Virus record (IMG/VR): IMGVR_UViG_3300032213_001560
Reading direction: 5' to 3' (one strand)
DNA: 43,757 nt
DNA from: a virus
Part shown: in pieces, positions 1 to 43,757 of the stretch
How the letters are laid out: the number at the start of each line of letters is the position of its first letter
Position numbering within the stretch: the stretch's first letter is position 1
The notes under the pieces: generated by a model
The model's database searches: none
Seen by the model: the letters and a program-made list of their open reading frames with translations, nothing else
What the model was told of the DNA's origin: nothing
Translations under genes and position numbers: made by a program

Positions 1-123
1 CAAAGAAAAACGCTCCAACGGACAGCTAAAGTTTTTCACCCCAGAGCCGCGCTCATAGTTTCAGCCAGTAATCTAACGGTTTTACTCATAGTTTTTCCGC
101 GCTCATACAGACCATAAGTTGCA
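1..123. repeat. Terminal direct repeat copy 1 (identical to 43635..43757); circular-closure overlap, unique genome length 43,634 bp
   Basis: Bases 1..123 (caaagaaaaacgctccaacgg...accataagttgca) recur exactly at 43635..43757 by direct reading. The repeat lies inside coding sequence (3' end of the VirE-like ORF and the XRE ORF). Confidence 0.95.
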
Positions 124-206
124 AGCGATATACCAAGTTTTTCAGCCATTTGCGTTTGGTTCAATTCTAGTTTGTGGCGCAGTAACTTAAGTTCCTTGTG
201 TGTCAT
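36..206 (-). CDS. XRE-family helix-turn-helix transcriptional regulator (56 aa, below ORF-track cutoff)
   Basis: Manual minus-strand translation: MTHKELKLLRHKLELNQTQMAEKLGISLATYGLYERGKTMSKTVRLLAETMSAALG. The stretch QTQMAEKLGIS...YERG is the classic XRE/Cro-CI HTH pattern. The ORF converges on and overlaps the 3' end of the VirE-like gene across the circular junction. Confidence 0.7.
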   Translation of the reverse strand: MTHKELKLLRHKLELNQTQMAEKLGISLATYGLYERGKTMSKTVRLLAETMSAALG

Positions 207-366
207 TTTCTTTACCTTCCAAATAAATTGTTAATCCCCAGTCTTTGCGGTATTGCTTGCCCTCAAAGAAAGCTTTTAAATACTGTTGACAATCCGGCCA
301 TGTTTTAGGTGATGCCATTTGCCTATTGAACAAGCCATCGCAAAACCCATCCTGCCTTGCTGTCAT
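187..366 (-). CDS. hypothetical protein (59 aa)
   Basis: Manual translation: MTARQDGFCDGLFNRQMASPKTWPDCQQYLKAFFEGKQYRKDWGLTIYLEGKENDTQGT. It has an ATGA stop/start junction with the upstream 38-aa ORF and overlaps the XRE start by 20 nt. Confidence 0.45.
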   Translation of the reverse strand: MTARQDGFCDGLFNRQMASPKTWPDCQQYLKAFFEGKQYRKDWGLTIYLEGKENDTQGT

Positions 367-479
367 ACGTTTACCGTATCAATTGACCAGCCAGCCGCCA
401 CCACTTGCGGCATGGTTGCTTTCGGTGGAAAAATGCGCTTCAGTTCATTGAGGCAATCAAAGATTGAACCCGTTTTCAT
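363..479 (-). CDS. hypothetical small protein (38 aa)
   Basis: Manual translation: MKTGSIFDCLNELKRIFPPKATMPQVVAAGWSIDTVNV. Its stop overlaps the next ATG (ATGA). No clear SD. Confidence 0.3.
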   Translation of the reverse strand: MKTGSIFDCLNELKRIFPPKATMPQVVAAGWSIDTVNV

Positions 480-489
480 AGTACGGTTT

Positions 490-585
490 TTATAACGTAA
501 GATATACATACAATGCCCTTCCTGCAAACATGATTATTCCGAAATAAACCAAGATAATTATGACTACTATTAATTGGTTAAGCAT
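490..585 (-). CDS. hypothetical single-TM peptide (31 aa)
   Basis: Manual translation: MLNQLIVVIIILVYFGIIMFAGRALYVYLTL. Its ATG shares one base with the upstream stop (TAATG). The peptide is almost entirely hydrophobic. Confidence 0.3.
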   Translation of the reverse strand: MLNQLIVVIIILVYFGIIMFAGRALYVYLTL

Positions 586-818
586 TATTCCCCCCAAATG
601 TTAGTGGCTTTGTTTAGGTCTTCGATATGGAATATTTCCTTGATTGCTGCCGCCCTTCGTTGGCTATTCCATACAATGCCTTCGTTACGCTGTAGTTTAA
701 CTTCCTCGCCGTAATGTTCTGATACGTGCCTAACTGGTGCATTGGCTCGACCTTGTGCATAGCCAGCAAGCATACAAAACAAGCCTAGTGTGATGATAGG
801 GATGATGATTTTATACAT
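585..818 (-). CDS. small secreted protein (77 aa from ATG 818)
   Basis: ORF track gives 585..845. The internal ATG at 818 has GGAGG 8 nt upstream and sits 2 nt after the stop of the upstream ORF. The N-terminus MYKIIIPIITLGLFCMLAGYAQG looks like a signal peptide. Confidence 0.6.
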   Translation of the reverse strand: MYKIIIPIITLGLFCMLAGYAQGRANAPVRHVSEHYGEEVKLQRNEGIVWNSQRRAAAIKEIFHIEDLNKATNIWGE

Positions 819-820
819 GG

Positions 821-1117
821 CTATAACCTCCAACCAAGAAAGCATAGTGTTTCACCACCGCATACAGGATCGCCATTAGGGTATTTTTCAAACTGGTTGC
901 GGTTATTATATGTACCACCATTATCATTAGGATGACTTTCTAGCGTAGGTAAGCTAATCGCTGGTAGGTCTATAGCCAAAACGCTTTCAGGCTCTCTAAA
1001 GACGAATACCAGCACAATTAGACATAGTACGGTTTTAACGAATAGCCATAGACCGTTGTTAGCTTCGTCTAACTGTTGCGCCTTGGATTGGTTGGTAATG
1101 TGGAATGATTTAGGCAT
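821..1117 (-). CDS. hypothetical membrane protein (98 aa)
   Basis: ORF track. Central hydrophobic span LWLFVKTVLCLIVLVFVF. Tightly packed in the leftward operon. Confidence 0.6.
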   Translation of the reverse strand: MPKSFHITNQSKAQQLDEANNGLWLFVKTVLCLIVLVFVFREPESVLAIDLPAISLPTLESHPNDNGGTYNNRNQFEKYPNGDPVCGGETLCFLGWRL

Positions 1118-1143
1118 GGTGTTCCCCTTTCAAATGAGTTTGA

Positions 1144-1731
1144 TTAAAATCGCATTGGCATTAAAACACCTGTAAAGGCATCATAATTGACATTCACTAA
1201 GATAGGGTTAGTGCGTCCGGTGCTGGTGAGTTTGATGCGGGAGGTTTTTAAACCAGTCAGTAGTTTGGCAACCTTGCCAAAATCAGCCATATACGCGCAG
1301 TTAAAAGCAATATCGTTTTCCACGTTATCGGCTGGCATTGAAGGTATAACGCGCCTCCAGTCTGGAAAATTGCCATAGACAGGCTTAAAGTCAAAACTTC
1401 CAATAATTTCGATCAACTCGCCTTGTTTATCACGCATTACAGCCTGTAATGTTTGATCTGTTATCTCAATTGTTACATTCCATTTAGTTTTCTCGCTCTT
1501 AGCTAGTTTTAACGCCTTTTCGATTGCATTATTACCCAAAATAAAAGAGCTAACAGGCTGCTCTTGTTTATTAGCTGCTATTGCATGTAGCCTATGGCCA
1601 TCGGTGGCAATCAGGCCGCTAGTGCCATCTGCATAGGTTTCAACGCATACGCCGTTTAGATAATAGCGTGTTTGTTCATAAGATGATGCAAATGCAACGG
1701 CTTCTAGTTCATTTGGTTTAATGGTAATCAT
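1144..1731 (-). CDS. DnaN-like (DNA polymerase III beta sliding clamp) protein lacking domain I (195 aa)
   Basis: TRYYLNGVCVE, ATDGHRLH, FPDWRRVIP and the C-terminal LMPMRF match the hallmark DnaN strings (RYYLNGMLFE, ATDGHRLA, FPDYRRVLP, VMPMRL) in the same order. Length is about half of bacterial DnaN. Confidence 0.8.
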   Translation of the reverse strand: MITIKPNELEAVAFASSYEQTRYYLNGVCVETYADGTSGLIATDGHRLHAIAANKQEQPVSSFILGNNAIEKALKLAKSEKTKWNVTIEITDQTLQAVMRDKQGELIEIIGSFDFKPVYGNFPDWRRVIPSMPADNVENDIAFNCAYMADFGKVAKLLTGLKTSRIKLTSTGRTNPILVNVNYDAFTGVLMPMRF

Positions 1732-1756
1732 TGTAATATCCCTTTCAAGTGGTTGG

Positions 1757-1933
1757 TTAGTTTGTGGCTTTGGTGATGGCTGCTAATGCTTGCGCTTTTA
1801 ATGCTTCGTTGTGTCCTGCATTTTCACCGCAAGCGATAAATTCCTGCAAAGCCTCCAGCAACATCTTATTATCAGCAATCAGCTTGTCTTGTGCCTTGGC
1901 GTTCAAGATTGATTCTTCTAGGCATGAATACAT
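1757..1933 (-). CDS. hypothetical protein (58 aa; alternative upstream start at 2014)
   Basis: ORF track gives 1757..2014. The start at 1933 (MYSCLEESILNAK...) avoids a 58-nt overlap with the upstream ORF. Confidence 0.5.
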   Translation of the reverse strand: MYSCLEESILNAKAQDKLIADNKMLLEALQEFIACGENAGHNEALKAQALAAITKATN

Positions 1934-1956
1934 AATTTTGGCTTTCTGTTTGTGGG

Positions 1957-2208
1957 TTATGCTACTAACTTTATTTTGTATGTGTCGTTGTCTTTTATTG
2001 GGAACCAATAGCAATCGTTGTAAACGTAAATATCCTTTCCGCTGATTGCCTTGATTGTTGCGATGGCTAGAATGTCTTTATTATAGCCAGTGTAAAAAAT
2101 GATTTTATCCCCTGTATTAAACCGTGTTTCATTGTCTTTGGGCAGTTTAGCAAGATGCCTTGTGGCATCCGTACAAAGCGGTTTTTCGTCTAAATCCCAA
2201 ATATCCAT
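1957..2208 (-). CDS. hypothetical protein (83 aa)
   Basis: ORF track. Packed in the leftward operon. No motif recognised. Confidence 0.6.
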   Translation of the reverse strand: MDIWDLDEKPLCTDATRHLAKLPKDNETRFNTGDKIIFYTGYNKDILAIATIKAISGKDIYVYNDCYWFPIKDNDTYKIKLVA

Positions 2209-2211
2209 TGT

Positions 2212-2547
2212 TTACACTCCTGCCGCTGTTTGGTTATCACAAAACACAATGCCGTTATTGCCTACTTTATCACCAGCAGTCCCACGGATTGCGGCGCGTA
2301 ATTCATCAATGTTTTCGATTGTGTCATCTAACTTTGCAGCAATGGTGAATTGCACCATATAAGATGCCTTGGCAATGCGGATAGAATCGCCGCAAATAAT
2401 GCCTATCCGATTATCAGATTGCACCATTATCCGGCCTTCTGTTGGATTAGGATAAACAATAAAATCCTGCTCCTTACGCATACCAGTGAATTTTGCATTG
2501 AAGCTGATAGTGCCCATACAATTAGTGTGAATGTTTGTGACTTTCAT
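2212..2547 (-). CDS. hypothetical protein (111 aa)
   Basis: ORF track. Its stop lies 3 nt upstream of the next ATG. No motif recognised. Confidence 0.7.
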   Translation of the reverse strand: MKVTNIHTNCMGTISFNAKFTGMRKEQDFIVYPNPTEGRIMVQSDNRIGIICGDSIRIAKASYMVQFTIAAKLDDTIENIDELRAAIRGTAGDKVGNNGIVFCDNQTAAGV

Positions 2548-2576
2548 ATCTTTAACCCTTTCATGGTTGTTTGGTT

Positions 2577-2801
2577 TTAGGCGTTTAAGTATTCTTGAAT
2601 TGCTTTGTATGTATGCTTGATGCCGAGGCGCTTAGAAGTCAGTTGGAAAGCAGGGCTATTAATATTAACAGCTTTGATATTGTCTAAAGCAACCTTCAAA
2701 GCTTTTTCAATTAATCCTTTTGCCGATTCCACTGGCAAATAAGGGTAAGAATCAATAAATGCTTGTGAGTATGTGGCGGCGTATGTGTCTTTGTTTGTCA
2801 T
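2577..2801 (-). CDS. hypothetical protein (74 aa), first gene of the leftward early operon
   Basis: ORF track. AAGGGGA SD-like sequence upstream. Downstream of the TTGACT-17-TATTAT promoter. Confidence 0.7.
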   Translation of the reverse strand: MTNKDTYAATYSQAFIDSYPYLPVESAKGLIEKALKVALDNIKAVNINSPAFQLTSKRLGIKHTYKAIQEYLNA

Positions 2802-2824
2802 GGCAGTTAATCCCCTTTCAAAGA

Positions 2825-2843
2825 ATTGCGCTTCATTGCGCTT
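2825..2843. repeat. Direct 9-mer repeat ATTGCGCTT x2 (10-bp period) in the leader of the leftward operon
   Basis: attgcgctt at 2825..2833 and 2835..2843, read directly. It lies between the predicted leftward promoter and the SD of ORF 2577..2801. Confidence 0.85.
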
Positions 2844-2851
2844 GTATTGTC

Positions 2852-2880
2852 ATAATATAGAAAGCATTATTATAAGTCAA
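2852..2880 (-). promoter_or_regulatory. sigma70-type promoter candidate, leftward (TTGACT-17-TATTAT)
   Basis: Reverse complement of 2875..2880 is TTGACT. A 17-nt spacer follows, and the reverse complement of 2852..2857 is TATTAT. It lies about 50 nt upstream of ATG 2801. Confidence 0.45.
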
Positions 2881-2963
2881 TAGACATTATGATGATAAAT
2901 GTAACTTTCCAGAAAAAATCGTGCAACCATTTGAATTATAAAGGCGTTTAGACTCATCTACAG

Positions 2964-2974
2964 CTCGAACACTG
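2964..2974 (-). promoter_or_regulatory. CAGTGTTCGAG 11-mer, inverted copy (candidate operator site)
   Basis: ctcgaacactg at 2964..2974 is the reverse complement of the 11-mer found at 3012 and 3168. Confidence 0.6.
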
Positions 2975-3011
2975 CAAAATGTTGAGAGATTACAAATGGA
3001 TAAGGGTAAAA

Positions 3012-3022
3012 CAGTGTTCGAG
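3012..3022 (+). promoter_or_regulatory. CAGTGTTCGAG 11-mer, direct copy (candidate operator site)
   Basis: Exact 11-mer at 3012..3022. Confidence 0.6.
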
Positions 3023-3076
3023 TCGGGGTAAAGTTACAAACCTTTTATTAGAATTTACTATACGCGGAAAACCTAT

Positions 3077-3135
3077 ACTCATCTCTAATTATGCATTATA
3101 ACTATATATAACAATAACTTATTAGAGAGATGAGT
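3077..3135. repeat. Imperfect AT-rich palindrome (ACTCATCTCTAAT ... ATTAGAGAGATGAGT)
   Basis: Left arm 3077..3089 and right arm 3121..3135. They form 9 contiguous pairs (actcatctc/gagatgagt) plus taat/atta after a 2-nt bulge. The spacer is about 31 nt and almost pure A/T. Confidence 0.7.
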
Positions 3136-3137
3136 TG

Positions 3138-3173
3138 TGTTTTGACAGTGCTTTGACAGTGTTTTGACAGTGT
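3138..3173 (+). repeat. Three tandem 11-bp repeats, each containing TTGACA (TTTGACAGTG at 3141, 3152, 3163)
   Basis: Read directly: tttgacagtg c tttgacagtg t tttgacagtg t. The period is 11 bp, about one helical turn. Confidence 0.9.
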
Positions 3174-3178
3174 TCGAG
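3168..3178 (+). promoter_or_regulatory. CAGTGTTCGAG 11-mer, direct copy overlapping the last tandem repeat (candidate operator site)
   Basis: Exact 11-mer at 3168..3178, 8 nt upstream of the -35 of the rightward promoter. Confidence 0.6.
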
Positions 3179-3185
3179 TTTAACT

Positions 3186-3214
3186 TTGCGATAAGGTACT
3201 GAATTTGTTACAAT
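3186..3214 (+). promoter_or_regulatory. sigma70-type extended -10 promoter candidate, rightward (TTGCGA-17-TGtTACAAT), placed for a leaderless transcript
   Basis: TTGCGA at 3186..3191, 17-nt spacer, TG at 3206..3207, TACAAT at 3209..3214. Only 6 nt separate the -10 from ATG 3221, and there is no SD. Confidence 0.45.
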
Positions 3215-3220
3215 GGCTTT

Positions 3221-3565
3221 ATGACGTATAAAACCGTATTAGACAAAACCACTGGCGAGCTGAAAAAGGTTCGAGATGGCGAAACATTGCCGCAATCCCC
3301 TGCAAAGGCACCACCGCCAATCGATATTACAGACAAGGCTGCATTGCGTGAGCTGGCAATGAAAGAGCTTGTGGCTATCATTCAGGCAAATGCTAGTGAT
3401 ATAAAGGCCGTGACTGCAATCAAAGAGCTATTAGACAGGATTGACGGCAGGCCTCACCAGTCAATTGATATGAACGCACAAGTTAAGCTGCGTTATGAGC
3501 CGTTAGTTATACGACTAGCTAACCCAGAACCACTAGTAATAGATAACGAAACACAAGAGCCATAA
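3221..3565 (+). CDS. small DNA-binding protein, terminase small subunit candidate (114 aa)
   Basis: ORF track. Located upstream of terL. The C-terminal region IKELLDRIDGRPHQS resembles the LLDRxxGKP motif I recall from small terminases. A regulator role cannot be excluded. Confidence 0.4.
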   Translation: MTYKTVLDKTTGELKKVRDGETLPQSPAKAPPPIDITDKAALRELAMKELVAIIQANASDIKAVTAIKELLDRIDGRPHQSIDMNAQVKLRYEPLVIRLANPEPLVIDNETQEP

Positions 3566-3659
3566 ACACAAGATATGGTAGTATTGGATTATAAGGATAA
3601 TTTGCCACTATTTCTTCCATAATAAACGATATACGATAATTATACAGTAAGGTATTGAT

Positions 3660-3767
3660 ATGCTTCAAATTTTCCTCTTGATGACGATAGTGCTGCTGGC
3701 TGTACAGGTTCCAGACTTGGTATGGTTAGCAGTGTGTAGCGTATGGCTGCTAGCTATGGCGCTGTAA
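3660..3767 (+). CDS. hypothetical hydrophobic peptide (35 aa)
   Basis: Manual translation: MLQIFLLMTIVLLAVQVPDLVWLAVCSVWLLAMAL. No convincing SD. Confidence 0.25.
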   Translation: MLQIFLLMTIVLLAVQVPDLVWLAVCSVWLLAMAL

Positions 3768-3798
3768 TGTATAGGCATTATGGTAGGGGCGCTGAAAC

Positions 3799-3857
3799 GG
3801 AGGGGGGGGTATGACGGGGGTGTTGAGTCTGGTATATACCCCCTCTCCCAATTTTTT
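3799..3857 (+). terminator. G-tract/C-tract stem-loop followed by T6 (intrinsic terminator candidate or packaging-region structure)
   Basis: ggaggggggggtat (3799..3812) pairs with ataccccctctcc (3836..3848) to give about 11 bp including G-U pairs, with a 23-nt loop. It is followed by caa plus tttttt (3852..3857). Confidence 0.4.
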
Positions 3858-3883
3858 ACAAAAAACCGATTTTCTGCTAACTA
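3855..3883 (+). promoter_or_regulatory. weak sigma70-type promoter candidate for terL (TTTACA-17-TAACTA)
   Basis: TTTACA at 3855..3860, 17-nt spacer, TAACTA at 3878..3883. The terL ATG lies 11 nt after the -10 and has no SD. Confidence 0.3.
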
Positions 3884-3893
3884 ACTGATAAAT

Positions 3894-5372
3894 ATGGAAA
3901 TTCTCTTAAACCCGCGTCAAATGGAGGTGTTGTCTAGCAAGGCGACCGAGATCCTGTATGGCGGAGCTGCTGGTGGTGGAAAATCGTATTTAATCAGGTC
4001 GTTAGCCATAGCGTTGTGTTATGACATTGCTGGCTTGCAGGTGTATTTGTTCCGTAGGACGTTCCCTGACTTGATGAGCAACCACATGAACGGGTACATG
4101 AGTTTTCCTGAAATGCTTGGCCCTATGATTGAGAAGGGGCAGGTTAAGATCCGTGAGGCCGAGATTATCTTTAGCAATGGTAGCAAGATCCATTTGTGTC
4201 ATTGCCAGCACGAGAAGGACGTAACCAAGTATCTAGGTGCGGAAATTCATGTGTTGCTGATGGATGAGCTTACTTCGTTTAGCGAGTATATCTATCGGTT
4301 TTTGCGTAACCGTTTGCGCCTTGGCGGGTTGCCTGTGCCGGATGCGTGGAAGTCAAAAGTTCCATTAATTGTGGCTGGGAGTAACCCCGGAGGTATTGGT
4401 CATGCGTGGGTAAAGCGGAGTTTTCTTGATAGTGCGGCGGCGTATGATGTGGTTCCCCAATCTGCTTCAGAGGGCGGGATGATGCGGCAATTTATCCCTG
4501 CGCGGTTGACGGATAACCCTACGTTGTTGAAGAATGACCCCGGCTATGCAGATAGGTTATGCGGTTTGGGTAGCGATGACTTGGTGAGGGCGATGCGCGA
4601 TGGAGATTGGAACATCGTAGCGGGGGCTGCGTTTGAGCAGTTAAACAGGGATAAACATTGTATCAGGCCGTTTGAGATTCCGCATTGGTGGACGCGGTTT
4701 ACAAGTTTAGACTGGGGTTCAAGTAAGCCGTATGCGATGGGGTGGTTTGCGGTGGCTGATGACGCGGTACACCTAGCTAAGACTGAGCGTTGGCCTGCGG
4801 TGAATATCGGTAAGGGTAGTATCATCATGTACCGTGAACTGTATGGCTGGAATGGTAAACCGGATGAGGGTGCGCGTGAGGAGTCGTGGGAGGTTGCCAA
4901 GAAAGTTGCGGCTATGGAGGGGGGTGATGAAAAGATAGCGTACCGTATCGGGGATTCGGCAATGTGGGCAAAGCATGATGGGCCTAGTATTGCCGAGAGG
5001 TTTATGGATGCACTTGTTCGTGAGGGTACAGATACGCCGAGCATGGAACAGTCACGCAAAGACAGGGCGGCTAACTATCTTGAGATTCGCAATCGATTTT
5101 CTAATTCGGATGGCGAGAAGGCAGGGTTTTATATTTTTGATACCTGCACGCATTTCTGGCGCACCATGCCAGACTTGCAGCTAGATGAACGCCAACCGGA
5201 GAAGGGATGGGATACATCGCAAGAAGACCATATAGCCGATATGGTAGGGTATGCGCTGGTGTCGCGGCCTACGATTATGGATAAACGCACCTATAACCGT
5301 CAGCAATATGATGATGCGCAGGACAAGGCTAGGGCTGCTCATTTGGGGTCTGCTAACGTGGGCAGATACTAG
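3894..5372 (+). CDS. terL: terminase large subunit
   Basis: 492-aa ORF. Walker A YGGAAGGGKSY, Walker B-like VLLMDELT, and a C-terminal nuclease-type region. The antisense ORFs inside it are spurious. Confidence 0.9.
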   Translation: MEILLNPRQMEVLSSKATEILYGGAAGGGKSYLIRSLAIALCYDIAGLQVYLFRRTFPDLMSNHMNGYMSFPEMLGPMIEKGQVKIREAEIIFSNGSKIHLCHCQHEKDVTKYLGAEIHVLLMDELTSFSEYIYRFLRNRLRLGGLPVPDAWKSKVPLIVAGSNPGGIGHAWVKRSFLDSAAAYDVVPQSASEGGMMRQFIPARLTDNPTLLKNDPGYADRLCGLGSDDLVRAMRDGDWNIVAGAAFEQLNRDKHCIRPFEIPHWWTRFTSLDWGSSKPYAMGWFAVADDAVHLAKTERWPAVNIGKGSIIMYRELYGWNGKPDEGAREESWEVAKKVAAMEGGDEKIAYRIGDSAMWAKHDGPSIAERFMDALVREGTDTPSMEQSRKDRAANYLEIRNRFSNSDGEKAGFYIFDTCTHFWRTMPDLQLDERQPEKGWDTSQEDHIADMVGYALVSRPTIMDKRTYNRQQYDDAQDKARAAHLGSANVGRY

Positions 5373-5443
5373 ATGTAGTAAATAATGCTTGACTCATACC
5401 AGATTTATTGTTTTTATGTAAAGGAACGATAAGTGGAGTTGAG

Positions 5444-5983
5444 ATGAGCAGGTACTTAGAGCTTTTAGAGCTAATAGACAAATACAAGCCGCAATCTCTT
5501 GTCGAGATCGGCGTGTGGAATGGCGCCAATGCTATCCGCATGATTAATAGGGCAAAGCAGCATCATGCAGATGTAACCTATACAGGTTATGATCTGTTTG
5601 AAGAAGCCAGCGCCGATACAGACTCCAAAGAGTTTAACGTTAAATCCCATAACCATATGAATGCAGTCGCGGCTTATATCCGTTCTGAAACGGGTGTGAC
5701 TCCTGTACTTGTTAAGGGTGATACTAATGTAACGTTGCCGACTAAGACTATTGCCGACTTTGTGTTTCTGGATGGTGGGCATAGCATTGAAACTATTACC
5801 AATGATTACAGCAAGGTGGGCTTGAGCAAAGTTGTTGTGCTGGATGATTACTACACCAATGGCCCAAATACAGAAAAATACGGATGTAACAAGGTAGTCG
5901 CCAATCTTAAAAACATAACCATCATGCCCACCAAAGATCCTGTTAAGGGCGGTGGGTTTACTCAGCTAGTGGTGGTGGCATGA
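5444..5983 (+). CDS. class I SAM-dependent methyltransferase (sugar O-methyltransferase-like, 179 aa)
   Basis: SLVEIGVWNGANAIRMI (SAM-binding motif region) and DFVFLDGGHS are typical of TylF/Methyltransf_24-like enzymes. Start moved to ATG 5444 (GTGGAG 5 nt upstream), in frame with track start 5408. Confidence 0.7.
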   Translation: MSRYLELLELIDKYKPQSLVEIGVWNGANAIRMINRAKQHHADVTYTGYDLFEEASADTDSKEFNVKSHNHMNAVAAYIRSETGVTPVLVKGDTNVTLPTKTIADFVFLDGGHSIETITNDYSKVGLSKVVVLDDYYTNGPNTEKYGCNKVVANLKNITIMPTKDPVKGGGFTQLVVVA

Positions 5984-6228
5984 TTATATCAATCCTTGCA
6001 GTTTTTCTTGGTTTGTTTATTGGGTTGCCTTGCGGGATATGGATTAAAGGCGTAGTAACTAAAATTTTATCTGATGGTTATTTTAATTTTTCTCCTGAAG
6101 AACGCAAAAAATTAATACAAGAACGTAAAGCAAACGTTTTATCAAATGTTTTGTTAATAAAAGCAATAGCTAGTGGCGGTGTGTTTTTTGTTGGGTTTAA
6201 ACTTTATCATATGTTGGTTCAGCAATGA
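5980..6228 (+). CDS. small two-TM membrane protein (82 aa)
   Basis: ATGA junctions at both ends. Hydrophobic spans IISILAVFLGLFIGLPCGIWI and LLIKAIASGGVFFVGFKLY. Confidence 0.7.
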   Translation: MIISILAVFLGLFIGLPCGIWIKGVVTKILSDGYFNFSPEERKKLIQERKANVLSNVLLIKAIASGGVFFVGFKLYHMLVQQ

Positions 6229-6635
6229 AAACCATCTGCGTGTCTGGCGGTTTTGATCCTATCCACATTGGCCATGTACGCATGATAGAAAAAGCAGCCG
6301 ACCTTGGCAACGTGGTTGTAATCCTTAACACCGATGAATGGCTTTTGCGTAAGAAAGGGTTCTTCGTAATGCCGTGGGAGCAGCGTAGGGAAATATTGCT
6401 GGCATTGCGCAGCGTGCATAATGTTATTATTGCGCGTGACGATGACGATACCGTATGCGAAACGCTCAAGTACCTAAAGCCGGATTACTTTGCTAATGGC
6501 GGCGATAGAACTACTAAGAATACACCAGAAAAGAAACTTTGTAAAGAATTAGGCATCACAATGCTTTGGGGTATGGGCGGCAAAAAGATTGCAAGCAGTA
6601 GTGAATTGGTTAAGAGGGCAAATGGCAAGATTTAA
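6225..6635 (+). CDS. HIGH-motif nucleotidyltransferase (cytidylyl/adenylyltransferase; RfaE/HldE domain II or TagD-like)
   Basis: The N-terminal ICVSGGFDPIHIGHVRMIE is the (T/H)xGH nucleotidyltransferase signature. ANGGDRT...SSSELV matches sugar-phosphate nucleotidyltransferases of the heptose/glycerol-phosphate type. Confidence 0.75.
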   Translation: MKTICVSGGFDPIHIGHVRMIEKAADLGNVVVILNTDEWLLRKKGFFVMPWEQRREILLALRSVHNVIIARDDDDTVCETLKYLKPDYFANGGDRTTKNTPEKKLCKELGITMLWGMGGKKIASSSELVKRANGKI

Positions 6636-6909
6636 AAAACGCGCATGGGGCTGGTATCTAGTTCTGCTTAATTTTCGGCAGTTCAAGGTAAAGCTGCTGC
6701 GTTTTAAACTTGGCGGTCAGTTATCAGTTCAATACCACAATCATAGAAGCGAGTTATGGCTATTCCTAACTGGAGTGCATAAGGGTAACTTTTGGCTGAT
6801 TAACAAGGGCGAGGTGCATACCTATTACGCTAATGGAGAGCGCCCGTTGGTGCTAGAAATCCAGTACGGCGAAAAGTGTAATGAATCTGACATTGTGAGG
6901 ATTCCATGA
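6622..6909 (+). CDS. cupin-domain protein, type II phosphomannose isomerase / GMP C-terminal domain-like (95 aa)
   Basis: RAWGWY..., KVKLLRFKLGGQLSVQYHNHRSELWLFLTG and EVHTY...LVLEIQYGEKCNESDIVRI follow the PMI/GMP cupin pattern (RPWG, KVK, LSLQxHxHRxEHW, IEVQxGxxxxEDDIxR). Start taken at ATG 6622. Confidence 0.7.
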   Translation: MARFKKRAWGWYLVLLNFRQFKVKLLRFKLGGQLSVQYHNHRSELWLFLTGVHKGNFWLINKGEVHTYYANGERPLVLEIQYGEKCNESDIVRIP

Positions 6910-7574
6910 TCGGCTGGTACACGGATAACGCTCTATCGCTTCAAGTGCTATCTGCTATACCCGACATTGAGCTAATGCACATAAAAGACTTTGCTCCTAT
7001 GCAAGATGTTCATGTTTTTTATGGTATCCACCGTGGCGCATCGCGTGCGATTCATCTGCTTAAATATTTTGGCATAGATTATTACTATATCGACAACGGC
7101 TATTTTGACGCTTTGTACGTCAATAGAAGCGGATTTAAGGGCATGGGAGGTAAATTCCGTGTTGTGAAGAATGATATGATTGAGCCTTGTGGATTTGAGG
7201 GTAGTTATAATTTTGATGTAAAGCGTACCATTATTATCCCTCCTACAGAATATACAGCAATGCACAATCTCACAACCCCTGAGGATTGGGGCAGGCTTGT
7301 TGGCCAACCTTTGGTAGATCATGGCGTTGAAATTCGCGTCAGAAAAAAAGATACCGAGATACCGCTTGAAGATGAATTGGCATGGTGTGACAGCGTCATA
7401 TCATTTAATTCAATGGTTATTATGCGTGCAATTGAAGCAGGAAAAGTTGTATGCGATACGCATGGCGTGCTACGCAATGATTATTTTTCGACATATAACA
7501 TTGAAGATATGAAAGCGTATTATGAGAAACGGCAGTTTACTATAGCGCAGCTTCGTGAGGGGGAATGGATATGA
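6906..7574 (+). CDS. hypothetical protein in the sugar island (222 aa)
   Basis: ATGA junction with the cupin ORF. No motif recognised. Context suggests a sugar-modifying or transfer role, but this is unproven. Confidence 0.6.
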   Translation: MIGWYTDNALSLQVLSAIPDIELMHIKDFAPMQDVHVFYGIHRGASRAIHLLKYFGIDYYYIDNGYFDALYVNRSGFKGMGGKFRVVKNDMIEPCGFEGSYNFDVKRTIIIPPTEYTAMHNLTTPEDWGRLVGQPLVDHGVEIRVRKKDTEIPLEDELAWCDSVISFNSMVIMRAIEAGKVVCDTHGVLRNDYFSTYNIEDMKAYYEKRQFTIAQLREGEWI

Positions 7575-8043
7575 AATTAAAGGAAAGATTTGAGCGTAAA
7601 TTTATCATTTCGGAAAGCGGGTGCTGGGAATGGACTGGCTCATTAAGCAGGCTTGGCTATGGCAATATACAGGTTAACAAGAAGAATATGAAAGCACACC
7701 GTGTAGCTTGGATGCTTTATAATGGGATATACCTAAAGCAGAAAATAATGATTTTCATGGAACGTGTGTTTTGCATAAATGTGATAATCGCAAATGCGTA
7801 AACCCAAAGCATTTATTTCTTGGTACTCATAAAGATAATATGAGTGATATGGTGAAAAAGGGTAGATACCCAAATAGGAACGGCAGCAATAACGGCAAAT
7901 CAAAGCTAAATGCTGATTCAGTTAGGCGTATTAGGGAAACAGCAAATCAATTAACAAGGGCAGAGGCTGCTAAGATTTTTAATGTGTGCCCAACAACAAT
8001 AAGCGCCGTTTTAAACAAAGTGGTGTGGGGGCACGTAGTATGA
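7565..8043 (+). pseudogene. HNH homing-endonuclease gene split by a 1-nt frameshift at a G-run (7724..7726)
   Basis: Frame A gives ...GCWEWTGS..GYG..KAHRVAWMLYNG. Frame B, open from 7723, continues DIPKAENNDFHGTCVLHKCDNRKCVNPKHLFLGTHKDNMSDM plus a C-terminal HTH-like region. One extra G in GGG would restore a single about-159-aa HNH_3-type ORF. Confidence 0.75.
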
Positions 8044-8813
8044 CATACACGGTTTATATCGGATGGGATTCTAGGGAGAAAATTTGTTATGACATTTGCC
8101 GAAAATCCATTGAACACAATACGCACTCAAAAGCAGAGATTATCCCATTATGCCACAAACAGCTTCGCAGGCAAGGATGGTTTACCCGCCCTTGGTTGAC
8201 AAACGCCTATGATGGTAACTGGACGGATCTTGTTGATGGCAGGCCATTTAGCACCGAGTTTTCGCATACTAGATTCCTTATCCCTTCGTTGATGGGCTAT
8301 AAGGGGTGGGCGCTGTTTATGGATTGCGACATGGTATGGGATGACAATATCAAAGACCTGTTTGCGCTCTGTGATGACAAATACGCCATAATGTGCGTAA
8401 AACATAACCATAAGCCACCAATGGGCGATAAAATGGATGGTGTGCCGCAGACAAACTATTACCGCAAGAACTGGTCTAGCTTTATGCTTATCAATTGTGG
8501 GCATCCAGCTAACAAAGATATTACGCCTGAGATGGTATCAACGCGCCCCGGTAGCTGGCTGCATAGTTTTGCGTGGCTGCAAGACTTCCAGATTGGCGCA
8601 TTGCCTACTACCTACAACTGGATTCAAGGCATATCACCAAGCAACGTCAAGCCAAAGGTTGTGCATTATACTGAGGGCGGGCCATGGTTTGACAATTACA
8701 AGGACGTTATGCACGCCGATACATGGTGGAAGTATTACAAACGCTGGCTTGAAGATGGTAACTATGAGCCTATTAAAGAAACGATTGATGTAGATTATGG
8801 GGTTTGGTTATGA
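8040..8813 (+). CDS. GT-A fold glycosyltransferase (family 8-like, DxD motif), 257 aa
   Basis: WALFMDCDMVWDDNIKDLF contains a DxD motif in the context typical of LPS-type retaining glycosyltransferases. Start taken at ATG 8040 (ATGA junction with the HNH ORF stop). Confidence 0.6.
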   Translation: MTYTVYIGWDSREKICYDICRKSIEHNTHSKAEIIPLCHKQLRRQGWFTRPWLTNAYDGNWTDLVDGRPFSTEFSHTRFLIPSLMGYKGWALFMDCDMVWDDNIKDLFALCDDKYAIMCVKHNHKPPMGDKMDGVPQTNYYRKNWSSFMLINCGHPANKDITPEMVSTRPGSWLHSFAWLQDFQIGALPTTYNWIQGISPSNVKPKVVHYTEGGPWFDNYKDVMHADTWWKYYKRWLEDGNYEPIKETIDVDYGVWL

Positions 8814-9787
8814 AAACCGCAATTGTAACAGGCGTGTGTGGTCAGGACGGTGCGTACTTAGCAAAGCACCTACTATCCCAAGGCTATAACGTTATTGGCT
8901 GGGCAAGACGCAATGCCTCACTTGCGGGGCTAAAATATCTTGGCGTTGAGTATCTTGTAAAGGTTGTTGATATTGATATTTGTGATCCGCACCACGTTGC
9001 AGACGAGATATATAAAACGCAGCCACAGGAATTATATAACCTTGCTGCACAATCGCATGTAGGGCTGTCGTTCAACAATGCAATGCAAACGTGTCAGGTA
9101 AACTACGGCGGCTACCTGAACATACTGCTTGCTGCTCGTAAGTTTGTACCAGCGTGCAAAATATATCAAGCCGGAACAAGCGAGATGTTTGGTTATTCAG
9201 CGGAAGGAATATGCAATGAACAAACTCCGTTTTCCCCTATGTCCCCGTATGCAATTTCGAAAGTCGCCGCGCATTGGGCAGGGGTCAATGCTCGATATGA
9301 AGCAGAACAATTTGTATGCAACGGTATTTTGTTCAATCACGAAAGTCCACTTAGGGGCAACGATTTTGTAACAAAGAAGATAACCAACTTTGTAAAGAAT
9401 TTTAGCGGTACAGAATGTTTAAAACTAGGCAATCTGGATGCCTCGCGTGATTGGGGCCATGCGCAGGACTATGTGATTGCCATGCACAAAATGCTGCAAG
9501 CACCTATGCCAGATGATTATGTTATTGCAACAGGTCACTCAACAACGGTTCGTAACTTTGTGCGTATGGCGTTTGAGGTTATTGGCAAAGGCATCATGTT
9601 TGAAGGCGAAGGCGTTAATGAATGTGGGTACGTCAACGGCGTGAAAGTAGTTGAAGTATCGCCAGAGTTCTACCGCCCTAATGATCTGAAATACTTAAGA
9701 GGTAGCGCTAAAAAAGCGCAGCAACGCCTTGATTGGACACCAACAATTACGATTGAACAGCTTGTAGGAGAAATGGTTACATCATGA
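8810..9787 (+). CDS. gmd: GDP-mannose 4,6-dehydratase
   Basis: TGVCGQDGAYLAKHLLSQGY (Rossmann GxxGxxG), YNLAAQSHVGLSF, YQAGTSEMFG, SPYAISKVAAHW (YxxxK) and CNGILFNHESPLRGNDFVTKKIT are collinear with bacterial GMD. ATG 8810 forms an ATGA junction. Confidence 0.9.
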   Translation: MKTAIVTGVCGQDGAYLAKHLLSQGYNVIGWARRNASLAGLKYLGVEYLVKVVDIDICDPHHVADEIYKTQPQELYNLAAQSHVGLSFNNAMQTCQVNYGGYLNILLAARKFVPACKIYQAGTSEMFGYSAEGICNEQTPFSPMSPYAISKVAAHWAGVNARYEAEQFVCNGILFNHESPLRGNDFVTKKITNFVKNFSGTECLKLGNLDASRDWGHAQDYVIAMHKMLQAPMPDDYVIATGHSTTVRNFVRMAFEVIGKGIMFEGEGVNECGYVNGVKVVEVSPEFYRPNDLKYLRGSAKKAQQRLDWTPTITIEQLVGEMVTS

Positions 9788-11439
9788 AAACAGCAGTTTG
9801 CACAACTTTTCCGTTAGATTATTACAATGTCTGCGCACGCGAAATGATTGTCACATTTGATAAGCATTGGCCTAAAGATGTGGATTTATTCATTGCATTG
9901 GACAAGGTAAGCAAAGAAGAATTGGCATTTTTACATCAGGATATTGGTGATATTCTCAAATCTGGGCGCGAGTTCTTTATATCAAATCAATGGACGGATG
10001 AAAAAGAGGCGTTTTATAAGCGCAATCAGGACTCACCTGATGTTAGCTACCGTTTCCATGTATGCAAGTTTGCGCACAAGGTATTTGCGCTAAAGGGCGT
10101 TGCTGACCATTGCCGCCAATTAGATTATACGGACATTATTTGGTTGGATGCTGATGTTATTACGAAGGCTGATTATGTGCCGGAAGATATGGGGGCAAAT
10201 GTTACAAAATTAGAAATATATGACGCCGCAACATTACAACGCATTGACGCTCCACATAGCGAATGCTCATTTATTCAATTTAGCCTTGAAGGTAAGGGCG
10301 GAGAAATTATTGACAAAATGCACAATTGCTATGTCACTGATGAAGTGCTTATGCTTGCTGGCTGGACAGATTGCGATGTGTTCGACCATGTAGCAAAAAA
10401 TTATTGCGTTTTGAATTTGTCAGAAGGCATAAAGGGATGGCATGTGTTCCCAGAATCAAAACTAGGCAAATACATGGAGCACCGCAAAGGGAACCGAAAG
10501 CATGTGGCTAAAACACAAAATATCATGCAGCCAAACGAAATACAGCGCCCTATTGTAGCGGATACCATGACTATTAAAACCATGAACTGCATTCCGCATG
10601 AACAGATCATTGCAAATATTAAAGAAAACCTTAAACAAATTAAAAAATGGGTAGAATACGTTAAACCGCACGATGAAACCGTGGTTATTTGCAGCGCGGG
10701 CGAAAGCTTGTCCTATTGTGATGTTAAGAAATGGGCGGATAAAGGTACAAAGATTGTTACGGTAAAACATGCCATTGATCGCTTGAAAGCATGGGGAATT
10801 AAGCCTTGGGCGTGTGTATTGCTAGACCCAAGACAGCATGTTGAGAAATTTATTAACACACCAGACAAGGATGTTATCTATTTTGTTGCTTCTATGGTTG
10901 ATCCGTCTGTTGTTAAGACGTTGTTAGATAACAATTGTATTGTTATTGGCTATCACGCAATGGTTGGCGCAGGCGAAGAAAAAATACTAGACAAAGGCAC
11001 TATGCTTGTTTCTGGCGGCAGCGCTACAGCCACTCGCTGCCTTGGCGTTCTGCATGAGTGCCTTGGGTTTAGCGACATCCATTGTTATGGTTACGACCTT
11101 TGCTACTTCACCAAGCCTGACATGAATAAGCGCGATGATGCTGGAAATCTCAAGTATATGGAAATTACTTTGGCTGCGAAAACATGGGGCGGAAAGCTAC
11201 AGCAGCGCACGTTTTGGACAGAAGGGCAGTTCTTGGCACAGGCGAAAGAACTGCATGATTTGTATAAAACCGAACAAGGGTTTAATATGGTACTTCATGG
11301 GAACGGTATTCCATCGTGGCAAAGAGCTTGCTTTGAGCAGTATAAGGCATGGGTAGATCAGTTTAATTCTAAAATAGACCAAATCAAACAAAACAGCGTA
11401 ACGCTACAAGAGTGGGAAAATGGAATTAGAGCAAAATGA
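9784..11439 (+). CDS. two-domain transferase: N-terminal DxD nucleotide-sugar transferase-like domain fused to a DUF115/MptE-like (Maf-type) domain, 551 aa
   Basis: The N-terminal half has DIIWLDADVITKAD (DxD). The C-terminal half has VVICSAGESLSY...VTVKHAIDRLKAWGIKPWACVLLDP...SGGSATATRCLGVLHECLGFSDIHCYGYDL, which matches the DUF115 pattern as I recall it. Confidence 0.6.
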   Translation: MKTAVCTTFPLDYYNVCAREMIVTFDKHWPKDVDLFIALDKVSKEELAFLHQDIGDILKSGREFFISNQWTDEKEAFYKRNQDSPDVSYRFHVCKFAHKVFALKGVADHCRQLDYTDIIWLDADVITKADYVPEDMGANVTKLEIYDAATLQRIDAPHSECSFIQFSLEGKGGEIIDKMHNCYVTDEVLMLAGWTDCDVFDHVAKNYCVLNLSEGIKGWHVFPESKLGKYMEHRKGNRKHVAKTQNIMQPNEIQRPIVADTMTIKTMNCIPHEQIIANIKENLKQIKKWVEYVKPHDETVVICSAGESLSYCDVKKWADKGTKIVTVKHAIDRLKAWGIKPWACVLLDPRQHVEKFINTPDKDVIYFVASMVDPSVVKTLLDNNCIVIGYHAMVGAGEEKILDKGTMLVSGGSATATRCLGVLHECLGFSDIHCYGYDLCYFTKPDMNKRDDAGNLKYMEITLAAKTWGGKLQQRTFWTEGQFLAQAKELHDLYKTEQGFNMVLHGNGIPSWQRACFEQYKAWVDQFNSKIDQIKQNSVTLQEWENGIRAK

Positions 11440-13684
11440 GTCATATCCTGAAATTGAACAAATGGATGCTGAAGAAGCGCCACCACCGCTAGAACCAAAA
11501 GCTCCAGAAGATGTAAACCTTGCCGAAGAACTTTCGCAAGATGCTGAAGGAGCTAAGGAATTAACAAAGATTGCCAATGAGTGCGTCAAAGCATTTGAAG
11601 ATGACCTTGAATCTCGTAGCGATTGGGAGGAAATGCACACCACCTACCGCGAGATTTACTACCAGCGCGATATGCCGGAAACCCCGCCTTGGACGGGTTC
11701 TAGCGAAGAAAGCCTGCCAATTCTTTCTGAAGCTGTAGGCCAGTTCCAAAGCCGTTCTTATAAAGCGTTTTTCCCAAATCGTTATTTTATTGATTGCATC
11801 CCTGTAGGAAAAAGTTCCACAAATGCTCGCGAACGTGCCGAACGCATCTCCCGCCATATGTCCTATCAACTTGGTGTGCTTGACCGGACGTATAAAGCAA
11901 ATAAAAACCAGATGTTTATGGCCGCAGCCCTTGATGGCAGTGATTTTACCAAAACTTATTGGTCGCCTGTACGCAGACAAGTGGTTATTGAGCGTGTGCG
12001 TGCGGAAGATTTGGTCGTTCCTTACGGCGTTGGGCCACGCCGTTTAGAAGAAATTGAACGTAAAACGCAAATTAAATGGTGCAGCGTCAACGAAACACGC
12101 ATTTTAAAAGCCGCTGGATGGTATATTGACGAAGGTACGCCATATACGCAGCTTGGCGACCAAACATCAATGCAGCAAGCCGCAGATGAGGCTGAAGGGG
12201 TACAAAAAAGCAGTACTTACGACCAATCAGCAGGTCAATGCTGCATCCTTGAACAGCATACCTTGCTGGATTTAGATGATGATGGCATTGCAGAACCTTA
12301 TATTGTGTGGATTGACCGTCAAAGCAAGAAAATCCTGCGCATCCAGATTCGCTATGAAGTAGATAAAACAGGTTTACCGCTGAATAATAAAGAACCTGTT
12401 GAATATTTTACGCATTATCAGTTTTTACCTAACCCAAATGGGTTTTATGGCCTTGGTTTTGGCTTCTTGCTGGCAAAAATTAACCTTGCTGTTAATAAAC
12501 TTTCCCGCATGTTTATTGATGCCAACGAGCTTTCGGTTGTTGGAAATCTTACTTACCTGATTAGCGACCAGCTTGGGTTACCGGGTGATAGTTTTGAAAT
12601 GTCGCTTGGCAAAGGCATCAAAATCCCGCGCTCTGTGCAAGATATTAACGCGCACTTTAAGCAATTAAACTTTGCACCGCCTAGCCAGCAGACAATGCAG
12701 ATGATTGAGCAGTTGCGTACTGCTGCCTCCCGACTTAGTTCGGCAACTGACATTCTTTCTGGGCAGCCTGACAAGGTTTATCAGCCTGAAGCCATGCTTG
12801 CCATGATTGAACAGGGTTTGCAGCTTTTTAGCTCTGTTCAGGAGTTTTTGGGCGTTGCAATGGAAGATGAATTGCAAAAAGTCTACCGCCTAAATGCAAA
12901 ATACCTGCAAGAAGATGCTAACTTTGTGTTTGGCGATGACCAAATTACAGTGACACGCGAAGATTACAAAGACGACTTCCGCGTTATGCCAATTTTTGAT
13001 CCTAAGTATTCTACCCGTTCGCAGAAGCTTGCAAAAGCTAAAGCCGAGTATGAATTTGCTATTGGCAATCCACTAATGCAGCAAGATCAAGAATCTATCT
13101 ATCTTGTTTCTAAAAACGTGCTTGAATCGTTGGATGCAGAGGATATTGACGCAAAACTTAAAAAACCCGCGCCTCCTCCTGCACCAGCACGCATTGATGA
13201 CCAGAATCTTGAGAACGCATACTTCCTCATGCCGCCTGATAAAAGGCCATTGTTTGATGTATACCCAGATCAAGACCATTTACAGCACATTAGGAAAGTT
13301 GATGAGTTTATTGCGTTTATTGACGCCTCATCACCGCTTGAAGTGCCTAATTTACCAGGTGGCGACCCCGGTATTTCACAGTTAATTGCCACATTAAGCG
13401 GCGAACAAAAGAAAGAACTTGTTGCCAATCTGCTGCGTCATAGGTCGCTGCATATGGCGTTTATGTATGGTCAACTTAATGGGGTTATGGATGAGCAAGG
13501 ACAACCAATCACACCTAACAACGGTGGAGCAGGATCTGCTGGAGGGGTGGCAACGACACCGAGTGACAACCCTGATTTGGCGCAAATTATGTCAGGATTA
13601 CAATCCCTACTCGGCGCTTCTAGTATGCAAGCCGGAGGAACTGGGCAGGTATCAGGGGCAGGCGGAAATGATGGAAGTGCTTAA
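11420..13684 (+). CDS. portal protein (754 aa) with acidic N-terminal and Gly-rich C-terminal extensions
   Basis: Largest head-module ORF in the late operon, between terL and the scaffold/capsid genes. Assigned by size, position and general portal-like composition. No diagnostic motif verified. Confidence 0.7.
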   Translation: MELEQNESYPEIEQMDAEEAPPPLEPKAPEDVNLAEELSQDAEGAKELTKIANECVKAFEDDLESRSDWEEMHTTYREIYYQRDMPETPPWTGSSEESLPILSEAVGQFQSRSYKAFFPNRYFIDCIPVGKSSTNARERAERISRHMSYQLGVLDRTYKANKNQMFMAAALDGSDFTKTYWSPVRRQVVIERVRAEDLVVPYGVGPRRLEEIERKTQIKWCSVNETRILKAAGWYIDEGTPYTQLGDQTSMQQAADEAEGVQKSSTYDQSAGQCCILEQHTLLDLDDDGIAEPYIVWIDRQSKKILRIQIRYEVDKTGLPLNNKEPVEYFTHYQFLPNPNGFYGLGFGFLLAKINLAVNKLSRMFIDANELSVVGNLTYLISDQLGLPGDSFEMSLGKGIKIPRSVQDINAHFKQLNFAPPSQQTMQMIEQLRTAASRLSSATDILSGQPDKVYQPEAMLAMIEQGLQLFSSVQEFLGVAMEDELQKVYRLNAKYLQEDANFVFGDDQITVTREDYKDDFRVMPIFDPKYSTRSQKLAKAKAEYEFAIGNPLMQQDQESIYLVSKNVLESLDAEDIDAKLKKPAPPPAPARIDDQNLENAYFLMPPDKRPLFDVYPDQDHLQHIRKVDEFIAFIDASSPLEVPNLPGGDPGISQLIATLSGEQKKELVANLLRHRSLHMAFMYGQLNGVMDEQGQPITPNNGGAGSAGGVATTPSDNPDLAQIMSGLQSLLGASSMQAGGTGQVSGAGGNDGSA

Positions 13685-13711
13685 AACTTATTTTCAACCA
13701 AAGGAGTAGTT

Positions 13712-13837
13712 ATGGCTAAAAAGAAACCTTTTGAAAAATCCGCAGCAGATAAAAAATCTGATAAAAAGGGCGGCTACAAAGAAAATTCTAAAAAAGATAA
13801 AGCAGTAGATAAAAAGATGATGAAAAAAGGTAAATAG
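13712..13837 (+). CDS. Lys-rich basic peptide (41 aa, 17 Lys)
   Basis: Manual translation: MAKKKPFEKSAADKKSDKKGGYKENSKKDKAVDKKMMKKGK. AAGGAG lies 5 nt upstream of the ATG. Its TAG stop shares a base with the GTG start of the GNAT gene. Confidence 0.6.
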   Translation: MAKKKPFEKSAADKKSDKKGGYKENSKKDKAVDKKMMKKGK

Positions 13838-14304
13838 TGACTACTAAAGTTAGCTATAAGTTTGTCACAATAGACGAGCTTGAAGCTTGCGCTAATATCC
13901 ATGATTTACTGCATGAATACGCAGAAGAATCAGCAGTAAAAGGTTTGCCTTCCCCCAATGCCAAATCAGAATTGTACAAAGGACTGGAAAGCACTGGCGC
14001 ATTACAGGCGATTGGTGCGTTTATTGATAACGAACTAATTGGCTTTATACTCATTCTATCTCCTGTAATGGCGCATTACAGTGCGCTTGTTTGTGTGGTT
14101 GAAAGCTTTTTTGTTACAAAAAATAAAAGAAATACTGGTGCAGGCATAAAATTGTTGCACTATGCTGAGGATTTTGCAAAAAGCAAAGGCTCCCCCGGAT
14201 TGTTAGTAAGCGCACCTGTAAACGGCGTGCTATGCAACGTTTTGCCGCATATCGGCTATACAGAATCTAATAGGGTGTTTTTCAAAAGGCTTAAAGATGA
14301 GTAA
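13837..14304 (+). CDS. GNAT-family N-acetyltransferase (155 aa, GTG start)
   Basis: VVESFFVTKNKRNTGAGIKLLHYAEDFAKSKG fits GNAT motif A (R/Q-x-x-G-x-G/A followed by a helix). Confidence 0.7.
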   Translation: MTTKVSYKFVTIDELEACANIHDLLHEYAEESAVKGLPSPNAKSELYKGLESTGALQAIGAFIDNELIGFILILSPVMAHYSALVCVVESFFVTKNKRNTGAGIKLLHYAEDFAKSKGSPGLLVSAPVNGVLCNVLPHIGYTESNRVFFKRLKDE

Positions 14305-14746
14305 TTTGCCCACCATACCAAAGATGGATAATGCTAGTATTGACGCGGTAAGACGGTTTGAAAGCCTTGCTCTGCAACAGGAGCAAGCCGAGATTACAAC
14401 ACAACATTTAATACACGCTGGAATGTATGCTCGGACTATATTGGTCAAGAAAGACACAATAATTACAGGTGCGCTTATTAAAATTGCAACAATATTAATA
14501 ATTAACGGCAATGTTGTTGTAACCATTGGAAACGAAGCAATAGAGCTAATTGGGTATCATGTTTTGCCAGCCAGCGCATACCGAAAACAAGCCTTTTTGA
14601 CAAAAGAGGATACTTATATGACAATGGTATTTGCGACATCAGCAAATAGTGTTGAAGAAGCAGAGAGTAAATTTACCGATGAGGTAGATTTGCTAATTTC
14701 AAGAAAAAGCGATTCAAGCAATAAAATAGTGATTACAGGGGAATAA
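14297..14746 (+). CDS. hypothetical head-module protein (149 aa)
   Basis: ORF track. 8-nt overlap with the GNAT gene. Beta-rich sequence, no motif recognised. Confidence 0.65.
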   Translation: MSNLPTIPKMDNASIDAVRRFESLALQQEQAEITTQHLIHAGMYARTILVKKDTIITGALIKIATILIINGNVVVTIGNEAIELIGYHVLPASAYRKQAFLTKEDTYMTMVFATSANSVEEAESKFTDEVDLLISRKSDSSNKIVITGE

Positions 14747-14747
14747 T

Positions 14748-15173
14748 ATGACAGGGGCTACTAGCGCATTAACTACTGCTGCTGCTGTTATGTCAACTGT
14801 TAAGGCTGCGCAAGGTTTCCTAGATAAGCCAAAAGCCCCTAAGGTCGCCTCAATTGCACCTGCACAAGCTCCTGCATTTAATCCAGTTAAGCCCATGGCT
14901 TTAGCACGTCCAGAAGGTCTTGGTGAATATGCGAATTTTGACCAGAATCAGGAACGCTCTGCATTAGCTACTAAAGGTATAAATCAGGGTTTAGGCAAAG
15001 ACGAAAGCGCTTATTACAAGAATTTGGTTCAGAGAAGTTTGATTGGTGATGATAACAAACCAGCGGCAGATACGAACAGCTTACTTCCTGTGGAGAGCCA
15101 GTATTTCTCTCAGCAGGGCATGAATACGTCTGGAATTATGGATTTTCTTAAACAACTACAGGGAACGCAATGA
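14748..15173 (+). CDS. hypothetical head-module protein (141 aa)
   Basis: ORF track. Ala/Pro-rich N-terminal half. No motif recognised. Confidence 0.65.
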   Translation: MTGATSALTTAAAVMSTVKAAQGFLDKPKAPKVASIAPAQAPAFNPVKPMALARPEGLGEYANFDQNQERSALATKGINQGLGKDESAYYKNLVQRSLIGDDNKPAADTNSLLPVESQYFSQQGMNTSGIMDFLKQLQGTQ

Positions 15174-15475
15174 TAAGTTTTACACCGATATTTGATAGAG
15201 TTTTGATTAAGAGGCACGATTCGGCATTACAGAAAAAGACAGGAAAAGCGGGTTTAATATTACCTGAAACAGTTAGTGATAAATATAAGTCATCTATAGG
15301 TACGCTCGTCCAATGTGGTGCTGATTGCCATGACGATGTGCAGAATCTTCTTGGAAAGTCTGTTTTGTTTGCCCGTTATTCGGGTGACGAAATCAAACTA
15401 AATGACGAAGAATTTTTGCTTGCAACAGACCGTGATATTTTTGGAGGGATAGATGACTCAGAATCAAGAGAATAA
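15170..15475 (+). CDS. groES: GroES-like co-chaperonin (Cpn10 family, 101 aa)
   Basis: FTPIFDRVLIKR...KKTGKAGLILPETV...GTLVQCG...GKSVLFARYSGDEIKLNDEEFLLATDRDIFGGI is collinear with GroES (PLxDRVLVK, GIVLP, VVAVG, GDxVLFxKYxGTE, ILAxI). Confidence 0.8.
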   Translation: MISFTPIFDRVLIKRHDSALQKKTGKAGLILPETVSDKYKSSIGTLVQCGADCHDDVQNLLGKSVLFARYSGDEIKLNDEEFLLATDRDIFGGIDDSESRE

Positions 15476-16283
15476 TACTGAAATTGAAGCTGTAGAGGTT
15501 GAGGCTCAGGATGCTACTGAAGCCGTAACAGAACAGCAAGAAGAAGGGCAAGAGCAGGTAGCACCTACTCAGCAAGATGATTTTGACCCTAAAGAACGGG
15601 TTGATATTACCGACCCTAAAGTACAGCGCAAATTTAACGACATTTACAAACAAATGAAAATGTCTGATGCGCGTAACAAAATGCTTACCGATATAGTCGA
15701 AAAGCTTGATAAACAAAATAAAGAGCTTGCTTCTCGATTTGAGCAAACAGACCACGCTGAAGCAGAGCGCATACTTACATCACGATTAAAAGAAGCGCGT
15801 GAGTCTGGGGATGAGGATCGCGCTGACAAAATCTTGCAGGAGATTATTGATTTCCGCGTTGACAGCAAACTTAAAAAAGTTGAGCCAAAAGCTCCTGTTG
15901 TTCAACAGCCAGTTATTGATGATGCTGATGTGCAAACCGTTATTTCTCTTGCTGAAGAAACCGATGTAAGGGGCAATTTACTGCGTCCATGGATTTCTGA
16001 TAAACACCCTGCGCACAAAAATGCCATGAAACTAGCAGGCGCGTTAGCTATAGAGGTCAATGCGGAATTTGGTTATGTAGATGTTGGGGAGGTAATGAAA
16101 CGTATGGATGATGCAATGAAGCCAAAAGCGACACCGCAAGGAAATAGTCGCGCACCAGACCCAATGAGGGGCAATTTGACAAACAATCCAGCCAAAGGTA
16201 AGCTAAAACTAAGTTCTCAGGAATTAGCTATTGCTCAAAAGCTCGGAGTTAAACCAGAGGATTACTTGAAATGGAAACGATAG
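15453..16283 (+). CDS. scaffolding protein candidate (276 aa, acidic, coiled-coil-like)
   Basis: Highly charged Glu/Gln/Lys-rich sequence upstream of the capsid gene. GGAGGG SD upstream. Confidence 0.6.
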   Translation: MTQNQENNTEIEAVEVEAQDATEAVTEQQEEGQEQVAPTQQDDFDPKERVDITDPKVQRKFNDIYKQMKMSDARNKMLTDIVEKLDKQNKELASRFEQTDHAEAERILTSRLKEARESGDEDRADKILQEIIDFRVDSKLKKVEPKAPVVQQPVIDDADVQTVISLAEETDVRGNLLRPWISDKHPAHKNAMKLAGALAIEVNAEFGYVDVGEVMKRMDDAMKPKATPQGNSRAPDPMRGNLTNNPAKGKLKLSSQELAIAQKLGVKPEDYLKWKR

Positions 16284-16735
16284 TTAAGCGCGGACGCCCC
16301 GCTAATGGCGCACAAGATGAAAAGCAAGCGGAGCCTAAAAAGGGTACAAAGCCGGGATGGAAACCATCTTCTGTGCTTCCGCAATTGAAAGCTAGATCAG
16401 GATTTACCGCCAGATGGGTAAGAAACGAATCCGGTAACATTTCTAAGAAACTGGCTGAGGGCTGGATTCTTATGAAGCCATCGGATAACGTGGGCATCCC
16501 TATTAAGGCATATGATACGCCTGATGCCAATACTTTGGCGAGTGAGATTCGATATAGAGATGCAATTGCGATGATGATAGCAAATGAAGATAAGGAAGCC
16601 CGTACAGAATATATTAAGTCTGAAAACAAAGCGGCCACCCAGCAGATTTTGCGGCAAACCGATGAAGAATTCAGGCGCGCTGGTGTTCAGACATACGCTG
16701 CAAAAGGCCAATCTGGACGAATTGTAATCGAATAA
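16271..16735 (+). CDS. hypothetical head-module protein (154 aa)
   Basis: ORF track. Basic N-terminus KRGRPANG. No motif recognised. Confidence 0.6.
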   Translation: METIVKRGRPANGAQDEKQAEPKKGTKPGWKPSSVLPQLKARSGFTARWVRNESGNISKKLAEGWILMKPSDNVGIPIKAYDTPDANTLASEIRYRDAIAMMIANEDKEARTEYIKSENKAATQQILRQTDEEFRRAGVQTYAAKGQSGRIVIE

Positions 16736-16748
16736 TAAGGAGTGACAA

Positions 16749-17324
16749 ATGTCGCAATATACACAACGAGGCTTTGTTGCTTGCCGTAAGCTAGGCGGTG
16801 GGCAGGCAATCCAGAAAACCTTTGCTGTTTCTGCAACGACCAATGACGCTTATTTCCTTGGTGACGCAGTAACGCTTGGAACCTCTGGCAAAGTAAAACT
16901 GCTTAAAAACGCTACTACTGCTGCACCACTCGGCGTAATTACTTCGCTGATGGGTTCTAGCGGTGGCAAACCAATTCCTTTGCGTTTTTCTCAGCCTACA
17001 AACGGCCCTTACCTGACTTCCGGCACTGCTGGGTTTGCAATGGTAAACGTTGACCTCAATCAGACTTATGTAGCTCAGATTGATGCAAACGTAACCGAAA
17101 CATCCTTTGGTTCTGGCGCTAAGGTTTCTGCTGGTGCTGGTAATACCGCAAACGGTCTTTCCGGTCAGAGCATTTCTGGTACGCTTACTACTTCTGCTGA
17201 TGCGCAATTCCAGATTATTGGTTTTGCACCTCTTGAGTTGCTTGGTACTCGCACTTCGAGTGCATCTATATCGCTCATTGAAGTTAAACTATTGCGCAGC
17301 ACGTTTGCTGGCAACCCAATCTAA
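16749..17324 (+). CDS. hypothetical virion protein, possible head decoration protein (191 aa)
   Basis: ORF track. Immediately precedes the capsid gene. Gly/Ser/Thr-rich beta-type sequence. Function inferred from position only. Confidence 0.4.
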   Translation: MSQYTQRGFVACRKLGGGQAIQKTFAVSATTNDAYFLGDAVTLGTSGKVKLLKNATTAAPLGVITSLMGSSGGKPIPLRFSQPTNGPYLTSGTAGFAMVNVDLNQTYVAQIDANVTETSFGSGAKVSAGAGNTANGLSGQSISGTLTTSADAQFQIIGFAPLELLGTRTSSASISLIEVKLLRSTFAGNPI

Positions 17325-17336
17325 GGAGCTAATTAT

Positions 17337-18248
17337 ATGCAAGGTTTTGTTCATACTACAGGGTTTGCTCCTGAGTTACTCTATCCGGGGCTTGCTGCAA
17401 TCTGGGGTTTAAGTTACGAAAATTACGAAAAAATGTATCCGAAATTCATGGAAATGAAAAAATCGGATAAACGCTTTGAGAAAGAACAGGGCATGTCTGG
17501 TTTTGCTCTTGCATCTGTTAAGGATGAAGGCGATTCGGTTGATTTTGCTCGTATGACTCAGGGCTATCAAAAAGAGTACAACCATACAACCTATGGTCTT
17601 GGTGCTATCGTAACCCGCGAAATGATTGAAGATGACCAATATAACATCATCAACAAAATTCCGCAGTTGCTTGCAGAAGCAATGGTTCGCACTCAGGAAA
17701 CACAGGCAACTGCCGTTCTTAACAATGGTTTTGATGCCGCTGTTGTAGGCGCAGATGGTCAGCCTTTGTTCTCTACCGTTCACCCTAATGCGGGTAACGG
17801 TGGTGGCACTCAGTCAAACACCCCTGCAACCGCAGCGGATTTAACGCAAACCTCTCTTGAGGCTGCAATTATTCAGATCATGGATTTTCGTGACGAGAAT
17901 AACCAGCGCATGAATTTTGCTGCAAAAACGCTGATTGTAAGCCGTTCGGACTACTTCAACGCAACCAAGATTTTGGAAACAAAATACAAGGTTGGCGCTG
18001 CCGATAACGACATCAACGTGATTGCAAATCTTAACCTTGATTTGGTTGTCACTAACTACCTTACTGACCAAGATGCGTGGTTCCTCAAAACAAACGCGCA
18101 GAATGGCCTGACTTTCTACACTCGCCGTGAAGCTGACATTCAACGTGATAATGATATTAGCACGCAGAACCTTGCCATCGTAACCAGTATGCGTTTTGAT
18201 ACTGGATTTACTGACTGGCGCGGTTGCTACGGCTCACCGGGCGCATAA
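17337..18248 (+). CDS. major capsid protein (HK97-fold, Mu gpT-like by recollection), 303 aa
   Basis: Size and position after the scaffold gene, followed by a strong stem-loop. Sequence style (KRFEKEQGMSGF...TYGLGAIVTREMIEDDQY) resembles gpT-type major head subunits. Confidence 0.7.
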   Translation: MQGFVHTTGFAPELLYPGLAAIWGLSYENYEKMYPKFMEMKKSDKRFEKEQGMSGFALASVKDEGDSVDFARMTQGYQKEYNHTTYGLGAIVTREMIEDDQYNIINKIPQLLAEAMVRTQETQATAVLNNGFDAAVVGADGQPLFSTVHPNAGNGGGTQSNTPATAADLTQTSLEAAIIQIMDFRDENNQRMNFAAKTLIVSRSDYFNATKILETKYKVGAADNDINVIANLNLDLVVTNYLTDQDAWFLKTNAQNGLTFYTRREADIQRDNDISTQNLAIVTSMRFDTGFTDWRGCYGSPGA

Positions 18249-18256
18249 GTTAAATA

Positions 18257-18287
18257 GGGAGGGGATAAATACCCCTCCCACTTCTTT
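18257..18287 (+). terminator. stem-loop terminator/attenuator after the capsid gene
   Basis: gggagggg (18257..18264), ataaata loop, cccctccc (18272..18279): a perfect 8-bp GC-rich stem followed by acttcttt. Confidence 0.55.
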
Positions 18288-18299
18288 AAGGAATATACT

Positions 18300-18728
18300 A
18301 TGACAACTTTCCAAGTACCTCTTAAAACGCAAGGCGCAAATGGTGATACTGGCAACAGCCAAACAGAAACCAGCGGCTTTGTACATTCAAGCAAAGTGCT
18401 TTCTCTTGGTGCTACTGGTGGTAACTCTCGCCGCGCCATTGTAACGTTGCCGCCATTTTCTACTTTGACTGGTCTTCGCGCATTGCCAACTTCTGCTTTT
18501 GCCGCTGACGTATCGGCTGCTTTGGTGAGCTGGGGAAATTCTGCCGATGTAACCCGTTATGGCGTCATTGCCGTATCGGCATTGGGTGCACTTCGTACTG
18601 CTTCGGTTTCTGCTGGCGTGGATTTTGACGCAGGCGGCACAATTGTAGTTGTTGTATCGGCTGTATCTACCACTACCTTTACTCAAGGCGGTGTTCGTGC
18701 ATTTATCGAATACATCACGGTAGCGTAA
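18300..18728 (+). CDS. hypothetical virion protein (142 aa)
   Basis: ORF track. AAGGAA lies 7 nt upstream. Ala/Ser/Thr/Val-rich beta-type sequence. Confidence 0.65.
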   Translation: MTTFQVPLKTQGANGDTGNSQTETSGFVHSSKVLSLGATGGNSRRAIVTLPPFSTLTGLRALPTSAFAADVSAALVSWGNSADVTRYGVIAVSALGALRTASVSAGVDFDAGGTIVVVVSAVSTTTFTQGGVRAFIEYITVA

Positions 18729-19079
18729 ATGGCTCGTAGGTTTACATTTCCAGTTGTGGCGTCTGCTGGTGGGTTCACATATAGCAGGGCTTTCGTTGTA
18801 GATACTTACAGTAACCCGTGTGATATTGCTATTGGTGTAAGTCTTGATTTTGGCGCAACTTCGGCAATTTATTCAGTGCAGCATACTTTTGATGATCCAT
18901 TTACCATTAACCTTAGCAATCCAGCTATAGGAACATGGCGTGATAACTCTGTTCTTACTTCGGCTATGGTAGCAGGTGATACTAACTATGCTTTCCCACC
19001 TACGGCAATTCGATTAAAACTATACGCGGCTGCATCTGCACAAGCTACAATGACTGTAATTCAAGCTGGCCCACCATAA
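18729..19079 (+). CDS. hypothetical virion protein (116 aa)
   Basis: ORF track. The ATG directly abuts the upstream TAA. Confidence 0.65.
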   Translation: MARRFTFPVVASAGGFTYSRAFVVDTYSNPCDIAIGVSLDFGATSAIYSVQHTFDDPFTINLSNPAIGTWRDNSVLTSAMVAGDTNYAFPPTAIRLKLYAAASAQATMTVIQAGPP

Positions 19080-19100
19080 TAAGGGGCTAATGGATGTTAA

Positions 19101-19442
19101 ATGGCTCGTCGCAAAGGCTGGAAAAGTGGTGATTGGCTCGTAAAAGACGAGGAAAGCGGTTTTACTACCTATGGTAGCAAAGTCGCTTACGACTATTACG
19201 GCGTACTTAAACTCAAGTCGCAATGTGATAAAGCGCATCCTCAGGATTTTGTAAAAGCATTAGAAGACCCATACCCAGTATATCCCACATCGCAACCATT
19301 CCGCAGTTACGACCTCACGGAGTCCGTTGTTGGATTTACCGTTGGTGAAACCGATGTCCCTACCGCTGATGGCCCTGCTTTGCATATTTACCGCCCCGGT
19401 GTTGGCGATGCTACAATCGAATATGATTTATTTGTGTTTTGA
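19101..19442 (+). CDS. hypothetical virion protein (113 aa)
   Basis: ORF track. No motif recognised. Confidence 0.65.
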   Translation: MARRKGWKSGDWLVKDEESGFTTYGSKVAYDYYGVLKLKSQCDKAHPQDFVKALEDPYPVYPTSQPFRSYDLTESVVGFTVGETDVPTADGPALHIYRPGVGDATIEYDLFVF

Positions 19443-19448
19443 GGTTTT

Positions 19449-20147
19449 ATGTCATTATCTGACCAGCGCATGATGGCTATCGATATTATCAATGAAGTTC
19501 GCAGGAAATCAAAAATTAACCCTGTGACTGCGCTTGATGAAGATAAGGATGCCCTTACAAAGCTTGCGTATCTTAATGACGTTGTATCCGAGGTATCTGA
19601 TTACGGCAACTGGCAAGAGTCGCTAGTTTCAATTACCGTTACCGCGCAATCGTCTGTTGCTGATTATTCCATTAACGTTTCTGCATATCCTGTTATTCAA
19701 AACATTCATGAAGTAGTATTTGATAACCAAGCAGGTGAAATGCGCATGGTAACATTAGATACTATCCGCAGGTTGCAACGTAGCGGTCAATGGGGCAGGC
19801 CGTCACAATGGGCTGTAAAAGGTGTTGACTCAAATGGCAACCCATACATTAGCGTATCGCCTGTTCCTATTTCTGCGCAAGACGGGCTAACATTCAACGT
19901 TCTTGCATATTCAAAACCGCCGTTTATTACTACGGCTCAATCTACATTAGTTCCTCCATTCCCCGGAAAATTGCTTGTGCAAGGGCTTGTGGTAAAAACT
20001 GTACTTGATGAATCCGATGGAGAGCCTTCTGCAAGGTATCAGTCTGTTAAAAAAGTATATGATGATATGTTATATGAGTCGTTTAACCGCTATAACGGCG
20101 ATAGCGGCTCTACGGTATTTTTTCGTCCGGGTCGTGGTCGTAGATGA
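19449..20147 (+). CDS. hypothetical virion protein in the position of a T7 gp11-type adaptor/tubular protein A (232 aa)
   Basis: ORF track. Precedes a 673-aa ORF with an ATGA junction, mirroring the T7 gp11/gp12 order. Function is by synteny only. Confidence 0.45.
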   Translation: MSLSDQRMMAIDIINEVRRKSKINPVTALDEDKDALTKLAYLNDVVSEVSDYGNWQESLVSITVTAQSSVADYSINVSAYPVIQNIHEVVFDNQAGEMRMVTLDTIRRLQRSGQWGRPSQWAVKGVDSNGNPYISVSPVPISAQDGLTFNVLAYSKPPFITTAQSTLVPPFPGKLLVQGLVVKTVLDESDGEPSARYQSVKKVYDDMLYESFNRYNGDSGSTVFFRPGRGRR

Positions 20148-22165
20148 CAATTATCCAAACAAAATACTTACCCGGTAAATTTGGCCTTGCAACAGAATTT
20201 TCTCTTGCCCAAACGCCTATTGAGTATTCCAGAACGCTTGTTAATCGTACCATTAATATCCGTGGTGATGCTGAAAAGCGGCAAGGGATGCGACAGCTTG
20301 GCTCTAATATACCGGGTAATCCAACCATCACAGGAATCCACGAATTTGTTGATAGAGTCGGTAATATAACCCTATTTTGCAGCGCTGCTGGCGTTATTTA
20401 TAAATACGATACTAATACGGAAGCATGGACTTCAGTTTTGTCGGGTAAAGATTCGTCAGCGCGGCTTTTGTCAGTACAAATGGCAGGTAAACTTATATTT
20501 GTTAATGGTGTTGACAGAAATTTTTATACCGATGATGGCGGCAATACCTTCAAAGAGCTAAAGGCTATTGTTGAATCAGGCACAGCATCAAGCACGCAGA
20601 CCAATTCAACTTCACTAACAGATGCGCAAGTCACTTCTTGGTTAGCTACTTTTGTTACCAATAACGACATTGTTTATAATAATACTCGAAACGCATACGG
20701 TATTGTGACCTCTGTTGGCGCAACAAACTTGTCAATGTCTACTATTGGTTCTGCTGCTACTGGAATTGGGTTTGCAACTGGGAACCAACAATCCGGCGAC
20801 CAATATGAGGTTTTGGATTATGTTGCGCTAAACATCATTCCTACACCGTCCGGCGCGGATAACTTTGCTACGCTGACATCTGGAAGCTCAACGACACAAG
20901 TTAGGGTATCTGGCGTTGATTTCTCTACTACAGAAGTCAAAGTTGGCGATATGATCTATAACACAACCAGAAACGCGCTGACAACTATCACGGCTGTATC
21001 TGCAAATCTTAATGTTACTGCCATTACTGCGCAAGCTGCAAATGATTCGGTTACATTCCATAAATCTGCCATGCCAATCTCTACATGGCCGCATGTGCAT
21101 TACGGTAGCCTTTATCTCATTGATGCTCGTAACCAAGGGCAAGTACGCATATCAGGGCCAGCAGACCCACAAGATTTTACAACAAACCAGAACACGTTGG
21201 AATCAGCTACGCTGTATTATGATTCCAAGCAGCCGCAATCCGAGATTCTTTTGTGCTTAAAGACCTTTCAACAATACCTTATTGCCGCAGGCCAGCGTAA
21301 CGTTTATGCAGATATTGGCACGCAAACGGTAAGGACATCTGGTGCTGCTATTAACTCAGGGCTTGATTTTGCTCCTATTGGCTTGTTTCCACAAGGTAGC
21401 GTAAGCCGCTTTGGTGTTGAATCTATTGGTGGCGCTTGTGTGTTTAGCGCCAATGACGGGCTGCGTAATTTTAACGCAAACTTTAACGCCAATACATTCC
21501 AAACTACCAACATTTCTGAAGTTATTAAAAGCGAGTTAGCAAGGCTTATTGTTGACGAGATTGACGCTGGAACGCCGGATGAAATTCAAACTATTCATTA
21601 TCCGCGCCGTAATTGGCTTTTGTTCAAAGTTGGTGATGTAATGTACAATTACAACTATACGCCGTATTACGATAAGGGGCAGATTACACAAACTCCGTAT
21701 GGCTCGTTTAGTAAATTCACTGGTAAATTTGTTCAGCAAAAGGTCTATTATCTGCGGCGTAATGGTGATTTGCTGTGCGGTGGTGCGGGTGGTAAGGTAT
21801 ATGAGTTTGACCACGGTGGGTATGATGATGATGGTGATAGCATCCCAACTAGCCTAGAAACGGGCTTTTTGAAGCTTAGTGAGGCTCAGGAGGGCACGCA
21901 AACCAAGTCCGGCACCTATATCAAGCCCGTATTTGAAACTAATCAAATTATCAATTATACTATAACTGCAACAGGAAGTTATAATAATTCTACTACAGAT
22001 ACTATTACCGCTACTTCGTTAGGTGGACAAAGTATTTTCTATGAGAAATACCCGCTTAGATGGAAGGGCGAACAGTTCAAAATACGCATTGATACAGACA
22101 CTACGATTGGCCCAGATATTATTACAGGTTTTTATGTTTATGGAAATATCTTGGGGAAAGTGTGA
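20144..22165 (+). CDS. large tail (nozzle/tubular B-position) protein, 673 aa
   Basis: ORF track. Size and order are analogous to podovirus nozzle proteins. No motif verified. Confidence 0.5.
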   Translation: MTIIQTKYLPGKFGLATEFSLAQTPIEYSRTLVNRTINIRGDAEKRQGMRQLGSNIPGNPTITGIHEFVDRVGNITLFCSAAGVIYKYDTNTEAWTSVLSGKDSSARLLSVQMAGKLIFVNGVDRNFYTDDGGNTFKELKAIVESGTASSTQTNSTSLTDAQVTSWLATFVTNNDIVYNNTRNAYGIVTSVGATNLSMSTIGSAATGIGFATGNQQSGDQYEVLDYVALNIIPTPSGADNFATLTSGSSTTQVRVSGVDFSTTEVKVGDMIYNTTRNALTTITAVSANLNVTAITAQAANDSVTFHKSAMPISTWPHVHYGSLYLIDARNQGQVRISGPADPQDFTTNQNTLESATLYYDSKQPQSEILLCLKTFQQYLIAAGQRNVYADIGTQTVRTSGAAINSGLDFAPIGLFPQGSVSRFGVESIGGACVFSANDGLRNFNANFNANTFQTTNISEVIKSELARLIVDEIDAGTPDEIQTIHYPRRNWLLFKVGDVMYNYNYTPYYDKGQITQTPYGSFSKFTGKFVQQKVYYLRRNGDLLCGGAGGKVYEFDHGGYDDDGDSIPTSLETGFLKLSEAQEGTQTKSGTYIKPVFETNQIINYTITATGSYNNSTTDTITATSLGGQSIFYEKYPLRWKGEQFKIRIDTDTTIGPDIITGFYVYGNILGKV

Positions 22166-22797
22166 TGGCGTTAGATTTTTTAAGTAGCATGGGTGGAGCA
22201 AGCGGTATTGCTGGTGGCATATCTGGCATTGGCAGCCTTTTAAATGCTTTGGGCGTGGGAAAACCTAAATTAAATTACGGCCCTACGCCATCCGAGGCGC
22301 AGGCTAATTCATTGTTCCAAGCCTTGCTAGATCCTAATAATTCCCTTGTTAAACAAAATGCTGACATCAATATGCAAAAGGGTATGCAAGACATGCTGAT
22401 GCAATTGAAGAAAATGCAAATGTTAGGCGCACGCGGCCAAGCAAGGGGGCTAAATAACCCATTCTTTAGCCCAGAACGCGCTGATGAAACAGTAAATTAC
22501 TTATTGACTCGCGGGCAAACTGCAATTGCCGATAACGCCCGAACTCAAGCTAGAAGTGATATTTACAATACCGCGAACGCGCTAAAGGGATTTGCACCTA
22601 TGGAGCAAGCGCGTATTACTGCGCAAAATACAAACAAAATGACAGATGCGGCAAACTTCCAGACAAAAGGTGGTTACGCTCAATTAGGGGGTGGTTTGCA
22701 ACAACTTTTGCAAATGCTTTCACCTTCACAGGCAACTAGCCCAATGGCTTATAATTCTGCGCAATATGGCCCATCCCAATTACCTTGGTTAAGTTAA
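22162..22797 (+). CDS. internal virion/ejection protein candidate (211 aa)
   Basis: ATGA junction. Gly-rich hydrophobic N-terminus GGASGIAGGISGIGSLL followed by a Gln/Asn/Met-rich region. Position of T7 gp13/14. Confidence 0.45.
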   Translation: MMALDFLSSMGGASGIAGGISGIGSLLNALGVGKPKLNYGPTPSEAQANSLFQALLDPNNSLVKQNADINMQKGMQDMLMQLKKMQMLGARGQARGLNNPFFSPERADETVNYLLTRGQTAIADNARTQARSDIYNTANALKGFAPMEQARITAQNTNKMTDAANFQTKGGYAQLGGGLQQLLQMLSPSQATSPMAYNSAQYGPSQLPWLS

Positions 22798-22798
22798 A

Positions 22799-23938
22799 AT
22801 GATTGAAGATAACACAAACTATCAGGACATGACTCAGGGCGTTGACCGCATTACTGATATATTGCGCCGTCAATCTACGCCCGTTGTGTCCTCCCCGATT
22901 GTGTCACAGGCTTCACAATTGCCTGTAAACCTGCTCAATGCACTAGCCTATTCTTCTTACGACCCCGGTAACGGTAGGGGTGGTGACTTTGCTAGTAAAG
23001 CGCAAGAATATCAAGCCAACCAACAAAACCAAGAGCTAAACCAGCAGAAGATGCTACTGCAAGCCTACGATGCCAAGCTAAAAATGGGTGATGCGCAAGC
23101 AAAGGCGCTGGATGATAAACTGACGTTGTTTACTGGAAATGACCCTGATGGCAAGGCAATGTTCTTAGAGGCGCTACATGCTGACCCTGACCCAATTGAC
23201 CCGTCTAATTCTTACCAGTTAATGACAAAACTTGCTGGTATTAAGAAAAAGATGGGCTATGAAAGCCCTGATTTGAAAATGGCTAACGAGAAGCAGCAAT
23301 TAGACAACGATTATAAGCGTTCAATGATTAATGCTAATAATTCTTTAGTTGCAAAAAGAAATGCAGGTGCTGGCGCCGGATCTAGTGCTGTTGGTGCTGA
23401 CAAGCCTATGCCTGTTGGTGCTGTGAAGCTTCAACAAGAAGGTCTTGATGCTATTGGTACTGCCAATTCTATAGATGCTGATTTAGGGCAGGTTATTGCA
23501 CAAGTTAAAAATGGTAAGCTTGTATTAGGCCCGTTAGCTAATCCTATTAATGCTGCAATGAATTACGCGGGTATTAGTAATGAAGAAAGCCGTAACTTTG
23601 CCACATTTAAAAACACGCTTGAAAAACTCCGTAATGATTCTTTAAGGTTGAACAAGGGCGTTCAAACTGAAGGTGATTCACAAAGAGCATGGAATGAAAT
23701 TCTTACTAATTTAAACGATGAAGAACTTGTAAAACAAAGGCTTGATGAGGTGCAGCAAATTAACCGCCGCGCTGCCGAGTTGCACAAAATGAACATTAAT
23801 GAACTGCGTGCAAATTACGGACGCGAACCGCTAGATACATCTGGTTATAACGTAAAACCTGCAATTATGACGGGTAAAAATATTGCACCCCCCACTCCAG
23901 AAGAAGAGGCGGAATATCGCCGCTTGAAGGGGCTATAA
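22799..23938 (+). CDS. internal virion/ejection protein candidate (379 aa)
   Basis: ORF track. Coiled-coil-like, Gln/Asn-rich. Assigned by position. Confidence 0.45.
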   Translation: MIEDNTNYQDMTQGVDRITDILRRQSTPVVSSPIVSQASQLPVNLLNALAYSSYDPGNGRGGDFASKAQEYQANQQNQELNQQKMLLQAYDAKLKMGDAQAKALDDKLTLFTGNDPDGKAMFLEALHADPDPIDPSNSYQLMTKLAGIKKKMGYESPDLKMANEKQQLDNDYKRSMINANNSLVAKRNAGAGAGSSAVGADKPMPVGAVKLQQEGLDAIGTANSIDADLGQVIAQVKNGKLVLGPLANPINAAMNYAGISNEESRNFATFKNTLEKLRNDSLRLNKGVQTEGDSQRAWNEILTNLNDEELVKQRLDEVQQINRRAAELHKMNINELRANYGREPLDTSGYNVKPAIMTGKNIAPPTPEEEAEYRRLKGL

Positions 23939-25596
23939 TGGCGCTTACTCCTGAAAGAATGGCTGAACTAGACCAGTTTTATGCTGCTGCTTCAACGCAA
24001 AACGGGGGTGATTCTGACTATTTAACGCAATTAACGCAACCTCAGCAATTAAAAGCAATGACACCTGAGCGCATGGCAGAGCTAGATGCGTATTATTCTC
24101 AAAATAAACCAAACAAACAGCAGGCAGATGAAGTTGGCATAGGTAGAACTGCATTAGATCAAGGTTTGCAAGGCGCTACATTTGGTTTTGCTGACGAACT
24201 TACAGATAGAATTGGCGCTGGCATTGCATCTCTTTATACAGGTGAATCTTATGATTCAATGTTAAAAAATGCTAGGGGTATGTCAAAAGACCGTATGGCG
24301 GCGGAATTTGACCAGAATCCAGTTACTTCAATCGTTTCTAATTTGGCTGGGGGGCTTTTAACAGGTGGAGCAGGAGCAACGACTAAAGCAGGAACCGCTG
24401 CTGCTAATAGCATTCGCACTGGCAACACGGCGGCGCGTATTGGTAAAGCTTCTCTTGCGGGTGCAGCGTCCGGTGGGATTTATGGGGCTGGGACAGCAGA
24501 CGAAGGAAATAGGCTCGAAGGCGCTGCTACTGGCGCTGCTATTGGTGCCGCCCTTCCTGTTGCAATTGGCGCGGGTGGTGCAGCAGTAAAAGCCGGAGCC
24601 AATGCTGTTACCCCAACTATTCAGGAGGGATTATTGCCTGTTGTGCAATTAGCGCAAAAATTTAAAATCCCCGTTGCATTAAATCAAGTAGCAGAAGGTA
24701 ATGCAATTAAGAATTTTCAAAAGGTTAGCAAAGAACTCCCTTTTTCTGGAGAATCTAAATTCCGTGATACCCAACTTAAAGCGTTTAATCGTGGGTTAAT
24801 AGAAACTACAGGTGGGCGTGCTGATAAATTTACCCCAGAGTTAATGGATAATTTATTTACTCGTGTAGGAAAAGAATTTGACAAACTTGGGGCAGGAAAA
24901 ACATTTAATTTAAATAATGAATTTTTAGATGGTGCCGCATCTATCCTTGATGATGCCGCGAGTACTGGTATTCCTAAAGAAACTATTGCAGGGTTTGAGA
25001 AAGTGCTTAACCGCATTTTTGACAATGCTAAAGATGGTAAGATCAAAGGAGAAACACTAGCGATATTTCGCAAAGAAGCAAATAGGCTGGCGCGTAAGTC
25101 TAATAATGATGAGGCTAGAAACCTTTTGCATGATTTAGAAAACAATATTGTAGACGTAATGACAGCAGGCGATGATGTTGCATCAGGCGCACTTTCCAAA
25201 GCAAAACAGCAATACAAGAATTTGCTTGTATTAGAACCATTGGCAGCAAAGGCTAAAAGCGGAAATATTAGCCCATCAGCCCTTCAGAGCCGAGTTAGTA
25301 AAATTTATGGCAGACAATTCACTCGCGGTAAAGCGGGTGACATAGGTGAATTGGCAAGAATTGGGTTTGAGTTGTTACCAGAACTAGGAGGGTCAGATAC
25401 GCTTCAAAAAGGAGCTTATTTAGTTGGGGCAACGGGCGCTCTTGCTAACCCCGCCACAATCCCATCTATGATAGGTGTGCTAGGGGCAAATCGTGCTGCG
25501 CAATCTGTAATAAACCGTAATCAATCGTTAATTAAAGGAGCTGCTAACCGCACCGCTAAAAGAATAGCGTCTAATCCGCAAAAGAAATTACCCTAA
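23938..25596 (+). CDS. internal virion/ejection protein candidate with glycine-zipper hydrophobic segments (552 aa)
   Basis: ORF track. Duplicated N-terminal TPERMAELD motif. Ala/Gly-rich membrane-like stretch (LAGGLLTGGAGA...GAAIGAALPVAIGAGGAAV). Confidence 0.45.
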   Translation: MALTPERMAELDQFYAAASTQNGGDSDYLTQLTQPQQLKAMTPERMAELDAYYSQNKPNKQQADEVGIGRTALDQGLQGATFGFADELTDRIGAGIASLYTGESYDSMLKNARGMSKDRMAAEFDQNPVTSIVSNLAGGLLTGGAGATTKAGTAAANSIRTGNTAARIGKASLAGAASGGIYGAGTADEGNRLEGAATGAAIGAALPVAIGAGGAAVKAGANAVTPTIQEGLLPVVQLAQKFKIPVALNQVAEGNAIKNFQKVSKELPFSGESKFRDTQLKAFNRGLIETTGGRADKFTPELMDNLFTRVGKEFDKLGAGKTFNLNNEFLDGAASILDDAASTGIPKETIAGFEKVLNRIFDNAKDGKIKGETLAIFRKEANRLARKSNNDEARNLLHDLENNIVDVMTAGDDVASGALSKAKQQYKNLLVLEPLAAKAKSGNISPSALQSRVSKIYGRQFTRGKAGDIGELARIGFELLPELGGSDTLQKGAYLVGATGALANPATIPSMIGVLGANRAAQSVINRNQSLIKGAANRTAKRIASNPQKKLP

Positions 25597-25604
25597 CCGC
25601 TGAT

Positions 25605-25633
25605 TTGGCAAAACCGTCAACAGCGTTTAATAT
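25605..25633 (+). promoter_or_regulatory. sigma70-type promoter candidate ahead of the tail-fibre genes (TTGGCA-17-TAATAT)
   Basis: TTGGCA at 25605..25610, 17-nt spacer, TAATAT at 25628..25633, in the 72-nt gap after ORF 23938..25596. Confidence 0.4.
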
Positions 25634-25668
25634 AGAACATATACTAACCACAATAAAGGAAACGCGAT

Positions 25669-25833
25669 ATGCCCTCAATTTATGACATGGCTCAAAATGA
25701 CGGATCAACTAATAAAAGCGGTGCGGTAACGAACTATACCGTAAAGCCAACTATTGCCAAGCAATCTGAAAATGGGTGCAAAACGCCATTTAAATGCCGT
25801 ACTTGCCCAGAAACACCAAACACAAAGAAATAA
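25669..25833 (+). CDS. hypothetical small protein (54 aa)
   Basis: Manual translation: MPSIYDMAQNDGSTNKSGAVTNYTVKPTIAKQSENGCKTPFKCRTCPETPNTKK. AAAGGA lies 8 nt upstream. The ORF fills the gap before the tail fibre gene. Confidence 0.5.
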   Translation: MPSIYDMAQNDGSTNKSGAVTNYTVKPTIAKQSENGCKTPFKCRTCPETPNTKK

Positions 25834-25839
25834 GCGTCA

Positions 25840-26928
25840 ATGACAGCTAAAAGCCGTACAGTACTTAAAAGCTACTTTTTATCTGGTTTGCGCCCAACGC
25901 AAACTCAGTACGGCGACCTTATTGACAGCTTTGCGTTAGTTTCTGCTGACGTATCTGGACAATACCTGCCTATTGCTGGTGGAGCAATGACGGGTTCATT
26001 ACAATTGCGTGGCGTGCCTGTTTCGGCATTGGAAGCCGTAACCAAGAGCTATGTTGACGCTATTGTATCGGCTGGTGGTGCTATTGCTGGTGGTTCAAAT
26101 GGCCAAATTCAATACAATAACTCTGGTGGCTTTGGCGGCTTTACTGTAAGCGGTGATGCAACGCTTGCTACAACTGGTGCTTTTACTCTTGCAAATACTG
26201 CTGTTTCTGCCGGAACTTACGCATTGGCAACGGTTACGGTTGATGCAAAAGGGCGCGTAACAGGGGCTAGCTCTAATAGCGCAACCGCTGGGATTAGAAC
26301 TGTAGCCGTACAAACCTTTACTGGCTCTGGCACTTATACGCCATCTGCTGGCATGTCTTATTGCGTGATGGAAGTGTGGGGCGGTGGTGGCGGTGGTGGC
26401 GGTGTAACGTCCACGGCTGGTAACTCGGCTGGTGGTGGCGGTGCTGGCGGGTATTCAAAAAAGATAGTTTCTGCTGCAACTGTAGGTTTATCACAAAGCG
26501 TTACTATTGGTGCTGGCGGGACTGCTGGCGCCAATACTGGCGGGACAGGCGGGACAGGTGGGACAACAGGTGTTGGCTCTATCTTGCAAGCTACAGGTGG
26601 AACGGGTGGCGCGGGCGATACTACTGGTGGCGGTACTTGCGCACTTGGCGGCGATGGCGGCGTTGGTAGCAGCGGCAACATCAATGCTACTGGCGCATAT
26701 GGGTTTAACAGCGATTTCAATGCTAGTACTCAGCAATCTGGTGGTGGTGGTAATAGCTCTTTAGGCGGCGGTGGTCGTGGTAAGCCGTATACAGCAAATG
26801 CTGCTGGTGCAAATGCTGCGGCAAATTCAGGCTCAGGTGGCTCTGGTGCAGCGGCAAATGGTTCTGCTAATGTTGGCGGCACAGGCGGTAGCGGCTATTG
26901 CGTAATCACTGAATATTGTACGGTATAG
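25840..26928 (+). CDS. tail fibre protein with glycine-rich domain (362 aa)
   Basis: The N-terminal RTVLKSYFLSGLRPTQTQYGDLIDSF is a phage fibre-type anchor. The Gly-rich block starts at YCVMEVWGGGGGGGG...GGGGAGGYS and ends at GGSGYCVITEY, typical of phage fibre glycine-rich domains. Confidence 0.65.
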   Translation: MTAKSRTVLKSYFLSGLRPTQTQYGDLIDSFALVSADVSGQYLPIAGGAMTGSLQLRGVPVSALEAVTKSYVDAIVSAGGAIAGGSNGQIQYNNSGGFGGFTVSGDATLATTGAFTLANTAVSAGTYALATVTVDAKGRVTGASSNSATAGIRTVAVQTFTGSGTYTPSAGMSYCVMEVWGGGGGGGGVTSTAGNSAGGGGAGGYSKKIVSAATVGLSQSVTIGAGGTAGANTGGTGGTGGTTGVGSILQATGGTGGAGDTTGGGTCALGGDGGVGSSGNINATGAYGFNSDFNASTQQSGGGGNSSLGGGGRGKPYTANAAGANAAANSGSGGSGAAANGSANVGGTGGSGYCVITEYCTV

Positions 26929-26930
26929 GT

Positions 26931-27098
26931 ATGGCATCAAGTTTAACAGAGTCAGGCGGATTAACAAAAACAGGTGGATTGACCAATCCGGGCGGTTTGT
27001 CGCAAAGTGGATCACCACCATCTCCGCCACCATCTTTTACAGCGTCATTAAGATTTAACGATGCACGCAATTCACAATATTGGATGTTTTTTATTTAG
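26931..27098 (+). CDS. hypothetical small protein with four GGL(T/S) repeats (55 aa)
   Basis: ATG at 26931 lies 2 nt after the fibre stop. MASSLTESGGLTKTGGLTNPGGLSQSGSPPSPPP... is low-complexity, so coding status is uncertain. Confidence 0.35.
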   Translation: MASSLTESGGLTKTGGLTNPGGLSQSGSPPSPPPSFTASLRFNDARNSQYWMFFI

Positions 27099-27107
27099 GG
27101 GTAAAAT

Positions 27108-27746
27108 ATGGCTATTACGACATTAGGAACCAAAACGGTATTAGACTCGGTAGGCGCAAGCGTTACCGTTAAAACCGTCAATGATTCTGGCGATAGCAGC
27201 ACATCCCCTGCGCATGGTATTGTGGACGGGCTGGGGTTTCAATTTGACCCAAGCCCACGCATTTTCACGGGCGCAACAATAACTCGCCCAGCCGATACCG
27301 CAGTATATGCAGCAGGTGATGTGCTTGCAACAAGCACGACATTAGCAACTGCAAACGCAGCCATTGCATCGCAAACAATCCAAATTGCCCGTTATGCAGA
27401 CCAGCCAACCTCCTTGTTAAGAATGCGCCTTACAAAGACAGGAACAACGTTAACAAGTGGCATTTTCCGCGTACATCTTTACAGGTCGCAACCAGTGCTT
27501 ACCAACGCTGACAACGGTGTATGGTTGACAACTGCTGTAGCGAATTATGTTGGCTCATTTGACGTGACTATGAGCAGGGCAATGTCCGATGGCGCTATTG
27601 GCCTTGGTTCTTCAACGGATGGCGCAACTATCGTTACTACACCTGTTTCGGGACAGAATTATCTTTTTTATGTAATTGAAGTAAGGGGAACGGCATACAC
27701 ACCTATTTCTGGCGAGGTATTTACTCCAATTATTGAGGTAAACTAA
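27108..27746 (+). CDS. hypothetical tail-associated protein (212 aa)
   Basis: ORF track. Lies between the fibre genes. No motif recognised. Confidence 0.5.
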   Translation: MAITTLGTKTVLDSVGASVTVKTVNDSGDSSTSPAHGIVDGLGFQFDPSPRIFTGATITRPADTAVYAAGDVLATSTTLATANAAIASQTIQIARYADQPTSLLRMRLTKTGTTLTSGIFRVHLYRSQPVLTNADNGVWLTTAVANYVGSFDVTMSRAMSDGAIGLGSSTDGATIVTTPVSGQNYLFYVIEVRGTAYTPISGEVFTPIIEVN

Positions 27747-28981
27747 TGTTTAGGCCGAATAATGCTCCGCCAGCGTGGGTGCATCGCGGCGCGGGGCTAG
27801 ACCTTGATTTTGTGAATGCGCGTTATTGGGGCGGATTTGTTAGTTACGCCTCCAATTCTAGCGCAAATAATCGTGATGGTAATTTATTTGCTGTAAACAG
27901 ATCATCCGGCCTTACGCTTGCTGCGCCTAATATAGACGGAATATTACAAACCTTTGCAGGCAATCAGATGATGATAACCAGAGGGATAGGATTGTGGGCT
28001 GAAAATAATGCTACCAACTACGCTTTGCAATGCCGTGATTTAAGCAATGCTGTGTGGACTAGCGTTGGTATAACAGCAAATAGAAACCAAATAGGCGCTG
28101 ATTTATCGGCAAACGGCGCAACGCTTTTAACCGCAACTGCGCCTAGTGGGACGTGTTTACAGCTTATCACGCTTGCTTCCACTCAGGTTATTGGTTCGGC
28201 ATATGTAAAACGCGTGACGGGTAGCGGAACTATAGAAATGACTATTGATGGTGGCCTATCGTACACTAATATAACCAGCCAGATTAATACTTCTACCTTT
28301 TCTTTTATTGAGCTACCTAATCAAACTCTACTTAATCCATCTATAGGATTCAGGATTACCACATCCGGCGATGCAATTGCTGTGGACTTTACCCAACTTG
28401 AAAACGTTATAGACGGCATCACGGCGGCAACTACGCGCATTGTTACTGCTGCAACAACACAAACCAGAGGGAACGTAAGTATCAACTTACAAATGTTTGG
28501 GACGGTTGGTGCGTCTTACAATGACGGCAACCGAATCATAAATGATTACCACTTCAGGCGTGAGATAAGCGTGTACTATGAGGCATCTGGCAACGGTAAA
28601 GCAGGTTGTTTTATGTTTGGTGGGGGCAATACAGGCACCAATCAATTGTACGGTGGCCTTGATGGAGGCACTGTTACCCATAGTTCAAATGCCACGGTTG
28701 GTACAGTTTCAGCGGTAACTGCAAATAGCGGGACATATGGACGTGGAAATATCAACAAAGTGACCGCAAGAATCACTGGCTCTAGTAATTCGGTATGCTT
28801 AAACGGCGGCGCTATTGCTTATGGTAATTACACTGTGGATTTTCGCGCAATAGGCGTTGAAACACATCAGGGCGTGGGTAATAACGGTGCAGGGCTTCAG
28901 CCTATCAATGGATATGTGCGGAGAATAACGTATTTTCCTTACGCCATTGATGACGGCAGAATGATTGAATTAACGCGGTAG
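27746..28981 (+). CDS. tail fibre / receptor-binding protein candidate (411 aa)
   Basis: ORF track. Last large structural ORF before the lysis genes. Asn/Gly/Thr-rich beta-type sequence. Confidence 0.45.
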   Translation: MFRPNNAPPAWVHRGAGLDLDFVNARYWGGFVSYASNSSANNRDGNLFAVNRSSGLTLAAPNIDGILQTFAGNQMMITRGIGLWAENNATNYALQCRDLSNAVWTSVGITANRNQIGADLSANGATLLTATAPSGTCLQLITLASTQVIGSAYVKRVTGSGTIEMTIDGGLSYTNITSQINTSTFSFIELPNQTLLNPSIGFRITTSGDAIAVDFTQLENVIDGITAATTRIVTAATTQTRGNVSINLQMFGTVGASYNDGNRIINDYHFRREISVYYEASGNGKAGCFMFGGGNTGTNQLYGGLDGGTVTHSSNATVGTVSAVTANSGTYGRGNINKVTARITGSSNSVCLNGGAIAYGNYTVDFRAIGVETHQGVGNNGAGLQPINGYVRRITYFPYAIDDGRMIELTR

Positions 28982-28990
28982 GAGGGCATT

Positions 28991-29221
28991 ATGCCAAAAC
29001 CAGAGGGTGAACGAATTGCAGTGGTAGAAGTTGAAACATTGGCACATGCAGAGCAGATTGAAAAGCTCACAAGTGCCGTTGAGGAGATTTCAGAACAGCT
29101 ACATCAGATTGCTATTCAGCTTGCTAAAAGCAAATCTTTCATCGCTGGCATAAGTTGCGCTTTTTCTTTGATTGGCGCAAGCATTGCGTTTGTTGCTAAT
29201 TACGTTTTGGGGCATAAATGA
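28991..29221 (+). CDS. tail-anchored single-TM protein, holin or lysis-accessory candidate (76 aa)
   Basis: Coiled-coil N-terminal half followed by the TM segment FIAGISCAFSLIGASIAFVANYVLG. ATGA junction with the endolysin gene. Confidence 0.4.
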   Translation: MPKPEGERIAVVEVETLAHAEQIEKLTSAVEEISEQLHQIAIQLAKSKSFIAGISCAFSLIGASIAFVANYVLGHK

Positions 29222-29616
29222 GCTACTTCTCAACAGATGAGCTTAAATGCCCCTGTTGTGGAGAGTGCCTTTTAATGGGCGGGTTTCTGGATAAGCTAAA
29301 CGAGATACGCCAAGCATTAGGCAGCGCAATGGTTATTAACAGCGCTTGCAGGTGTATGAAGCATAACCTTGCTGTAGGTGGGAAGGGCAAAAGCTTCCAC
29401 TTGATTAACGAGCAAGGGGTGACAGGATTGGCAGGATGTTGTGCGGTAGATGTTTCAACATTCATGTGGCCAAATTCTAAACGGGAAAAGTTTTTAAAAC
29501 TAGCAAGAGATGGCGGCTGGTCGGTTGGTGTGGCTAATTCATTTATCCATATTGACAGACGAACTGACTATCCAGATTCAGGTTGGAAGCGCAGAGCAGA
29601 GTGGACATATTCATAA
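29218..29616 (+). CDS. endolysin, peptidase M15A-type zinc D-Ala-D-Ala carboxypeptidase/L-Ala-D-Glu peptidase family (132 aa)
   Basis: INSACRCMKHNLAVGGKGKSFH...CCAVDV...FIHIDRR fits the SxHxxGxAxD ... HxD zinc-ligand layout of M15 phage lysins. Confidence 0.75.
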   Translation: MSYFSTDELKCPCCGECLLMGGFLDKLNEIRQALGSAMVINSACRCMKHNLAVGGKGKSFHLINEQGVTGLAGCCAVDVSTFMWPNSKREKFLKLARDGGWSVGVANSFIHIDRRTDYPDSGWKRRAEWTYS

Positions 29617-29628
29617 AAGGATTGCCGC

Positions 29629-29790
29629 ATGGCCGACATACTCAATTTTATCAGTTTGAAGGGTCACACCTACAGCGATAAGAACGGTATTGTCAACGTC
29701 TATACCCCTGACGGAAAGAAACCATCACGAAAATTAATATTTGCATTGTTGCGTGAAGCTCGGAAGCAACTTCTGGAGGACGGCAAATGA
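29629..29790 (+). CDS. hypothetical small protein (53 aa)
   Basis: Manual translation: MADILNFISLKGHTYSDKNGIVNVYTPDGKKPSRKLIFALLREARKQLLEDGK. ATGA junction with the exonuclease gene. Confidence 0.5.
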   Translation: MADILNFISLKGHTYSDKNGIVNVYTPDGKKPSRKLIFALLREARKQLLEDGK

Positions 29791-30683
29791 CATGGACAGC
29801 GCCACACCACCAAGCAAAGAAAGAAGCCTTATTTGCCCGAATGGCAAAAGGCGAGGATAAATACAAAGTAGCTCATGAGATGGGCATATCTGAAAGTACT
29901 GTAAGACGGTGGGTTGCCAAATCTAAGGTGGGAAACGTATCAAATCCCACCGAGAAATCGTCAAGAATCCTTATCTACGACATCGAAACATTGCCTAATC
30001 TTGGGTACTTCTGGGACACCATATCCGATAGGTCAATACCTCTTGATTTCATCATTAAACCTAAATCTATATGCACAATCGCATACAAATGGCTTGGTGA
30101 GCCTGAAACGTATGTTTTGGTGATAGACACGCCTTATAACGATAAGCCTGTCCTAGAGGCGTTTCTGCCTGAATGGAGCAAAGCTAACTATGTCGTAGCG
30201 CATTACTCTCGTTTTGATAAGCCGTTTATCGCCGCACGACTGATGGCAAACGGACTACCTTCACTTCCGCCTGTGAATGACATATGTACATACAAGTTGG
30301 CAAAACATCACTTTGGACGGTCACTAAATGGCAATAAGCTAGATCATCTTGGTTCCATTCTAGGGGTTGGGAACAAGATAAAGACATCGGCTGACTTGTG
30401 GGTTGGCTGCGCTTCAGGTGATAAAGAGTCATTGGCTAAAATGGCTGAGTATAATGTTCAGGATGTGGAGTTATTGGCTAAGGTCTTTAACGCAATGTTA
30501 CCGTATGTCAAAAGCAAACTCAATTACAATTTATTAACAGATGACCCATTGCAGAAGTGCAAGCAATGCGGCAGTAGCCATATCGAGCATAAGGGTTTTG
30601 AGTATGTAGCCAACACCATGCGTCACCGTTATCAATGTAATGATTGCGGTAGCTGGTCTACTTATCCGAGGAAAAAGTCATGA
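29787..30683 (+). CDS. DEDD-type 3'-5' exonuclease (RNase H-like fold) with N-terminal HTH and C-terminal zinc ribbon (298 aa)
   Basis: Exo I is LIYDIETL, Exo II-like is VVAHYSRFDKPF, and Exo III is YNVQDVELL. The N-terminus has MGISESTVRRWV (HTH). The C-terminus has CKQCGS...CNDCGS. Confidence 0.7.
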   Translation: MTWTAPHHQAKKEALFARMAKGEDKYKVAHEMGISESTVRRWVAKSKVGNVSNPTEKSSRILIYDIETLPNLGYFWDTISDRSIPLDFIIKPKSICTIAYKWLGEPETYVLVIDTPYNDKPVLEAFLPEWSKANYVVAHYSRFDKPFIAARLMANGLPSLPPVNDICTYKLAKHHFGRSLNGNKLDHLGSILGVGNKIKTSADLWVGCASGDKESLAKMAEYNVQDVELLAKVFNAMLPYVKSKLNYNLLTDDPLQKCKQCGSSHIEHKGFEYVANTMRHRYQCNDCGSWSTYPRKKS

Positions 30684-30934
30684 CCATTGAGCAAACCCTA
30701 CAAGAGCGTAGCAAAACACACGGCGATTTCAAAAGCCAAGCTTGCACAGCACAGGTCATTAAAGAGGCCATATCCTTATCGCCAAACTGGCATAGGATGA
30801 CAGCAGCACAGCGCGAGGCATTGCAACTAATCTCAACCAAGATTAGCCGCCTTTGCCACGGCGACCCCCTCCACAAGGACTCATGGCACGATATTGAAGG
30901 CTATGCCCGACTAGGGGGAGATCATGCAGAATGA
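30680..30934 (+). CDS. hypothetical protein (84 aa)
   Basis: ORF track. ATGA junction with the upstream gene. Confidence 0.6.
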   Translation: MTIEQTLQERSKTHGDFKSQACTAQVIKEAISLSPNWHRMTAAQREALQLISTKISRLCHGDPLHKDSWHDIEGYARLGGDHAE

Positions 30935-31052
30935 TAAATGTGCCTATCTTAGCCGCCTCGCACTATTGCTGGAACGTGAAGCCAGATTCCAAGGCATCGA
31001 CATTGAGGTGCTTATTACGCAGATTCTGGCAAAGATTGAAAGGAAGCATTAA
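30924..31052 (+). CDS. hypothetical small protein (42 aa)
   Basis: Manual translation: MQNDKCAYLSRLALLLEREARFQGIDIEVLITQILAKIERKH. Its stop abuts the next ATG (TAAATG), and it fills an otherwise empty 118-nt gap. Confidence 0.4.
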   Translation: MQNDKCAYLSRLALLLEREARFQGIDIEVLITQILAKIERKH

Positions 31053-31463
31053 ATGGCATTAGACCCACTAACAGCAGGTTTTGAACTTGGCGGTAAGATA
31101 TTAGACAAGCTATTCCCCAATCCAGAGGATAGAGCAGCCGCACAGATCAAGCTGGTTGAGTTGCAACAGTCAGGCGACTTGGCGCAGATTACAGTCAACC
31201 AAGAAGAAGCCAAGCACGAGAATCTATTTGTAAGCGGATGGAGGCCATTTATAGGCTGGGTTTGTGGTTTTGCGTTTGCCTACCACTTCATTGCATTACC
31301 CCTGCTGGAAACCGTAGCACAAGCCGCTGGCTACAAGGTCGAGCCACCAGTATTTGACATGAACCAACTTATGACCGTATTGATGGGTATGCTTGGTTTG
31401 GGAAGCTTACGCACTGTTGAGAAAGTCCAAGACATGAAAACGAAGCTACCATGGCAAAAATAA
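31053..31463 (+). CDS. holin, 3-TM GTA-type (DUF3154-like), 136 aa
   Basis: KLFPNPEDRAAAQIKLVELQQSGDL..VNQEEAKHENLFVSGWRPFIGWVCGFAFAYHF matches, from memory, the conserved N-terminal and WRPxIGW block of the holin-of-3TMs family described for gene transfer agents. Confidence 0.55.
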   Translation: MALDPLTAGFELGGKILDKLFPNPEDRAAAQIKLVELQQSGDLAQITVNQEEAKHENLFVSGWRPFIGWVCGFAFAYHFIALPLLETVAQAAGYKVEPPVFDMNQLMTVLMGMLGLGSLRTVEKVQDMKTKLPWQK

Positions 31464-31549
31464 TCCTCATTTCCCTACTACTATCTGGCTGCACCGTATG
31501 CGCTAAGGGAGAGTGTCCGGTGTTTCCTACGAGTGCACCTCGGCAATGA
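31451..31549 (+). CDS. small lipoprotein (32 aa), outer-membrane spanin-like candidate
   Basis: Manual translation: MAKIILISLLLSGCTVCAKGECPVFPTSAPRQ, with lipobox LSGC. It overlaps the holin 3' end by 13 nt and converges on the TrpRS-like gene, with 23 nt of antisense overlap. Confidence 0.45.
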   Translation: MAKIILISLLLSGCTVCAKGECPVFPTSAPRQ

Positions 31550-32273
31550 TTAGATCGGCAAGTTCGGTTTTGAAATCCTTAAACCTTGTATGCTTTTCTT
31601 TGCCCCCAACTGCCTTATAGATAGTGCGTAAGTTTACCATTTCCGGCGTATCATCATCTATCGACATAGCTGTTTTTGCTACCATTATCTTGCGCCTGAT
31701 TGTTTCTGCATTATCAATAATATTAATCCTGCTCATATCATCCGGTTCAGATTTGCTCATTTTCTTTGTTCCGTCCGTAAGCGACATAATGCGGGGATAT
31801 TCGCTTACAACAGCTTCCGGCTTAGGGAAAGACTTCTCTGGAAGCTTATCATGTAAATCTCTGATAAACTCTATGTGTTGTACTTGGTCGTTACCTACGG
31901 GGATATGTGTGCCTTGGAGATAGAATATGTCGGCAGCCATCAGCACAGGATAGGTAAGCAATGAAGCTACCTGCGCCTCTTTCTCCGATTTTTCCTTGTA
32001 CTGCGTCATCCGCGAAAGATGACCTATCTTGGCATATTGCAATAAATTCGCATACAAGATTAAATGTTCTTTAGGGAAATGGCTTTGGATGTCAACATCT
32101 AACCCAATATCAATAAGGATTTTGGCAGTCTTCATAACTTCTTCGCGGCTGTGAATTCCGTGGAGGTCAGCAACAAATACCATGCAACCAAGTTTTCTTG
32201 CTTGCTTGATCGCGCCAAGGTAATTTCCTAAATGAATATTTCCTGTTGGCCTTATGCCTGTGACGTATTTCAT
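31527..32273 (-). CDS. trpS: tryptophanyl-tRNA synthetase-like class I aaRS, C-terminally truncated (248 aa)
   Basis: IRPTGNIHLGNYLGA (HIGH-equivalent), SRMTQYKEKS, LLTYPVLMAADI, IPVGNDQVQHIEFIRDL and KMSKS are collinear with bacterial TrpRS. It ends at ...FKTELADLIIAEVHS, short of the usual about 330 aa. Confidence 0.85.
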   Translation of the reverse strand: MKYVTGIRPTGNIHLGNYLGAIKQARKLGCMVFVADLHGIHSREEVMKTAKILIDIGLDVDIQSHFPKEHLILYANLLQYAKIGHLSRMTQYKEKSEKEAQVASLLTYPVLMAADIFYLQGTHIPVGNDQVQHIEFIRDLHDKLPEKSFPKPEAVVSEYPRIMSLTDGTKKMSKSEPDDMSRINIIDNAETIRRKIMVAKTAMSIDDDTPEMVNLRTIYKAVGGKEKHTRFKDFKTELADLIIAEVHS

Positions 32274-32521
32274 GTTTCCAAATGCGGCCGAGAGGCAATA
32301 GATTCCTTATTTGGGGTAAATACGCCACCGGCTCCTGCTGGTTTATTTGAACCATAAACCCCAGTGCCACCACCGCCTCCATAACTAATTGCTGCTACAC
32401 CGCCACCCCCGCAAGTTCCATATGTAAATAACGGAAGGCCATTGGCTGCTAAAACTTTATTTGCTTCTGTCAAAGCTTCGTGGGCTGTAGCAAAATGATT
32501 TTTAGTAAGAACTACTTTCAT
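32270..32521 (-). CDS. glycine-rich small protein (83 aa), translationally coupled to the TrpRS-like gene
   Basis: ORF track: MKVVLTKNHFATAHEALTEANKVLAANGLPLFTYGTCGGGGVAAISYGGGGGTGVYGSNKPAGAGGVF... ATGA junction with trpS. GGAGG lies 7 nt upstream of its ATG. Confidence 0.65.
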   Translation of the reverse strand: MKVVLTKNHFATAHEALTEANKVLAANGLPLFTYGTCGGGGVAAISYGGGGGTGVYGSNKPAGAGGVFTPNKESIASRPHLET

Positions 32522-32584
32522 TTAATCCTCCGATCTTTATTTCGTTGGGCGCATATCTGCTGCAACTCCTCAAGGCTGAACAGC

Positions 32585-32743
32585 TTATCCATTGGTTTTT
32601 CTTTCAACGCCACAGCCGACCAGATGTTGTAGGGTGCTTAAAAATGGTGAAACTTGCTTGCATTTTGTGCAACGCCAACCAATGACTCGATTACGGTCAT
32701 CATATATTTCATCCACTGATTTATTGATACTGTTTTCTTTCAT
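32585..32743 (-). CDS. small Cys/His protein (52 aa), zinc-binding candidate
   Basis: Manual translation: MKENSINKSVDEIYDDRNRVIGWRCTKCKQVSPFLSTLQHLVGCGVERKTNG (CxxC ... HxxxC). Confidence 0.45.
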   Translation of the reverse strand: MKENSINKSVDEIYDDRNRVIGWRCTKCKQVSPFLSTLQHLVGCGVERKTNG

Positions 32744-32793
32744 ATATTATAACCACATATTTCAAATGTTCGTTTAAGGTAAGTGCTATTAGC

Positions 32794-32988
32794 TTATTTT
32801 GACACGTCCGATTTGTTCGATAGTTTTGCTTTAATCACATTTTCCTTAATAAACTCACGGCGTTCTTTACGAGTCATTTCTGGATAAGCCTCAATCAATG
32901 CTTCGTGCTGTTGTTTAATAAACTGTTTTCTTTTTGGTGAATCAGTCATATCATCACTTTCATCATTGCTGCAAAATAATAAAGACAT
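32794..32988 (-). CDS. hypothetical protein (64 aa; alternative start at 32949)
   Basis: ORF track. Charged, helical-looking sequence. Confidence 0.55.
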   Translation of the reverse strand: MSLLFCSNDESDDMTDSPKRKQFIKQQHEALIEAYPEMTRKERREFIKENVIKAKLSNKSDVSK

Positions 32989-33109
32989 GGGCGCAAAGCA
33001 ACACTGATAAGGCTAGTGCTAACGTGCAGCCAGCTATTCTATTAAAGCGCGATGTTGACGTAACGCCAATCAAACAGCTTGCTGTAATAAGTATAATTAT
33101 TTTTCCCAT
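32963..33109 (-). CDS. hypothetical two-TM peptide (48 aa)
   Basis: Manual translation: MGKIIILITASCLIGVTSTSRFNRIAGCTLALALSVLLCAHVFIILQQ. It overlaps track ORF 32794..32988 unless that ORF starts at 32949. Confidence 0.3.
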   Translation of the reverse strand: MGKIIILITASCLIGVTSTSRFNRIAGCTLALALSVLLCAHVFIILQQ

Positions 33110-33134
33110 ATCAGTTCCTATCACTTAATCGTTG

Positions 33135-33160
33135 TGCGCTGTAATAACCCGTACAGCGCA
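33135..33160. other. perfect 9-bp hairpin (tgtgcgctgta / tacagcgca) with an 8-nt loop in an intergenic gap
   Basis: 33135..33143 pairs with 33152..33160. No adjacent U-run on either strand. Confidence 0.6.
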
Positions 33161-33229
33161 ACGGGGATGGACTAAGCTCCACCCACTATTTAGCAGTAAT
33201 GTACACTCCTTGCTAAATTCTTTCATTTC

Positions 33230-33508
33230 TCATCTTTCTGTTCTGACGGGGGCGACTGCCCCACCCTCCACATCGGTTTGCTTGTCCTTGAACTTCTGCC
33301 ATTGAGCAATCATATAATCCGCCAATTCAATACGGTCTTCTTTTGTCAAATCGTCTTCATCCGGCTCGTCCCATTCGCATGGCTCTATTTGAAATCCGCC
33401 ATCATACCCCTCAGAAACAGTTAAATCTGGGGATAAACCGATAATGCCGCGATTAGCAGATCGAGTCCTGCCGCTTAAAAATGTGACTGTATTTCCTTTA
33501 ATTTCCAT
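33230..33508 (-). CDS. hypothetical protein (92 aa)
   Basis: ORF track. Acidic central region. No motif recognised. Confidence 0.65.
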   Translation of the reverse strand: MEIKGNTVTFLSGRTRSANRGIIGLSPDLTVSEGYDGGFQIEPCEWDEPDEDDLTKEDRIELADYMIAQWQKFKDKQTDVEGGAVAPVRTER

Positions 33509-33525
33509 AAAACCCTATAGTTGCT

Positions 33526-34269
33526 TCAGTATTCTACGTTAAAAGTGACCACGCCGCCCCAGCCAGTACCGCCATCGGTTATCACAAAATGCGGCCATTC
33601 TTTAATATCATTCCTTGCTGGAATGCGTAAATGTATCGGCAAATCAACAAATTCTTCTTTCCCGTACTTCTCTAGAGATTGATAAAGCGATTCCTTGCAG
33701 TTACCTAATGTAACAATCACACGAGGGATTACTGGTGTTTCGTCTTTATACATTTTTCCTGTAGCTGAAAATACTTCATCAGAAGTAAACGTATCACGAA
33801 ATATTGCTGGAACGATATTCAGTTTCATAACTTCAGTGATATGGTATTTTACAGCCTTTCTGAATTGCACGGTCAGCCAGCGATCTTCCTGATTTTCGCA
33901 TTCAACTTCGATTAAATATTTCCGGCATCCAGTGGTTTTTCGGCGCGGCTCGTCAGTGGCATCAAATCGTGAAGCCGTTACGATAAATTCTTCTGGCGCT
34001 CGGCTTAAGTCGTTTTTCCATTCTTTCACTTTTTCAGGAAACATTTTCCCTGCTTTTTTGAAATCCAACTTCCGCATGGACGGAACATCATCTGCTGACG
34101 CATGGGCAAAATACGGCATGAATTTAGCTATTTCTGGCCGTACAGAGTATATCGTGACCTTGCTGAAGGGGTAGCCCTGCGGCCTGTCGGTACGTGCTGC
34201 TAGATCAGATGTACAGCCGTCTATCGCATTCATGTCCAATAGTGGGTCAAAGTCCATCGTAAAACTCAA
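33526..34269 (-). CDS. hypothetical protein (247 aa; TTG start at 34269, or ATG at 34257)
   Basis: ORF track. Largest unknown ORF of this block, directly downstream of the wHTH gene. No motif recognised. Confidence 0.7.
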   Translation of the reverse strand: MSFTMDFDPLLDMNAIDGCTSDLAARTDRPQGYPFSKVTIYSVRPEIAKFMPYFAHASADDVPSMRKLDFKKAGKMFPEKVKEWKNDLSRAPEEFIVTASRFDATDEPRRKTTGCRKYLIEVECENQEDRWLTVQFRKAVKYHITEVMKLNIVPAIFRDTFTSDEVFSATGKMYKDETPVIPRVIVTLGNCKESLYQSLEKYGKEEFVDLPIHLRIPARNDIKEWPHFVITDGGTGWGGVVTFNVEY

Positions 34270-34466
34270 GTTCTAGTTTGGTTTGTATCAATAACTTCCC
34301 ACGCATACGTCACACGCAACATCCCCGCCGCTAGTAACGCCTTCCGGTGATAATCAACCGTTGACGTGGAACTAATCCCAGAAGCTTCGCCCAATTCCTT
34401 TAGGGTAGCTTGTGGGTTTTTCTTGATGTACTTTAACATCTTTTTGTGCGTGTCTGTAATCTTCAT
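34266..34466 (-). CDS. winged-helix DNA-binding regulator (66 aa)
   Basis: MLKYIKKNPQATLKELGEASGISSTSTVDYHRKALLAAGMLRV follows the MarR/DeoR-type wHTH pattern. A near-consensus promoter is placed for leaderless expression. Confidence 0.65.
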   Translation of the reverse strand: MKITDTHKKMLKYIKKNPQATLKELGEASGISSTSTVDYHRKALLAAGMLRVTYAWEVIDTNQTRT

Positions 34467-34472
34467 GTAAGT

Positions 34473-34501
34473 ATATTAGAAAGTTTCACAAGCAGAGTCA
34501 A
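34473..34501 (-). promoter_or_regulatory. near-consensus sigma70-type promoter (TTGACT-17-TAATAT) positioned for a leaderless wHTH transcript
   Basis: Reverse complement of 34496..34501 is TTGACT. A 17-nt spacer follows, and the reverse complement of 34473..34478 is TAATAT. Only 6 nt (acttac) separate the -10 from ATG 34466, and there is no SD. Confidence 0.5.
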
Positions 34502-34633
34502 TCGGTATTTCCATTTTATTTCTTTCTATTTCGATTGTCTGGTCTATCTCTGCTGCTAGCTGTTAAAAATCCCACGCGCCGTTATTTTCAAGGATATGAG
34601 CCACAAGCCACTCTGCTATTTTCTGCCCTTGTG

Positions 34634-34867
34634 TCATTCCTTAACCATCCCGTTAGAATACTCGCTAGGGTACAATTCATCCAAAAACTTGCTGCTATCT
34701 GGCGTGTATAAACTGCCAGCAGGATAAAGCGCGAACATATGCCTATTGTCGTATGGGTGACGGCCTAAGTATTTGAGGCGGTCAGATGAAACAACTTTCT
34801 TGGTGAGGAAGTCTATTTCATCGTGTTTATATTCACACCCTATCGTCAGGCTGGTTGTGTTGGTCAT
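34634..34867 (-). CDS. hypothetical protein (77 aa)
   Basis: ORF track. ATGA junction with the upstream ORF. Confidence 0.65.
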   Translation of the reverse strand: MTNTTSLTIGCEYKHDEIDFLTKKVVSSDRLKYLGRHPYDNRHMFALYPAGSLYTPDSSKFLDELYPSEYSNGMVKE

Positions 34868-35070
34868 GACCTGCGATCCCTTTCTTGGTCTAATTGCAAA
34901 AGAAGCTCGTCTATAATTGACTCAAGCCTATCTATGTGGTTGGATATTCTCCTAATATCATTACCAGCTATATAGCAATAAGATTCGCCACGGCACAGAT
35001 GATGGTTCCAGTTACACCACTCTTGCGCCATCCGTCCCTTATCAATAGCGTTATCGAATATGTTGCTCAC
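34864..35070 (-). CDS. hypothetical protein (68 aa)
   Basis: ORF track. ATGA junctions at both ends. Confidence 0.65.
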   Translation of the reverse strand: MSNIFDNAIDKGRMAQEWCNWNHHLCRGESYCYIAGNDIRRISNHIDRLESIIDELLLQLDQERDRRS

Positions 35071-35315
35071 TCCGCATCTCCTTGATCGGTCTTGGGTTTA
35101 TCATCTAAATAAAAACTCACTAATCGCTGCCCACCGGAATTTTCCAATATTAGGTTATTATTGTGATACGCCCTCACATGCCAACATCCGGTGTATGGTG
35201 TGGTTAAAGTACGAAATATTGCTTCTAAATCACACCTATTACCTACAGACAGATTGATTGATATAGGCGGTATTTTATTTGGCAATTGGTCAATAGTCTG
35301 CTTGCGCTTTATCAT
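35067..35315 (-). CDS. hypothetical protein (82 aa)
   Basis: ORF track. Overlapping junctions with both neighbours. Confidence 0.65.
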   Translation of the reverse strand: MIKRKQTIDQLPNKIPPISINLSVGNRCDLEAIFRTLTTPYTGCWHVRAYHNNNLILENSGGQRLVSFYLDDKPKTDQGDAE

Positions 35316-35554
35316 TTGCCCTCCTCGCCCTTGGATTCTGGCTGGATGGTTAATAATAATTCCGGCGATGGTCGTTTAGCATTTAAGAAGTTAGCAACCT
35401 TTTGCGCTTGTCTGTAGGTAAAGCCCCATTGGTAGCCCATGATTATTTTGTTATCATCTGAGATAATTCCAGCAACACTTCCATGTCCATTCCAACCACT
35501 CTTATCAAGATAATCACTCGCGTGAACTGGGTAGCTAAACATTGGACTCTCCAT
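35312..35554 (-). CDS. hypothetical protein (80 aa)
   Basis: ORF track. No motif recognised. Confidence 0.65.
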   Translation of the reverse strand: MESPMFSYPVHASDYLDKSGWNGHGSVAGIISDDNKIIMGYQWGFTYRQAQKVANFLNAKRPSPELLLTIQPESKGEEGK

Positions 35555-36125
35555 CTTCTATATCGGTGGTTGGTAACGGTGAATGTTTTGGCTTCGCTGC
35601 TTGCTTGGCTCTGATAGCTTCAATCTTAGTCCAAATACGCGCTAACTCGGTTTCGCCGTTCTGGTGCATGTCAAGGCCATTTGCCAAGCATAAAGCGGCA
35701 TGTGTTACCATCACTCCACCGCTTTCCTGATACGGATATCCAACCGGACGATTAAAGACGTAATCAACCAACTGGTGACATTCGCTTGCCGTTGCGCCGC
35801 AAGCCTGCACCAATTCAAGTGCTTCCTCAATAAAGCGGTGATTACGCTCTGTCTTGTCGAAAGGAATTACATCGCCGAAACACTCTCGCATCCACGGTTC
35901 AACACGCTGTTGAAAACTACCCGATTCCCGCTTGATTGCTGTTAGTTGATCAAATTCCGCAAGTGTCAACACGATGTAGGGCTGCGGCGTTTGATCCGGC
36001 TGATTGGTTTTAGCGGCTTCGTACCATGAGCAAATTACCCTAGCCTCCCCGATGGAAACATTATCATGCAAAGAATTGCCCAATTTTATCTGAACGTGTT
36101 CAAACGCTTTTTCATCAATCTTCAT
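35535..36125 (-). CDS. MazG-like nucleoside triphosphate pyrophosphohydrolase (DUF550-like C-terminal domain), 196 aa
   Basis: EPWMRECFG...ERNHRFIEEALELVQACG...QLVDYVFNRPVGYPYQESGGVMVTHAALC...ELARIWTKIEAIRAKQ follows the all-alpha NTP-PPase pattern (RxxEExxEL ... E/D pairs) as I recall it for phage dATP/dGTP pyrophosphohydrolases. Confidence 0.5.
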   Translation of the reverse strand: MKIDEKAFEHVQIKLGNSLHDNVSIGEARVICSWYEAAKTNQPDQTPQPYIVLTLAEFDQLTAIKRESGSFQQRVEPWMRECFGDVIPFDKTERNHRFIEEALELVQACGATASECHQLVDYVFNRPVGYPYQESGGVMVTHAALCLANGLDMHQNGETELARIWTKIEAIRAKQAAKPKHSPLPTTDIEDGESNV

Positions 36126-36387
36126 GGTATTTTACTCCTGCTGCGTCTAAGACGGCTTTTGCTATAGCTCTTTGATGATGTTTGTAATCTAAATATATGC
36201 CGTCCAGATTTACACATCCAACTGCTGAAGCGCATACACCAATCGACACAGGCTTGCGTTGGCGCACAATATCTATGCAATCATCAACCGCAGTCCTGTA
36301 AACCCGTTCTGAATACTCTGGCGCATCTGCGTTAGGGCGTAATGCTTCCAACTTCTCAATCAGCGAGCTGGTTGGGTCAGATGTCAT
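36115..36387 (-). CDS. hypothetical protein (90 aa from ATG 36387; track start 36474)
   Basis: The internal ATG at 36387 forms an ATGA junction with the stop of the 36384..36524 ORF, which argues for the shorter form. Confidence 0.5.
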   Translation of the reverse strand: MTSDPTSSLIEKLEALRPNADAPEYSERVYRTAVDDCIDIVRQRKPVSIGVCASAVGCVNLDGIYLDYKHHQRAIAKAVLDAAGVKYHED

Positions 36388-36524
36388 AACGCTGCCCATA
36401 TCATTAATACAATTATTACCCCAGTTATTGAGCCGCCAATAACTCCGCTTTGCGGCATCCAAAACTGCCACCATTTAGCATCTTCACGCCACCAACGTAC
36501 TATCAGTTCATTGTGGTTGCTCAT
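36384..36524 (-). CDS. Trp-rich single-TM peptide (46 aa; track ORF extends to 36608)
   Basis: MSNHNELIVRWWREDAKWWQFWMPQSGVIGGSITGVIIVLMIWAAL. The longer track form would overlap the methyltransferase 3' end by 56 nt. Confidence 0.4.
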   Translation of the reverse strand: MSNHNELIVRWWREDAKWWQFWMPQSGVIGGSITGVIIVLMIWAAL

Positions 36525-36552
36525 ACTCCTGAACCCTTTGTTCTGTCTTGTT

Positions 36553-37569
36553 TCATAATGGTAGCCCCTCTTGCGCCGTTCTTTTGTCTTGAAGTGGTGC
36601 ATAATCATTATTCAGTTCGCACCCTATCCATTTCCTGCCTAGCCGTTGCGATACTTCTCCAGTTGTCCCGCTGCCGAAAAATGGGTCGAACACAATGCCG
36701 CCTGTTGGAGCGCCAGCTAATATACATGGCTCAATTAATTTTTCAGGGAAAGTAGCAAAATGAGCGCCTACATATGGCATTGTTGCAACCTCCCACACTG
36801 TTCGCTTGTTCCGCATGTTTACTATAGATTTTGGGGACTGTTGGCCTTCTCCGTGTTTACCGTTCGGGTGCCGTATGGTAATACCATTTTTTGTTTCGGT
36901 AATTTCCCTGCCGCGTAGTTTTGCCTCTTTGCTGTCGTATCCATAGAGCCTATCGCGTACTATACCGGGCGGCCTATTGTCTCCGCTTTCAAGGGCATAT
37001 ATGGCCTGCTCTTTTATTGCATCGCAGTCGTAATAATAATCCTTATTTTTAGTTAACAGGAATATATACTCATGCGTTTTTGTCGGCCTATCAGTCACGC
37101 TTTCTGGCATCGGGTTAGGCTTGTACCAGATAATATCACTGCGAAGATACCACCCATTTGCTTGCAAGGCAAAAGCTACTCTCCACGGAATACCGATTAG
37201 GTCTTTCTCTTTAAGTCCATTAAGTTTATTGCCGCGCCGCGCACATGTGTCTGGTAAATCCTGTTTGTTATTGCTAACCGTCTGCTTTGCTAGTGCTTGC
37301 CCTAATCCCGGACGATAGTTATAATACGAATCCCCCAAGTTTAACCAGAGAGTACCATCATCTTGCAATAGATCACGCACCAGACCAAATACCTCAACCA
37401 TATTGGCAACGTATGCTTCTGGCGACTCCTCAAGCCCTAACTGCCCTTCATGCCCATAGTCACGCAATCCCCAATACGGAGGCGATGTAACGCATGTCTG
37501 TACCTTTACGCCATCAGCAATTAACTGGCGCATGGTTTCACGGCAATCCCCGAAGAAGCATTTATTCAT
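36553..37569 (-). CDS. beta-class DNA methyltransferase (N4-cytosine or N6-adenine), 338 aa
   Basis: Motif IV TSPPYWGLRDY lies near the N-terminus and motif I VFDPFFGSGTTGEV near the C-terminus (order IV then I). Start taken at ATG 37569 (MNKCFFGDCRETM...), with AGGAG/TAAGG upstream. The track start 37659 adds an implausible hydrophobic extension. Confidence 0.85.
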   Translation of the reverse strand: MNKCFFGDCRETMRQLIADGVKVQTCVTSPPYWGLRDYGHEGQLGLEESPEAYVANMVEVFGLVRDLLQDDGTLWLNLGDSYYNYRPGLGQALAKQTVSNNKQDLPDTCARRGNKLNGLKEKDLIGIPWRVAFALQANGWYLRSDIIWYKPNPMPESVTDRPTKTHEYIFLLTKNKDYYYDCDAIKEQAIYALESGDNRPPGIVRDRLYGYDSKEAKLRGREITETKNGITIRHPNGKHGEGQQSPKSIVNMRNKRTVWEVATMPYVGAHFATFPEKLIEPCILAGAPTGGIVFDPFFGSGTTGEVSQRLGRKWIGCELNNDYAPLQDKRTAQEGLPL

Positions 37570-37726
37570 TAACCTTAGCTCCTGGATCCCTCGTTCTGAC
37601 TTGCTCCAACTGTTTACGATAATTGTGCAGACGGTGCAGATCATCGCCAGCAGTACCAAACATTTCTATGTCTTGCTCCAAGGCGGCAATCCGAGTTTCG
37701 TAATAACTTGCTGTATCTGGTTCCAT
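37562..37726 (-). CDS. hypothetical small protein (54 aa)
   Basis: Manual translation: MEPDTASYYETRIAALEQDIEMFGTAGDDLHRLHNYRKQLEQVRTRDPGAKVNE. GAGGAG lies 5 nt upstream. Its stop overlaps the methyltransferase ATG (ATGAATAA). Confidence 0.55.
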   Translation of the reverse strand: MEPDTASYYETRIAALEQDIEMFGTAGDDLHRLHNYRKQLEQVRTRDPGAKVNE

Positions 37727-37779
37727 ACTCACTCCTCGACATTTACTCTTGTTACTTAACTACCCATACCGTTATTCGT

Positions 37780-38394
37780 TTACTCTGGCAGATTCACTTG
37801 CTCTGTTTGTGCCTCTGCTATCCGTTTTGCTTCAAGCACATCTACATCGTCGGCAATCTTACGCATCTCAGCGCCAAATGCAGCAAGGTGCTTTTTCTTC
37901 TCTTTAGGAACCGCCTTTAACCAAGCGTCTAATGCAGCCCCGCCTTGTCCAGCAACGTCACGACATTCTTGTTTGAGTGCTTCAAGATCGGTGTCTATAG
38001 TCATTACCAGTGGCTTAACAGTGAAGGGCTTGCGATTGCTTTTAGATGTAGTCAAAGCCATCACGCGCTCGGCTGGTATATCGCTTAAATGGCTAATACG
38101 AATGCCACCCACTTCCATGCCAGCCCACTTAACTGTAGGGTCGCCATACAGCGTTAATGACTTACCAACATACGATTGTCCTTGACCGCCCCAACAATTC
38201 ACCAGAACACGGCACATTGATTTGCATGGCTTCCACGGTTTGCCGCCATCATTTTCATAGTTAATCAAAATTGGTTGCTCACCAGAAACTTTTGAAACTT
38301 TGGTAATTTTAATTGTGAGAGTTTTACCGCCACAAAAATCATCAAAATTCAATTGGTCTGACTTTGGTTGTATTACTGATGTCATATCGGTCAT
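37780..38394 (-). CDS. hypothetical protein downstream of the exonuclease (204 aa)
   Basis: ORF track. ATGA junction with the YqaJ-like gene. No motif recognised. Confidence 0.7.
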   Translation of the reverse strand: MTDMTSVIQPKSDQLNFDDFCGGKTLTIKITKVSKVSGEQPILINYENDGGKPWKPCKSMCRVLVNCWGGQGQSYVGKSLTLYGDPTVKWAGMEVGGIRISHLSDIPAERVMALTTSKSNRKPFTVKPLVMTIDTDLEALKQECRDVAGQGGAALDAWLKAVPKEKKKHLAAFGAEMRKIADDVDVLEAKRIAEAQTEQVNLPE

Positions 38395-39062
38395 ACGCTT
38401 ATCTCCCTATCAACTCGTTCTGTTGGTATCAAGCCAACGATTTTTTCACCATATTCAACAATAATCTTATCCAGCTTCTCATGGAAAATAGTTGCTGCTT
38501 TAATAATTGCAGCTTGCACTTTCTCATCTGGCAAGGCGCGGATAACCTTCATCGGCATACCACCGCAATAACTAATGTAGTCCAGCCATTCACGCTCGGA
38601 TACAAGCAATCCTGTCTGCACCTGAATAACATGCTCGTCAGGAATTAGACCAGTCATGATAACTTCCATCTGGAATTTCTGCTTGCGTGATTTGGCCTCA
38701 ATTGCTCCAACGTCACCGCATAACCCATCTGGCGAGTACCCTAGCGTAAATCCCCACTTGTCGTTTGTAATGAAGCCGCATGTCGTAACTGGCTCATAGT
38801 TTTCATCATATGTACCACGCGCATATGACTCATCATCGGAACCGCGCAACATATCGTCACCAATATAGGTAGGCTCAACATAATTGTTAATACGCTGTGC
38901 TGCCAATTCGTATAAATGCGCTTTCTCTTTTTCATTCTGCGCGTATTCCAGTTTCTTAGCGGTGATGATTAACTTCATTTCGGATGCCGTCAGCAATCCG
39001 CAACGCAAGGCCAACCACTCAGCCGAACCTTGGTAAACCTCGTTATGGTATGTGATGGTCAT
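38391..39062 (-). CDS. YqaJ-type (lambda Exo-like, PD-(D/E)XK) recombination exonuclease, 223 aa
   Basis: QGSAEWLALRCGLLTASEM, YSPDGL and GAIEAKSRK reproduce the YqaJ family signature (QxSxEWxxxRxGxxTAS, SPDG, ExK). Confidence 0.8.
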   Translation of the reverse strand: MTITYHNEVYQGSAEWLALRCGLLTASEMKLIITAKKLEYAQNEKEKAHLYELAAQRINNYVEPTYIGDDMLRGSDDESYARGTYDENYEPVTTCGFITNDKWGFTLGYSPDGLCGDVGAIEAKSRKQKFQMEVIMTGLIPDEHVIQVQTGLLVSEREWLDYISYCGGMPMKVIRALPDEKVQAAIIKAATIFHEKLDKIIVEYGEKIVGLIPTERVDREISV

Positions 39063-39184
39063 TTCTTTGCTTCCTCAGGTTTAACGCCTATTCCATTCCA
39101 CGGTAAAATGCCGCACCGCTTACACTTGCGAACGTTCTTCCGTTTTCGTATTCCGCCTTTGCCGCATTTTGGACAACTAGCCAT
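39059..39184 (-). CDS. zinc-ribbon mini-protein (41 aa)
   Basis: Manual translation: MASCPKCGKGGIRKRKNVRKCKRCGILPWNGIGVKPEEAKK (CxxC-13-CxxC, very basic). ATGA junction with the exonuclease gene. Confidence 0.6.
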   Translation of the reverse strand: MASCPKCGKGGIRKRKNVRKCKRCGILPWNGIGVKPEEAKK

Positions 39185-39207
39185 ATTAAATCTCCGTTGG
39201 CAGTTCG

Positions 39208-39300
39208 GGGGAGTGATATACGTCCGTAAATCTCACTACCACTCCCCTTAATATGCTTCTTCGCTTACGCTAGTAAGCGTCTGTTCGCGCATGCGAACAG
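39208..39300. other. three consecutive stem-loops in a 180-nt intergenic gap (structured RNA/DNA element)
   Basis: ggggagtg (39208..39215) pairs with cactcccc (39240..39247). cgcttac-gcta-gtaagcg spans 39262..39279. ctgttcgc-gcat-gcgaacag spans 39281..39300. All stems are perfect by direct reading. Confidence 0.7.
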
Positions 39301-39363
39301 ATAGGACAAGCAGGTCTGTGAGAACATGGACACCAGTGCCACCCTGCTTGCTATTCTTCATTG

Positions 39364-39843
39364 CTAAGCCACTTTCTCTGCTTCGGCTTCCACAACTGTT
39401 TCTGTTAGGGGTGATGCCAACATCAAGGCAAGACCCTCTTTCTCTTTTTCGCTCATGGCTTCTGTCATGCTGGCCTGTAGCTCACGGCGGCGTTTACGCT
39501 TCTCTGCATCTTTCAATGCTTCAATAGCTGAATTTTCCCATGCTTTTACTTTTTCAGCATCGGCCATATTAACAGTGCCAATAATCCAATTAATAGTTTT
39601 TGTTGTGTCCATCCAGTCATCAACGTCAACCTCGACAACCTTGCATGTCGTGATGTTGTGGCGTGTATTTGATGGCACGATTACATAGTCATCCACCTTG
39701 AGTGTCTTATCAAAGGTTTTAAATAGTTCCCTTGGTGCTTTGGTATGCGCGGTATCTGGCTCGTAAATAACCTTAACGCAACGTGCATCTGGATTCATGA
39801 TTAGAATTGCTGTTGAGTAATTCATTGTACTATTCCCTTTCAA
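39364..39843 (-). CDS. hypothetical protein (159 aa)
   Basis: ORF track. C-terminal charged coiled-coil-like tail. No function recognised. Confidence 0.7.
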   Translation of the reverse strand: MKGNSTMNYSTAILIMNPDARCVKVIYEPDTAHTKAPRELFKTFDKTLKVDDYVIVPSNTRHNITTCKVVEVDVDDWMDTTKTINWIIGTVNMADAEKVKAWENSAIEALKDAEKRKRRRELQASMTEAMSEKEKEGLALMLASPLTETVVEAEAEKVA

Positions 39844-40108
39844 ATTGTTTTAAAAATTCATTAACCTTTTCTTTGCTGCCCCAAGCATTAGATGGCACAT
39901 GCATATATACATAACCAACAATGTTTTTTAAGTTAGCACTATTACCAATATCAGCGCGTCCAAACGCTTCCATTAGATTATTTTCCAAAACGGCCATCAA
40001 AAATGAGCCGCATGGGATACCGTGGTTTAAATATCTCTCCAATGAGCCATGAATATCGCTGTTAATATTAATAGGATAATATGGGTCTGGTTTTAGTTCG
40101 TATTTCAT
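39830..40108 (-). CDS. hypothetical protein (92 aa)
   Basis: ORF track. Overlapping junctions with both neighbours. Confidence 0.7.
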   Translation of the reverse strand: MKYELKPDPYYPININSDIHGSLERYLNHGIPCGSFLMAVLENNLMEAFGRADIGNSANLKNIVGYVYMHVPSNAWGSKEKVNEFLKQFERE

Positions 40109-40341
40109 ACAAAATCCAATATATGCTTTGGTTTAATATCAACCATATGCGGAGCGACATACGGCTTGCGGATATGTGCAGCCTTAATGCCAATCAAACG
40201 CATCTTTAGGCTAGGATGATCTACAGGCTGTATGTCGTACACTTCAGGGTTTACACCGTACCTACTGCAAATTGTACCATGGCACATAAACTTGCCTTGT
40301 GGGGTATATACAGAAACGTAATCACCGTGAAATAGGTTCAT
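40105..40341 (-). CDS. hypothetical protein (78 aa)
   Basis: ORF track. ATGA junctions. Confidence 0.65.
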   Translation of the reverse strand: MNLFHGDYVSVYTPQGKFMCHGTICSRYGVNPEVYDIQPVDHPSLKMRLIGIKAAHIRKPYVAPHMVDIKPKHILDFV

Positions 40342-40565
40342 ACCAACTTCTCCAATGCGGCTAACTGCTCGTTAATGTCATTTGACTTGAAACAATCAAG
40401 CAACTCATTCACTGGCTCGATGACCTCAACGCCCTGATTGCGGCAAAGCACTTGACGAGCTGCCGATGAACAATCTGGGAATTCGTATGTTTCACCAGAT
40501 TCTAAAACTCTGGTTGTCCATGAGTCTTCTGATATGCGTACACGCTGGTTCATTTTAATTTTCAT
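40338..40565 (-). CDS. hypothetical protein (75 aa from ATG 40565; track start 40580)
   Basis: The second ATG is preceded by AAGGTG at about 6 nt. First gene of the leftward block. Confidence 0.6.
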   Translation of the reverse strand: MKIKMNQRVRISEDSWTTRVLESGETYEFPDCSSAARQVLCRNQGVEVIEPVNELLDCFKSNDINEQLAALEKLV

Positions 40566-40585
40566 AATGTCACCTTTCATTTAAC

Positions 40586-40614
40586 TTGCTATAAACGTTT
40601 TTAGCTGATAAAAT
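40586..40614 (+). promoter_or_regulatory. sigma70-type promoter candidate, rightward (TTGCTA-17-TAAAAT)
   Basis: TTGCTA at 40586..40591, 17-nt spacer, TAAAAT at 40609..40614, inside the 77-nt divergent gap. Confidence 0.35.
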
Positions 40615-40657
40615 CGGCAGGGTCAAGCACAAAATGATTTAATTTGGAAAAATATTT

Positions 40658-40885
40658 ATGATGATAGAAATTGATGATTTACTTACGCCATCAGAAGCCG
40701 CGAAAAAAGCCAAGATGTCGCCTCAGTTGTTTAGATATTATGTACGCAACGACAGGTCGCCAGAGCCAATCATTATAAGAGGCTCTACATACTTTGACAA
40801 GAATGAAATTGCTGATTGGATTCCCGATACAATGCGAGTTGGAAGGCCACGAAACGGTAAAAACAAAAAGGGTCGTCCAGCATGA
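40658..40885 (+). CDS. MerR/excisionase-type HTH DNA-binding protein (75 aa)
   Basis: LLTPSEAAKKAKMSPQLFRYYVRNDRSPEPI is an AlpA/excisionase-like HTH. Basic C-terminus. Confidence 0.55.
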   Translation: MMIEIDDLLTPSEAAKKAKMSPQLFRYYVRNDRSPEPIIIRGSTYFDKNEIADWIPDTMRVGRPRNGKNKKGRPA

Positions 40886-40986
40886 ACGATACAGATAAAG
40901 ACAGGATGAACGCAGTGTGCTGGGTTATCATAGCACTGCTGTTTGCATCGGCGGCATATAAACCGACAAGAGGGCGTTCATTATGA
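40882..40986 (+). CDS. single-TM peptide (34 aa)
   Basis: Manual translation: MNDTDKDRMNAVCWVIIALLFASAAYKPTRGRSL. ATGA junctions at both ends. Confidence 0.5.
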   Translation: MNDTDKDRMNAVCWVIIALLFASAAYKPTRGRSL

Positions 40987-41510
40987 ATATAGACGATTAC
41001 AAGAAATTAATCGGCAAGCCTAAGAGAAAGCCGAATCAAGAAGAATATAAAATCCACGTTGATTTTGTAACCCATATGCGAACGGCCTTTCCGCAAGTGC
41101 TGTTTACCCATTCTGGCAAAGGCAAAGGCAAAGCTGATGGCATGTTTAAGAAGCGCATGGGATACAAAGCTGGAACACCGGATTTAATCATGTGGTGGAA
41201 GGTCGAGCCTAGCATATTGCAGAAGCTGTATTCGTTGCTGGGTTTTCGTATTAACCTGATTCACTCTGGCGGCATCGAGTTTAAAGCATCCAAAGGTAGC
41301 ATGTCAGACGGTCAAGATAGCTTCGAGTCAGTGTTTACCCAGTACGGCGGTAACTATGCTTTGTGCTATAGCAAGAGAGAGGCGCACAAGGCGTTATGCT
41401 CATGGGGGCTAGTTCCCTTGCATGATTGCGGTGCTGAAGTTGACCTGCGTACACAAAGGCAAAAAGTTAGAGATTCGATTGACGCATTTGCACCGATGAA
41501 AAAGGATTAG
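40983..41510 (+). CDS. VRR-NUC domain nuclease (175 aa)
   Basis: KAGTPDLIMWW ... GGIEFKASKGSMSDGQDSF follows the VRR-NUC PD-(D/E)XK layout (G-x-PD ... E-x-K ... Q). Confidence 0.7.
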   Translation: MNIDDYKKLIGKPKRKPNQEEYKIHVDFVTHMRTAFPQVLFTHSGKGKGKADGMFKKRMGYKAGTPDLIMWWKVEPSILQKLYSLLGFRINLIHSGGIEFKASKGSMSDGQDSFESVFTQYGGNYALCYSKREAHKALCSWGLVPLHDCGAEVDLRTQRQKVRDSIDAFAPMKKD

Positions 41511-41512
41511 CC

Positions 41513-41743
41513 ATGGATTTCACCTATCCTGATGACAAAGACGATTACCAATCTTTGCATGATCGCTACCGGATGGAACAATGGCTCGCCGATAGCTGGC
41601 ATTACAGGCAGCGTAAATGCAATGCAATGTTAAGGACAATCAGCCAAATGAAGCTGGACGAACTAGACAGGAGGATTAAAAATGAAAGTGCAATGGAAAA
41701 ATCGCGTGAAGGAAATCAAGCGCATGATGAAAAAAATGTCTGA
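41513..41743 (+). CDS. hypothetical protein (76 aa)
   Basis: ORF track. Overlaps the next ORF by 62 nt. Confidence 0.5.
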   Translation: MDFTYPDDKDDYQSLHDRYRMEQWLADSWHYRQRKCNAMLRTISQMKLDELDRRIKNESAMEKSREGNQAHDEKNV

Positions 41744-41915
41744 TGAGGAAATTGCAGCACATTATGGCATCAAAAAACATCGCTTTATGGATGCTAGAAA
41801 GCGCATGGGATTGATGCGAGATACAGATGTCACCTATCGCATCTTTGAAAAACCAATTAAAGCCAGAGGTGGCAAGATAAACTGGGATTTTAGCAATATG
41901 GATGTGCGCGTATGA
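41682..41915 (+). CDS. hypothetical protein with HTH-like segment (77 aa)
   Basis: AGGAGG lies 7 nt upstream of ATG 41682. EEIAAHYGIKKHRFMDARKRMGL is HTH-like. Confidence 0.55.
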   Translation: MKVQWKNRVKEIKRMMKKMSDEEIAAHYGIKKHRFMDARKRMGLMRDTDVTYRIFEKPIKARGGKINWDFSNMDVRV

Positions 41916-42262
41916 AAACATTGCGCCAAATATCAAAAGGCATTGGCATAACAGAGCAACGATTGCATTATTGGGTTAGCATGAAAGACGCGCCAAAACC
42001 TGTTGACATAAAGCGTAAGAAAGTTAGTTGGGTAAAATATTATAATCAAGAAGCGGTATTAGATTATTGCAACAAAGCCAATCCGGCGATATTCGACAAA
42101 GAGCTAATCAGCATACGACAAGCAGAAAAAATATTAAACGTGCCTATGAATAAAATTGTGCGCCGATTGAAAAAACCAAACGCACCAATTTGCAAAAGCA
42201 AGGGTTATCGCCACCTTTACGACAAAAAAGAATTGTTAACATGGTGGAATGAGTTAAAATAA
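41912..42262 (+). CDS. DNA-binding protein with two HTH-like repeats (116 aa)
   Basis: LRQISKGIGITEQRLHYWV and ISIRQAEKILNVPMNKIVRRL. ATGA junction with the upstream ORF. Confidence 0.5.
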   Translation: MKTLRQISKGIGITEQRLHYWVSMKDAPKPVDIKRKKVSWVKYYNQEAVLDYCNKANPAIFDKELISIRQAEKILNVPMNKIVRRLKKPNAPICKSKGYRHLYDKKELLTWWNELK

Positions 42263-42287
42263 ATTAGCAATATAATATTTGCATGAT

Positions 42288-42307
42288 TGCGTAAATTATG
42301 CGTAAAT
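42288..42307. repeat. direct 9-mer repeat TGCGTAAAT x2 (11-bp period) upstream of the VirE-like gene
   Basis: tgcgtaaat at 42288..42296 and 42299..42307. Confidence 0.8.
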
Positions 42308-42380
42308 GGGTGATACGGTTGTTGAAAGGAACTTGTATTTATGAACAACTCCCAATTAGACGTTTTTATTTAGGTCGGCA

Positions 42381-42427
42381 CTAGGCGCGGCGAGCAATCT
42401 CCCGATTCTCCCTTTCAGCGCGTCTAG
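42381..42427. other. 9-bp stem (ctaggcgcg / cgcgtctag, one G-T pair) enclosing a loop with TCTCCC x2
   Basis: 42381..42389 pairs with 42419..42427. tctccc occurs twice in the loop. The region is locally GC-rich compared with the AT-rich flank. Confidence 0.55.
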
Positions 42428-42519
42428 TGTCGGCTCCAGATTCATCGGGGGATGGTCGAGTGACGAAAGCAAGCAAGTCTGTACCAGCAGAATTAGACGA
42501 TGACACGTCACAAACGGCT

Positions 42520-43692
42520 ATGGAAAAAACTTTCCCTATGCTGCAAATGGGTAATAAAACCCCTATTGCCAGCATTGAAAACCTCCGCAATCTGCTAGAC
42601 TTTCACGGCATTACTTGCCGTTATAATGTAATATCAAAGCAATACGAAATCATCATACCGGACGAGCAATTCAGCCAAGATAACGCAGATATTGCCAGCC
42701 TTGCTCGTGTTGCCTCTCGCATGGCTGAGGTTCAATTACCTACCGCGCATTATAAGGAATACATTAGCTATATAGGTGATGCAAACCAGTACAACCCCGT
42801 ATTGCAGTGGGTGACTTCTAAAAAGTGGGATGGTATAAACCGCATTGACGAGCTATGCGGCACTATCAAAGCTAAGAACGAAGAAGCTAAGAACATGTTT
42901 ATAAGGCGTTGGCTTATTACTGCTATGTACATGGCAATGCACGATGGCTATGACTCGCCGGGCTGTTTAGTGCTTCAAGGGCCGCAAGGCTTAGGCAAAA
43001 CGTGGTGGTTTAGAAAGCTATGTGACCAACCTAACCTTATCCGAACAGACGCTAACGTTGACCCGCGCAATCGTGACAGCGTTAGTCAAGTGATTAGGTA
43101 TTGGATTGTCGAACTAGGCGAAATCGGTTCAACCTTCAGGCGTTCAGACGTTGATGCGCTAAAAGCTTTTATAACATCATCCAGCGACATATTGCGCCGC
43201 CCGTATGCTACTACTGACCAACTTTACCCAAGGCGCACTGTATTGGCGGCAAGTGTGAATGAGGCTATCTATTTGCATGATCCTACAGGTAACAGGCGAT
43301 TTTTTACTGTTCAATGTACAGAAATTAACAGTTATCATAAGATTGATATGCAGCAATTATGGGCTGAGGTGCATAATTTAATTGAAAACTGTCAAGAAAC
43401 ACCGCATTTGACTAGCGAAGAAAAACGCCTTGTAGACGAAATAAATATGGAGCATATGCAAATTGACCCAATAGAAGAAATGATTTTATCGTTTTATAAT
43501 TGGGGTGATGCAATGGCATACGACTGGAAAACCTCCACAGTCATAGCGGCTGATATAGGTTTAAAGAACATCAGCCAAAAAGAAACAAGGAAAATAGCTG
43601 AAGTTGTCAGAAAATTAAACTCTAACGACTTTAGCAAAGAAAAACGCTCCAACGGACAGCTAAAGTTTTTCACCCCAGAGCCGCGCTCATAG
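42520..43692 (+). CDS. VirE-family P-loop protein (phage primase/helicase-associated NTPase), 390 aa from ATG 42520
   Basis: Walker A LVLQGPQGLGKTWWF, Walker B-like YWIVELGE, then RRPYATT...RRTVLAASVN...NRRF, the typical virulence-associated protein E layout. The track GTG start at 42427 lies inside the stem-loop. Confidence 0.75.
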   Translation: MEKTFPMLQMGNKTPIASIENLRNLLDFHGITCRYNVISKQYEIIIPDEQFSQDNADIASLARVASRMAEVQLPTAHYKEYISYIGDANQYNPVLQWVTSKKWDGINRIDELCGTIKAKNEEAKNMFIRRWLITAMYMAMHDGYDSPGCLVLQGPQGLGKTWWFRKLCDQPNLIRTDANVDPRNRDSVSQVIRYWIVELGEIGSTFRRSDVDALKAFITSSSDILRRPYATTDQLYPRRTVLAASVNEAIYLHDPTGNRRFFTVQCTEINSYHKIDMQQLWAEVHNLIENCQETPHLTSEEKRLVDEINMEHMQIDPIEEMILSFYNWGDAMAYDWKTSTVIAADIGLKNISQKETRKIAEVVRKLNSNDFSKEKRSNGQLKFFTPEPRS

Positions 43693-43757
43693 TTTCAGCC
43701 AGTAATCTAACGGTTTTACTCATAGTTTTTCCGCGCTCATACAGACCATAAGTTGCA
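43635..43757. repeat. Terminal direct repeat copy 2 (identical to 1..123)
   Basis: Exact 123-nt identity with the window start, read directly. Confidence 0.95.

Follow-up and report, generated by a model that had tools for sequence, protein, structure and literature searches.

A phage family of 1.5-domain β-clamp homologs that keep the partner-binding pocket and lack the ring-closing interface: a putative soluble clamp mimic

The DNA analyzed here, referred to as the window, is the whole stretch of 43,757 nucleotides of the IMG/VR virus record IMGVR_UViG_3300032213_001560. An exact 123-bp direct repeat is found at its two ends, as expected if a complete genome of about 43.6 kb had been assembled as a circle, and the contig is probably a complete circular genome. 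The window contains a gene for a short homolog of the bacterial β sliding clamp (DnaN), which we call the mini-clamp (Table 1). The gene lies within a leftward run of small genes that diverges from the terminase operon at about positions 2802 to 3220 and faces the VapE gene across the circular junction. Two promoter-like sites upstream of this run on the minus strand, at 2898-2869 and 2880-2852, were not above chance.

The gene content of the window was examined with Pfam and/or PHROGs scans covering every ORF of at least 191 aa apart from the head/tail block (13.8 to 20.1 kb) and the large terminase gene (3894..5372). All four genes named in the original prediction, which was made from the sequence alone, were recovered, namely, a VirE-type NTPase and the DEDD, VRR-NUC, and YqaJ nucleases. 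The scans further identified a DNA methylase as well as structural, lysis, and sugar-modification genes. The VapE/VirE-like helicase was the sole replicative NTPase found in the window. No DNA polymerase, clamp loader, or primase was matched among the scanned ORFs of at least 191 aa, in agreement with what had been claimed for this DNA. Several of the scanned ORFs had no match in Pfam or PHROGs.

Table 1. Features of the mini-clamp locus and replication-related genes of the window
Feature	Coordinates	Strand	Description or basis
Leftward run of about 10 small genes, including the clamp gene	36..2801	-	ORF list
Gene for the short β-clamp homolog (mini-clamp)	1144..1731	-	195 aa plus stop, ATG start; member of PHROG 3007
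Ribosome-binding site AAGGGA	1739..1744	-	Shine-Dalgarno-like, 7 nt 5' of the clamp-gene ATG; from sequence
Domain II, residues 1-118	1378..1731	-	Secondary structure; aligns to β 126-240
Domain II pocket residues R22, L25, T43, G45, H46, R47, L48			
Interdomain linker FPDWRRVIP, residues 122-130	1342..1368	-	Lines pocket subsite I (P123, R127, V128)
Single β-α-β-β-β motif replacing the whole of domain III, residues 139-195	1147..1317	-	Pfam PF02768, HMMER, MAFFT, Foldseek
DEDD exonuclease	29787..30683		
YqaJ exonuclease	38391..39062		
VRR-NUC nuclease	40983..41510		
VapE/VirE-like helicase	42427..43692	+	421 aa, without a primase domain; PF05272 E 1e-47, phrog_1313 E 4e-65

The mini-clamp had been recognized by a series of DnaN landmarks occurring in order, and all of these motifs were found at their places: RYYLNG at residues 22-27, ATDGHRL at 42-48, FPDWRRVIP at 122-130, and MPMRF at 191-195. 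The region following FPDWRRVIP, given as about 65 residues, counts exactly 65. In a Pfam scan, residues 9-101 matched DNA_pol3_beta_2 (PF02767) above the Pfam cutoff, with an E value of 3.4e-9, and residues 138-194 weakly matched positions 70-121 of the 121-position profile DNA_pol3_beta_3 (PF02768); there was no match to beta_1 (PF00712). With phmmer, the protein matched the clamps of the PDB with an E value of 2e-10, residues 9-139 corresponding to β 139-258 and a second segment, residues about 135-194, corresponding to β 311-365. The E value reached 4e-29 when a profile of 78 homologs was used. The score against TIGR00663, the curated DnaN equivalog, was 59.1 bits, far under the cutoff of 137.65. 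Judged from these sequence comparisons, the resemblance to DnaN is far beyond chance. It could have been confined to short motifs without the clamp fold, which would have spoken against the original prediction; the profile matches and the predicted structure described below indicate that this is not so. A second caveat was that a missed exon or frame might restore a full-length DnaN. When full-length E. coli DnaN was compared with the six frames of the window by tblastn, the single significant match was this ORF (E value of 2.4e-12), and no other DnaN-like segment was found, all remaining matches having E values of at least 2.7. The missing clamp parts are therefore not encoded in an upstream exon or in another frame.

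The structure of the monomer, whose prediction had been proposed as a check, was modeled by AlphaFold2 (AF2) with a 78-sequence alignment. The model was confident (mean pLDDT of 93.8, pTM of 0.90) and had the clamp fold. Its elements are two β-α-β-β-β motifs (residues 1-114) making up a complete domain II, a short linker helix in FPDWRRV followed by a 10-residue stretch of lower confidence, and a C-terminal part with one helix and three strands (residues 145-190). In a Foldseek search of the PDB with this model, the E. coli β clamp ranked first, with an E value of 7.5e-10 and a TMq of 0.70. The alignment took up 257 columns for a query of 195 aa, so it must reach the C terminus of the clamp while skipping about 60 target residues. 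Many predicted phage structures of 160 to 250 aa with the same fold are present in BFVD. No solved structure of a short-form clamp was found in the PDB, where all sequence matches were clamp chains of at least 366 aa. When E. coli DnaN was added to the family alignment with MAFFT, two clean gaps appeared, one over β 1 to about 125 (domain I) and the other over β 259-314. The E. coli sequence used here agrees with the PDB segments 137-292 and 311-366 in the HMMER output. As modeled and aligned, the mini-clamp is a protein of 1.5 domains, consisting of domain II and one β-α-β-β-β half of domain III, or a quarter-ring arc with 3 of the 12 repeat motifs of the clamp ring. Alignment and fold thus agree that the protein starts at domain II. 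The description of a half-size clamp lacking domain I was correct as far as domain I is concerned and incomplete for the remainder, as half of domain III is gone too.

The single motif standing in place of domain III could in principle derive from either half of that domain. The family profile extends weakly from the main alignment into β 259-292, within the N-terminal half, and this extension is attributable to the homology between the two halves of a clamp domain, which form an internal repeat. HMMER reported a separate, significant second domain between the family profile and β 318-367. The motif carries the signature residues F143, N144, Y147, V189, M191, P192, M193, and R194, and it shares F319, N320, Y323, D326, and MPMR with E. 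coli β. The C-terminal half is supported by the HMMER second domain, by these identities, which include pocket residues, by the match to beta_3 in Pfam, and by the length over which the Foldseek alignment extends, and an assignment to the N-terminal half was rejected on the same grounds. The motif may also be a hybrid that arose by unequal deletion and ends in the C-terminal half.

We then compared the retained and missing parts with the known functional surfaces of β. The pocket that accommodates clamp-binding motifs (CBMs) is composed of subsite I (R152, L155, T172, G174, H175, R176, L177, P242, R246, V247, V360, and M362) and subsite II (H175, N320, Y323, V344, M362, P363, M364, and R365) (PMC11139829). 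Seventeen of its 18 residues are identical between the mini-clamp and E. coli β. The single mismatch replaces V344 with T174, at a position that is not conserved among clamps (PMC11139829, a 2024 β-clamp review). Among the 78 homologs, the fraction of sequences with the majority residue was 0.83 at pocket positions versus 0.40 elsewhere; R22, Y24, G27, T43, D44, G45, and P123 are invariant in the family, and nearly all positions conserved in at least 75% of the sequences fall within five pocket-forming segments. No second conserved segment, which would have hinted at a further interface, was seen outside the pocket in these 78 sequences. The dimer interface of β involves I78, F106, I272, and L273, together with R103, E298, and E304 (PMC11139829). 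All of the corresponding columns were empty in the query and in each of the 78 homologs. The same was true of I305, which we take to be part of this interface. Therefore, with domain I and the interface-bearing half of domain III absent, a canonical β dimer ring is impossible, as had been predicted. What has been kept is precisely what makes up the pocket, and what has been deleted is precisely what closes the ring. Further shortening is seen in two additional lineages, namely, the Dhillonvirus copies (about 170 aa) and the homolog P0064, which are without the greater part of the second domain II helix but retain the pocket motifs. The evolutionary direction is clear, with the pocket preserved and the ring discarded.

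The dN/dS ratio of the clamp gene was 0.10 relative to its closest homolog (82% amino acid identity), a value that indicates purifying selection. The family is large. The protein matched phrog_3007 with an E value of 1.3e-32, residues 1-194 aligning with positions 2-185 of the 190-position profile. A word-indexed search retrieved 90 homologs of 166 to 310 aa, and an exhaustive profile search retrieved 1,586 representatives of 50%-identity clusters at an E value of 1e-30 or lower; among the best 150 of these 1,586 representatives, 149 were 176 to 272 aa long. A search of phage databases for the truncated architecture had been suggested, and tblastn located the family in 203 of the deposited phage records, with identities of about 30% throughout. 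According to the first word of the phage name, 91 of these belong to Salmonella, 32 to Escherichia, 24 to Klebsiella, 8 to Burkholderia, and the rest to others. The proteins of Bcep781 (gp15), Shigella phage EP23 (gp08), and Escherichia phage TheodorHerzl (Bas14 gp7) were 30 to 33% identical to the mini-clamp over 95 to 99% of the query, and their alignment with metagenomic members revealed a common architecture from the start of domain II to the C-terminal MPMR. Homologs are also present in E. coli K-12 phages of the BASEL collection (Bas14 TheodorHerzl and Bas77-81). No match at the DNA level was found when 12 kb of the window was compared with the phage collection by megablast, and peptide-pattern scans of genome and viral contigs with the mini-clamp alone gave no relative. 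The PADLOC models of antiphage defense did not match the mini-clamp at an E value of 1 or lower.

Two-thirds of the family members share a conserved C-terminal P-x-W tail, which is absent from the protein of the window; in an AF2 model of the tail-bearing homolog P0064, the tail had a pLDDT of 66 to 76. No fused domain could be recognized in P0201, the sole long member (410 aa), or in other extended members. The labels given to these proteins in the records vary and include "DNA polymerase III beta subunit," "DNA Pol III b subunit fragment" (Bcep781 gp15), "putative beta-clamp protein," and "RusA-like Holliday junction resolvase." The last name, used by PHROGs and RefSeq, was considered for the mini-clamp and rejected, PF05866 being absent from its Pfam matches at an E value of 10 or lower. 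With no RusA signal and a clamp fold, the label is wrong. It can be traced to PHROG 3007 and is widespread in PHROGs-based and RefSeq annotations.

Short clamp homologs of phages have been reported before. Kazlauskas and Venclovas (2011, NAR 39:8291) found that 5 of 12 phage homologs of polIII-beta were short and described the short forms as covering the second and third domains. They put a number of viral clamp homologs down to horizontal acquisition, one sign of which was a missing viral polymerase, and assumed that such copies are dispensable for replication. This was the only study that surfaced when full texts were searched for phage clamps that are truncated or fragments. The same literature yielded no experimental characterization of a family member and no statement that domain III is half present with the pocket as the conserved core. 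The implied novelty of a truncated clamp was thus overestimated in the original prediction, such proteins having been reported in 2011 and annotated in about 200 phage records. With the same motifs and length class, the short phage homologs and the mini-clamp belong to one family; the mini-clamp differs in being only about 30% identical to any deposited one. The protein of the window is a new and divergent member of a phage family that is known but functionally uncharacterized. The present analysis defines the 1.5-domain architecture, shows residue by residue that the pocket is kept intact and that the interface is missing, gives the family size, corrects the RusA label, and adds the P-x-W tail.

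Comparison with clamps of known function helps to place the mini-clamp. Its fold is homologous to domain II and the C-terminal half of domain III of DnaN (TIGR00663; PF00712, PF02767, and PF02768), which has three domains in a chain of about 366 aa, whereas the mini-clamp has neither domain I, nor the N-terminal half of domain III, nor the dimer interface. A natural clamp derivative that likewise lacks domain I is E. coli β*, reportedly found by Skaliter, Paz-Elizur, Livneh et al. in 1996 as a UV-inducible, internal-start product of dnaN with domains II and III, and said to be active as a clamp. However, β* keeps the entire domain III and has about 240 residues, whereas in the mini-clamp half of this domain (β 259-314) has no counterpart. 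A laboratory precedent for a ring-less clamp with an intact pocket is the monomeric β variant I272A/L273A (δ:β structure 1JQL), which binds δ about 50-fold more tightly than the dimer ring does (PMC11139829); that variant is an engineered full-length protein, and the mini-clamp is a natural truncated one. The herpesvirus proteins UL42 and UL44 are viral proteins with a PCNA-like clamp fold that work without a closed ring or a loader, being rich in positive charge and binding DNA directly (PMC9690074). Their highly basic DNA-binding face is absent from the mini-clamp family, which is near neutral (pI of 6.7 and net charge of 0 for the mini-clamp; median pI of 6.3 and net charge of -1 for the family) and in which some lineages have lost a channel helix. 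Other polymerase-less phages are also known to manipulate the β-clamp hub: MuC binds β through CBMs and activates late transcription, and a small RNA of lambda increases the translation of dnaN.

The genomic setting of the gene varies among its carriers. In the window and in the related loci L003/L004, L005, and L008, the clamp gene is located within about 1 to 2 kb of a gene for a VapE-family helicase or primase-helicase. In EP23 and TheodorHerzl (Dhillonvirus), Bcep781, and Klebsiella phage ZC2, it lies alone or in a small antisense cassette within the structural module. Several carrier genomes look polymerase-less, for example, that of locus L007, which encodes Toprim-DnaB, ERF, and RusA. 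However, Dhillonvirus genomes encode the short clamp together with their own DNA polymerase I of 763 aa, and Bcep1-like phages possess an A-family polymerase. The missing polymerase is therefore a trait of this genome and not of the family, so that the emphasis placed on it in the original prediction holds for the window and does not extend to its relatives. An all-against-all comparison of seven loci revealed no conserved neighboring gene. As for CBM-like motifs in the proteins of this phage, four internal and unconvincing matches were obtained and none was terminal; its replication proteins had none except an internal QMEVI in the YqaJ exonuclease, and none was found in five replication proteins of Dhillonvirus. 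The lack of a conserved neighbor, together with that of a convincing CBM in the phage, points to partners in the host.

Taken together, these data lead us to favor, with due reserve, the view that the mini-clamp is a soluble mimic of the clamp that stays off the DNA as a ring and putatively binds host CBMs, serving as a decoy or as a recruiting handle; we regard this as about as likely as not. It is favored by the retention of the pocket, the loss of ring closure, the near-neutral charge, and the lack of a second conserved segment. The mini-clamp would be a functional, minimized derivative of β from which the ring-closing parts have been removed, and it would need no clamp loader. The retained arc corresponds precisely to the region of β that makes up the hydrophobic pocket, at which the CBMs (QL[SD]LF-like) of the α, ε, and δ subunits of Pol III, of Pol II, IV, and V, of Hda, of MutS and MutL, and of other partners dock. 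Once made from the leftward operon, the protein could bind these CBM-bearing proteins through its conserved pocket with either of two consequences. It might act as a sponge in competition with host β for δ and the loader, Hda, MutS/L, or the translesion polymerases, which would disturb host replication control, repair, or clamp loading. Alternatively, it might capture host partners and hold them for the phage, for instance, Pol III for the phage replisome. Given how tightly monomeric β binds δ, a pocket module in monomeric form might compete very effectively. Among the four options that had been offered for this protein, i.e., a different oligomer, a heterodimer with host β, a poison of host β, and a decoy for clamp-interacting host proteins, the decoy fits best with a pocket that is kept at 17 of 18 residues and is the most conserved part of the protein; a heterodimer with or poison of β is less supported. 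Two considerations temper this view. A general CBM sponge would hinder host Pol III, which a polymerase-less phage presumably needs. In addition, the pocket motifs are the most conserved ones in real clamps as well, so conservation alone leaves room for a clamp-like role in an unusual oligomer.

An unlikely but coherent alternative is that the mini-clamp is an adaptor that belongs to the phage replisome in stoichiometric amounts. Its pocket would hold Pol III, through the CBM of α or ε, or the clamp loader, and another surface would bind the VapE-type helicase or the origin complex, bringing the host polymerase to phage forks. This is consistent with a genome in which a helicase and no polymerase or primase was found, with the polymerase-less appearance of several other carriers, and with the proximity of the gene to VapE-family genes in the window and the three sets of relatives mentioned above; a VapE-type primase-helicase next to the gene would fit an adaptor as well as a decoy. 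However, neither the second conserved segment nor the conserved partner gene that might mark such a contact was found, and in Dhillonvirus, Bcep781, and ZC2 the gene is far from the replication genes, the first two having a PolA of their own.

Less probable still, in our estimate, is an unconventional oligomeric clamp. Two half-domains would pair on a two-fold axis into a pseudo-domain III, giving a C-shaped dimer of three domains, and a pair of these dimers could form a closed D2 tetramer (4 x 1.5 = 6 domains) that encircles DNA for host Pol III. The internal pseudosymmetry of clamp domains would make this pairing geometrically possible, as inferred from the fold. A half-domain face that is normally buried is exposed in the mini-clamp, which suggests some self-association, and pairing would bury this orphan face. 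The mini-clamp also keeps all three channel-lining helices, and β* is reportedly active as a clamp without domain I. Against this, the native interface residues are all absent, no conserved segment was seen beyond the pocket, and other subfamilies lack most of a channel helix. Moreover, no clamp loader was recognized in the phage, and pockets would be displayed on both faces of a D2 ring, which is not the case in any clamp that loaders are known to handle. That 1.5-domain protomers join through the orphan half-domain into a genuinely new kind of clamp, be it a C-shaped dimer or a six-domain D2 ring with 4 x 3 = 12 motifs and pockets on both faces, is a long shot.

We give very little credence to a poison of host β, in which the free sheet edge of domain II would pair with the interface of an opened clamp and block its closure or give dead-end hetero-complexes. 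Edge-to-edge pairing is conceivable in that the interdomain boundaries of clamps are all built alike. However, domain I and the N-terminal half of domain III, i.e., both halves of the canonical interface, are missing, which makes poisoning unlikely; the edge residues are not conserved, and the strongest constraint, that on the pocket, would be left unexplained. Finally, a decaying or accidental, functionless fragment of a captured host dnaN, as the label of Bcep781 gp15 and the dispensability assumed in 2011 for horizontally acquired copies might imply, is effectively refuted by the selection and distribution data, namely, the low dN/dS ratio and the same architecture in about 1,600 clusters (50% identity) and 203 phage records from many host genera, and is at odds with a good ribosome-binding site and a confident, compact AF2 fold.

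The pocket of the β clamp serves bacterial replication and repair as their central docking site and is a target for antibiotics, and a very large phage family has pared the clamp down to little beyond this pocket. On the practical side, the family goes under the wrong name of RusA-like Holliday junction resolvase in many annotations. Should the orphan half-domain prove to build a clamp, this would be a fourth sliding-clamp build after the β dimer, the PCNA/gp45 trimer, and the UL44 C-clamp. We consider it likelier than such a new kind of clamp, and a fair prospect in itself, that a natural and minimal CBM-pocket module, undescribed so far, is present in about 1,600 phage lineages, where it sponges or captures the clamp partners of the host. 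This idea is directly testable, since homologs are found in the K-12 phages of the BASEL collection. If it is true, the family would provide a ready-made minimal scaffold for studies of CBM binding and for inhibitor screens, and it would represent a new principle of host takeover, in which a phage mimics the hub itself instead of making a peptide that binds the hub.

PHROGs labels proteins of the short-clamp family (PHROG 3007) as "RusA-like Holliday junction resolvase", and this name recurs in many RefSeq and Pharokka-style annotations (e.g., the phage records NC_016566.1, NC_004333.2, and NC_013600.1). A RusA-like identity was ruled out by the fold and by the Pfam matches, both of which correspond to a beta-clamp derivative. 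The RusA label is therefore a propagated misannotation.

The position of the gene was examined in other phages. It was found antisense within a head or tail morphogenesis module, either by itself or as part of a small antisense cassette, in three or more phage groups that are unrelated to one another, namely, Dhillonvirus, Bcep781-like phages, and Klebsiella phage ZC2. The antisense operon that holds the short-clamp gene of the window abuts the terminase genes. VapE-like relatives adjoining short-clamp genes measured 716 to 761 aa, compared with 421 aa for the VapE-like helicase of the window. Three of four such relatives carried a fused Toprim or PrimPol domain, whereas the window protein had no primase domain, and no separate primase was recognized in the window.

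Several other genes of the window were also characterized. The tryptophanyl-tRNA synthetase-like protein scored 170 bits against TIGR00233 (trpS), slightly below the cutoff of 176.75. It covered profile positions 6 to 254 of 328, and the C-terminal 75 or so positions left unmatched are taken to be the anticodon-binding part. Within the sugar or modification island, the GDP-mannose 4,6-dehydratase was matched with an E value of 7e-104, and the MptE-like/DUF115 protein had 551 aa. The gene for the DEDD/RNase H-like exonuclease, whose product bears an N-terminal HTH, was flanked by the endolysin and holin genes, apart from the other DNA-metabolism genes. Finally, the direct repeat at the two ends of the window was exact over 123 bp. 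As such a repeat is expected of a circular assembly, the window probably represents an entire genome of roughly 43.6 kb.

Features of the window and short-clamp genes at loci of other phages
Feature	Coordinates	Strand	Length	Remarks
Terminal direct repeat, window	1..123 and 43635..43757		123 bp	
Sugar or modification island, window	5408..11439	+		Between large terminase and portal genes; Methyltransf_24 protein, GT8-like protein (weak), GDP-mannose 4,6-dehydratase, MptE-like/DUF115 protein
HTH and DEDD/RNase H-like exonuclease protein, window	29787..30683	+	298 aa	phrog_403, "DNA polymerase exonuclease subunit"
Truncated tryptophanyl-tRNA synthetase-like protein, window	31527..32273	-	248 aa	TIGR00233 trpS match
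VapE-like helicase, window	42427..43692	+	421 aa	Without primase domain
Short-clamp gene, locus L001	7007..7519			Antisense; helix loss
Short-clamp gene, locus L002	7001..7582			Antisense
Short-clamp gene, locus L006	5007..5525			Antisense; helix loss
Short-clamp gene, locus L012	11339..11917			Antisense

The family also varies in structure. Domain II had lost most of its second helix, which lines the channel, in the Dhillonvirus proteins (about 170 aa) and in the subgroup of the homologue P0064, P0064 itself included; despite this loss, all pocket motifs were retained. At loci L001 and L006, the proteins with this loss are encoded at 7007..7516 and 5010..5525, respectively. Among 131 homologues with a clean architecture, 88 had a C-terminal tail, defined as at least 8 aa beyond the MPxR motif. 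All tailed members (e.g., P0064, P0081, P0046, and P0120) came from outside the window; the window protein and its subgroup have a C terminus of the bacterial beta type. A P-x-W motif, with the consensus [A/L]-P-[A/S/D]-W-[A/V/I/L], was present in 66 of the 88 tails at a fixed position, offset by 7 to 12 residues. Ala-Ala was found at the very C terminus of 37 tailed homologues, resembling a ClpX degron. The tail of P0064 was predicted by AF2 with a pLDDT of 66 to 76. The C-terminal tail may act as a pseudo-CBM, folding back into the pocket of its own protein, or it may be a motif for a partner.

Follow-up and report, generated by a model that had tools for sequence, protein, structure and literature searches.

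In the cultured phages nearest to the present virus by large terminase (terL), namely Acinetobacter and Salmonella phages whose annotated large terminases show 43-45% identity to it (tblastn), the terL gene abuts the portal gene, as the first-pass annotation had stated to be usual. Homologs of two genes described here, encoding a GT8-like glycosyltransferase and a 222-aa protein, lie side by side in four phage groups that are unrelated, the pair occurring in phages of Caulobacter and Pelagibacter and in marine T4-like phages. The head-tail module of MW202512 includes the GT8-like gene together with a methyltransferase gene, and in CcrColossus the cluster, which contains a GT9 gene, sits after a tail protein, whereas the homologous cluster of the T4-like phages is found amid replication and nucleotide-metabolism genes. 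In PBCV-1, a GDP-mannose 4,6-dehydratase (GMD) and the GT-GT-MT protein A064R build capsid glycans (PMC9614988), and Che8, cited in PMC11256854, is a precedent for capsid glycosylation.

Organization and conservation of the terL-portal interval

The window, the whole 43,757-nt stretch of DNA analysed, carries a 123-bp terminal repeat and is a complete genome. Between terL and the portal gene, it contains nine ORFs, all on the plus strand. The features of interest are as follows.

3894-5372, plus strand: terL, a 492-aa ORF, the upstream boundary of the island
5444-5983, plus strand: putative SAM-dependent methyltransferase (MT), O-methyltransferase-like, 179 aa (PF13578, Methyltransf_24)
5980-6228, plus strand: 82-aa protein with two hydrophobic segments (Kyte-Doolittle)
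6225-6635, plus strand: putative HIGH-motif, cytidylyltransferase-like sugar-phosphate nucleotidyltransferase (NT), 136 aa (PF01467, 51 bits)
6622-6909, plus strand: putative type II phosphomannose-isomerase (PMI)-type cupin, 95 aa (PF01050, 53.5 bits; cutoff 23.6)
6906-7574, plus strand: 222-aa putative glycosyltransferase, KpsC/KpsS/WbbB-like (GT107/GT99) fold (AF2 and Foldseek)
7565-8043, plus strand: HNH homing endonuclease gene, frameshifted (HNH_3 and several HNH PHROGs, both halves)
8040-8813, plus strand: putative GT8-like retaining GT-A glycosyltransferase, 257 aa (PF01501, phrog_28018 and motifs)
8810-9787, plus strand: GMD homolog, 325 aa (PF16363 over its full length, 348 bits)
9784-10518, plus strand: N-terminal half of a 551-aa protein, a predicted second DxD GT-A (GT8/GT6-like) domain (AF2 and Foldseek)
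10546-11439, plus strand: C-terminal half of the same protein, an MptE-like/DUF115 (Maf-type) domain (PF01973 and Foldseek)
11420-13684, plus strand: portal protein, SU10_portal family (PF23899 on an identical Logan contig), the downstream boundary
18257-18279, plus strand: intrinsic-terminator-like hairpin, the first strong one downstream, 3' of the capsid gene
36553-37659: N6/N4 DNA methylase, far from the island

The ORF listing reproduced the nine coordinate pairs of the first-pass annotation, together with the terL stop at 5372 and the portal start at 11420, and every motif that it quoted is present in the translations. The junctions are likewise present in the sequence: overlapping ATGA stop/start codons at 5980, 6225, 6906, 8040, 8810 and 9784, a 14-nt overlap (6622-6635) and a 20-nt overlap with the portal start (11420-11439); the 222-aa and HNH ORFs also share 10 nt. 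On the identical Logan contig, independent gene calls agreed on all starts, and terL was matched by Terminase_6N. The GC content of the island is similar to that of the remainder of the genome. No strong terminator was seen from terL to the hairpin at 18257-18279 (GGGAGGGG...CCCCTCCC stem; 8 pairs, 7 of them G-C). A string of genes with overlapping codons, whose first strong terminator follows the capsid gene, supports the earlier proposal that the island is part of the late packaging/head operon. Since promoter-like and terminator-like matches were not enriched over shuffled sequence, we infer co-transcription of the island genes from their packing only.

One of the nine ORFs stands apart. 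A 1-nt frameshift near 7724 divides the HNH gene into ORFs 7565-7801 and 7771-8043, its three-frame translation (...AHRVAWMLYNG / DIPKAE...HKCDNRKCVNPKHL) being spread over two frames, and the Logan assembly has exactly this sequence. The gene is absent in all relatives and present in this phage only; it is a selfish element, not a pathway member. The first-pass annotation had counted nine ORFs and named eight products; the HNH gene is the ninth.

We found that gene order and overlaps are repeated in about 12 independent related contigs, so that the arrangement is not a chance one. The placement between terL and portal, which had been regarded as unusual, is no peculiarity of this phage, as it occurs in every related contig recovered. 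The portal protein shows 42-92% identity to those of related contigs and at most 31% to those of cultured phages, and the core island proteins diverge in step with it (rho 0.85-0.96; 0.90 for MT and 0.96 for the GT8-like protein). A recent insertion was ruled out by this co-divergence and by the placement in all recovered relatives. These comparisons indicate that a large uncultured clade, of which no cultured member is known, has inherited the island vertically from its ancestors as a core module. Of the proviso that relatives might carry the same genes as a common conserved module of known function, the part on conservation applies.

Predicted enzymes for sugar supply and transfer

Profile and structure searches upheld the domain assignments made previously for the methyltransferase, NT, cupin, DxD glycosyltransferase, GMD and 551-aa fusion. 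The best NCBIfam match of NT was rfaE_dom_II (64.5 bits, below the cutoff of 181.5); it also matched phrog_7878 (E 1e-22) and, in the PDB, ECT, TagD and a Thermoplasma RfaE-like protein. Its best matches are a heptose-1-P adenylyltransferase and cytidylyltransferases, all under equivalog cutoffs; the product would be an NDP-mannose, probably GDP-mannose, or possibly a manno-heptose analogue. The cupin, with motifs LSVQYHNHRSELW and GEVHTYYANGERPLVLEIQYG legible in its translation, also matches the C-terminal region of TIGR01479 (GMP_PMI). NT and cupin are neighbours here and are joined in one protein in relatives L012 and L013; 7,559 metagenomic proteins combine them likewise, and these fusions adjoin GMD plus DegT or UDPG/GDP-mannose dehydrogenase. 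A PMM-like HAD gene is added in the islands of L009 and L016.

The GMD homolog, which carries TGVCGQDG, GTSE, SPYAISK and NHESPLRG, scored 338 bits against TIGR01472, short of the equivalog cutoff of 415, and its closest PDB match was Aquifex GMD (2z1m, 310 bits; P. aeruginosa 1rpn, 258 bits). As noted before for the island, no reductase, epimerase or aminotransferase partner was recognisable, and we obtained the same result for the complete genome. The suggestion that the chemistry is incomplete is upheld as regards the absent partner; yet there are precedents in bifunctional GMDs, which alone produce GDP-D-rhamnose (PMC9614988, PMC3584063), and in marine T4-like versions of the module, where a DegT aminotransferase adjoins GMD. 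By analogy, the island GMD may be bifunctional.

Sequence and structural models together predict four transferase domains. The 222-aa ORF, formerly unassigned, gave a confident AF2 model (pLDDT 89.1, pTM 0.84), of which the top 13 PDB matches by Foldseek were all beta-Kdo transferases (KpsC, KrkA, WbbB; E 3e-6 to 4e-3); matches in BFVD included a protein of Caulobacter phage CcrColossus and capsule-synthesis proteins of Tetraselmis virus. No Pfam family covers this protein, its family counts 678 representatives in the library searched, and its sequence links to Capsule_synth/DUF6716 are weak. The protein shows no evident counterpart of the QxxxD and HP motifs that are catalytic in KpsC. The GT8-like protein matched phrog_28018 (E 4e-65) and, below the cutoff of 24.3, PF01501 (19.9 bits, E 6e-4); D95-x-D97 and H209-Y-x-x-G-x-P-W are near-invariant among 18 homologs, and phages of Caulobacter, Pelagibacter, Synechococcus and Stenotrophomonas encode homologs with 36-43% identity.

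The GT-A half of the 551-aa protein (AF2 pLDDT 88.8) resembled LARGE1, GlyE, COLGALT1, alpha-1,3-GalT and glycogenin (Foldseek E 5e-9 to 1e-6), with W120, D122 and D124 invariant in 45 homologs; this domain is its own gene in L010 and L020 and is present in two copies in L012 and L013. The MptE-like half matched PF01973 over residues 274-441 (69.3 bits, cutoff 34.6), the structure 5mu5 ("MAf glycosyltransferase", E 1.3e-7) and, in one NCBIfam match, "flagellin modification protein PseD". Characterised transferases of the Maf/MptE family are flagellin O-glycosyltransferases. This domain is always directly 5' of the portal gene, which it overlaps in most relatives. Both it and the 222-aa protein share their folds with enzymes whose substrates are CMP-activated ulosonic acids.

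MT scored 34.7 bits against PF13578 (cutoff 26.3), and the only PDB matches of this profile, weak ones (E 0.006-1), are all cation-dependent O-methyltransferases (YrrM, COMT, NovP). In L008, L010 and L020, MT and the MptE-like domain are fused into one protein. Such fusions tie together MT, the GT-A domain and the Maf-like domain and, with the recurrent adjacency of the GT8-like and 222-aa genes, suggest functional linkage. The 82-aa protein (19-residue means of 2.4 at residues 1-19 and 1.6 at residues 55-73) had no family match in profile searches and no BLAST match among relatives, L015 having a small ORF at the equivalent position.

One reading of the supply genes is that they raise host pools of GDP-mannose or deoxy-sugars, the transferases acting on a small acceptor, soluble or unknown, and serving no structural purpose. 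Marine viromes very commonly contain stand-alone type II MPI genes, which are often discussed as carbon-metabolism AMGs (PMC9602691), and NT and cupin have been gained and lost inside the clade: their divergence does not follow that of the portal (rho 0.19), and they are missing in some relatives, the cupin from L002, L005, L006 and L016. However, the conserved, co-diverging core consists of the transferases, MT and GMD, not the supply enzymes, and four transferase domains with their fusions point to ordered assembly on a defined acceptor. We therefore consider this reading highly improbable.

Candidate acceptors of the glycan

The first-pass annotation had proposed a single, possibly methylated 6-deoxyhexose. 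Because there are four transferase domains, two of them with CMP-ulosonic-acid-type folds, the product is more probably an oligosaccharide, methylated and containing 6-deoxyhexose. Of its possible acceptors, virion proteins are the most likely, the host envelope next and DNA the least.

Glycosylation of phage DNA just ahead of packaging, leading to restriction evasion, would suit an island placed between the genes for terminase and portal. Among phage GT-A enzymes, some of GT8-like or PBCV-1-A064R-like fold are known to glycosylate 5hmC in DNA, and certain genes of this kind adjoin terminase genes (bioRxiv 10.1101/2023.12.21.572611); group transfer onto DNA is late and precedes packaging (PMC13326640); and MT has a weak match to a PHROG that carries the annotation DNA methyltransferase. 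However, no thymidylate-synthase homolog, dCMP/dUMP hydroxymethylase, C5-methyltransferase or TET/5mYOX enzyme was present among the ORFs scanned in the complete genome, and there would therefore be no hydroxylated base as acceptor. Nor did we detect a phage DNA polymerase, the genome encoding a VapE-type protein and a pol III beta-like one, and the sole DNA-modification gene is the distant, ordinary N6/N4 methylase. The O-methyltransferase matches of MT also count against DNA, as does, weakly, the clean assembly of the contig from ordinary shotgun data by two pipelines. Neither Maf-like nor KpsC-like folds are known to act on DNA. A DNA target thus appears improbable.

Alternatively, the module might make an LPS-core-like or capsule-linker-like glycolipid or decorate host LPS during infection, possibly blocking superinfection or keeping progeny off debris. 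The KpsC/WbbB-like fold, GT8-like motifs and HldC-like NT resemble LPS and capsule machinery; the CcrColossus GT9 gene, KdsA-like genes in L012 and L026, the location of the T4-like cluster and the small two-TM protein are also consistent with this, and phage GMD, MPI and GT genes are usually read as serving cell-wall or LPS modification (PMC9602691). However, no integrase or lysogeny module was detected in the complete genome, and the conserved enzymes all lack TM segments, the two-TM protein not being conserved. Known seroconverting phages, in contrast, are temperate and have membrane Gtr-type or O-acetylase proteins. Genes packed into the packaging/head string, if expressed late, would leave little time for new LPS to surface, and strict conservation with portal co-divergence, across a clade probably spanning hosts, fits a virion trait better. 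We regard an envelope target as rather unlikely.

For virion proteins as the target, we infer support from the Maf/PseD matches, the MW202512 and CcrColossus contexts and a radical-SAM/SPASM enzyme, of a type usually acting on peptides, that is added in the L020 island. In the capsid and neighbouring proteins, we identified no feature of an acceptor. Counting against a virion target, LPS core synthesis also draws on enzymes of these kinds (GT8, GT9-like, Kdo-transferase-like and HldC-like), the T4-like cluster lies outside structural genes, NT specificity is read from matches below cutoff, NT and cupin are patchy, the 222-aa protein lacks evident KpsC motifs, and GMD bifunctionality is no more than a precedent.

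In the route we favour, the cupin would turn fructose-6-P into mannose-6-P, which a host or phage mutase would convert to mannose-1-P, and NT would form NDP-mannose, probably GDP-mannose, or possibly a manno-heptose analogue. GMD would then yield a 4-keto-6-deoxy sugar, whose reduction would fall either to GMD, acting in the manner of the bifunctional GMDs, or to a host enzyme. The two CMP-ulosonic-type transferases would draw on a host CMP-sugar, e.g., CMP-Kdo, the two retaining GT-A enzymes would add hexose or 6-deoxyhexose, and MT would cap the glycan. In the least certain step, the glycan would be placed on structural proteins from the same string (capsid, decoration, portal-proximal or tail), giving glycosylated virions. 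Taken together, we consider it an evenly balanced proposition that this is a vertically inherited, late-operon glycan-assembly module by which an uncultured SU10-portal clade glycosylates its virions, a trait demonstrated by experiment for very few phages.

Gene order of the island

The first 123 bases of the window (1-123) are repeated exactly at 43635-43757, forming a direct terminal repeat (DTR) of 123 bp. The window is a complete phage genome, circularly permuted or DTR, with 43,634 unique bp. Between terL and the portal gene lie nine ORFs, which we refer to as the island.

Genes of the island and its boundaries (island ORFs on the same strand as terL and the portal gene)
3894-5372, terL, upstream boundary of the island
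5444-5983, same strand, methyltransferase (MT)
5980-6228, same strand, ORF with two hydrophobic segments
6225-6635, same strand, HIGH-type nucleotidyltransferase (NT)
6622-6909, same strand, phosphomannose isomerase (PMI) cupin
6906-7574, same strand, 222-aa protein
7565-8043, same strand, HNH endonuclease (ninth ORF)
8040-8813, same strand, GT8-like protein
8810-9787, same strand, GDP-mannose 4,6-dehydratase homolog (GMD)
9784-11439, same strand, 551-aa protein
11420-13684, portal gene, downstream boundary of the island

The junctions described in the first-pass annotation, namely six ATGA overlaps, a 14-nt overlap at 6622 and a 20-nt overlap with the portal start, were all found, and the same island starts were called in an identical contig from an independent assembly. 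The GC content of the island (0.40-0.46) resembles that of the remaining genome. The first strong terminator-like hairpin 3' of terL was located at 18257-18279, past the capsid gene. Since the promoter-like and terminator-like hits of the scan were not above those in shuffled controls, they were not used as evidence, with the exception of this single strong hairpin. A megablast search with the terL-to-portal region against 50,697 phage records gave no match.

Profile and fold searches agreed with the domain calls that had been made from the sequence by eye. The simple one-sugar pathway drawn from those calls was not borne out, as the island has four transferase domains. The count of nine ORFs was correct, and the ninth, which had been left unnamed, was identified by profile matches as an HNH homing endonuclease gene, whose reading frame is broken by a 1-nt frameshift in a GGG run (~7724) and whose sequence is identical in the second assembly. 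It is inserted exactly at the junction of the 222-aa and GT8-like genes, with the start/stop overlaps preserved on both sides, and is missing from every relative, including one with a 92% identical portal protein, in which the flanking genes overlap directly. The HNH gene is a selfish insertion outside the pathway; its split ORF could reflect a pseudogene, programmed frameshifting or a site resistant to sequencing. The MT belongs to Methyltransf_24 (Pfam), and the PDB matches of its clade profile were weak and all to cation-dependent O-methyltransferases (YrrM, COMT, NovP). The product of 5980-6228, with its two hydrophobic segments, has no conserved relatives.

Several genes outside the island were also noted. 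A GNAT acetyltransferase gene (13837-14304) lies directly 3' of the portal gene and has no homolog in any related contig; in the related contig L016, an FkbM methyltransferase gene occupies the same position, and this post-portal slot seems to hold variable modifying enzymes. A Cpn10/GroES-like co-chaperonin gene (15170-15475) within the head-assembly module is conserved in the related contigs L015, L016 and L020. On the minus strand, a 248-aa ORF (31527-32273) matches class I Trp/Tyr tRNA synthetases (PF00579, E 2e-41) over profile positions 7-235 of 292, and is a truncated synthetase-like gene in a small phage genome.

Transferases and sugar supply

The AlphaFold model of the 222-aa protein (pLDDT 89.1) was compared with known folds using Foldseek. 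The 13 best PDB matches were all retaining β-Kdo transferases, KpsC (GT107), KrkA and WbbB (GT99), with probabilities of 0.98-1.00 and query-normalised TM scores of 0.34-0.56, and the viral fold matches included Tetraselmis virus "capsule polysaccharide biosynthesis" proteins and a protein of Caulobacter phage CcrColossus. At the sequence level, an N-terminal (W/Y)G...G ... (E/I)D(N)G(F/Y) motif and a C-terminal GT-B-like motif are weakly shared with KpsC/KpsS. Alignment with E. coli KpsC and KpsS by hhalign gave weak matches in fragments only (probability 9-71%), and PF05159 matched 1 of 46 distant family members (E 7e-4). The 222-aa protein itself had no Pfam match, including to Capsule_synth. 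It is about 100 residues shorter than the β-Kdo transferases, and no equivalents of the KpsC QxxxD nucleophile and HP motif were seen, with these motifs as defined in the KpsC/WbbB literature. Because the sequence links are weak and these catalytic motifs could not be located, we describe the protein as KpsC-like in fold and as belonging to a family of its own, rather than as a GT107 member. This family, which is not in Pfam, has 678 representatives in a library of 1.84 billion proteins, mostly on phage-sized or phage-like contigs. A KdsA-like gene beside a homologous cluster in two of the compared loci (L012 and L026) is only suggestive of CMP-Kdo as the donor for the 222-aa protein.

The GT8-like protein, a member of phrog_28018, matched PF01501 below threshold (19.9 bits against a gathering score of 24.3), over profile positions 83-134 only. 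Among 18 homologs, D95, D97, H209, G213, P215 and the next W are near-invariant, corresponding to what we take to be the GT8 motif pair, DxD and a C-terminal H-x-x-G-x-x-(K)PW-like motif.

In the AlphaFold model of the 551-aa protein (pLDDT 88.8), the N-terminal domain resembles LARGE1, GlyE, COLGALT1, alpha-3-GalT and glycogenin, and is a predicted retaining GT-A domain. A paralogous relationship between this half and the GT8-like family was not demonstrable (hhalign probability 0.6%). The C-terminal domain passes the Pfam threshold for MptE-like proteins (PF01973/DUF115; 69.3 bits vs 34.6) and matches the structure 5mu5 of a Maf (motility accessory factor) flagellin glycosyltransferase (Foldseek E 1.3e-7, 294 columns). 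Whereas the solved Maf chain has 632 residues with flanking acceptor-binding domains, the island protein aligns with the central catalytic domain alone, which has a GT-A domain as its fusion partner here and a methyltransferase in relatives. The Maf-like half scored 18.9 bits against NF050051 PseD (cutoff 670). The phage also differs from Maf systems in having no nonulosonic-acid synthesis genes, and no flagellar genes were found in it. Nothing usable came from sequence searches of the PDB with the cupin, with the GT8-like and 551-aa proteins or with the profile of the 222-aa family; comparison of folds alone was informative.

Parts of this set occur together in other phages. Adjacent GT8-like and 222-aa-like genes were found in marine T4-like contigs, in Pelagibacter phage Mosig, whose genome further encodes a GT-A homolog, and in CcrColossus, where they lie directly after a tail protein gene and before the lysis cassette, in a cluster (gp126-131) that also has genes annotated as sialyltransferase-like and GT9. 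No homolog of the Maf-like half was detectable in the CcrColossus, Mosig or L012 clusters; CcrColossus gp126, the protein annotated as sialyltransferase-like, gave no match. In podovirus MW202512, a GT8-like gene and an FkbM methyltransferase gene lie inside the head-tail module. An unrelated 42.7-kb podovirus (L025, MW202713.1) carries a sugar cluster at 2165-6581, directly upstream of terL and the portal gene, with a TibC-type glycosyltransferase, a methyltransferase and a PLP-dependent enzyme by annotation, and with a further gene that has no annotation and is homologous to the GT-A half of the 551-aa protein, indicating that sugar clusters beside packaging genes recur.

The remaining enzymes appear to concern sugar supply. 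The NT carries the HIGH motif (GGFDPIHIGH) and belongs to the CTP_transf_like superfamily (PF01467, 51 bits vs 21). Its best matches, heptose-1-P adenylyltransferase (RfaE domain II) and cytidylyltransferases, were all far under the equivalog cutoffs, and its score against HldC/RfaE domain II falls short of an equivalog assignment (TIGR02199, 64.5 bits vs a cutoff of 181.5). The cupin corresponds to the C-terminal cupin of type II phosphomannose isomerases (PF01050, 53.5 bits vs 23.6), and its metal-ligand motifs, QYHNHRSE and GEVH...N, are intact in the translation. It is not a bifunctional GMP-PMI, matching TIGR01479 over positions 360-461 only (38.6 bits vs a cutoff of 373). Like ManC/AlgA/WbpW (GMP-PMI, TIGR01479), the island couples a PMI-type cupin to a nucleotidyltransferase, in the order NT then cupin, beside a GDP-mannose-consuming enzyme; the NTP_transferase domain (PF00483) of those enzymes is not found beside the cupin, the neighbouring NT having instead the unrelated HIGH-motif cytidylyltransferase-like fold of PF01467.

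GMD matched PF16363 with 348.4 bits (vs 27) over residues 5-322 of 325, and its 11 best PDB matches were all GMDs, with Aquifex GMD 2z1m at the top (310 bits). Its translation carries TGVCGQDG, GTSE and SPYAISK, which we take, from general knowledge of SDR dehydratases, to be the GxxGxxG cofactor motif and the Thr/Glu...Tyr-xxx-Lys catalytic residues. The score lies under the NCBIfam equivalog cutoff (TIGR01472, 338 bits vs 415); the enzyme is a divergent GMD, and a related substrate such as GDP-manno-heptose is possible.

The NT and cupin genes, adjacent in the window, form one fused protein in L012, in a further compared locus (L013) and in 7,559 metagenomic proteins. This fusion (PF01467+PF01050; L012:12912-13700 and, in three other compared loci, L026:6001-6756, L028:6001-6771 and L030:6001-6768) is very abundant in marine metagenomes and appears uncharacterised. 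In one marine phage context its neighbours are GMD, a KdsA-like gene and a DegT aminotransferase gene, and in another a UDPG/GDP-mannose dehydrogenase gene; it also occurs with ordinary cellular genes on scaffold KB910544.1 of an NCBI genome assembly. Two clade members have an extra PMM-like HAD enzyme. On the simplest reading, PMI, (PMM), NT and GMD would act in this order to convert fructose-6-P to an NDP-4-keto-6-deoxy sugar, with the HIGH-type NT substituting for the classical NTP_transferase domain of bifunctional GMP-PMI enzymes. A manno-heptose version of this route, or a part of the putative supply genes in Kdo supply, is also conceivable. The KdsA-like gene after the fusion in L012 and L026 raised the alternative that the cupin is an arabinose-5-P isomerase and the NT a CMP-Kdo synthetase. 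We consider this less likely, because the HIGH-family NTs characterised so far activate phospho-substrates, the cupin has a strong match to the PMI profile and the fusion adjoins GDP-mannose-consuming enzymes. For the preferred route through GMD, Pfam/PHROG scans of the larger ORFs of the complete genome revealed no reductase, epimerase or aminotransferase. The GMDs of chlorovirus PBCV-1 and P. aeruginosa reduce their own product to GDP-D-rhamnose (PMC9614988, PMC3584063); a host enzyme could instead reduce the product.

Conservation in an uncultured phage clade

A portal-based scan of IMG/VR gave ten loci, and more were obtained by exact protein sequence look-up and by a scan of bacterial and archaeal genomes. 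The island was present in every recovered contig reaching upstream of the portal gene and, in contigs that also contain terL, always between terL and the portal gene. The 551-aa protein had 658 homologs and, among those listed, the contigs were of up to about 52 kb. The best portal match in a cultured phage showed 31% identity, and tblastn with the 551-aa protein against cultured phages gave one weak match to the N-domain only, indicating that the clade is uncultured. A scan of 185,579 bacterial genomes with the 551-aa profile found one locus, on a phage-like contig binned in a Myxococcales MAG, which does not establish a host. Literature searches found no description of the module.

Co-divergence was assessed at 12 loci by comparing the identity of each island protein to that of the window with the corresponding portal identity.

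Spearman rho of island proteins against portal identity (12 loci)
GT8-like protein, 0.96
Methyltransferase, 0.90
551-aa protein, 0.88
GMD, 0.87
222-aa protein, 0.85
Nucleotidyltransferase, 0.19

The identities of the first five proteins track that of the portal. These values, together with the absence of NT and cupin from some clade members, indicate that the core of transferases, MT and GMD is ancestral and vertically inherited, and that the supply genes are more fluid. The notion of a recent moron does not fit a core that co-diverges with the portal; the island is instead an ancestral module for glycan assembly and has four transferase domains. The relatives at the greatest distance (L008, L010 and L020; portal identity 42-45%) have no GMD and carry MT in one protein with the MptE-like domain, whose gene still adjoins or overlaps that of the portal. 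In L010 and L020, a stand-alone gene encodes the counterpart of the GT-A half of the 551-aa protein. Alternative fusions of this kind place MT, the Maf-like domain and the GT-A domain in a common process. At L020:7374-8929 (Myxococcales MAG contig QZKR01000020.1), a radical-SAM/SPASM enzyme gene and an extra Methyltransf_23 gene replace GMD, NT and cupin.

Acceptor of the putative glycan and relation to known systems

We prefer virion proteins as the acceptor of the putative glycan, a choice in which our confidence is evenly balanced. The position of the island is consistent with virion glycosylation: the module belongs to the packaging/head string, is strictly conserved and co-diverges with the portal, and in every case the Maf-like gene is joined directly to the portal gene. 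Flagellin-modification proteins are the nearest matches of the Maf-like domain in structure and in NCBIfam, and proteins of the Maf type attach glycans to a protein. The GT8-like gene of two other phage lineages lies in or next to head-tail genes. Capsid glycosylation by enzymes of phages and giant viruses also has precedents (PMC11256854, citing Freeman 2023; PMC9614988). A search of the structural proteins for Ser/Thr-rich acceptor-like features gave nothing decisive. A 142-aa protein encoded just after the capsid gene (18300-18728) contains 25% Ser+Thr, and a 267-aa protein of L016 (19111-19914) holds three tandem matches to it; it could be a head-decoration protein prone to repeat expansion, and a possible acceptor of the glycan. 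Other candidate acceptors are the major capsid protein (17337-18248), a 191-aa protein (16749-17324) and the portal protein.

Glycosylation of DNA would also involve phage glycosyltransferases, some of them GT-A, together with sugar-nucleotide genes and action at late times, as in T4 (glucosyl-5hmC), RB69/DLP3 (arabinosyl-5hoC, PMC13326640) and TET-associated systems (bioRxiv 10.1101/2023.12.21.572611), so that the fold alone does not decide between the acceptors. However, according to these two sources, all known DNA glycosylation systems include and need an enzyme that makes a hydroxylated pyrimidine, and Pfam/PHROG scans of the larger ORFs of this complete genome found no thymidylate-synthase homolog, hydroxymethylase, C5-methyltransferase or TET/5mYOX-type enzyme. 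DNA is therefore an unlikely acceptor. O-antigen seroconversion of the classical temperate-phage type is likewise unlikely, since the same kind of scan found neither an integrase nor Gtr-type membrane families and the conserved island proteins have no TM segments. A looser remodelling of the host envelope may be involved, as the enzyme types mirror the LPS-core and capsule-linker machinery and the homologous T4-like clusters lie outside structural regions.

Virus-encoded glycosylation is already known, and the island is a variant of it with two abundant uncharacterised enzyme groups. Mycobacteriophages Che8 and Rita (Freeman et al. 2023, cited in PMC11256854) likewise encode glycosyltransferases, and their glycan is covalently attached to capsid or tail proteins; for the island, known from its genes, such a product is our proposal. 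These phages have Actinobacteria hosts, and the glycosyltransferase genes of Maravista lie near the 3' genome end rather than between terL and the portal gene; components like the GMD, PMI-cupin, HIGH-type NT, Maf-like and KpsC-like proteins of the island are not reported for them. Compared at the family level, PBCV-1 shares with the island GMD (A118R), retaining DxD GT-A domains, multi-domain fusions, soluble cytoplasmic enzymes and a SAM methyltransferase, which in PBCV-1 (A064R, GT-GT-methyltransferase) methylates the terminal 6-deoxyhexose (PMC9614988). It differs in being a eukaryotic giant virus with N-linked glycans, genes dispersed rather than in a packaging operon, and no Maf-like or KpsC-like domains (PMC9614988).

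Our broadest proposal, which is speculative and rather unlikely to hold in all its parts, is that a large uncultured phage clade, probably with Gram-negative hosts, obligatorily O-glycosylates its own virion proteins. The first sugar, from a host CMP-ulosonic acid, e.g., Kdo, would be placed on a structural protein by the Maf-like domain, and two GT8-like enzymes together with the new family of KpsC-like transferases would lengthen the glycan. A methylated 6-deoxyhexose would cap the chain, supplied through a previously unrecognised HIGH-type NT and cupin route to NDP-mannose, and the capsid would end up with a coat resembling the LPS core. The same GT8/KpsC-like pair would act likewise in Caulobacter, SAR11 and cyanobacterial phages.

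Virion glycosylation has been experimentally shown for very few phages, essentially mycobacteriophages. The two uncharacterised groups are the KpsC-like 222-aa family and the NT and PMI-cupin pair or fusion (>7,500 metagenomic proteins), and the latter may have taken the place of the classical GDP-mannose pyrophosphorylase by non-orthologous replacement. Cultured carriers of a partial module, namely CcrColossus and its relatives and Mosig, render the question testable. If the proposal is true, a glycan kit forming the conserved core of a packaging/head operon in hundreds of metagenomic phage genomes would be a lineage-defining trait rather than a curiosity, with consequences for receptor masking, for recognition by grazers or immune systems and for the stability of the particle.

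Follow-up and report, generated by a model that had tools for sequence, protein, structure and literature searches.

A short tryptophanyl-tRNA synthetase carried by a mid-sized phage is probably a compact, working enzyme

Is an unusually short tryptophanyl-tRNA synthetase (TrpRS) gene in a phage genome a working enzyme or a broken copy of a host gene, and what would a phage do with it? The gene lies in a window of 43,757 nucleotides (the whole stretch of DNA that was analyzed), which the original prediction had described as a 43-kb phage. Structural and replication genes (terminase, portal, major head protein, DNA-ejection protein, tail fibre, holin, DNA polymerase exonuclease subunit and helicase/primase) bear this description out, as does an identical 123-bp overlap between both window ends, which shows the genome to be complete at ~43.6 kb. 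The GC content of the TrpRS gene (42%) matches that of the phage (43.7%). The features discussed below are as follows, with residues of the E. coli and B. stearothermophilus enzymes marked Ec and Bst.

31527-32273, minus strand: complete short-TrpRS open reading frame (ORF) of 248 aa, with an ATG start and a TAG stop (31527-31529), assigned by homology and fold
32223-32234, minus strand: HLGN (aa 14-17), the TrpRS form of the HIGH-type ATP-binding signature; His14, Gly16 and Asn17 are invariant in 57 aligned short homologs
31929-31952, minus strand: YPVLMAAD (aa 108-115), with the Trp-pocket residues Tyr108, Met112 and Asp115, equivalent to Bst Tyr125, Met129 and Asp132 (indole NH); invariant in 59/59 short members
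31857-31895, minus strand: GNDQVQHIEFIRD (aa 127-139), with the GxDQ box (Asp129, Gln130) and the G73 readers Gln132 and Glu135, mapped from Ec Gln152 and Glu155 (PMC12135181); 59/59
within 31857-31895, minus strand: acceptor-phosphate contacts Arg138 and Asp139 of the same segment, equivalent to Ec Arg158 and Asp159; invariant in 59/59
31749-31763, minus strand: KMSKS loop (aa 171-175), in which Ser173 corresponds to E. coli Ser197, the HipT kinase phosphorylation site
31662-31682, minus strand: VAKTAMS (aa 198-204), a remodelled anticodon-recognition loop aligned with Ec Arg222-Asp228
31530-31583, minus strand: last helix, FKDFKTELADLIIAEVHS (aa 231-248), which holds Lys235, equivalent to Ec Lys274, a reader of C35 O2
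31464-31526, no strand: 63-bp spacer that separates the stop codons of TrpRS and holin, the latter a convergent gene at 31053-31463 on the plus strand

Positions 31527-32273 on the minus strand encode a bacterial-type TrpRS homolog. The protein matched Pfam PF00579 (tRNA-synt_1b) with an E-value of 1.7e-41 and a score of 142.9 bits (cut-off 21.1), while its match to NCBIfam TIGR00233 (trpS) reached 170.4 bits over profile positions 6-254 of 328, just under the equivalog cut-off of 176.75 because the C-terminus is missing. Residues 4-226 also matched residues 5-252 of B. stearothermophilus TrpRS in the PDB (1i6k, E-value 3.5e-36), such that the homology proposed in the original prediction is far above chance. 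The AlphaFold2 model had a pLDDT of 93.3 and a pTM of 0.85, and its best Foldseek matches were all bacterial TrpRS enzymes, the highest TMq being 0.88 with the Trp-AMP complex 1i6k, and the best 50 PDB matches were all TrpRS or a TrpRS-derived design (TMq 0.73-0.88).

The HLGN, GxDQ and KMSKS motifs claimed for the 248-aa ORF were all found at the positions given above, the GxDQ box reading GNDQ in this protein. The Asp of this box, which had been pointed out as part of a "GEDQ box", is retained, but it is not the Trp-specific residue: the Asp of the GxDQ box binds ribose, and the Trp-specific Asp is Asp115 (Bst Asp132).

Measured against the Bacillus enzyme of 328 aa, the phage protein lacks ~48 residues at the C-terminus and another ~32 in seven small internal deletions along its whole length. 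C-terminal loss had thus been foreseen correctly, although its extent had been put at 50 to 70 residues, and the first insertion region is indeed shortened but is not the sole site of reduction. The protein ends in FKTELADLIIAEVHS, at about Ec 285, and what is lost comprises the end of the helical domain's last helix and the C-terminal helix, which lies against the Rossmann domain. This C-terminal helix (EcTrpRS 299-334) is structurally part of the aminoacylation domain (PMC10201369), so the lost piece is not the anticodon-binding site. In addition, Ec Val29, Val174, Val217, Leu247 and position 94, which are hydrophobic in full-length enzymes, are Lys, Arg or acidic in the short family, and this apparent re-surfacing would fit adaptation to the loss of the helices. 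A split gene or read-through that supplies the missing C-terminus was ruled out, since only 63 bp separate the TrpRS stop from the holin gene and read-through of the TAG into this spacer would extend the protein by just 7 residues.

The truncation recurs well beyond this phage. We found ~60 metagenomic homologs of 245-276 aa (50-83% identical, on contigs of up to 64 kb), all of which end at a common column of the alignment. A further three phage clades of greater divergence (231-274 aa) also stop there. All close relatives thus carry the identical truncation, whereas full-length homologs among them would have been a sign of a pseudogene. Clustering at 50% identity gave ~7 short representatives scoring 265-385 bits, with full-length TrpRS entries at no more than 252 bits. 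The short form is carried by genomes or contigs of about 10 to 105 kb, and the family's DNA ranges from 42% to ~63% GC, which points to very different hosts. A single origin of all short clades received no firm support, as neighbor-joining grouped the short forms alone in 35% of bootstrap replicates and, in a further 26%, together with one 312-aa viral sequence.

A comparison of the window gene with its closest relative gave a pS of 0.80, at which synonymous sites are saturated, and a pN of 0.13; the gene is under strong purifying selection. It could still be proposed that the gene is a decaying, functionless fragment of a captured host trpS, given that no canonical TrpRS is as short and that its score lies under the NCBIfam trpS cut-off. 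However, the end point shared by ~60 relatives and three clades, the low pN against saturated synonymous sites, the invariant active site, the confident predicted fold and the phage-like base composition all speak against this reading, which is refuted by the conservation data and to which we give almost no credence. Judged from these sequence comparisons, the truncation is not decay, and the short TrpRS is probably a working, unusually small enzyme rather than a broken gene.

We counted residue conservation in 59 short members and 52 full-length TrpRS enzymes. The active-site residues His14, Gly16, Asn17, Gly127, Asp129, Gln130 and the KMSKS motif were present in all 59 short members, as were the Trp-pocket residues His38, Tyr108, Met112 and Asp115 (Bst His43, Tyr125, Met129 and Asp132) and the readers of the discriminator base G73 and of the acceptor backbone (Gln132, Glu135, Arg88, Arg138 and Asp139). 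The G73 and acceptor contacts have been described for E. coli TrpRS, whose Gln152 and Glu155 are strictly conserved among bacterial enzymes (PMC12135181). A loss of catalytic residues, which the original prediction had named as evidence against it, was therefore not seen: the ATP, Trp, G73 and acceptor residues are invariant throughout the short members. The short form does differ at two Trp-pocket or N-terminal positions, with Ec Phe7 (Bst Phe5) replaced by Val or Ile, a state shared with 5 of the 52 full-length enzymes, and Ec Gln11 replaced by Arg, unlike the majority of full-length enzymes. Resistance of the indolmycin type was unsupported because the equivalent of Bst His43, a change in which we take to confer such resistance, is invariant.

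This conservation pattern bears on whether the protein serves translation at all. Truncated synthetase paralogs can acquire new functions, as in the tRNA-modifying GluRS paralog and the cyclodipeptide synthases related to TyrRS and TrpRS (PMC9437257), and the CP1 dimer-interface region is retained here, so the protein might form Trp-AMP and pass Trp to a non-tRNA acceptor, or modify or poison host TrpRS by heterodimerizing with it. We consider such uses quite improbable. The invariant G73 and acceptor readers make sense only for an enzyme that acts on a tRNA-Trp-like acceptor arm, and a poison subunit would have no need of an intact active site. Furthermore, no conserved partner gene was found in related contigs, and the range of family GC content argues against tight co-adaptation to one host enzyme. 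The earlier suggestion of a repurposed Trp-activating enzyme is likewise disfavored by the strict conservation of the residues that read the tRNA acceptor end.

The anticodon site has changed more. Thr201 (Ec Thr225) is kept, as is Lys235 (Ec Lys274), which is present in 58 of the 59 short members. In contrast, the C35-reading Ec Asp226, which is Asp in 46/52 full-length enzymes, is replaced by Ala, Ser or Thr in every short member (59/59) and is missing in all four short clades, and the A36-reading Ec Ser227 is Met in 43/59; in this phage's protein the two positions are Ala202 and Met203. A deletion of 5-7 residues directly follows the VAKTAMS loop, and deletions border both anticodon-contacting segments. 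The complete loss of Asp226 and the frequent replacement of Ser227 by Met make normal anticodon discrimination doubtful, and anticodon reading in the compact TrpRS is perhaps relaxed, as far as can be judged from the alignment.

An enzyme altered in this way might activate Trp, give up C35/A36 discrimination and read mainly G73 and the acceptor arm, its substrates being tRNAs that host TrpRS handles poorly, such as anticodon variants, suppressor-like tRNAs, or damaged or modified tRNA-Trp. The replacements at Asp226 and Ser227, the deletions flanking the anticodon segments and the recurrence of the Asp loss in all four clades are in keeping with this idea, as are tRNA genes with other xxA anticodons (Tyr-GUA, Cys-GCA) beside TrpRS in some clades. 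On the other hand, two of the four anticodon readers, Lys235 and Thr201, are conserved, a tRNA-less phage with the standard code offers no obvious special substrate, and mischarging would hurt the phage too. On balance, altered specificity of this kind appears unlikely.

We therefore return to a compact bacterial-type TrpRS of a phage-associated lineage, which we propose is functional and charges host tRNA-Trp; this is the reading that we hold to be reasonably probable on the sequence evidence. That the protein is a minimal but active TrpRS, as had been suggested, is favored by the invariant residues, the purifying selection and the confident TrpRS model, its activity being a prediction from the sequence. 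The TrpRS fold of the model, the PF00579 match and the recurrence of short clades back the same reading, as does the closeness of the gene to a tRNA array in one more distant short clade. The enzyme would bind ATP and Trp, form Trp-AMP with the canonical HLGN, GxDQ and KMSKS machinery and dimerize via its retained CP1 region. Gln132 and Glu135 would dock the acceptor arm of bacterial tRNA-Trp through G73, and Arg88, Arg138 and Asp139 would do so through the backbone, while the anticodon would be touched by a reduced site in which Lys235 and Thr201 are present and the C35-reading Asp is gone. During its history, the lineage would have been pared down by loss of several loops, of the C-terminal helix and of the tail of the helical domain, and hydrophobic residues would have changed to Lys or Arg. 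In Bacillus TrpRS, catalysis relies on CP1 moving in concert with an intact anticodon-binding domain, a coupling worth ~10^5-fold in rate (PMC5272822), so partial loss of this domain could be costly to activity. TrpRS enzymes of other phages have been shown to be active (PMC12636597).

What the phage gains from the gene is less apparent. No tRNA genes and no Rfam family match were found in the complete genome, and Trp codons were not enriched (1.4% Trp in the 12 large ORFs). Coding density was 90.7% under the standard code, with all three stops in use (TGA 29, TAA 28, TAG 12), and was not raised by code 4 or code 15. An explanation by suppressor tRNAs or recoding was accordingly rejected for this phage. 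The TrpRS gene lies at the end of a leftward operon that also bears exonuclease and DNA methyltransferase genes, and it is overlapped by an upstream ORF encoding an 83-aa Gly-rich protein, which had no family match and has no counterpart at that place in locus L003. Neighboring genes varied in every related contig examined, with no conserved partner gene. With no tRNA genes, partner gene or Trp-codon enrichment, the phage's need for TrpRS is left without a direct clue. We infer that the enzyme may supply translation during infection or bypass toxins that target TrpRS: the operon-end gene would add TrpRS activity in the infected cell and would sustain the supply of charged tRNA-Trp at times when host TrpRS is limiting or inactivated.

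The latter role could be put more specifically as counter-defence, in which the gene provides a spare or decoy TrpRS against TrpRS-inactivating toxins, such as Ser/Thr kinases of the HipT/HipA2 type that act on the KMSKS serine. This idea is compatible with an active enzyme. The TrpRS gene stands alone among small ORFs and moves across unrelated phage backbones, where its neighbors are methyltransferase, exonuclease or ArdC-like anti-restriction genes, and such mobility is often typical of accessory and counter-defence genes. In E. coli TrpS, the residue that HipT phosphorylates is Ser197 of the KMSKS motif, and overproduction of TrpS alone suppresses HipT toxicity (PMC6581861); Hip-family kinases have also been proposed as abortive-infection modules (PMC8262856). 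However, the target Ser173 is invariant, so the phage TrpRS is not obviously kinase-resistant, and no Hip system is known for the phage's host. The literature cited here contains no experiment tying Hip kinases to phage defence, and the argument is one of analogy alone. Counter-defence may therefore be entertained as a possible, though not a probable, function. A broader proposal would combine these features into a phage-spread, smallest natural class I synthetase (231-276 aa), anticodon-relaxed and acceptor-arm-driven, without the C-terminal helix or the C35-reading Asp, that serves as a stand-alone counter-measure against blocks on tRNA-Trp charging, for example by Hip-family kinases; we regard this as speculative and rather unlikely.

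The compact TrpRS resembles bacterial class Ic TrpRS (1I6K, 5V0I/8I1W/9LPC) in fold (TMq 0.80-0.88, identity 31-38%) and in its HIGH-type, GxDQ and KMSKS signatures, Trp pocket, CP1, G73/acceptor readers and C35-contacting Lys. It differs in being 80 residues shorter, with seven loops trimmed, in lacking the C-terminal helix (Ec 299-334) and the helical-domain end, and in having Asp226 and Ser227 replaced and Lys or Arg at several hydrophobic positions. Like the TrpRS enzymes of the stop-codon-recoded phages AP1 and HF2, it is phage-encoded. Those enzymes charge tRNA with Trp experimentally and have a tRNA-Trp-UCA partner (PMC12636597), but they lie in "code change" operons by suppressor tRNAs in TGA-recoded genomes, whereas the present genome is tRNA-less and uses the standard code. 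TrpRS genes also occur in giant viruses and in huge phages (IMG/VR contigs of 400-600 kb), although these encode proteins of 320-380 aa with a complete C-terminus and belong to very large genomes rich in translation genes.

Engineered TrpRS fragments from the Carter laboratory (the 130-aa Urzyme and the 204-aa catalytic domain) activate Trp and acylate tRNA without the anticodon-binding domain (PMC5272822). These are laboratory constructs with a ~10^5-fold rate loss, whereas the phage protein occurs in nature, is maintained by selection, still has CP1 and the greater part of its helical domain, and appears re-surfaced. A shortened class I core is also found in GluQRS/YadB and the cyclodipeptide synthases (PMC9437257), but GluQRS lacks the entire anticodon-binding domain, whereas most of the helical domain is retained here, and the cyclodipeptide synthases lack the ATP-binding signatures, both of which (HIGH-type and KMSKS) are invariant in the phage family.

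Even at full length, TrpRS ranks with the smallest class I synthetases. A selected natural version a quarter smaller would reveal what share of the enzyme can be dispensed with in vivo, would offer a parallel from nature to the urzyme and catalytic-domain constructs with which synthetase evolution is studied, and could be a scaffold for genetic-code engineering. A stand-alone synthetase that recurs in mid-sized, tRNA-less, standard-code phages would also imply that Trp-tRNA charging is a pressure point in infection, which would fit host toxins aimed at TrpRS.

Megablast of the 2-kb region returned no close phage relatives in GenBank, and tblastn matches there were at most 39% identical, mostly full-length trpS genes on unannotated, short or bacterial records that are probably host DNA filed as phage. 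A Ralstonia "phage" match was dismissed: it is a full-length TrpRS of 400 aa, its record is labelled UNVERIFIED_ORG, and the large ORFs that flank it are not phage-like. Family members turned up in only two genome records, both from Planctomycetota and with a GC content of ~60%: the chromosome of Limnoglobus roseus and a contig that had been binned to a Planctomycetales MAG. Each copy sits amid mobile-element genes. These two records were set aside as a guide to the phage's host, given the 43.7% GC of the phage. In some clades, tRNA genes with other xxA anticodons adjoin TrpRS, namely Tyr-GUA (L086, L104, L105) and Cys-GCA (L087). In a more distant short clade, an array of 21 tRNA genes, tRNA-Trp(CCA) among them, is found 2 kb away from TrpRS.

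The tryptophanyl-tRNA synthetase (TrpRS) reading frame of the original prediction is real, extending over 248 amino acids from an ATG start to a TAG stop, and translation confirmed the motifs quoted for it (HLGN, GNDQVQHIEFIRD, and KMSKS).

31527..32273, minus strand, short TrpRS open reading frame
32223-32234, minus strand, translated motif HLGN
31929-31952, minus strand, translated motif YPVLMAAD
31857-31895, minus strand, translated motif GNDQVQHIEFIRD
31749-31763, minus strand, translated motif KMSKS

The protein matches Pfam tRNA-synt_1b (E 1.7e-41), and its best matches among solved structures are bacterial TrpRS, with residues 4-226 aligning to chain positions 5-252 of the B. stearothermophilus enzyme (1i6k, E 3.5e-36). 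An AlphaFold2 model (pLDDT 93.3, pTM 0.85) predicted a Rossmann core and a three-helix C-terminal domain and superposed best on bacterial TrpRS (TMq 0.88 against 1i6k, a Trp-AMP complex); its sole matches in a viral structure library were distant ones, to the TyrRS and TrpRS of giant viruses. Most characters of bacterial TrpRS are present, but a complete C-terminus is not, and for this reason the score against NCBIfam TIGR00233 (trpS; 170.4 bits, profile positions 6-254 of 328) falls slightly below the curated equivalog cut-off of 176.75 bits. Judged from its sequence, the protein is a variant of bacterial TrpRS set apart by its shortened C-terminus.

A MAFFT alignment against the 328-aa Bacillus enzyme (Bst) was used to count the deletions.

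Near Bst 30-34, about 4 residues
After His43 (Bst), 7 residues
Near Bst 72-76, about 4 residues
In CP1, 1 residue
Near Bst 157-167, about 4 residues
After the anticodon loop, 5 residues
Before the last helix, 8 residues
C-terminus, the last 48 residues

The family was mapped on the E. coli TrpRS (Ec) sequence, with residue numbers matching all those named in two structure papers. Domain limits and tRNA contacts came from these papers (PMC10201369, apo; PMC12135181, tRNA-bound). The absent C-terminal piece corresponds to Ec ~286-334, that is, the end of the last helical-domain helix plus the C-terminal helix; in E. coli the helical domain (CTD) spans residues 184-298, and the C-terminal helix, 299-334, is assigned to the aminoacylation domain (PMC10201369). 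Ec Val29, Val174, Val217, Leu247, and position 94 are hydrophobic in full-length enzymes, whereas the short family has Lys/Arg or an acidic residue there, changes that may have re-surfaced faces formerly lying under the lost helices.

A search of 5.8 billion proteins recovered the query itself and ~60 homologs of 245-276 aa at 50-83% identity, many of them on 20-64 kb contigs, with ordinary TrpRS (320-340 aa) appearing only at ~40-43% identity. All short members stop at one alignment column, right after the FK.ELA.LII.E helix. When 1.84 billion cluster representatives were searched exhaustively with a profile, ~7 short representatives (247-271 aa) scored 265-385 bits, and full-length TrpRS ranked below them (at most 252 bits). 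Two proteins scoring just under the short family, P0126 (789 aa) and P0128 (714 aa), carry the TrpRS domain at their C-terminal end and look like fusion proteins. IMG/VR held three further, more divergent clades of loci (L) and proteins (P) with the same end column.

L086, L087, P0064, P0065
L088, P0068, P0069
L099-L105, L115 (231-239 aa)

In neighbor-joining trees the short forms all clustered, with or without a 312-aa viral TrpRS (L097), although bootstraps were weak (35% and 26%); the grouping of clades A to C reached 88%. The L097 protein (5971-6909 on a 75-kb contig) retains the entire C-terminus together with a Thr-Thr anticodon loop (ARTTAG) resembling the short forms, and could be an intermediate between full-length and short enzymes.

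The original prediction had allowed that full-length homologs in relatives might expose this copy as a decaying pseudogene; the close homologs instead proved to end at the same point, and comparison with the closest relative (locus L003, 83% amino-acid identity) gave a saturated pS of 0.80 and a pN of only 0.13. Since the GC content of the gene (42%) also resembles that of the phage (43.7%), both a pseudogene and a recent capture are ruled out. Reading through the stop codon adds only 7 residues. The shortening characterizes the whole family and is no sign of decay.

Across the 59 short members used to score conservation, the ATP-binding and catalytic residues (His14, Gly16, Asn17, Gly127, Asp129, Gln130, and KMSKS 171-175, query numbering) and the Trp pocket (His38, Tyr108, Met112, Asp115) are invariant, as are the putative readers of discriminator G73, Gln132 and Glu135, and the putative acceptor-backbone contacts Arg88, Arg138, and Asp139 (59/59 each). 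The two G73 readers are equivalent to Ec Gln152 and Glu155, a pair that is strictly conserved among bacterial TrpRS, whereas eukaryotic and archaeal enzymes have other residues in their place (PMC12135181). Near the active and G73 sites, family-specific changes (query positions 4, 8, and 131) replace Ec Phe7 by Val or Ile, Ec Gln11 by Arg (58/59), and Ec Lys151 by Val (35/59). The B. subtilis counterpart of Ec Lys151 in the alignment is Lys149; the title of a paper cited in PMC10201369 names it, with Glu153, as switching tRNA-Trp aminoacylation.

The anticodon site is, by the same alignment, remodelled but partly kept. Lys235 (Ec Lys274) is present in 58 of 59 short members, and every member has Thr or Ser at the position of Thr201 (Ec Thr225). 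In E. coli, Asp226 accepts the N4 hydrogen of C35 and Ser227 reads A36 (PMC12135181); the former position is Ala, Ser, Thr, or Gly in 59/59 short members versus Asp in 46/52 full-length enzymes, a loss common to all four short clades, and the latter is Met in 43/59. Both anticodon-contact segments are flanked by deletions.

We favor an active enzyme because the residues for chemistry, the Trp pocket, and the G73/acceptor readers tolerate no change across the family, CP1 has not been lost, and part of the anticodon site survives. On balance, the short TrpRS probably still forms Trp-AMP and loads Trp onto the acceptor end of bacterial tRNA-Trp. Against this stand the loss of the C35-reading Asp and of part of the mobile helical domain, whose coupling to CP1 contributes ~10^5-fold to the rate in Bacillus TrpRS (PMC5272822). 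A non-translational role seems less attractive, since the tRNA readers are conserved in the short family.

The phage assignment held: among the products encoded in the window are a terminase large subunit, portal, major head protein, DNA-ejection protein, tail-fibre protein, holin, DNA polymerase exonuclease subunit, and helicase/primase. The 123 bp at its start (1-123) recur exactly at its end (43635-43757), which makes this a complete genome of about 43.6 kb, circular or terminally redundant. The same gene lies at another offset on a 43,689-bp ENA contig. Under the standard code the window is 90.7% coding with all three stop codons in use, and searches of the whole window found no tRNA genes and no Rfam match. 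Synthetases of phages and giant viruses are already known, and TrpRS paired with tRNA-Trp(UCA) is demonstrably active in recoded phages (PMC12636597); this phage, in contrast, is not recoded, lacks tRNA genes, and carries a member of a conserved C-terminally shortened lineage, of which a full-text literature search found no description.

The reason for its presence in a phage of 43.6 kb can only be inferred. One idea is counter-defence: Hip-family kinases (HipT; Caulobacter HipA2) phosphorylate TrpRS in the KMSKS loop and stop translation, and the toxicity of HipT is suppressed by additional TrpS alone (PMC6581861). A role of Hip modules as abortive-infection systems has been proposed (PMC8262856). 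A phage TrpRS might offset such a block; Ser173, equivalent to the phosphorylated serine, is conserved, so the phage enzyme would work by supply or as a decoy rather than by resistance. A second possibility is that the enzyme reads the anticodon less strictly.

The TrpRS gene comes last in the leftward block, convergent with the holin gene that ends the rightward block.

36553-37659, minus strand, N6/N4 DNA methyltransferase
38391-39062, minus strand, RecE-like exonuclease
32270-32521, minus strand, 83-aa glycine-rich ORF (...CGGGGVAAISYGGGGGTGVYG...)

Phages employ DNA methyltransferases and RecE-like exonucleases against restriction and for recombination. The 83-aa ORF and the start of the TrpRS gene share 4 bases (ATGA), an arrangement suggestive of translational coupling; no PHROG matched this ORF, and L003 has no counterpart upstream of its short TrpRS gene. 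Upstream in the same block, a 52-aa ORF (32585-32743, minus strand) with two CxxC pairs (CTKCKQ...VGCG) may encode a small zinc-ribbon protein.

In related contigs the gene sits among small ORFs with widely different neighbors.

L003, methyltransferase and HTH protein
L004, DnaB, TrwC, and terminase
L005, SNF2-type helicase of 1707 aa

Two copies occur in genome records, both Planctomycetota: one on the Limnoglobus roseus chromosome adjoins integrase and transposase genes, and one on a contig assigned to a Planctomycetales MAG adjoins YopX, a homing endonuclease, and an ArdC-like anti-restriction gene. No conserved partner gene was found across the related loci and these two copies. On a 99-kb viral contig (L099, 8919-12557), the most divergent clade is represented by a short TrpRS of 234 aa, 2 kb upstream of a 21-tRNA array containing tRNA-Trp(CCA). 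Single tRNA genes lie near other copies.

L086 7600-7685, tRNA-Tyr(GTA), ~1 kb or less from the short TrpRS gene
L104 5476-5557, tRNA-Tyr(GTA), ~1 kb or less
L105 496-577, tRNA-Tyr(GTA), ~1 kb or less
L087 1742-1816, tRNA-Cys(GCA), about 4 kb

The anticodons of these tRNAs end in A36, as does that of Trp-CCA, which may be a coincidence.
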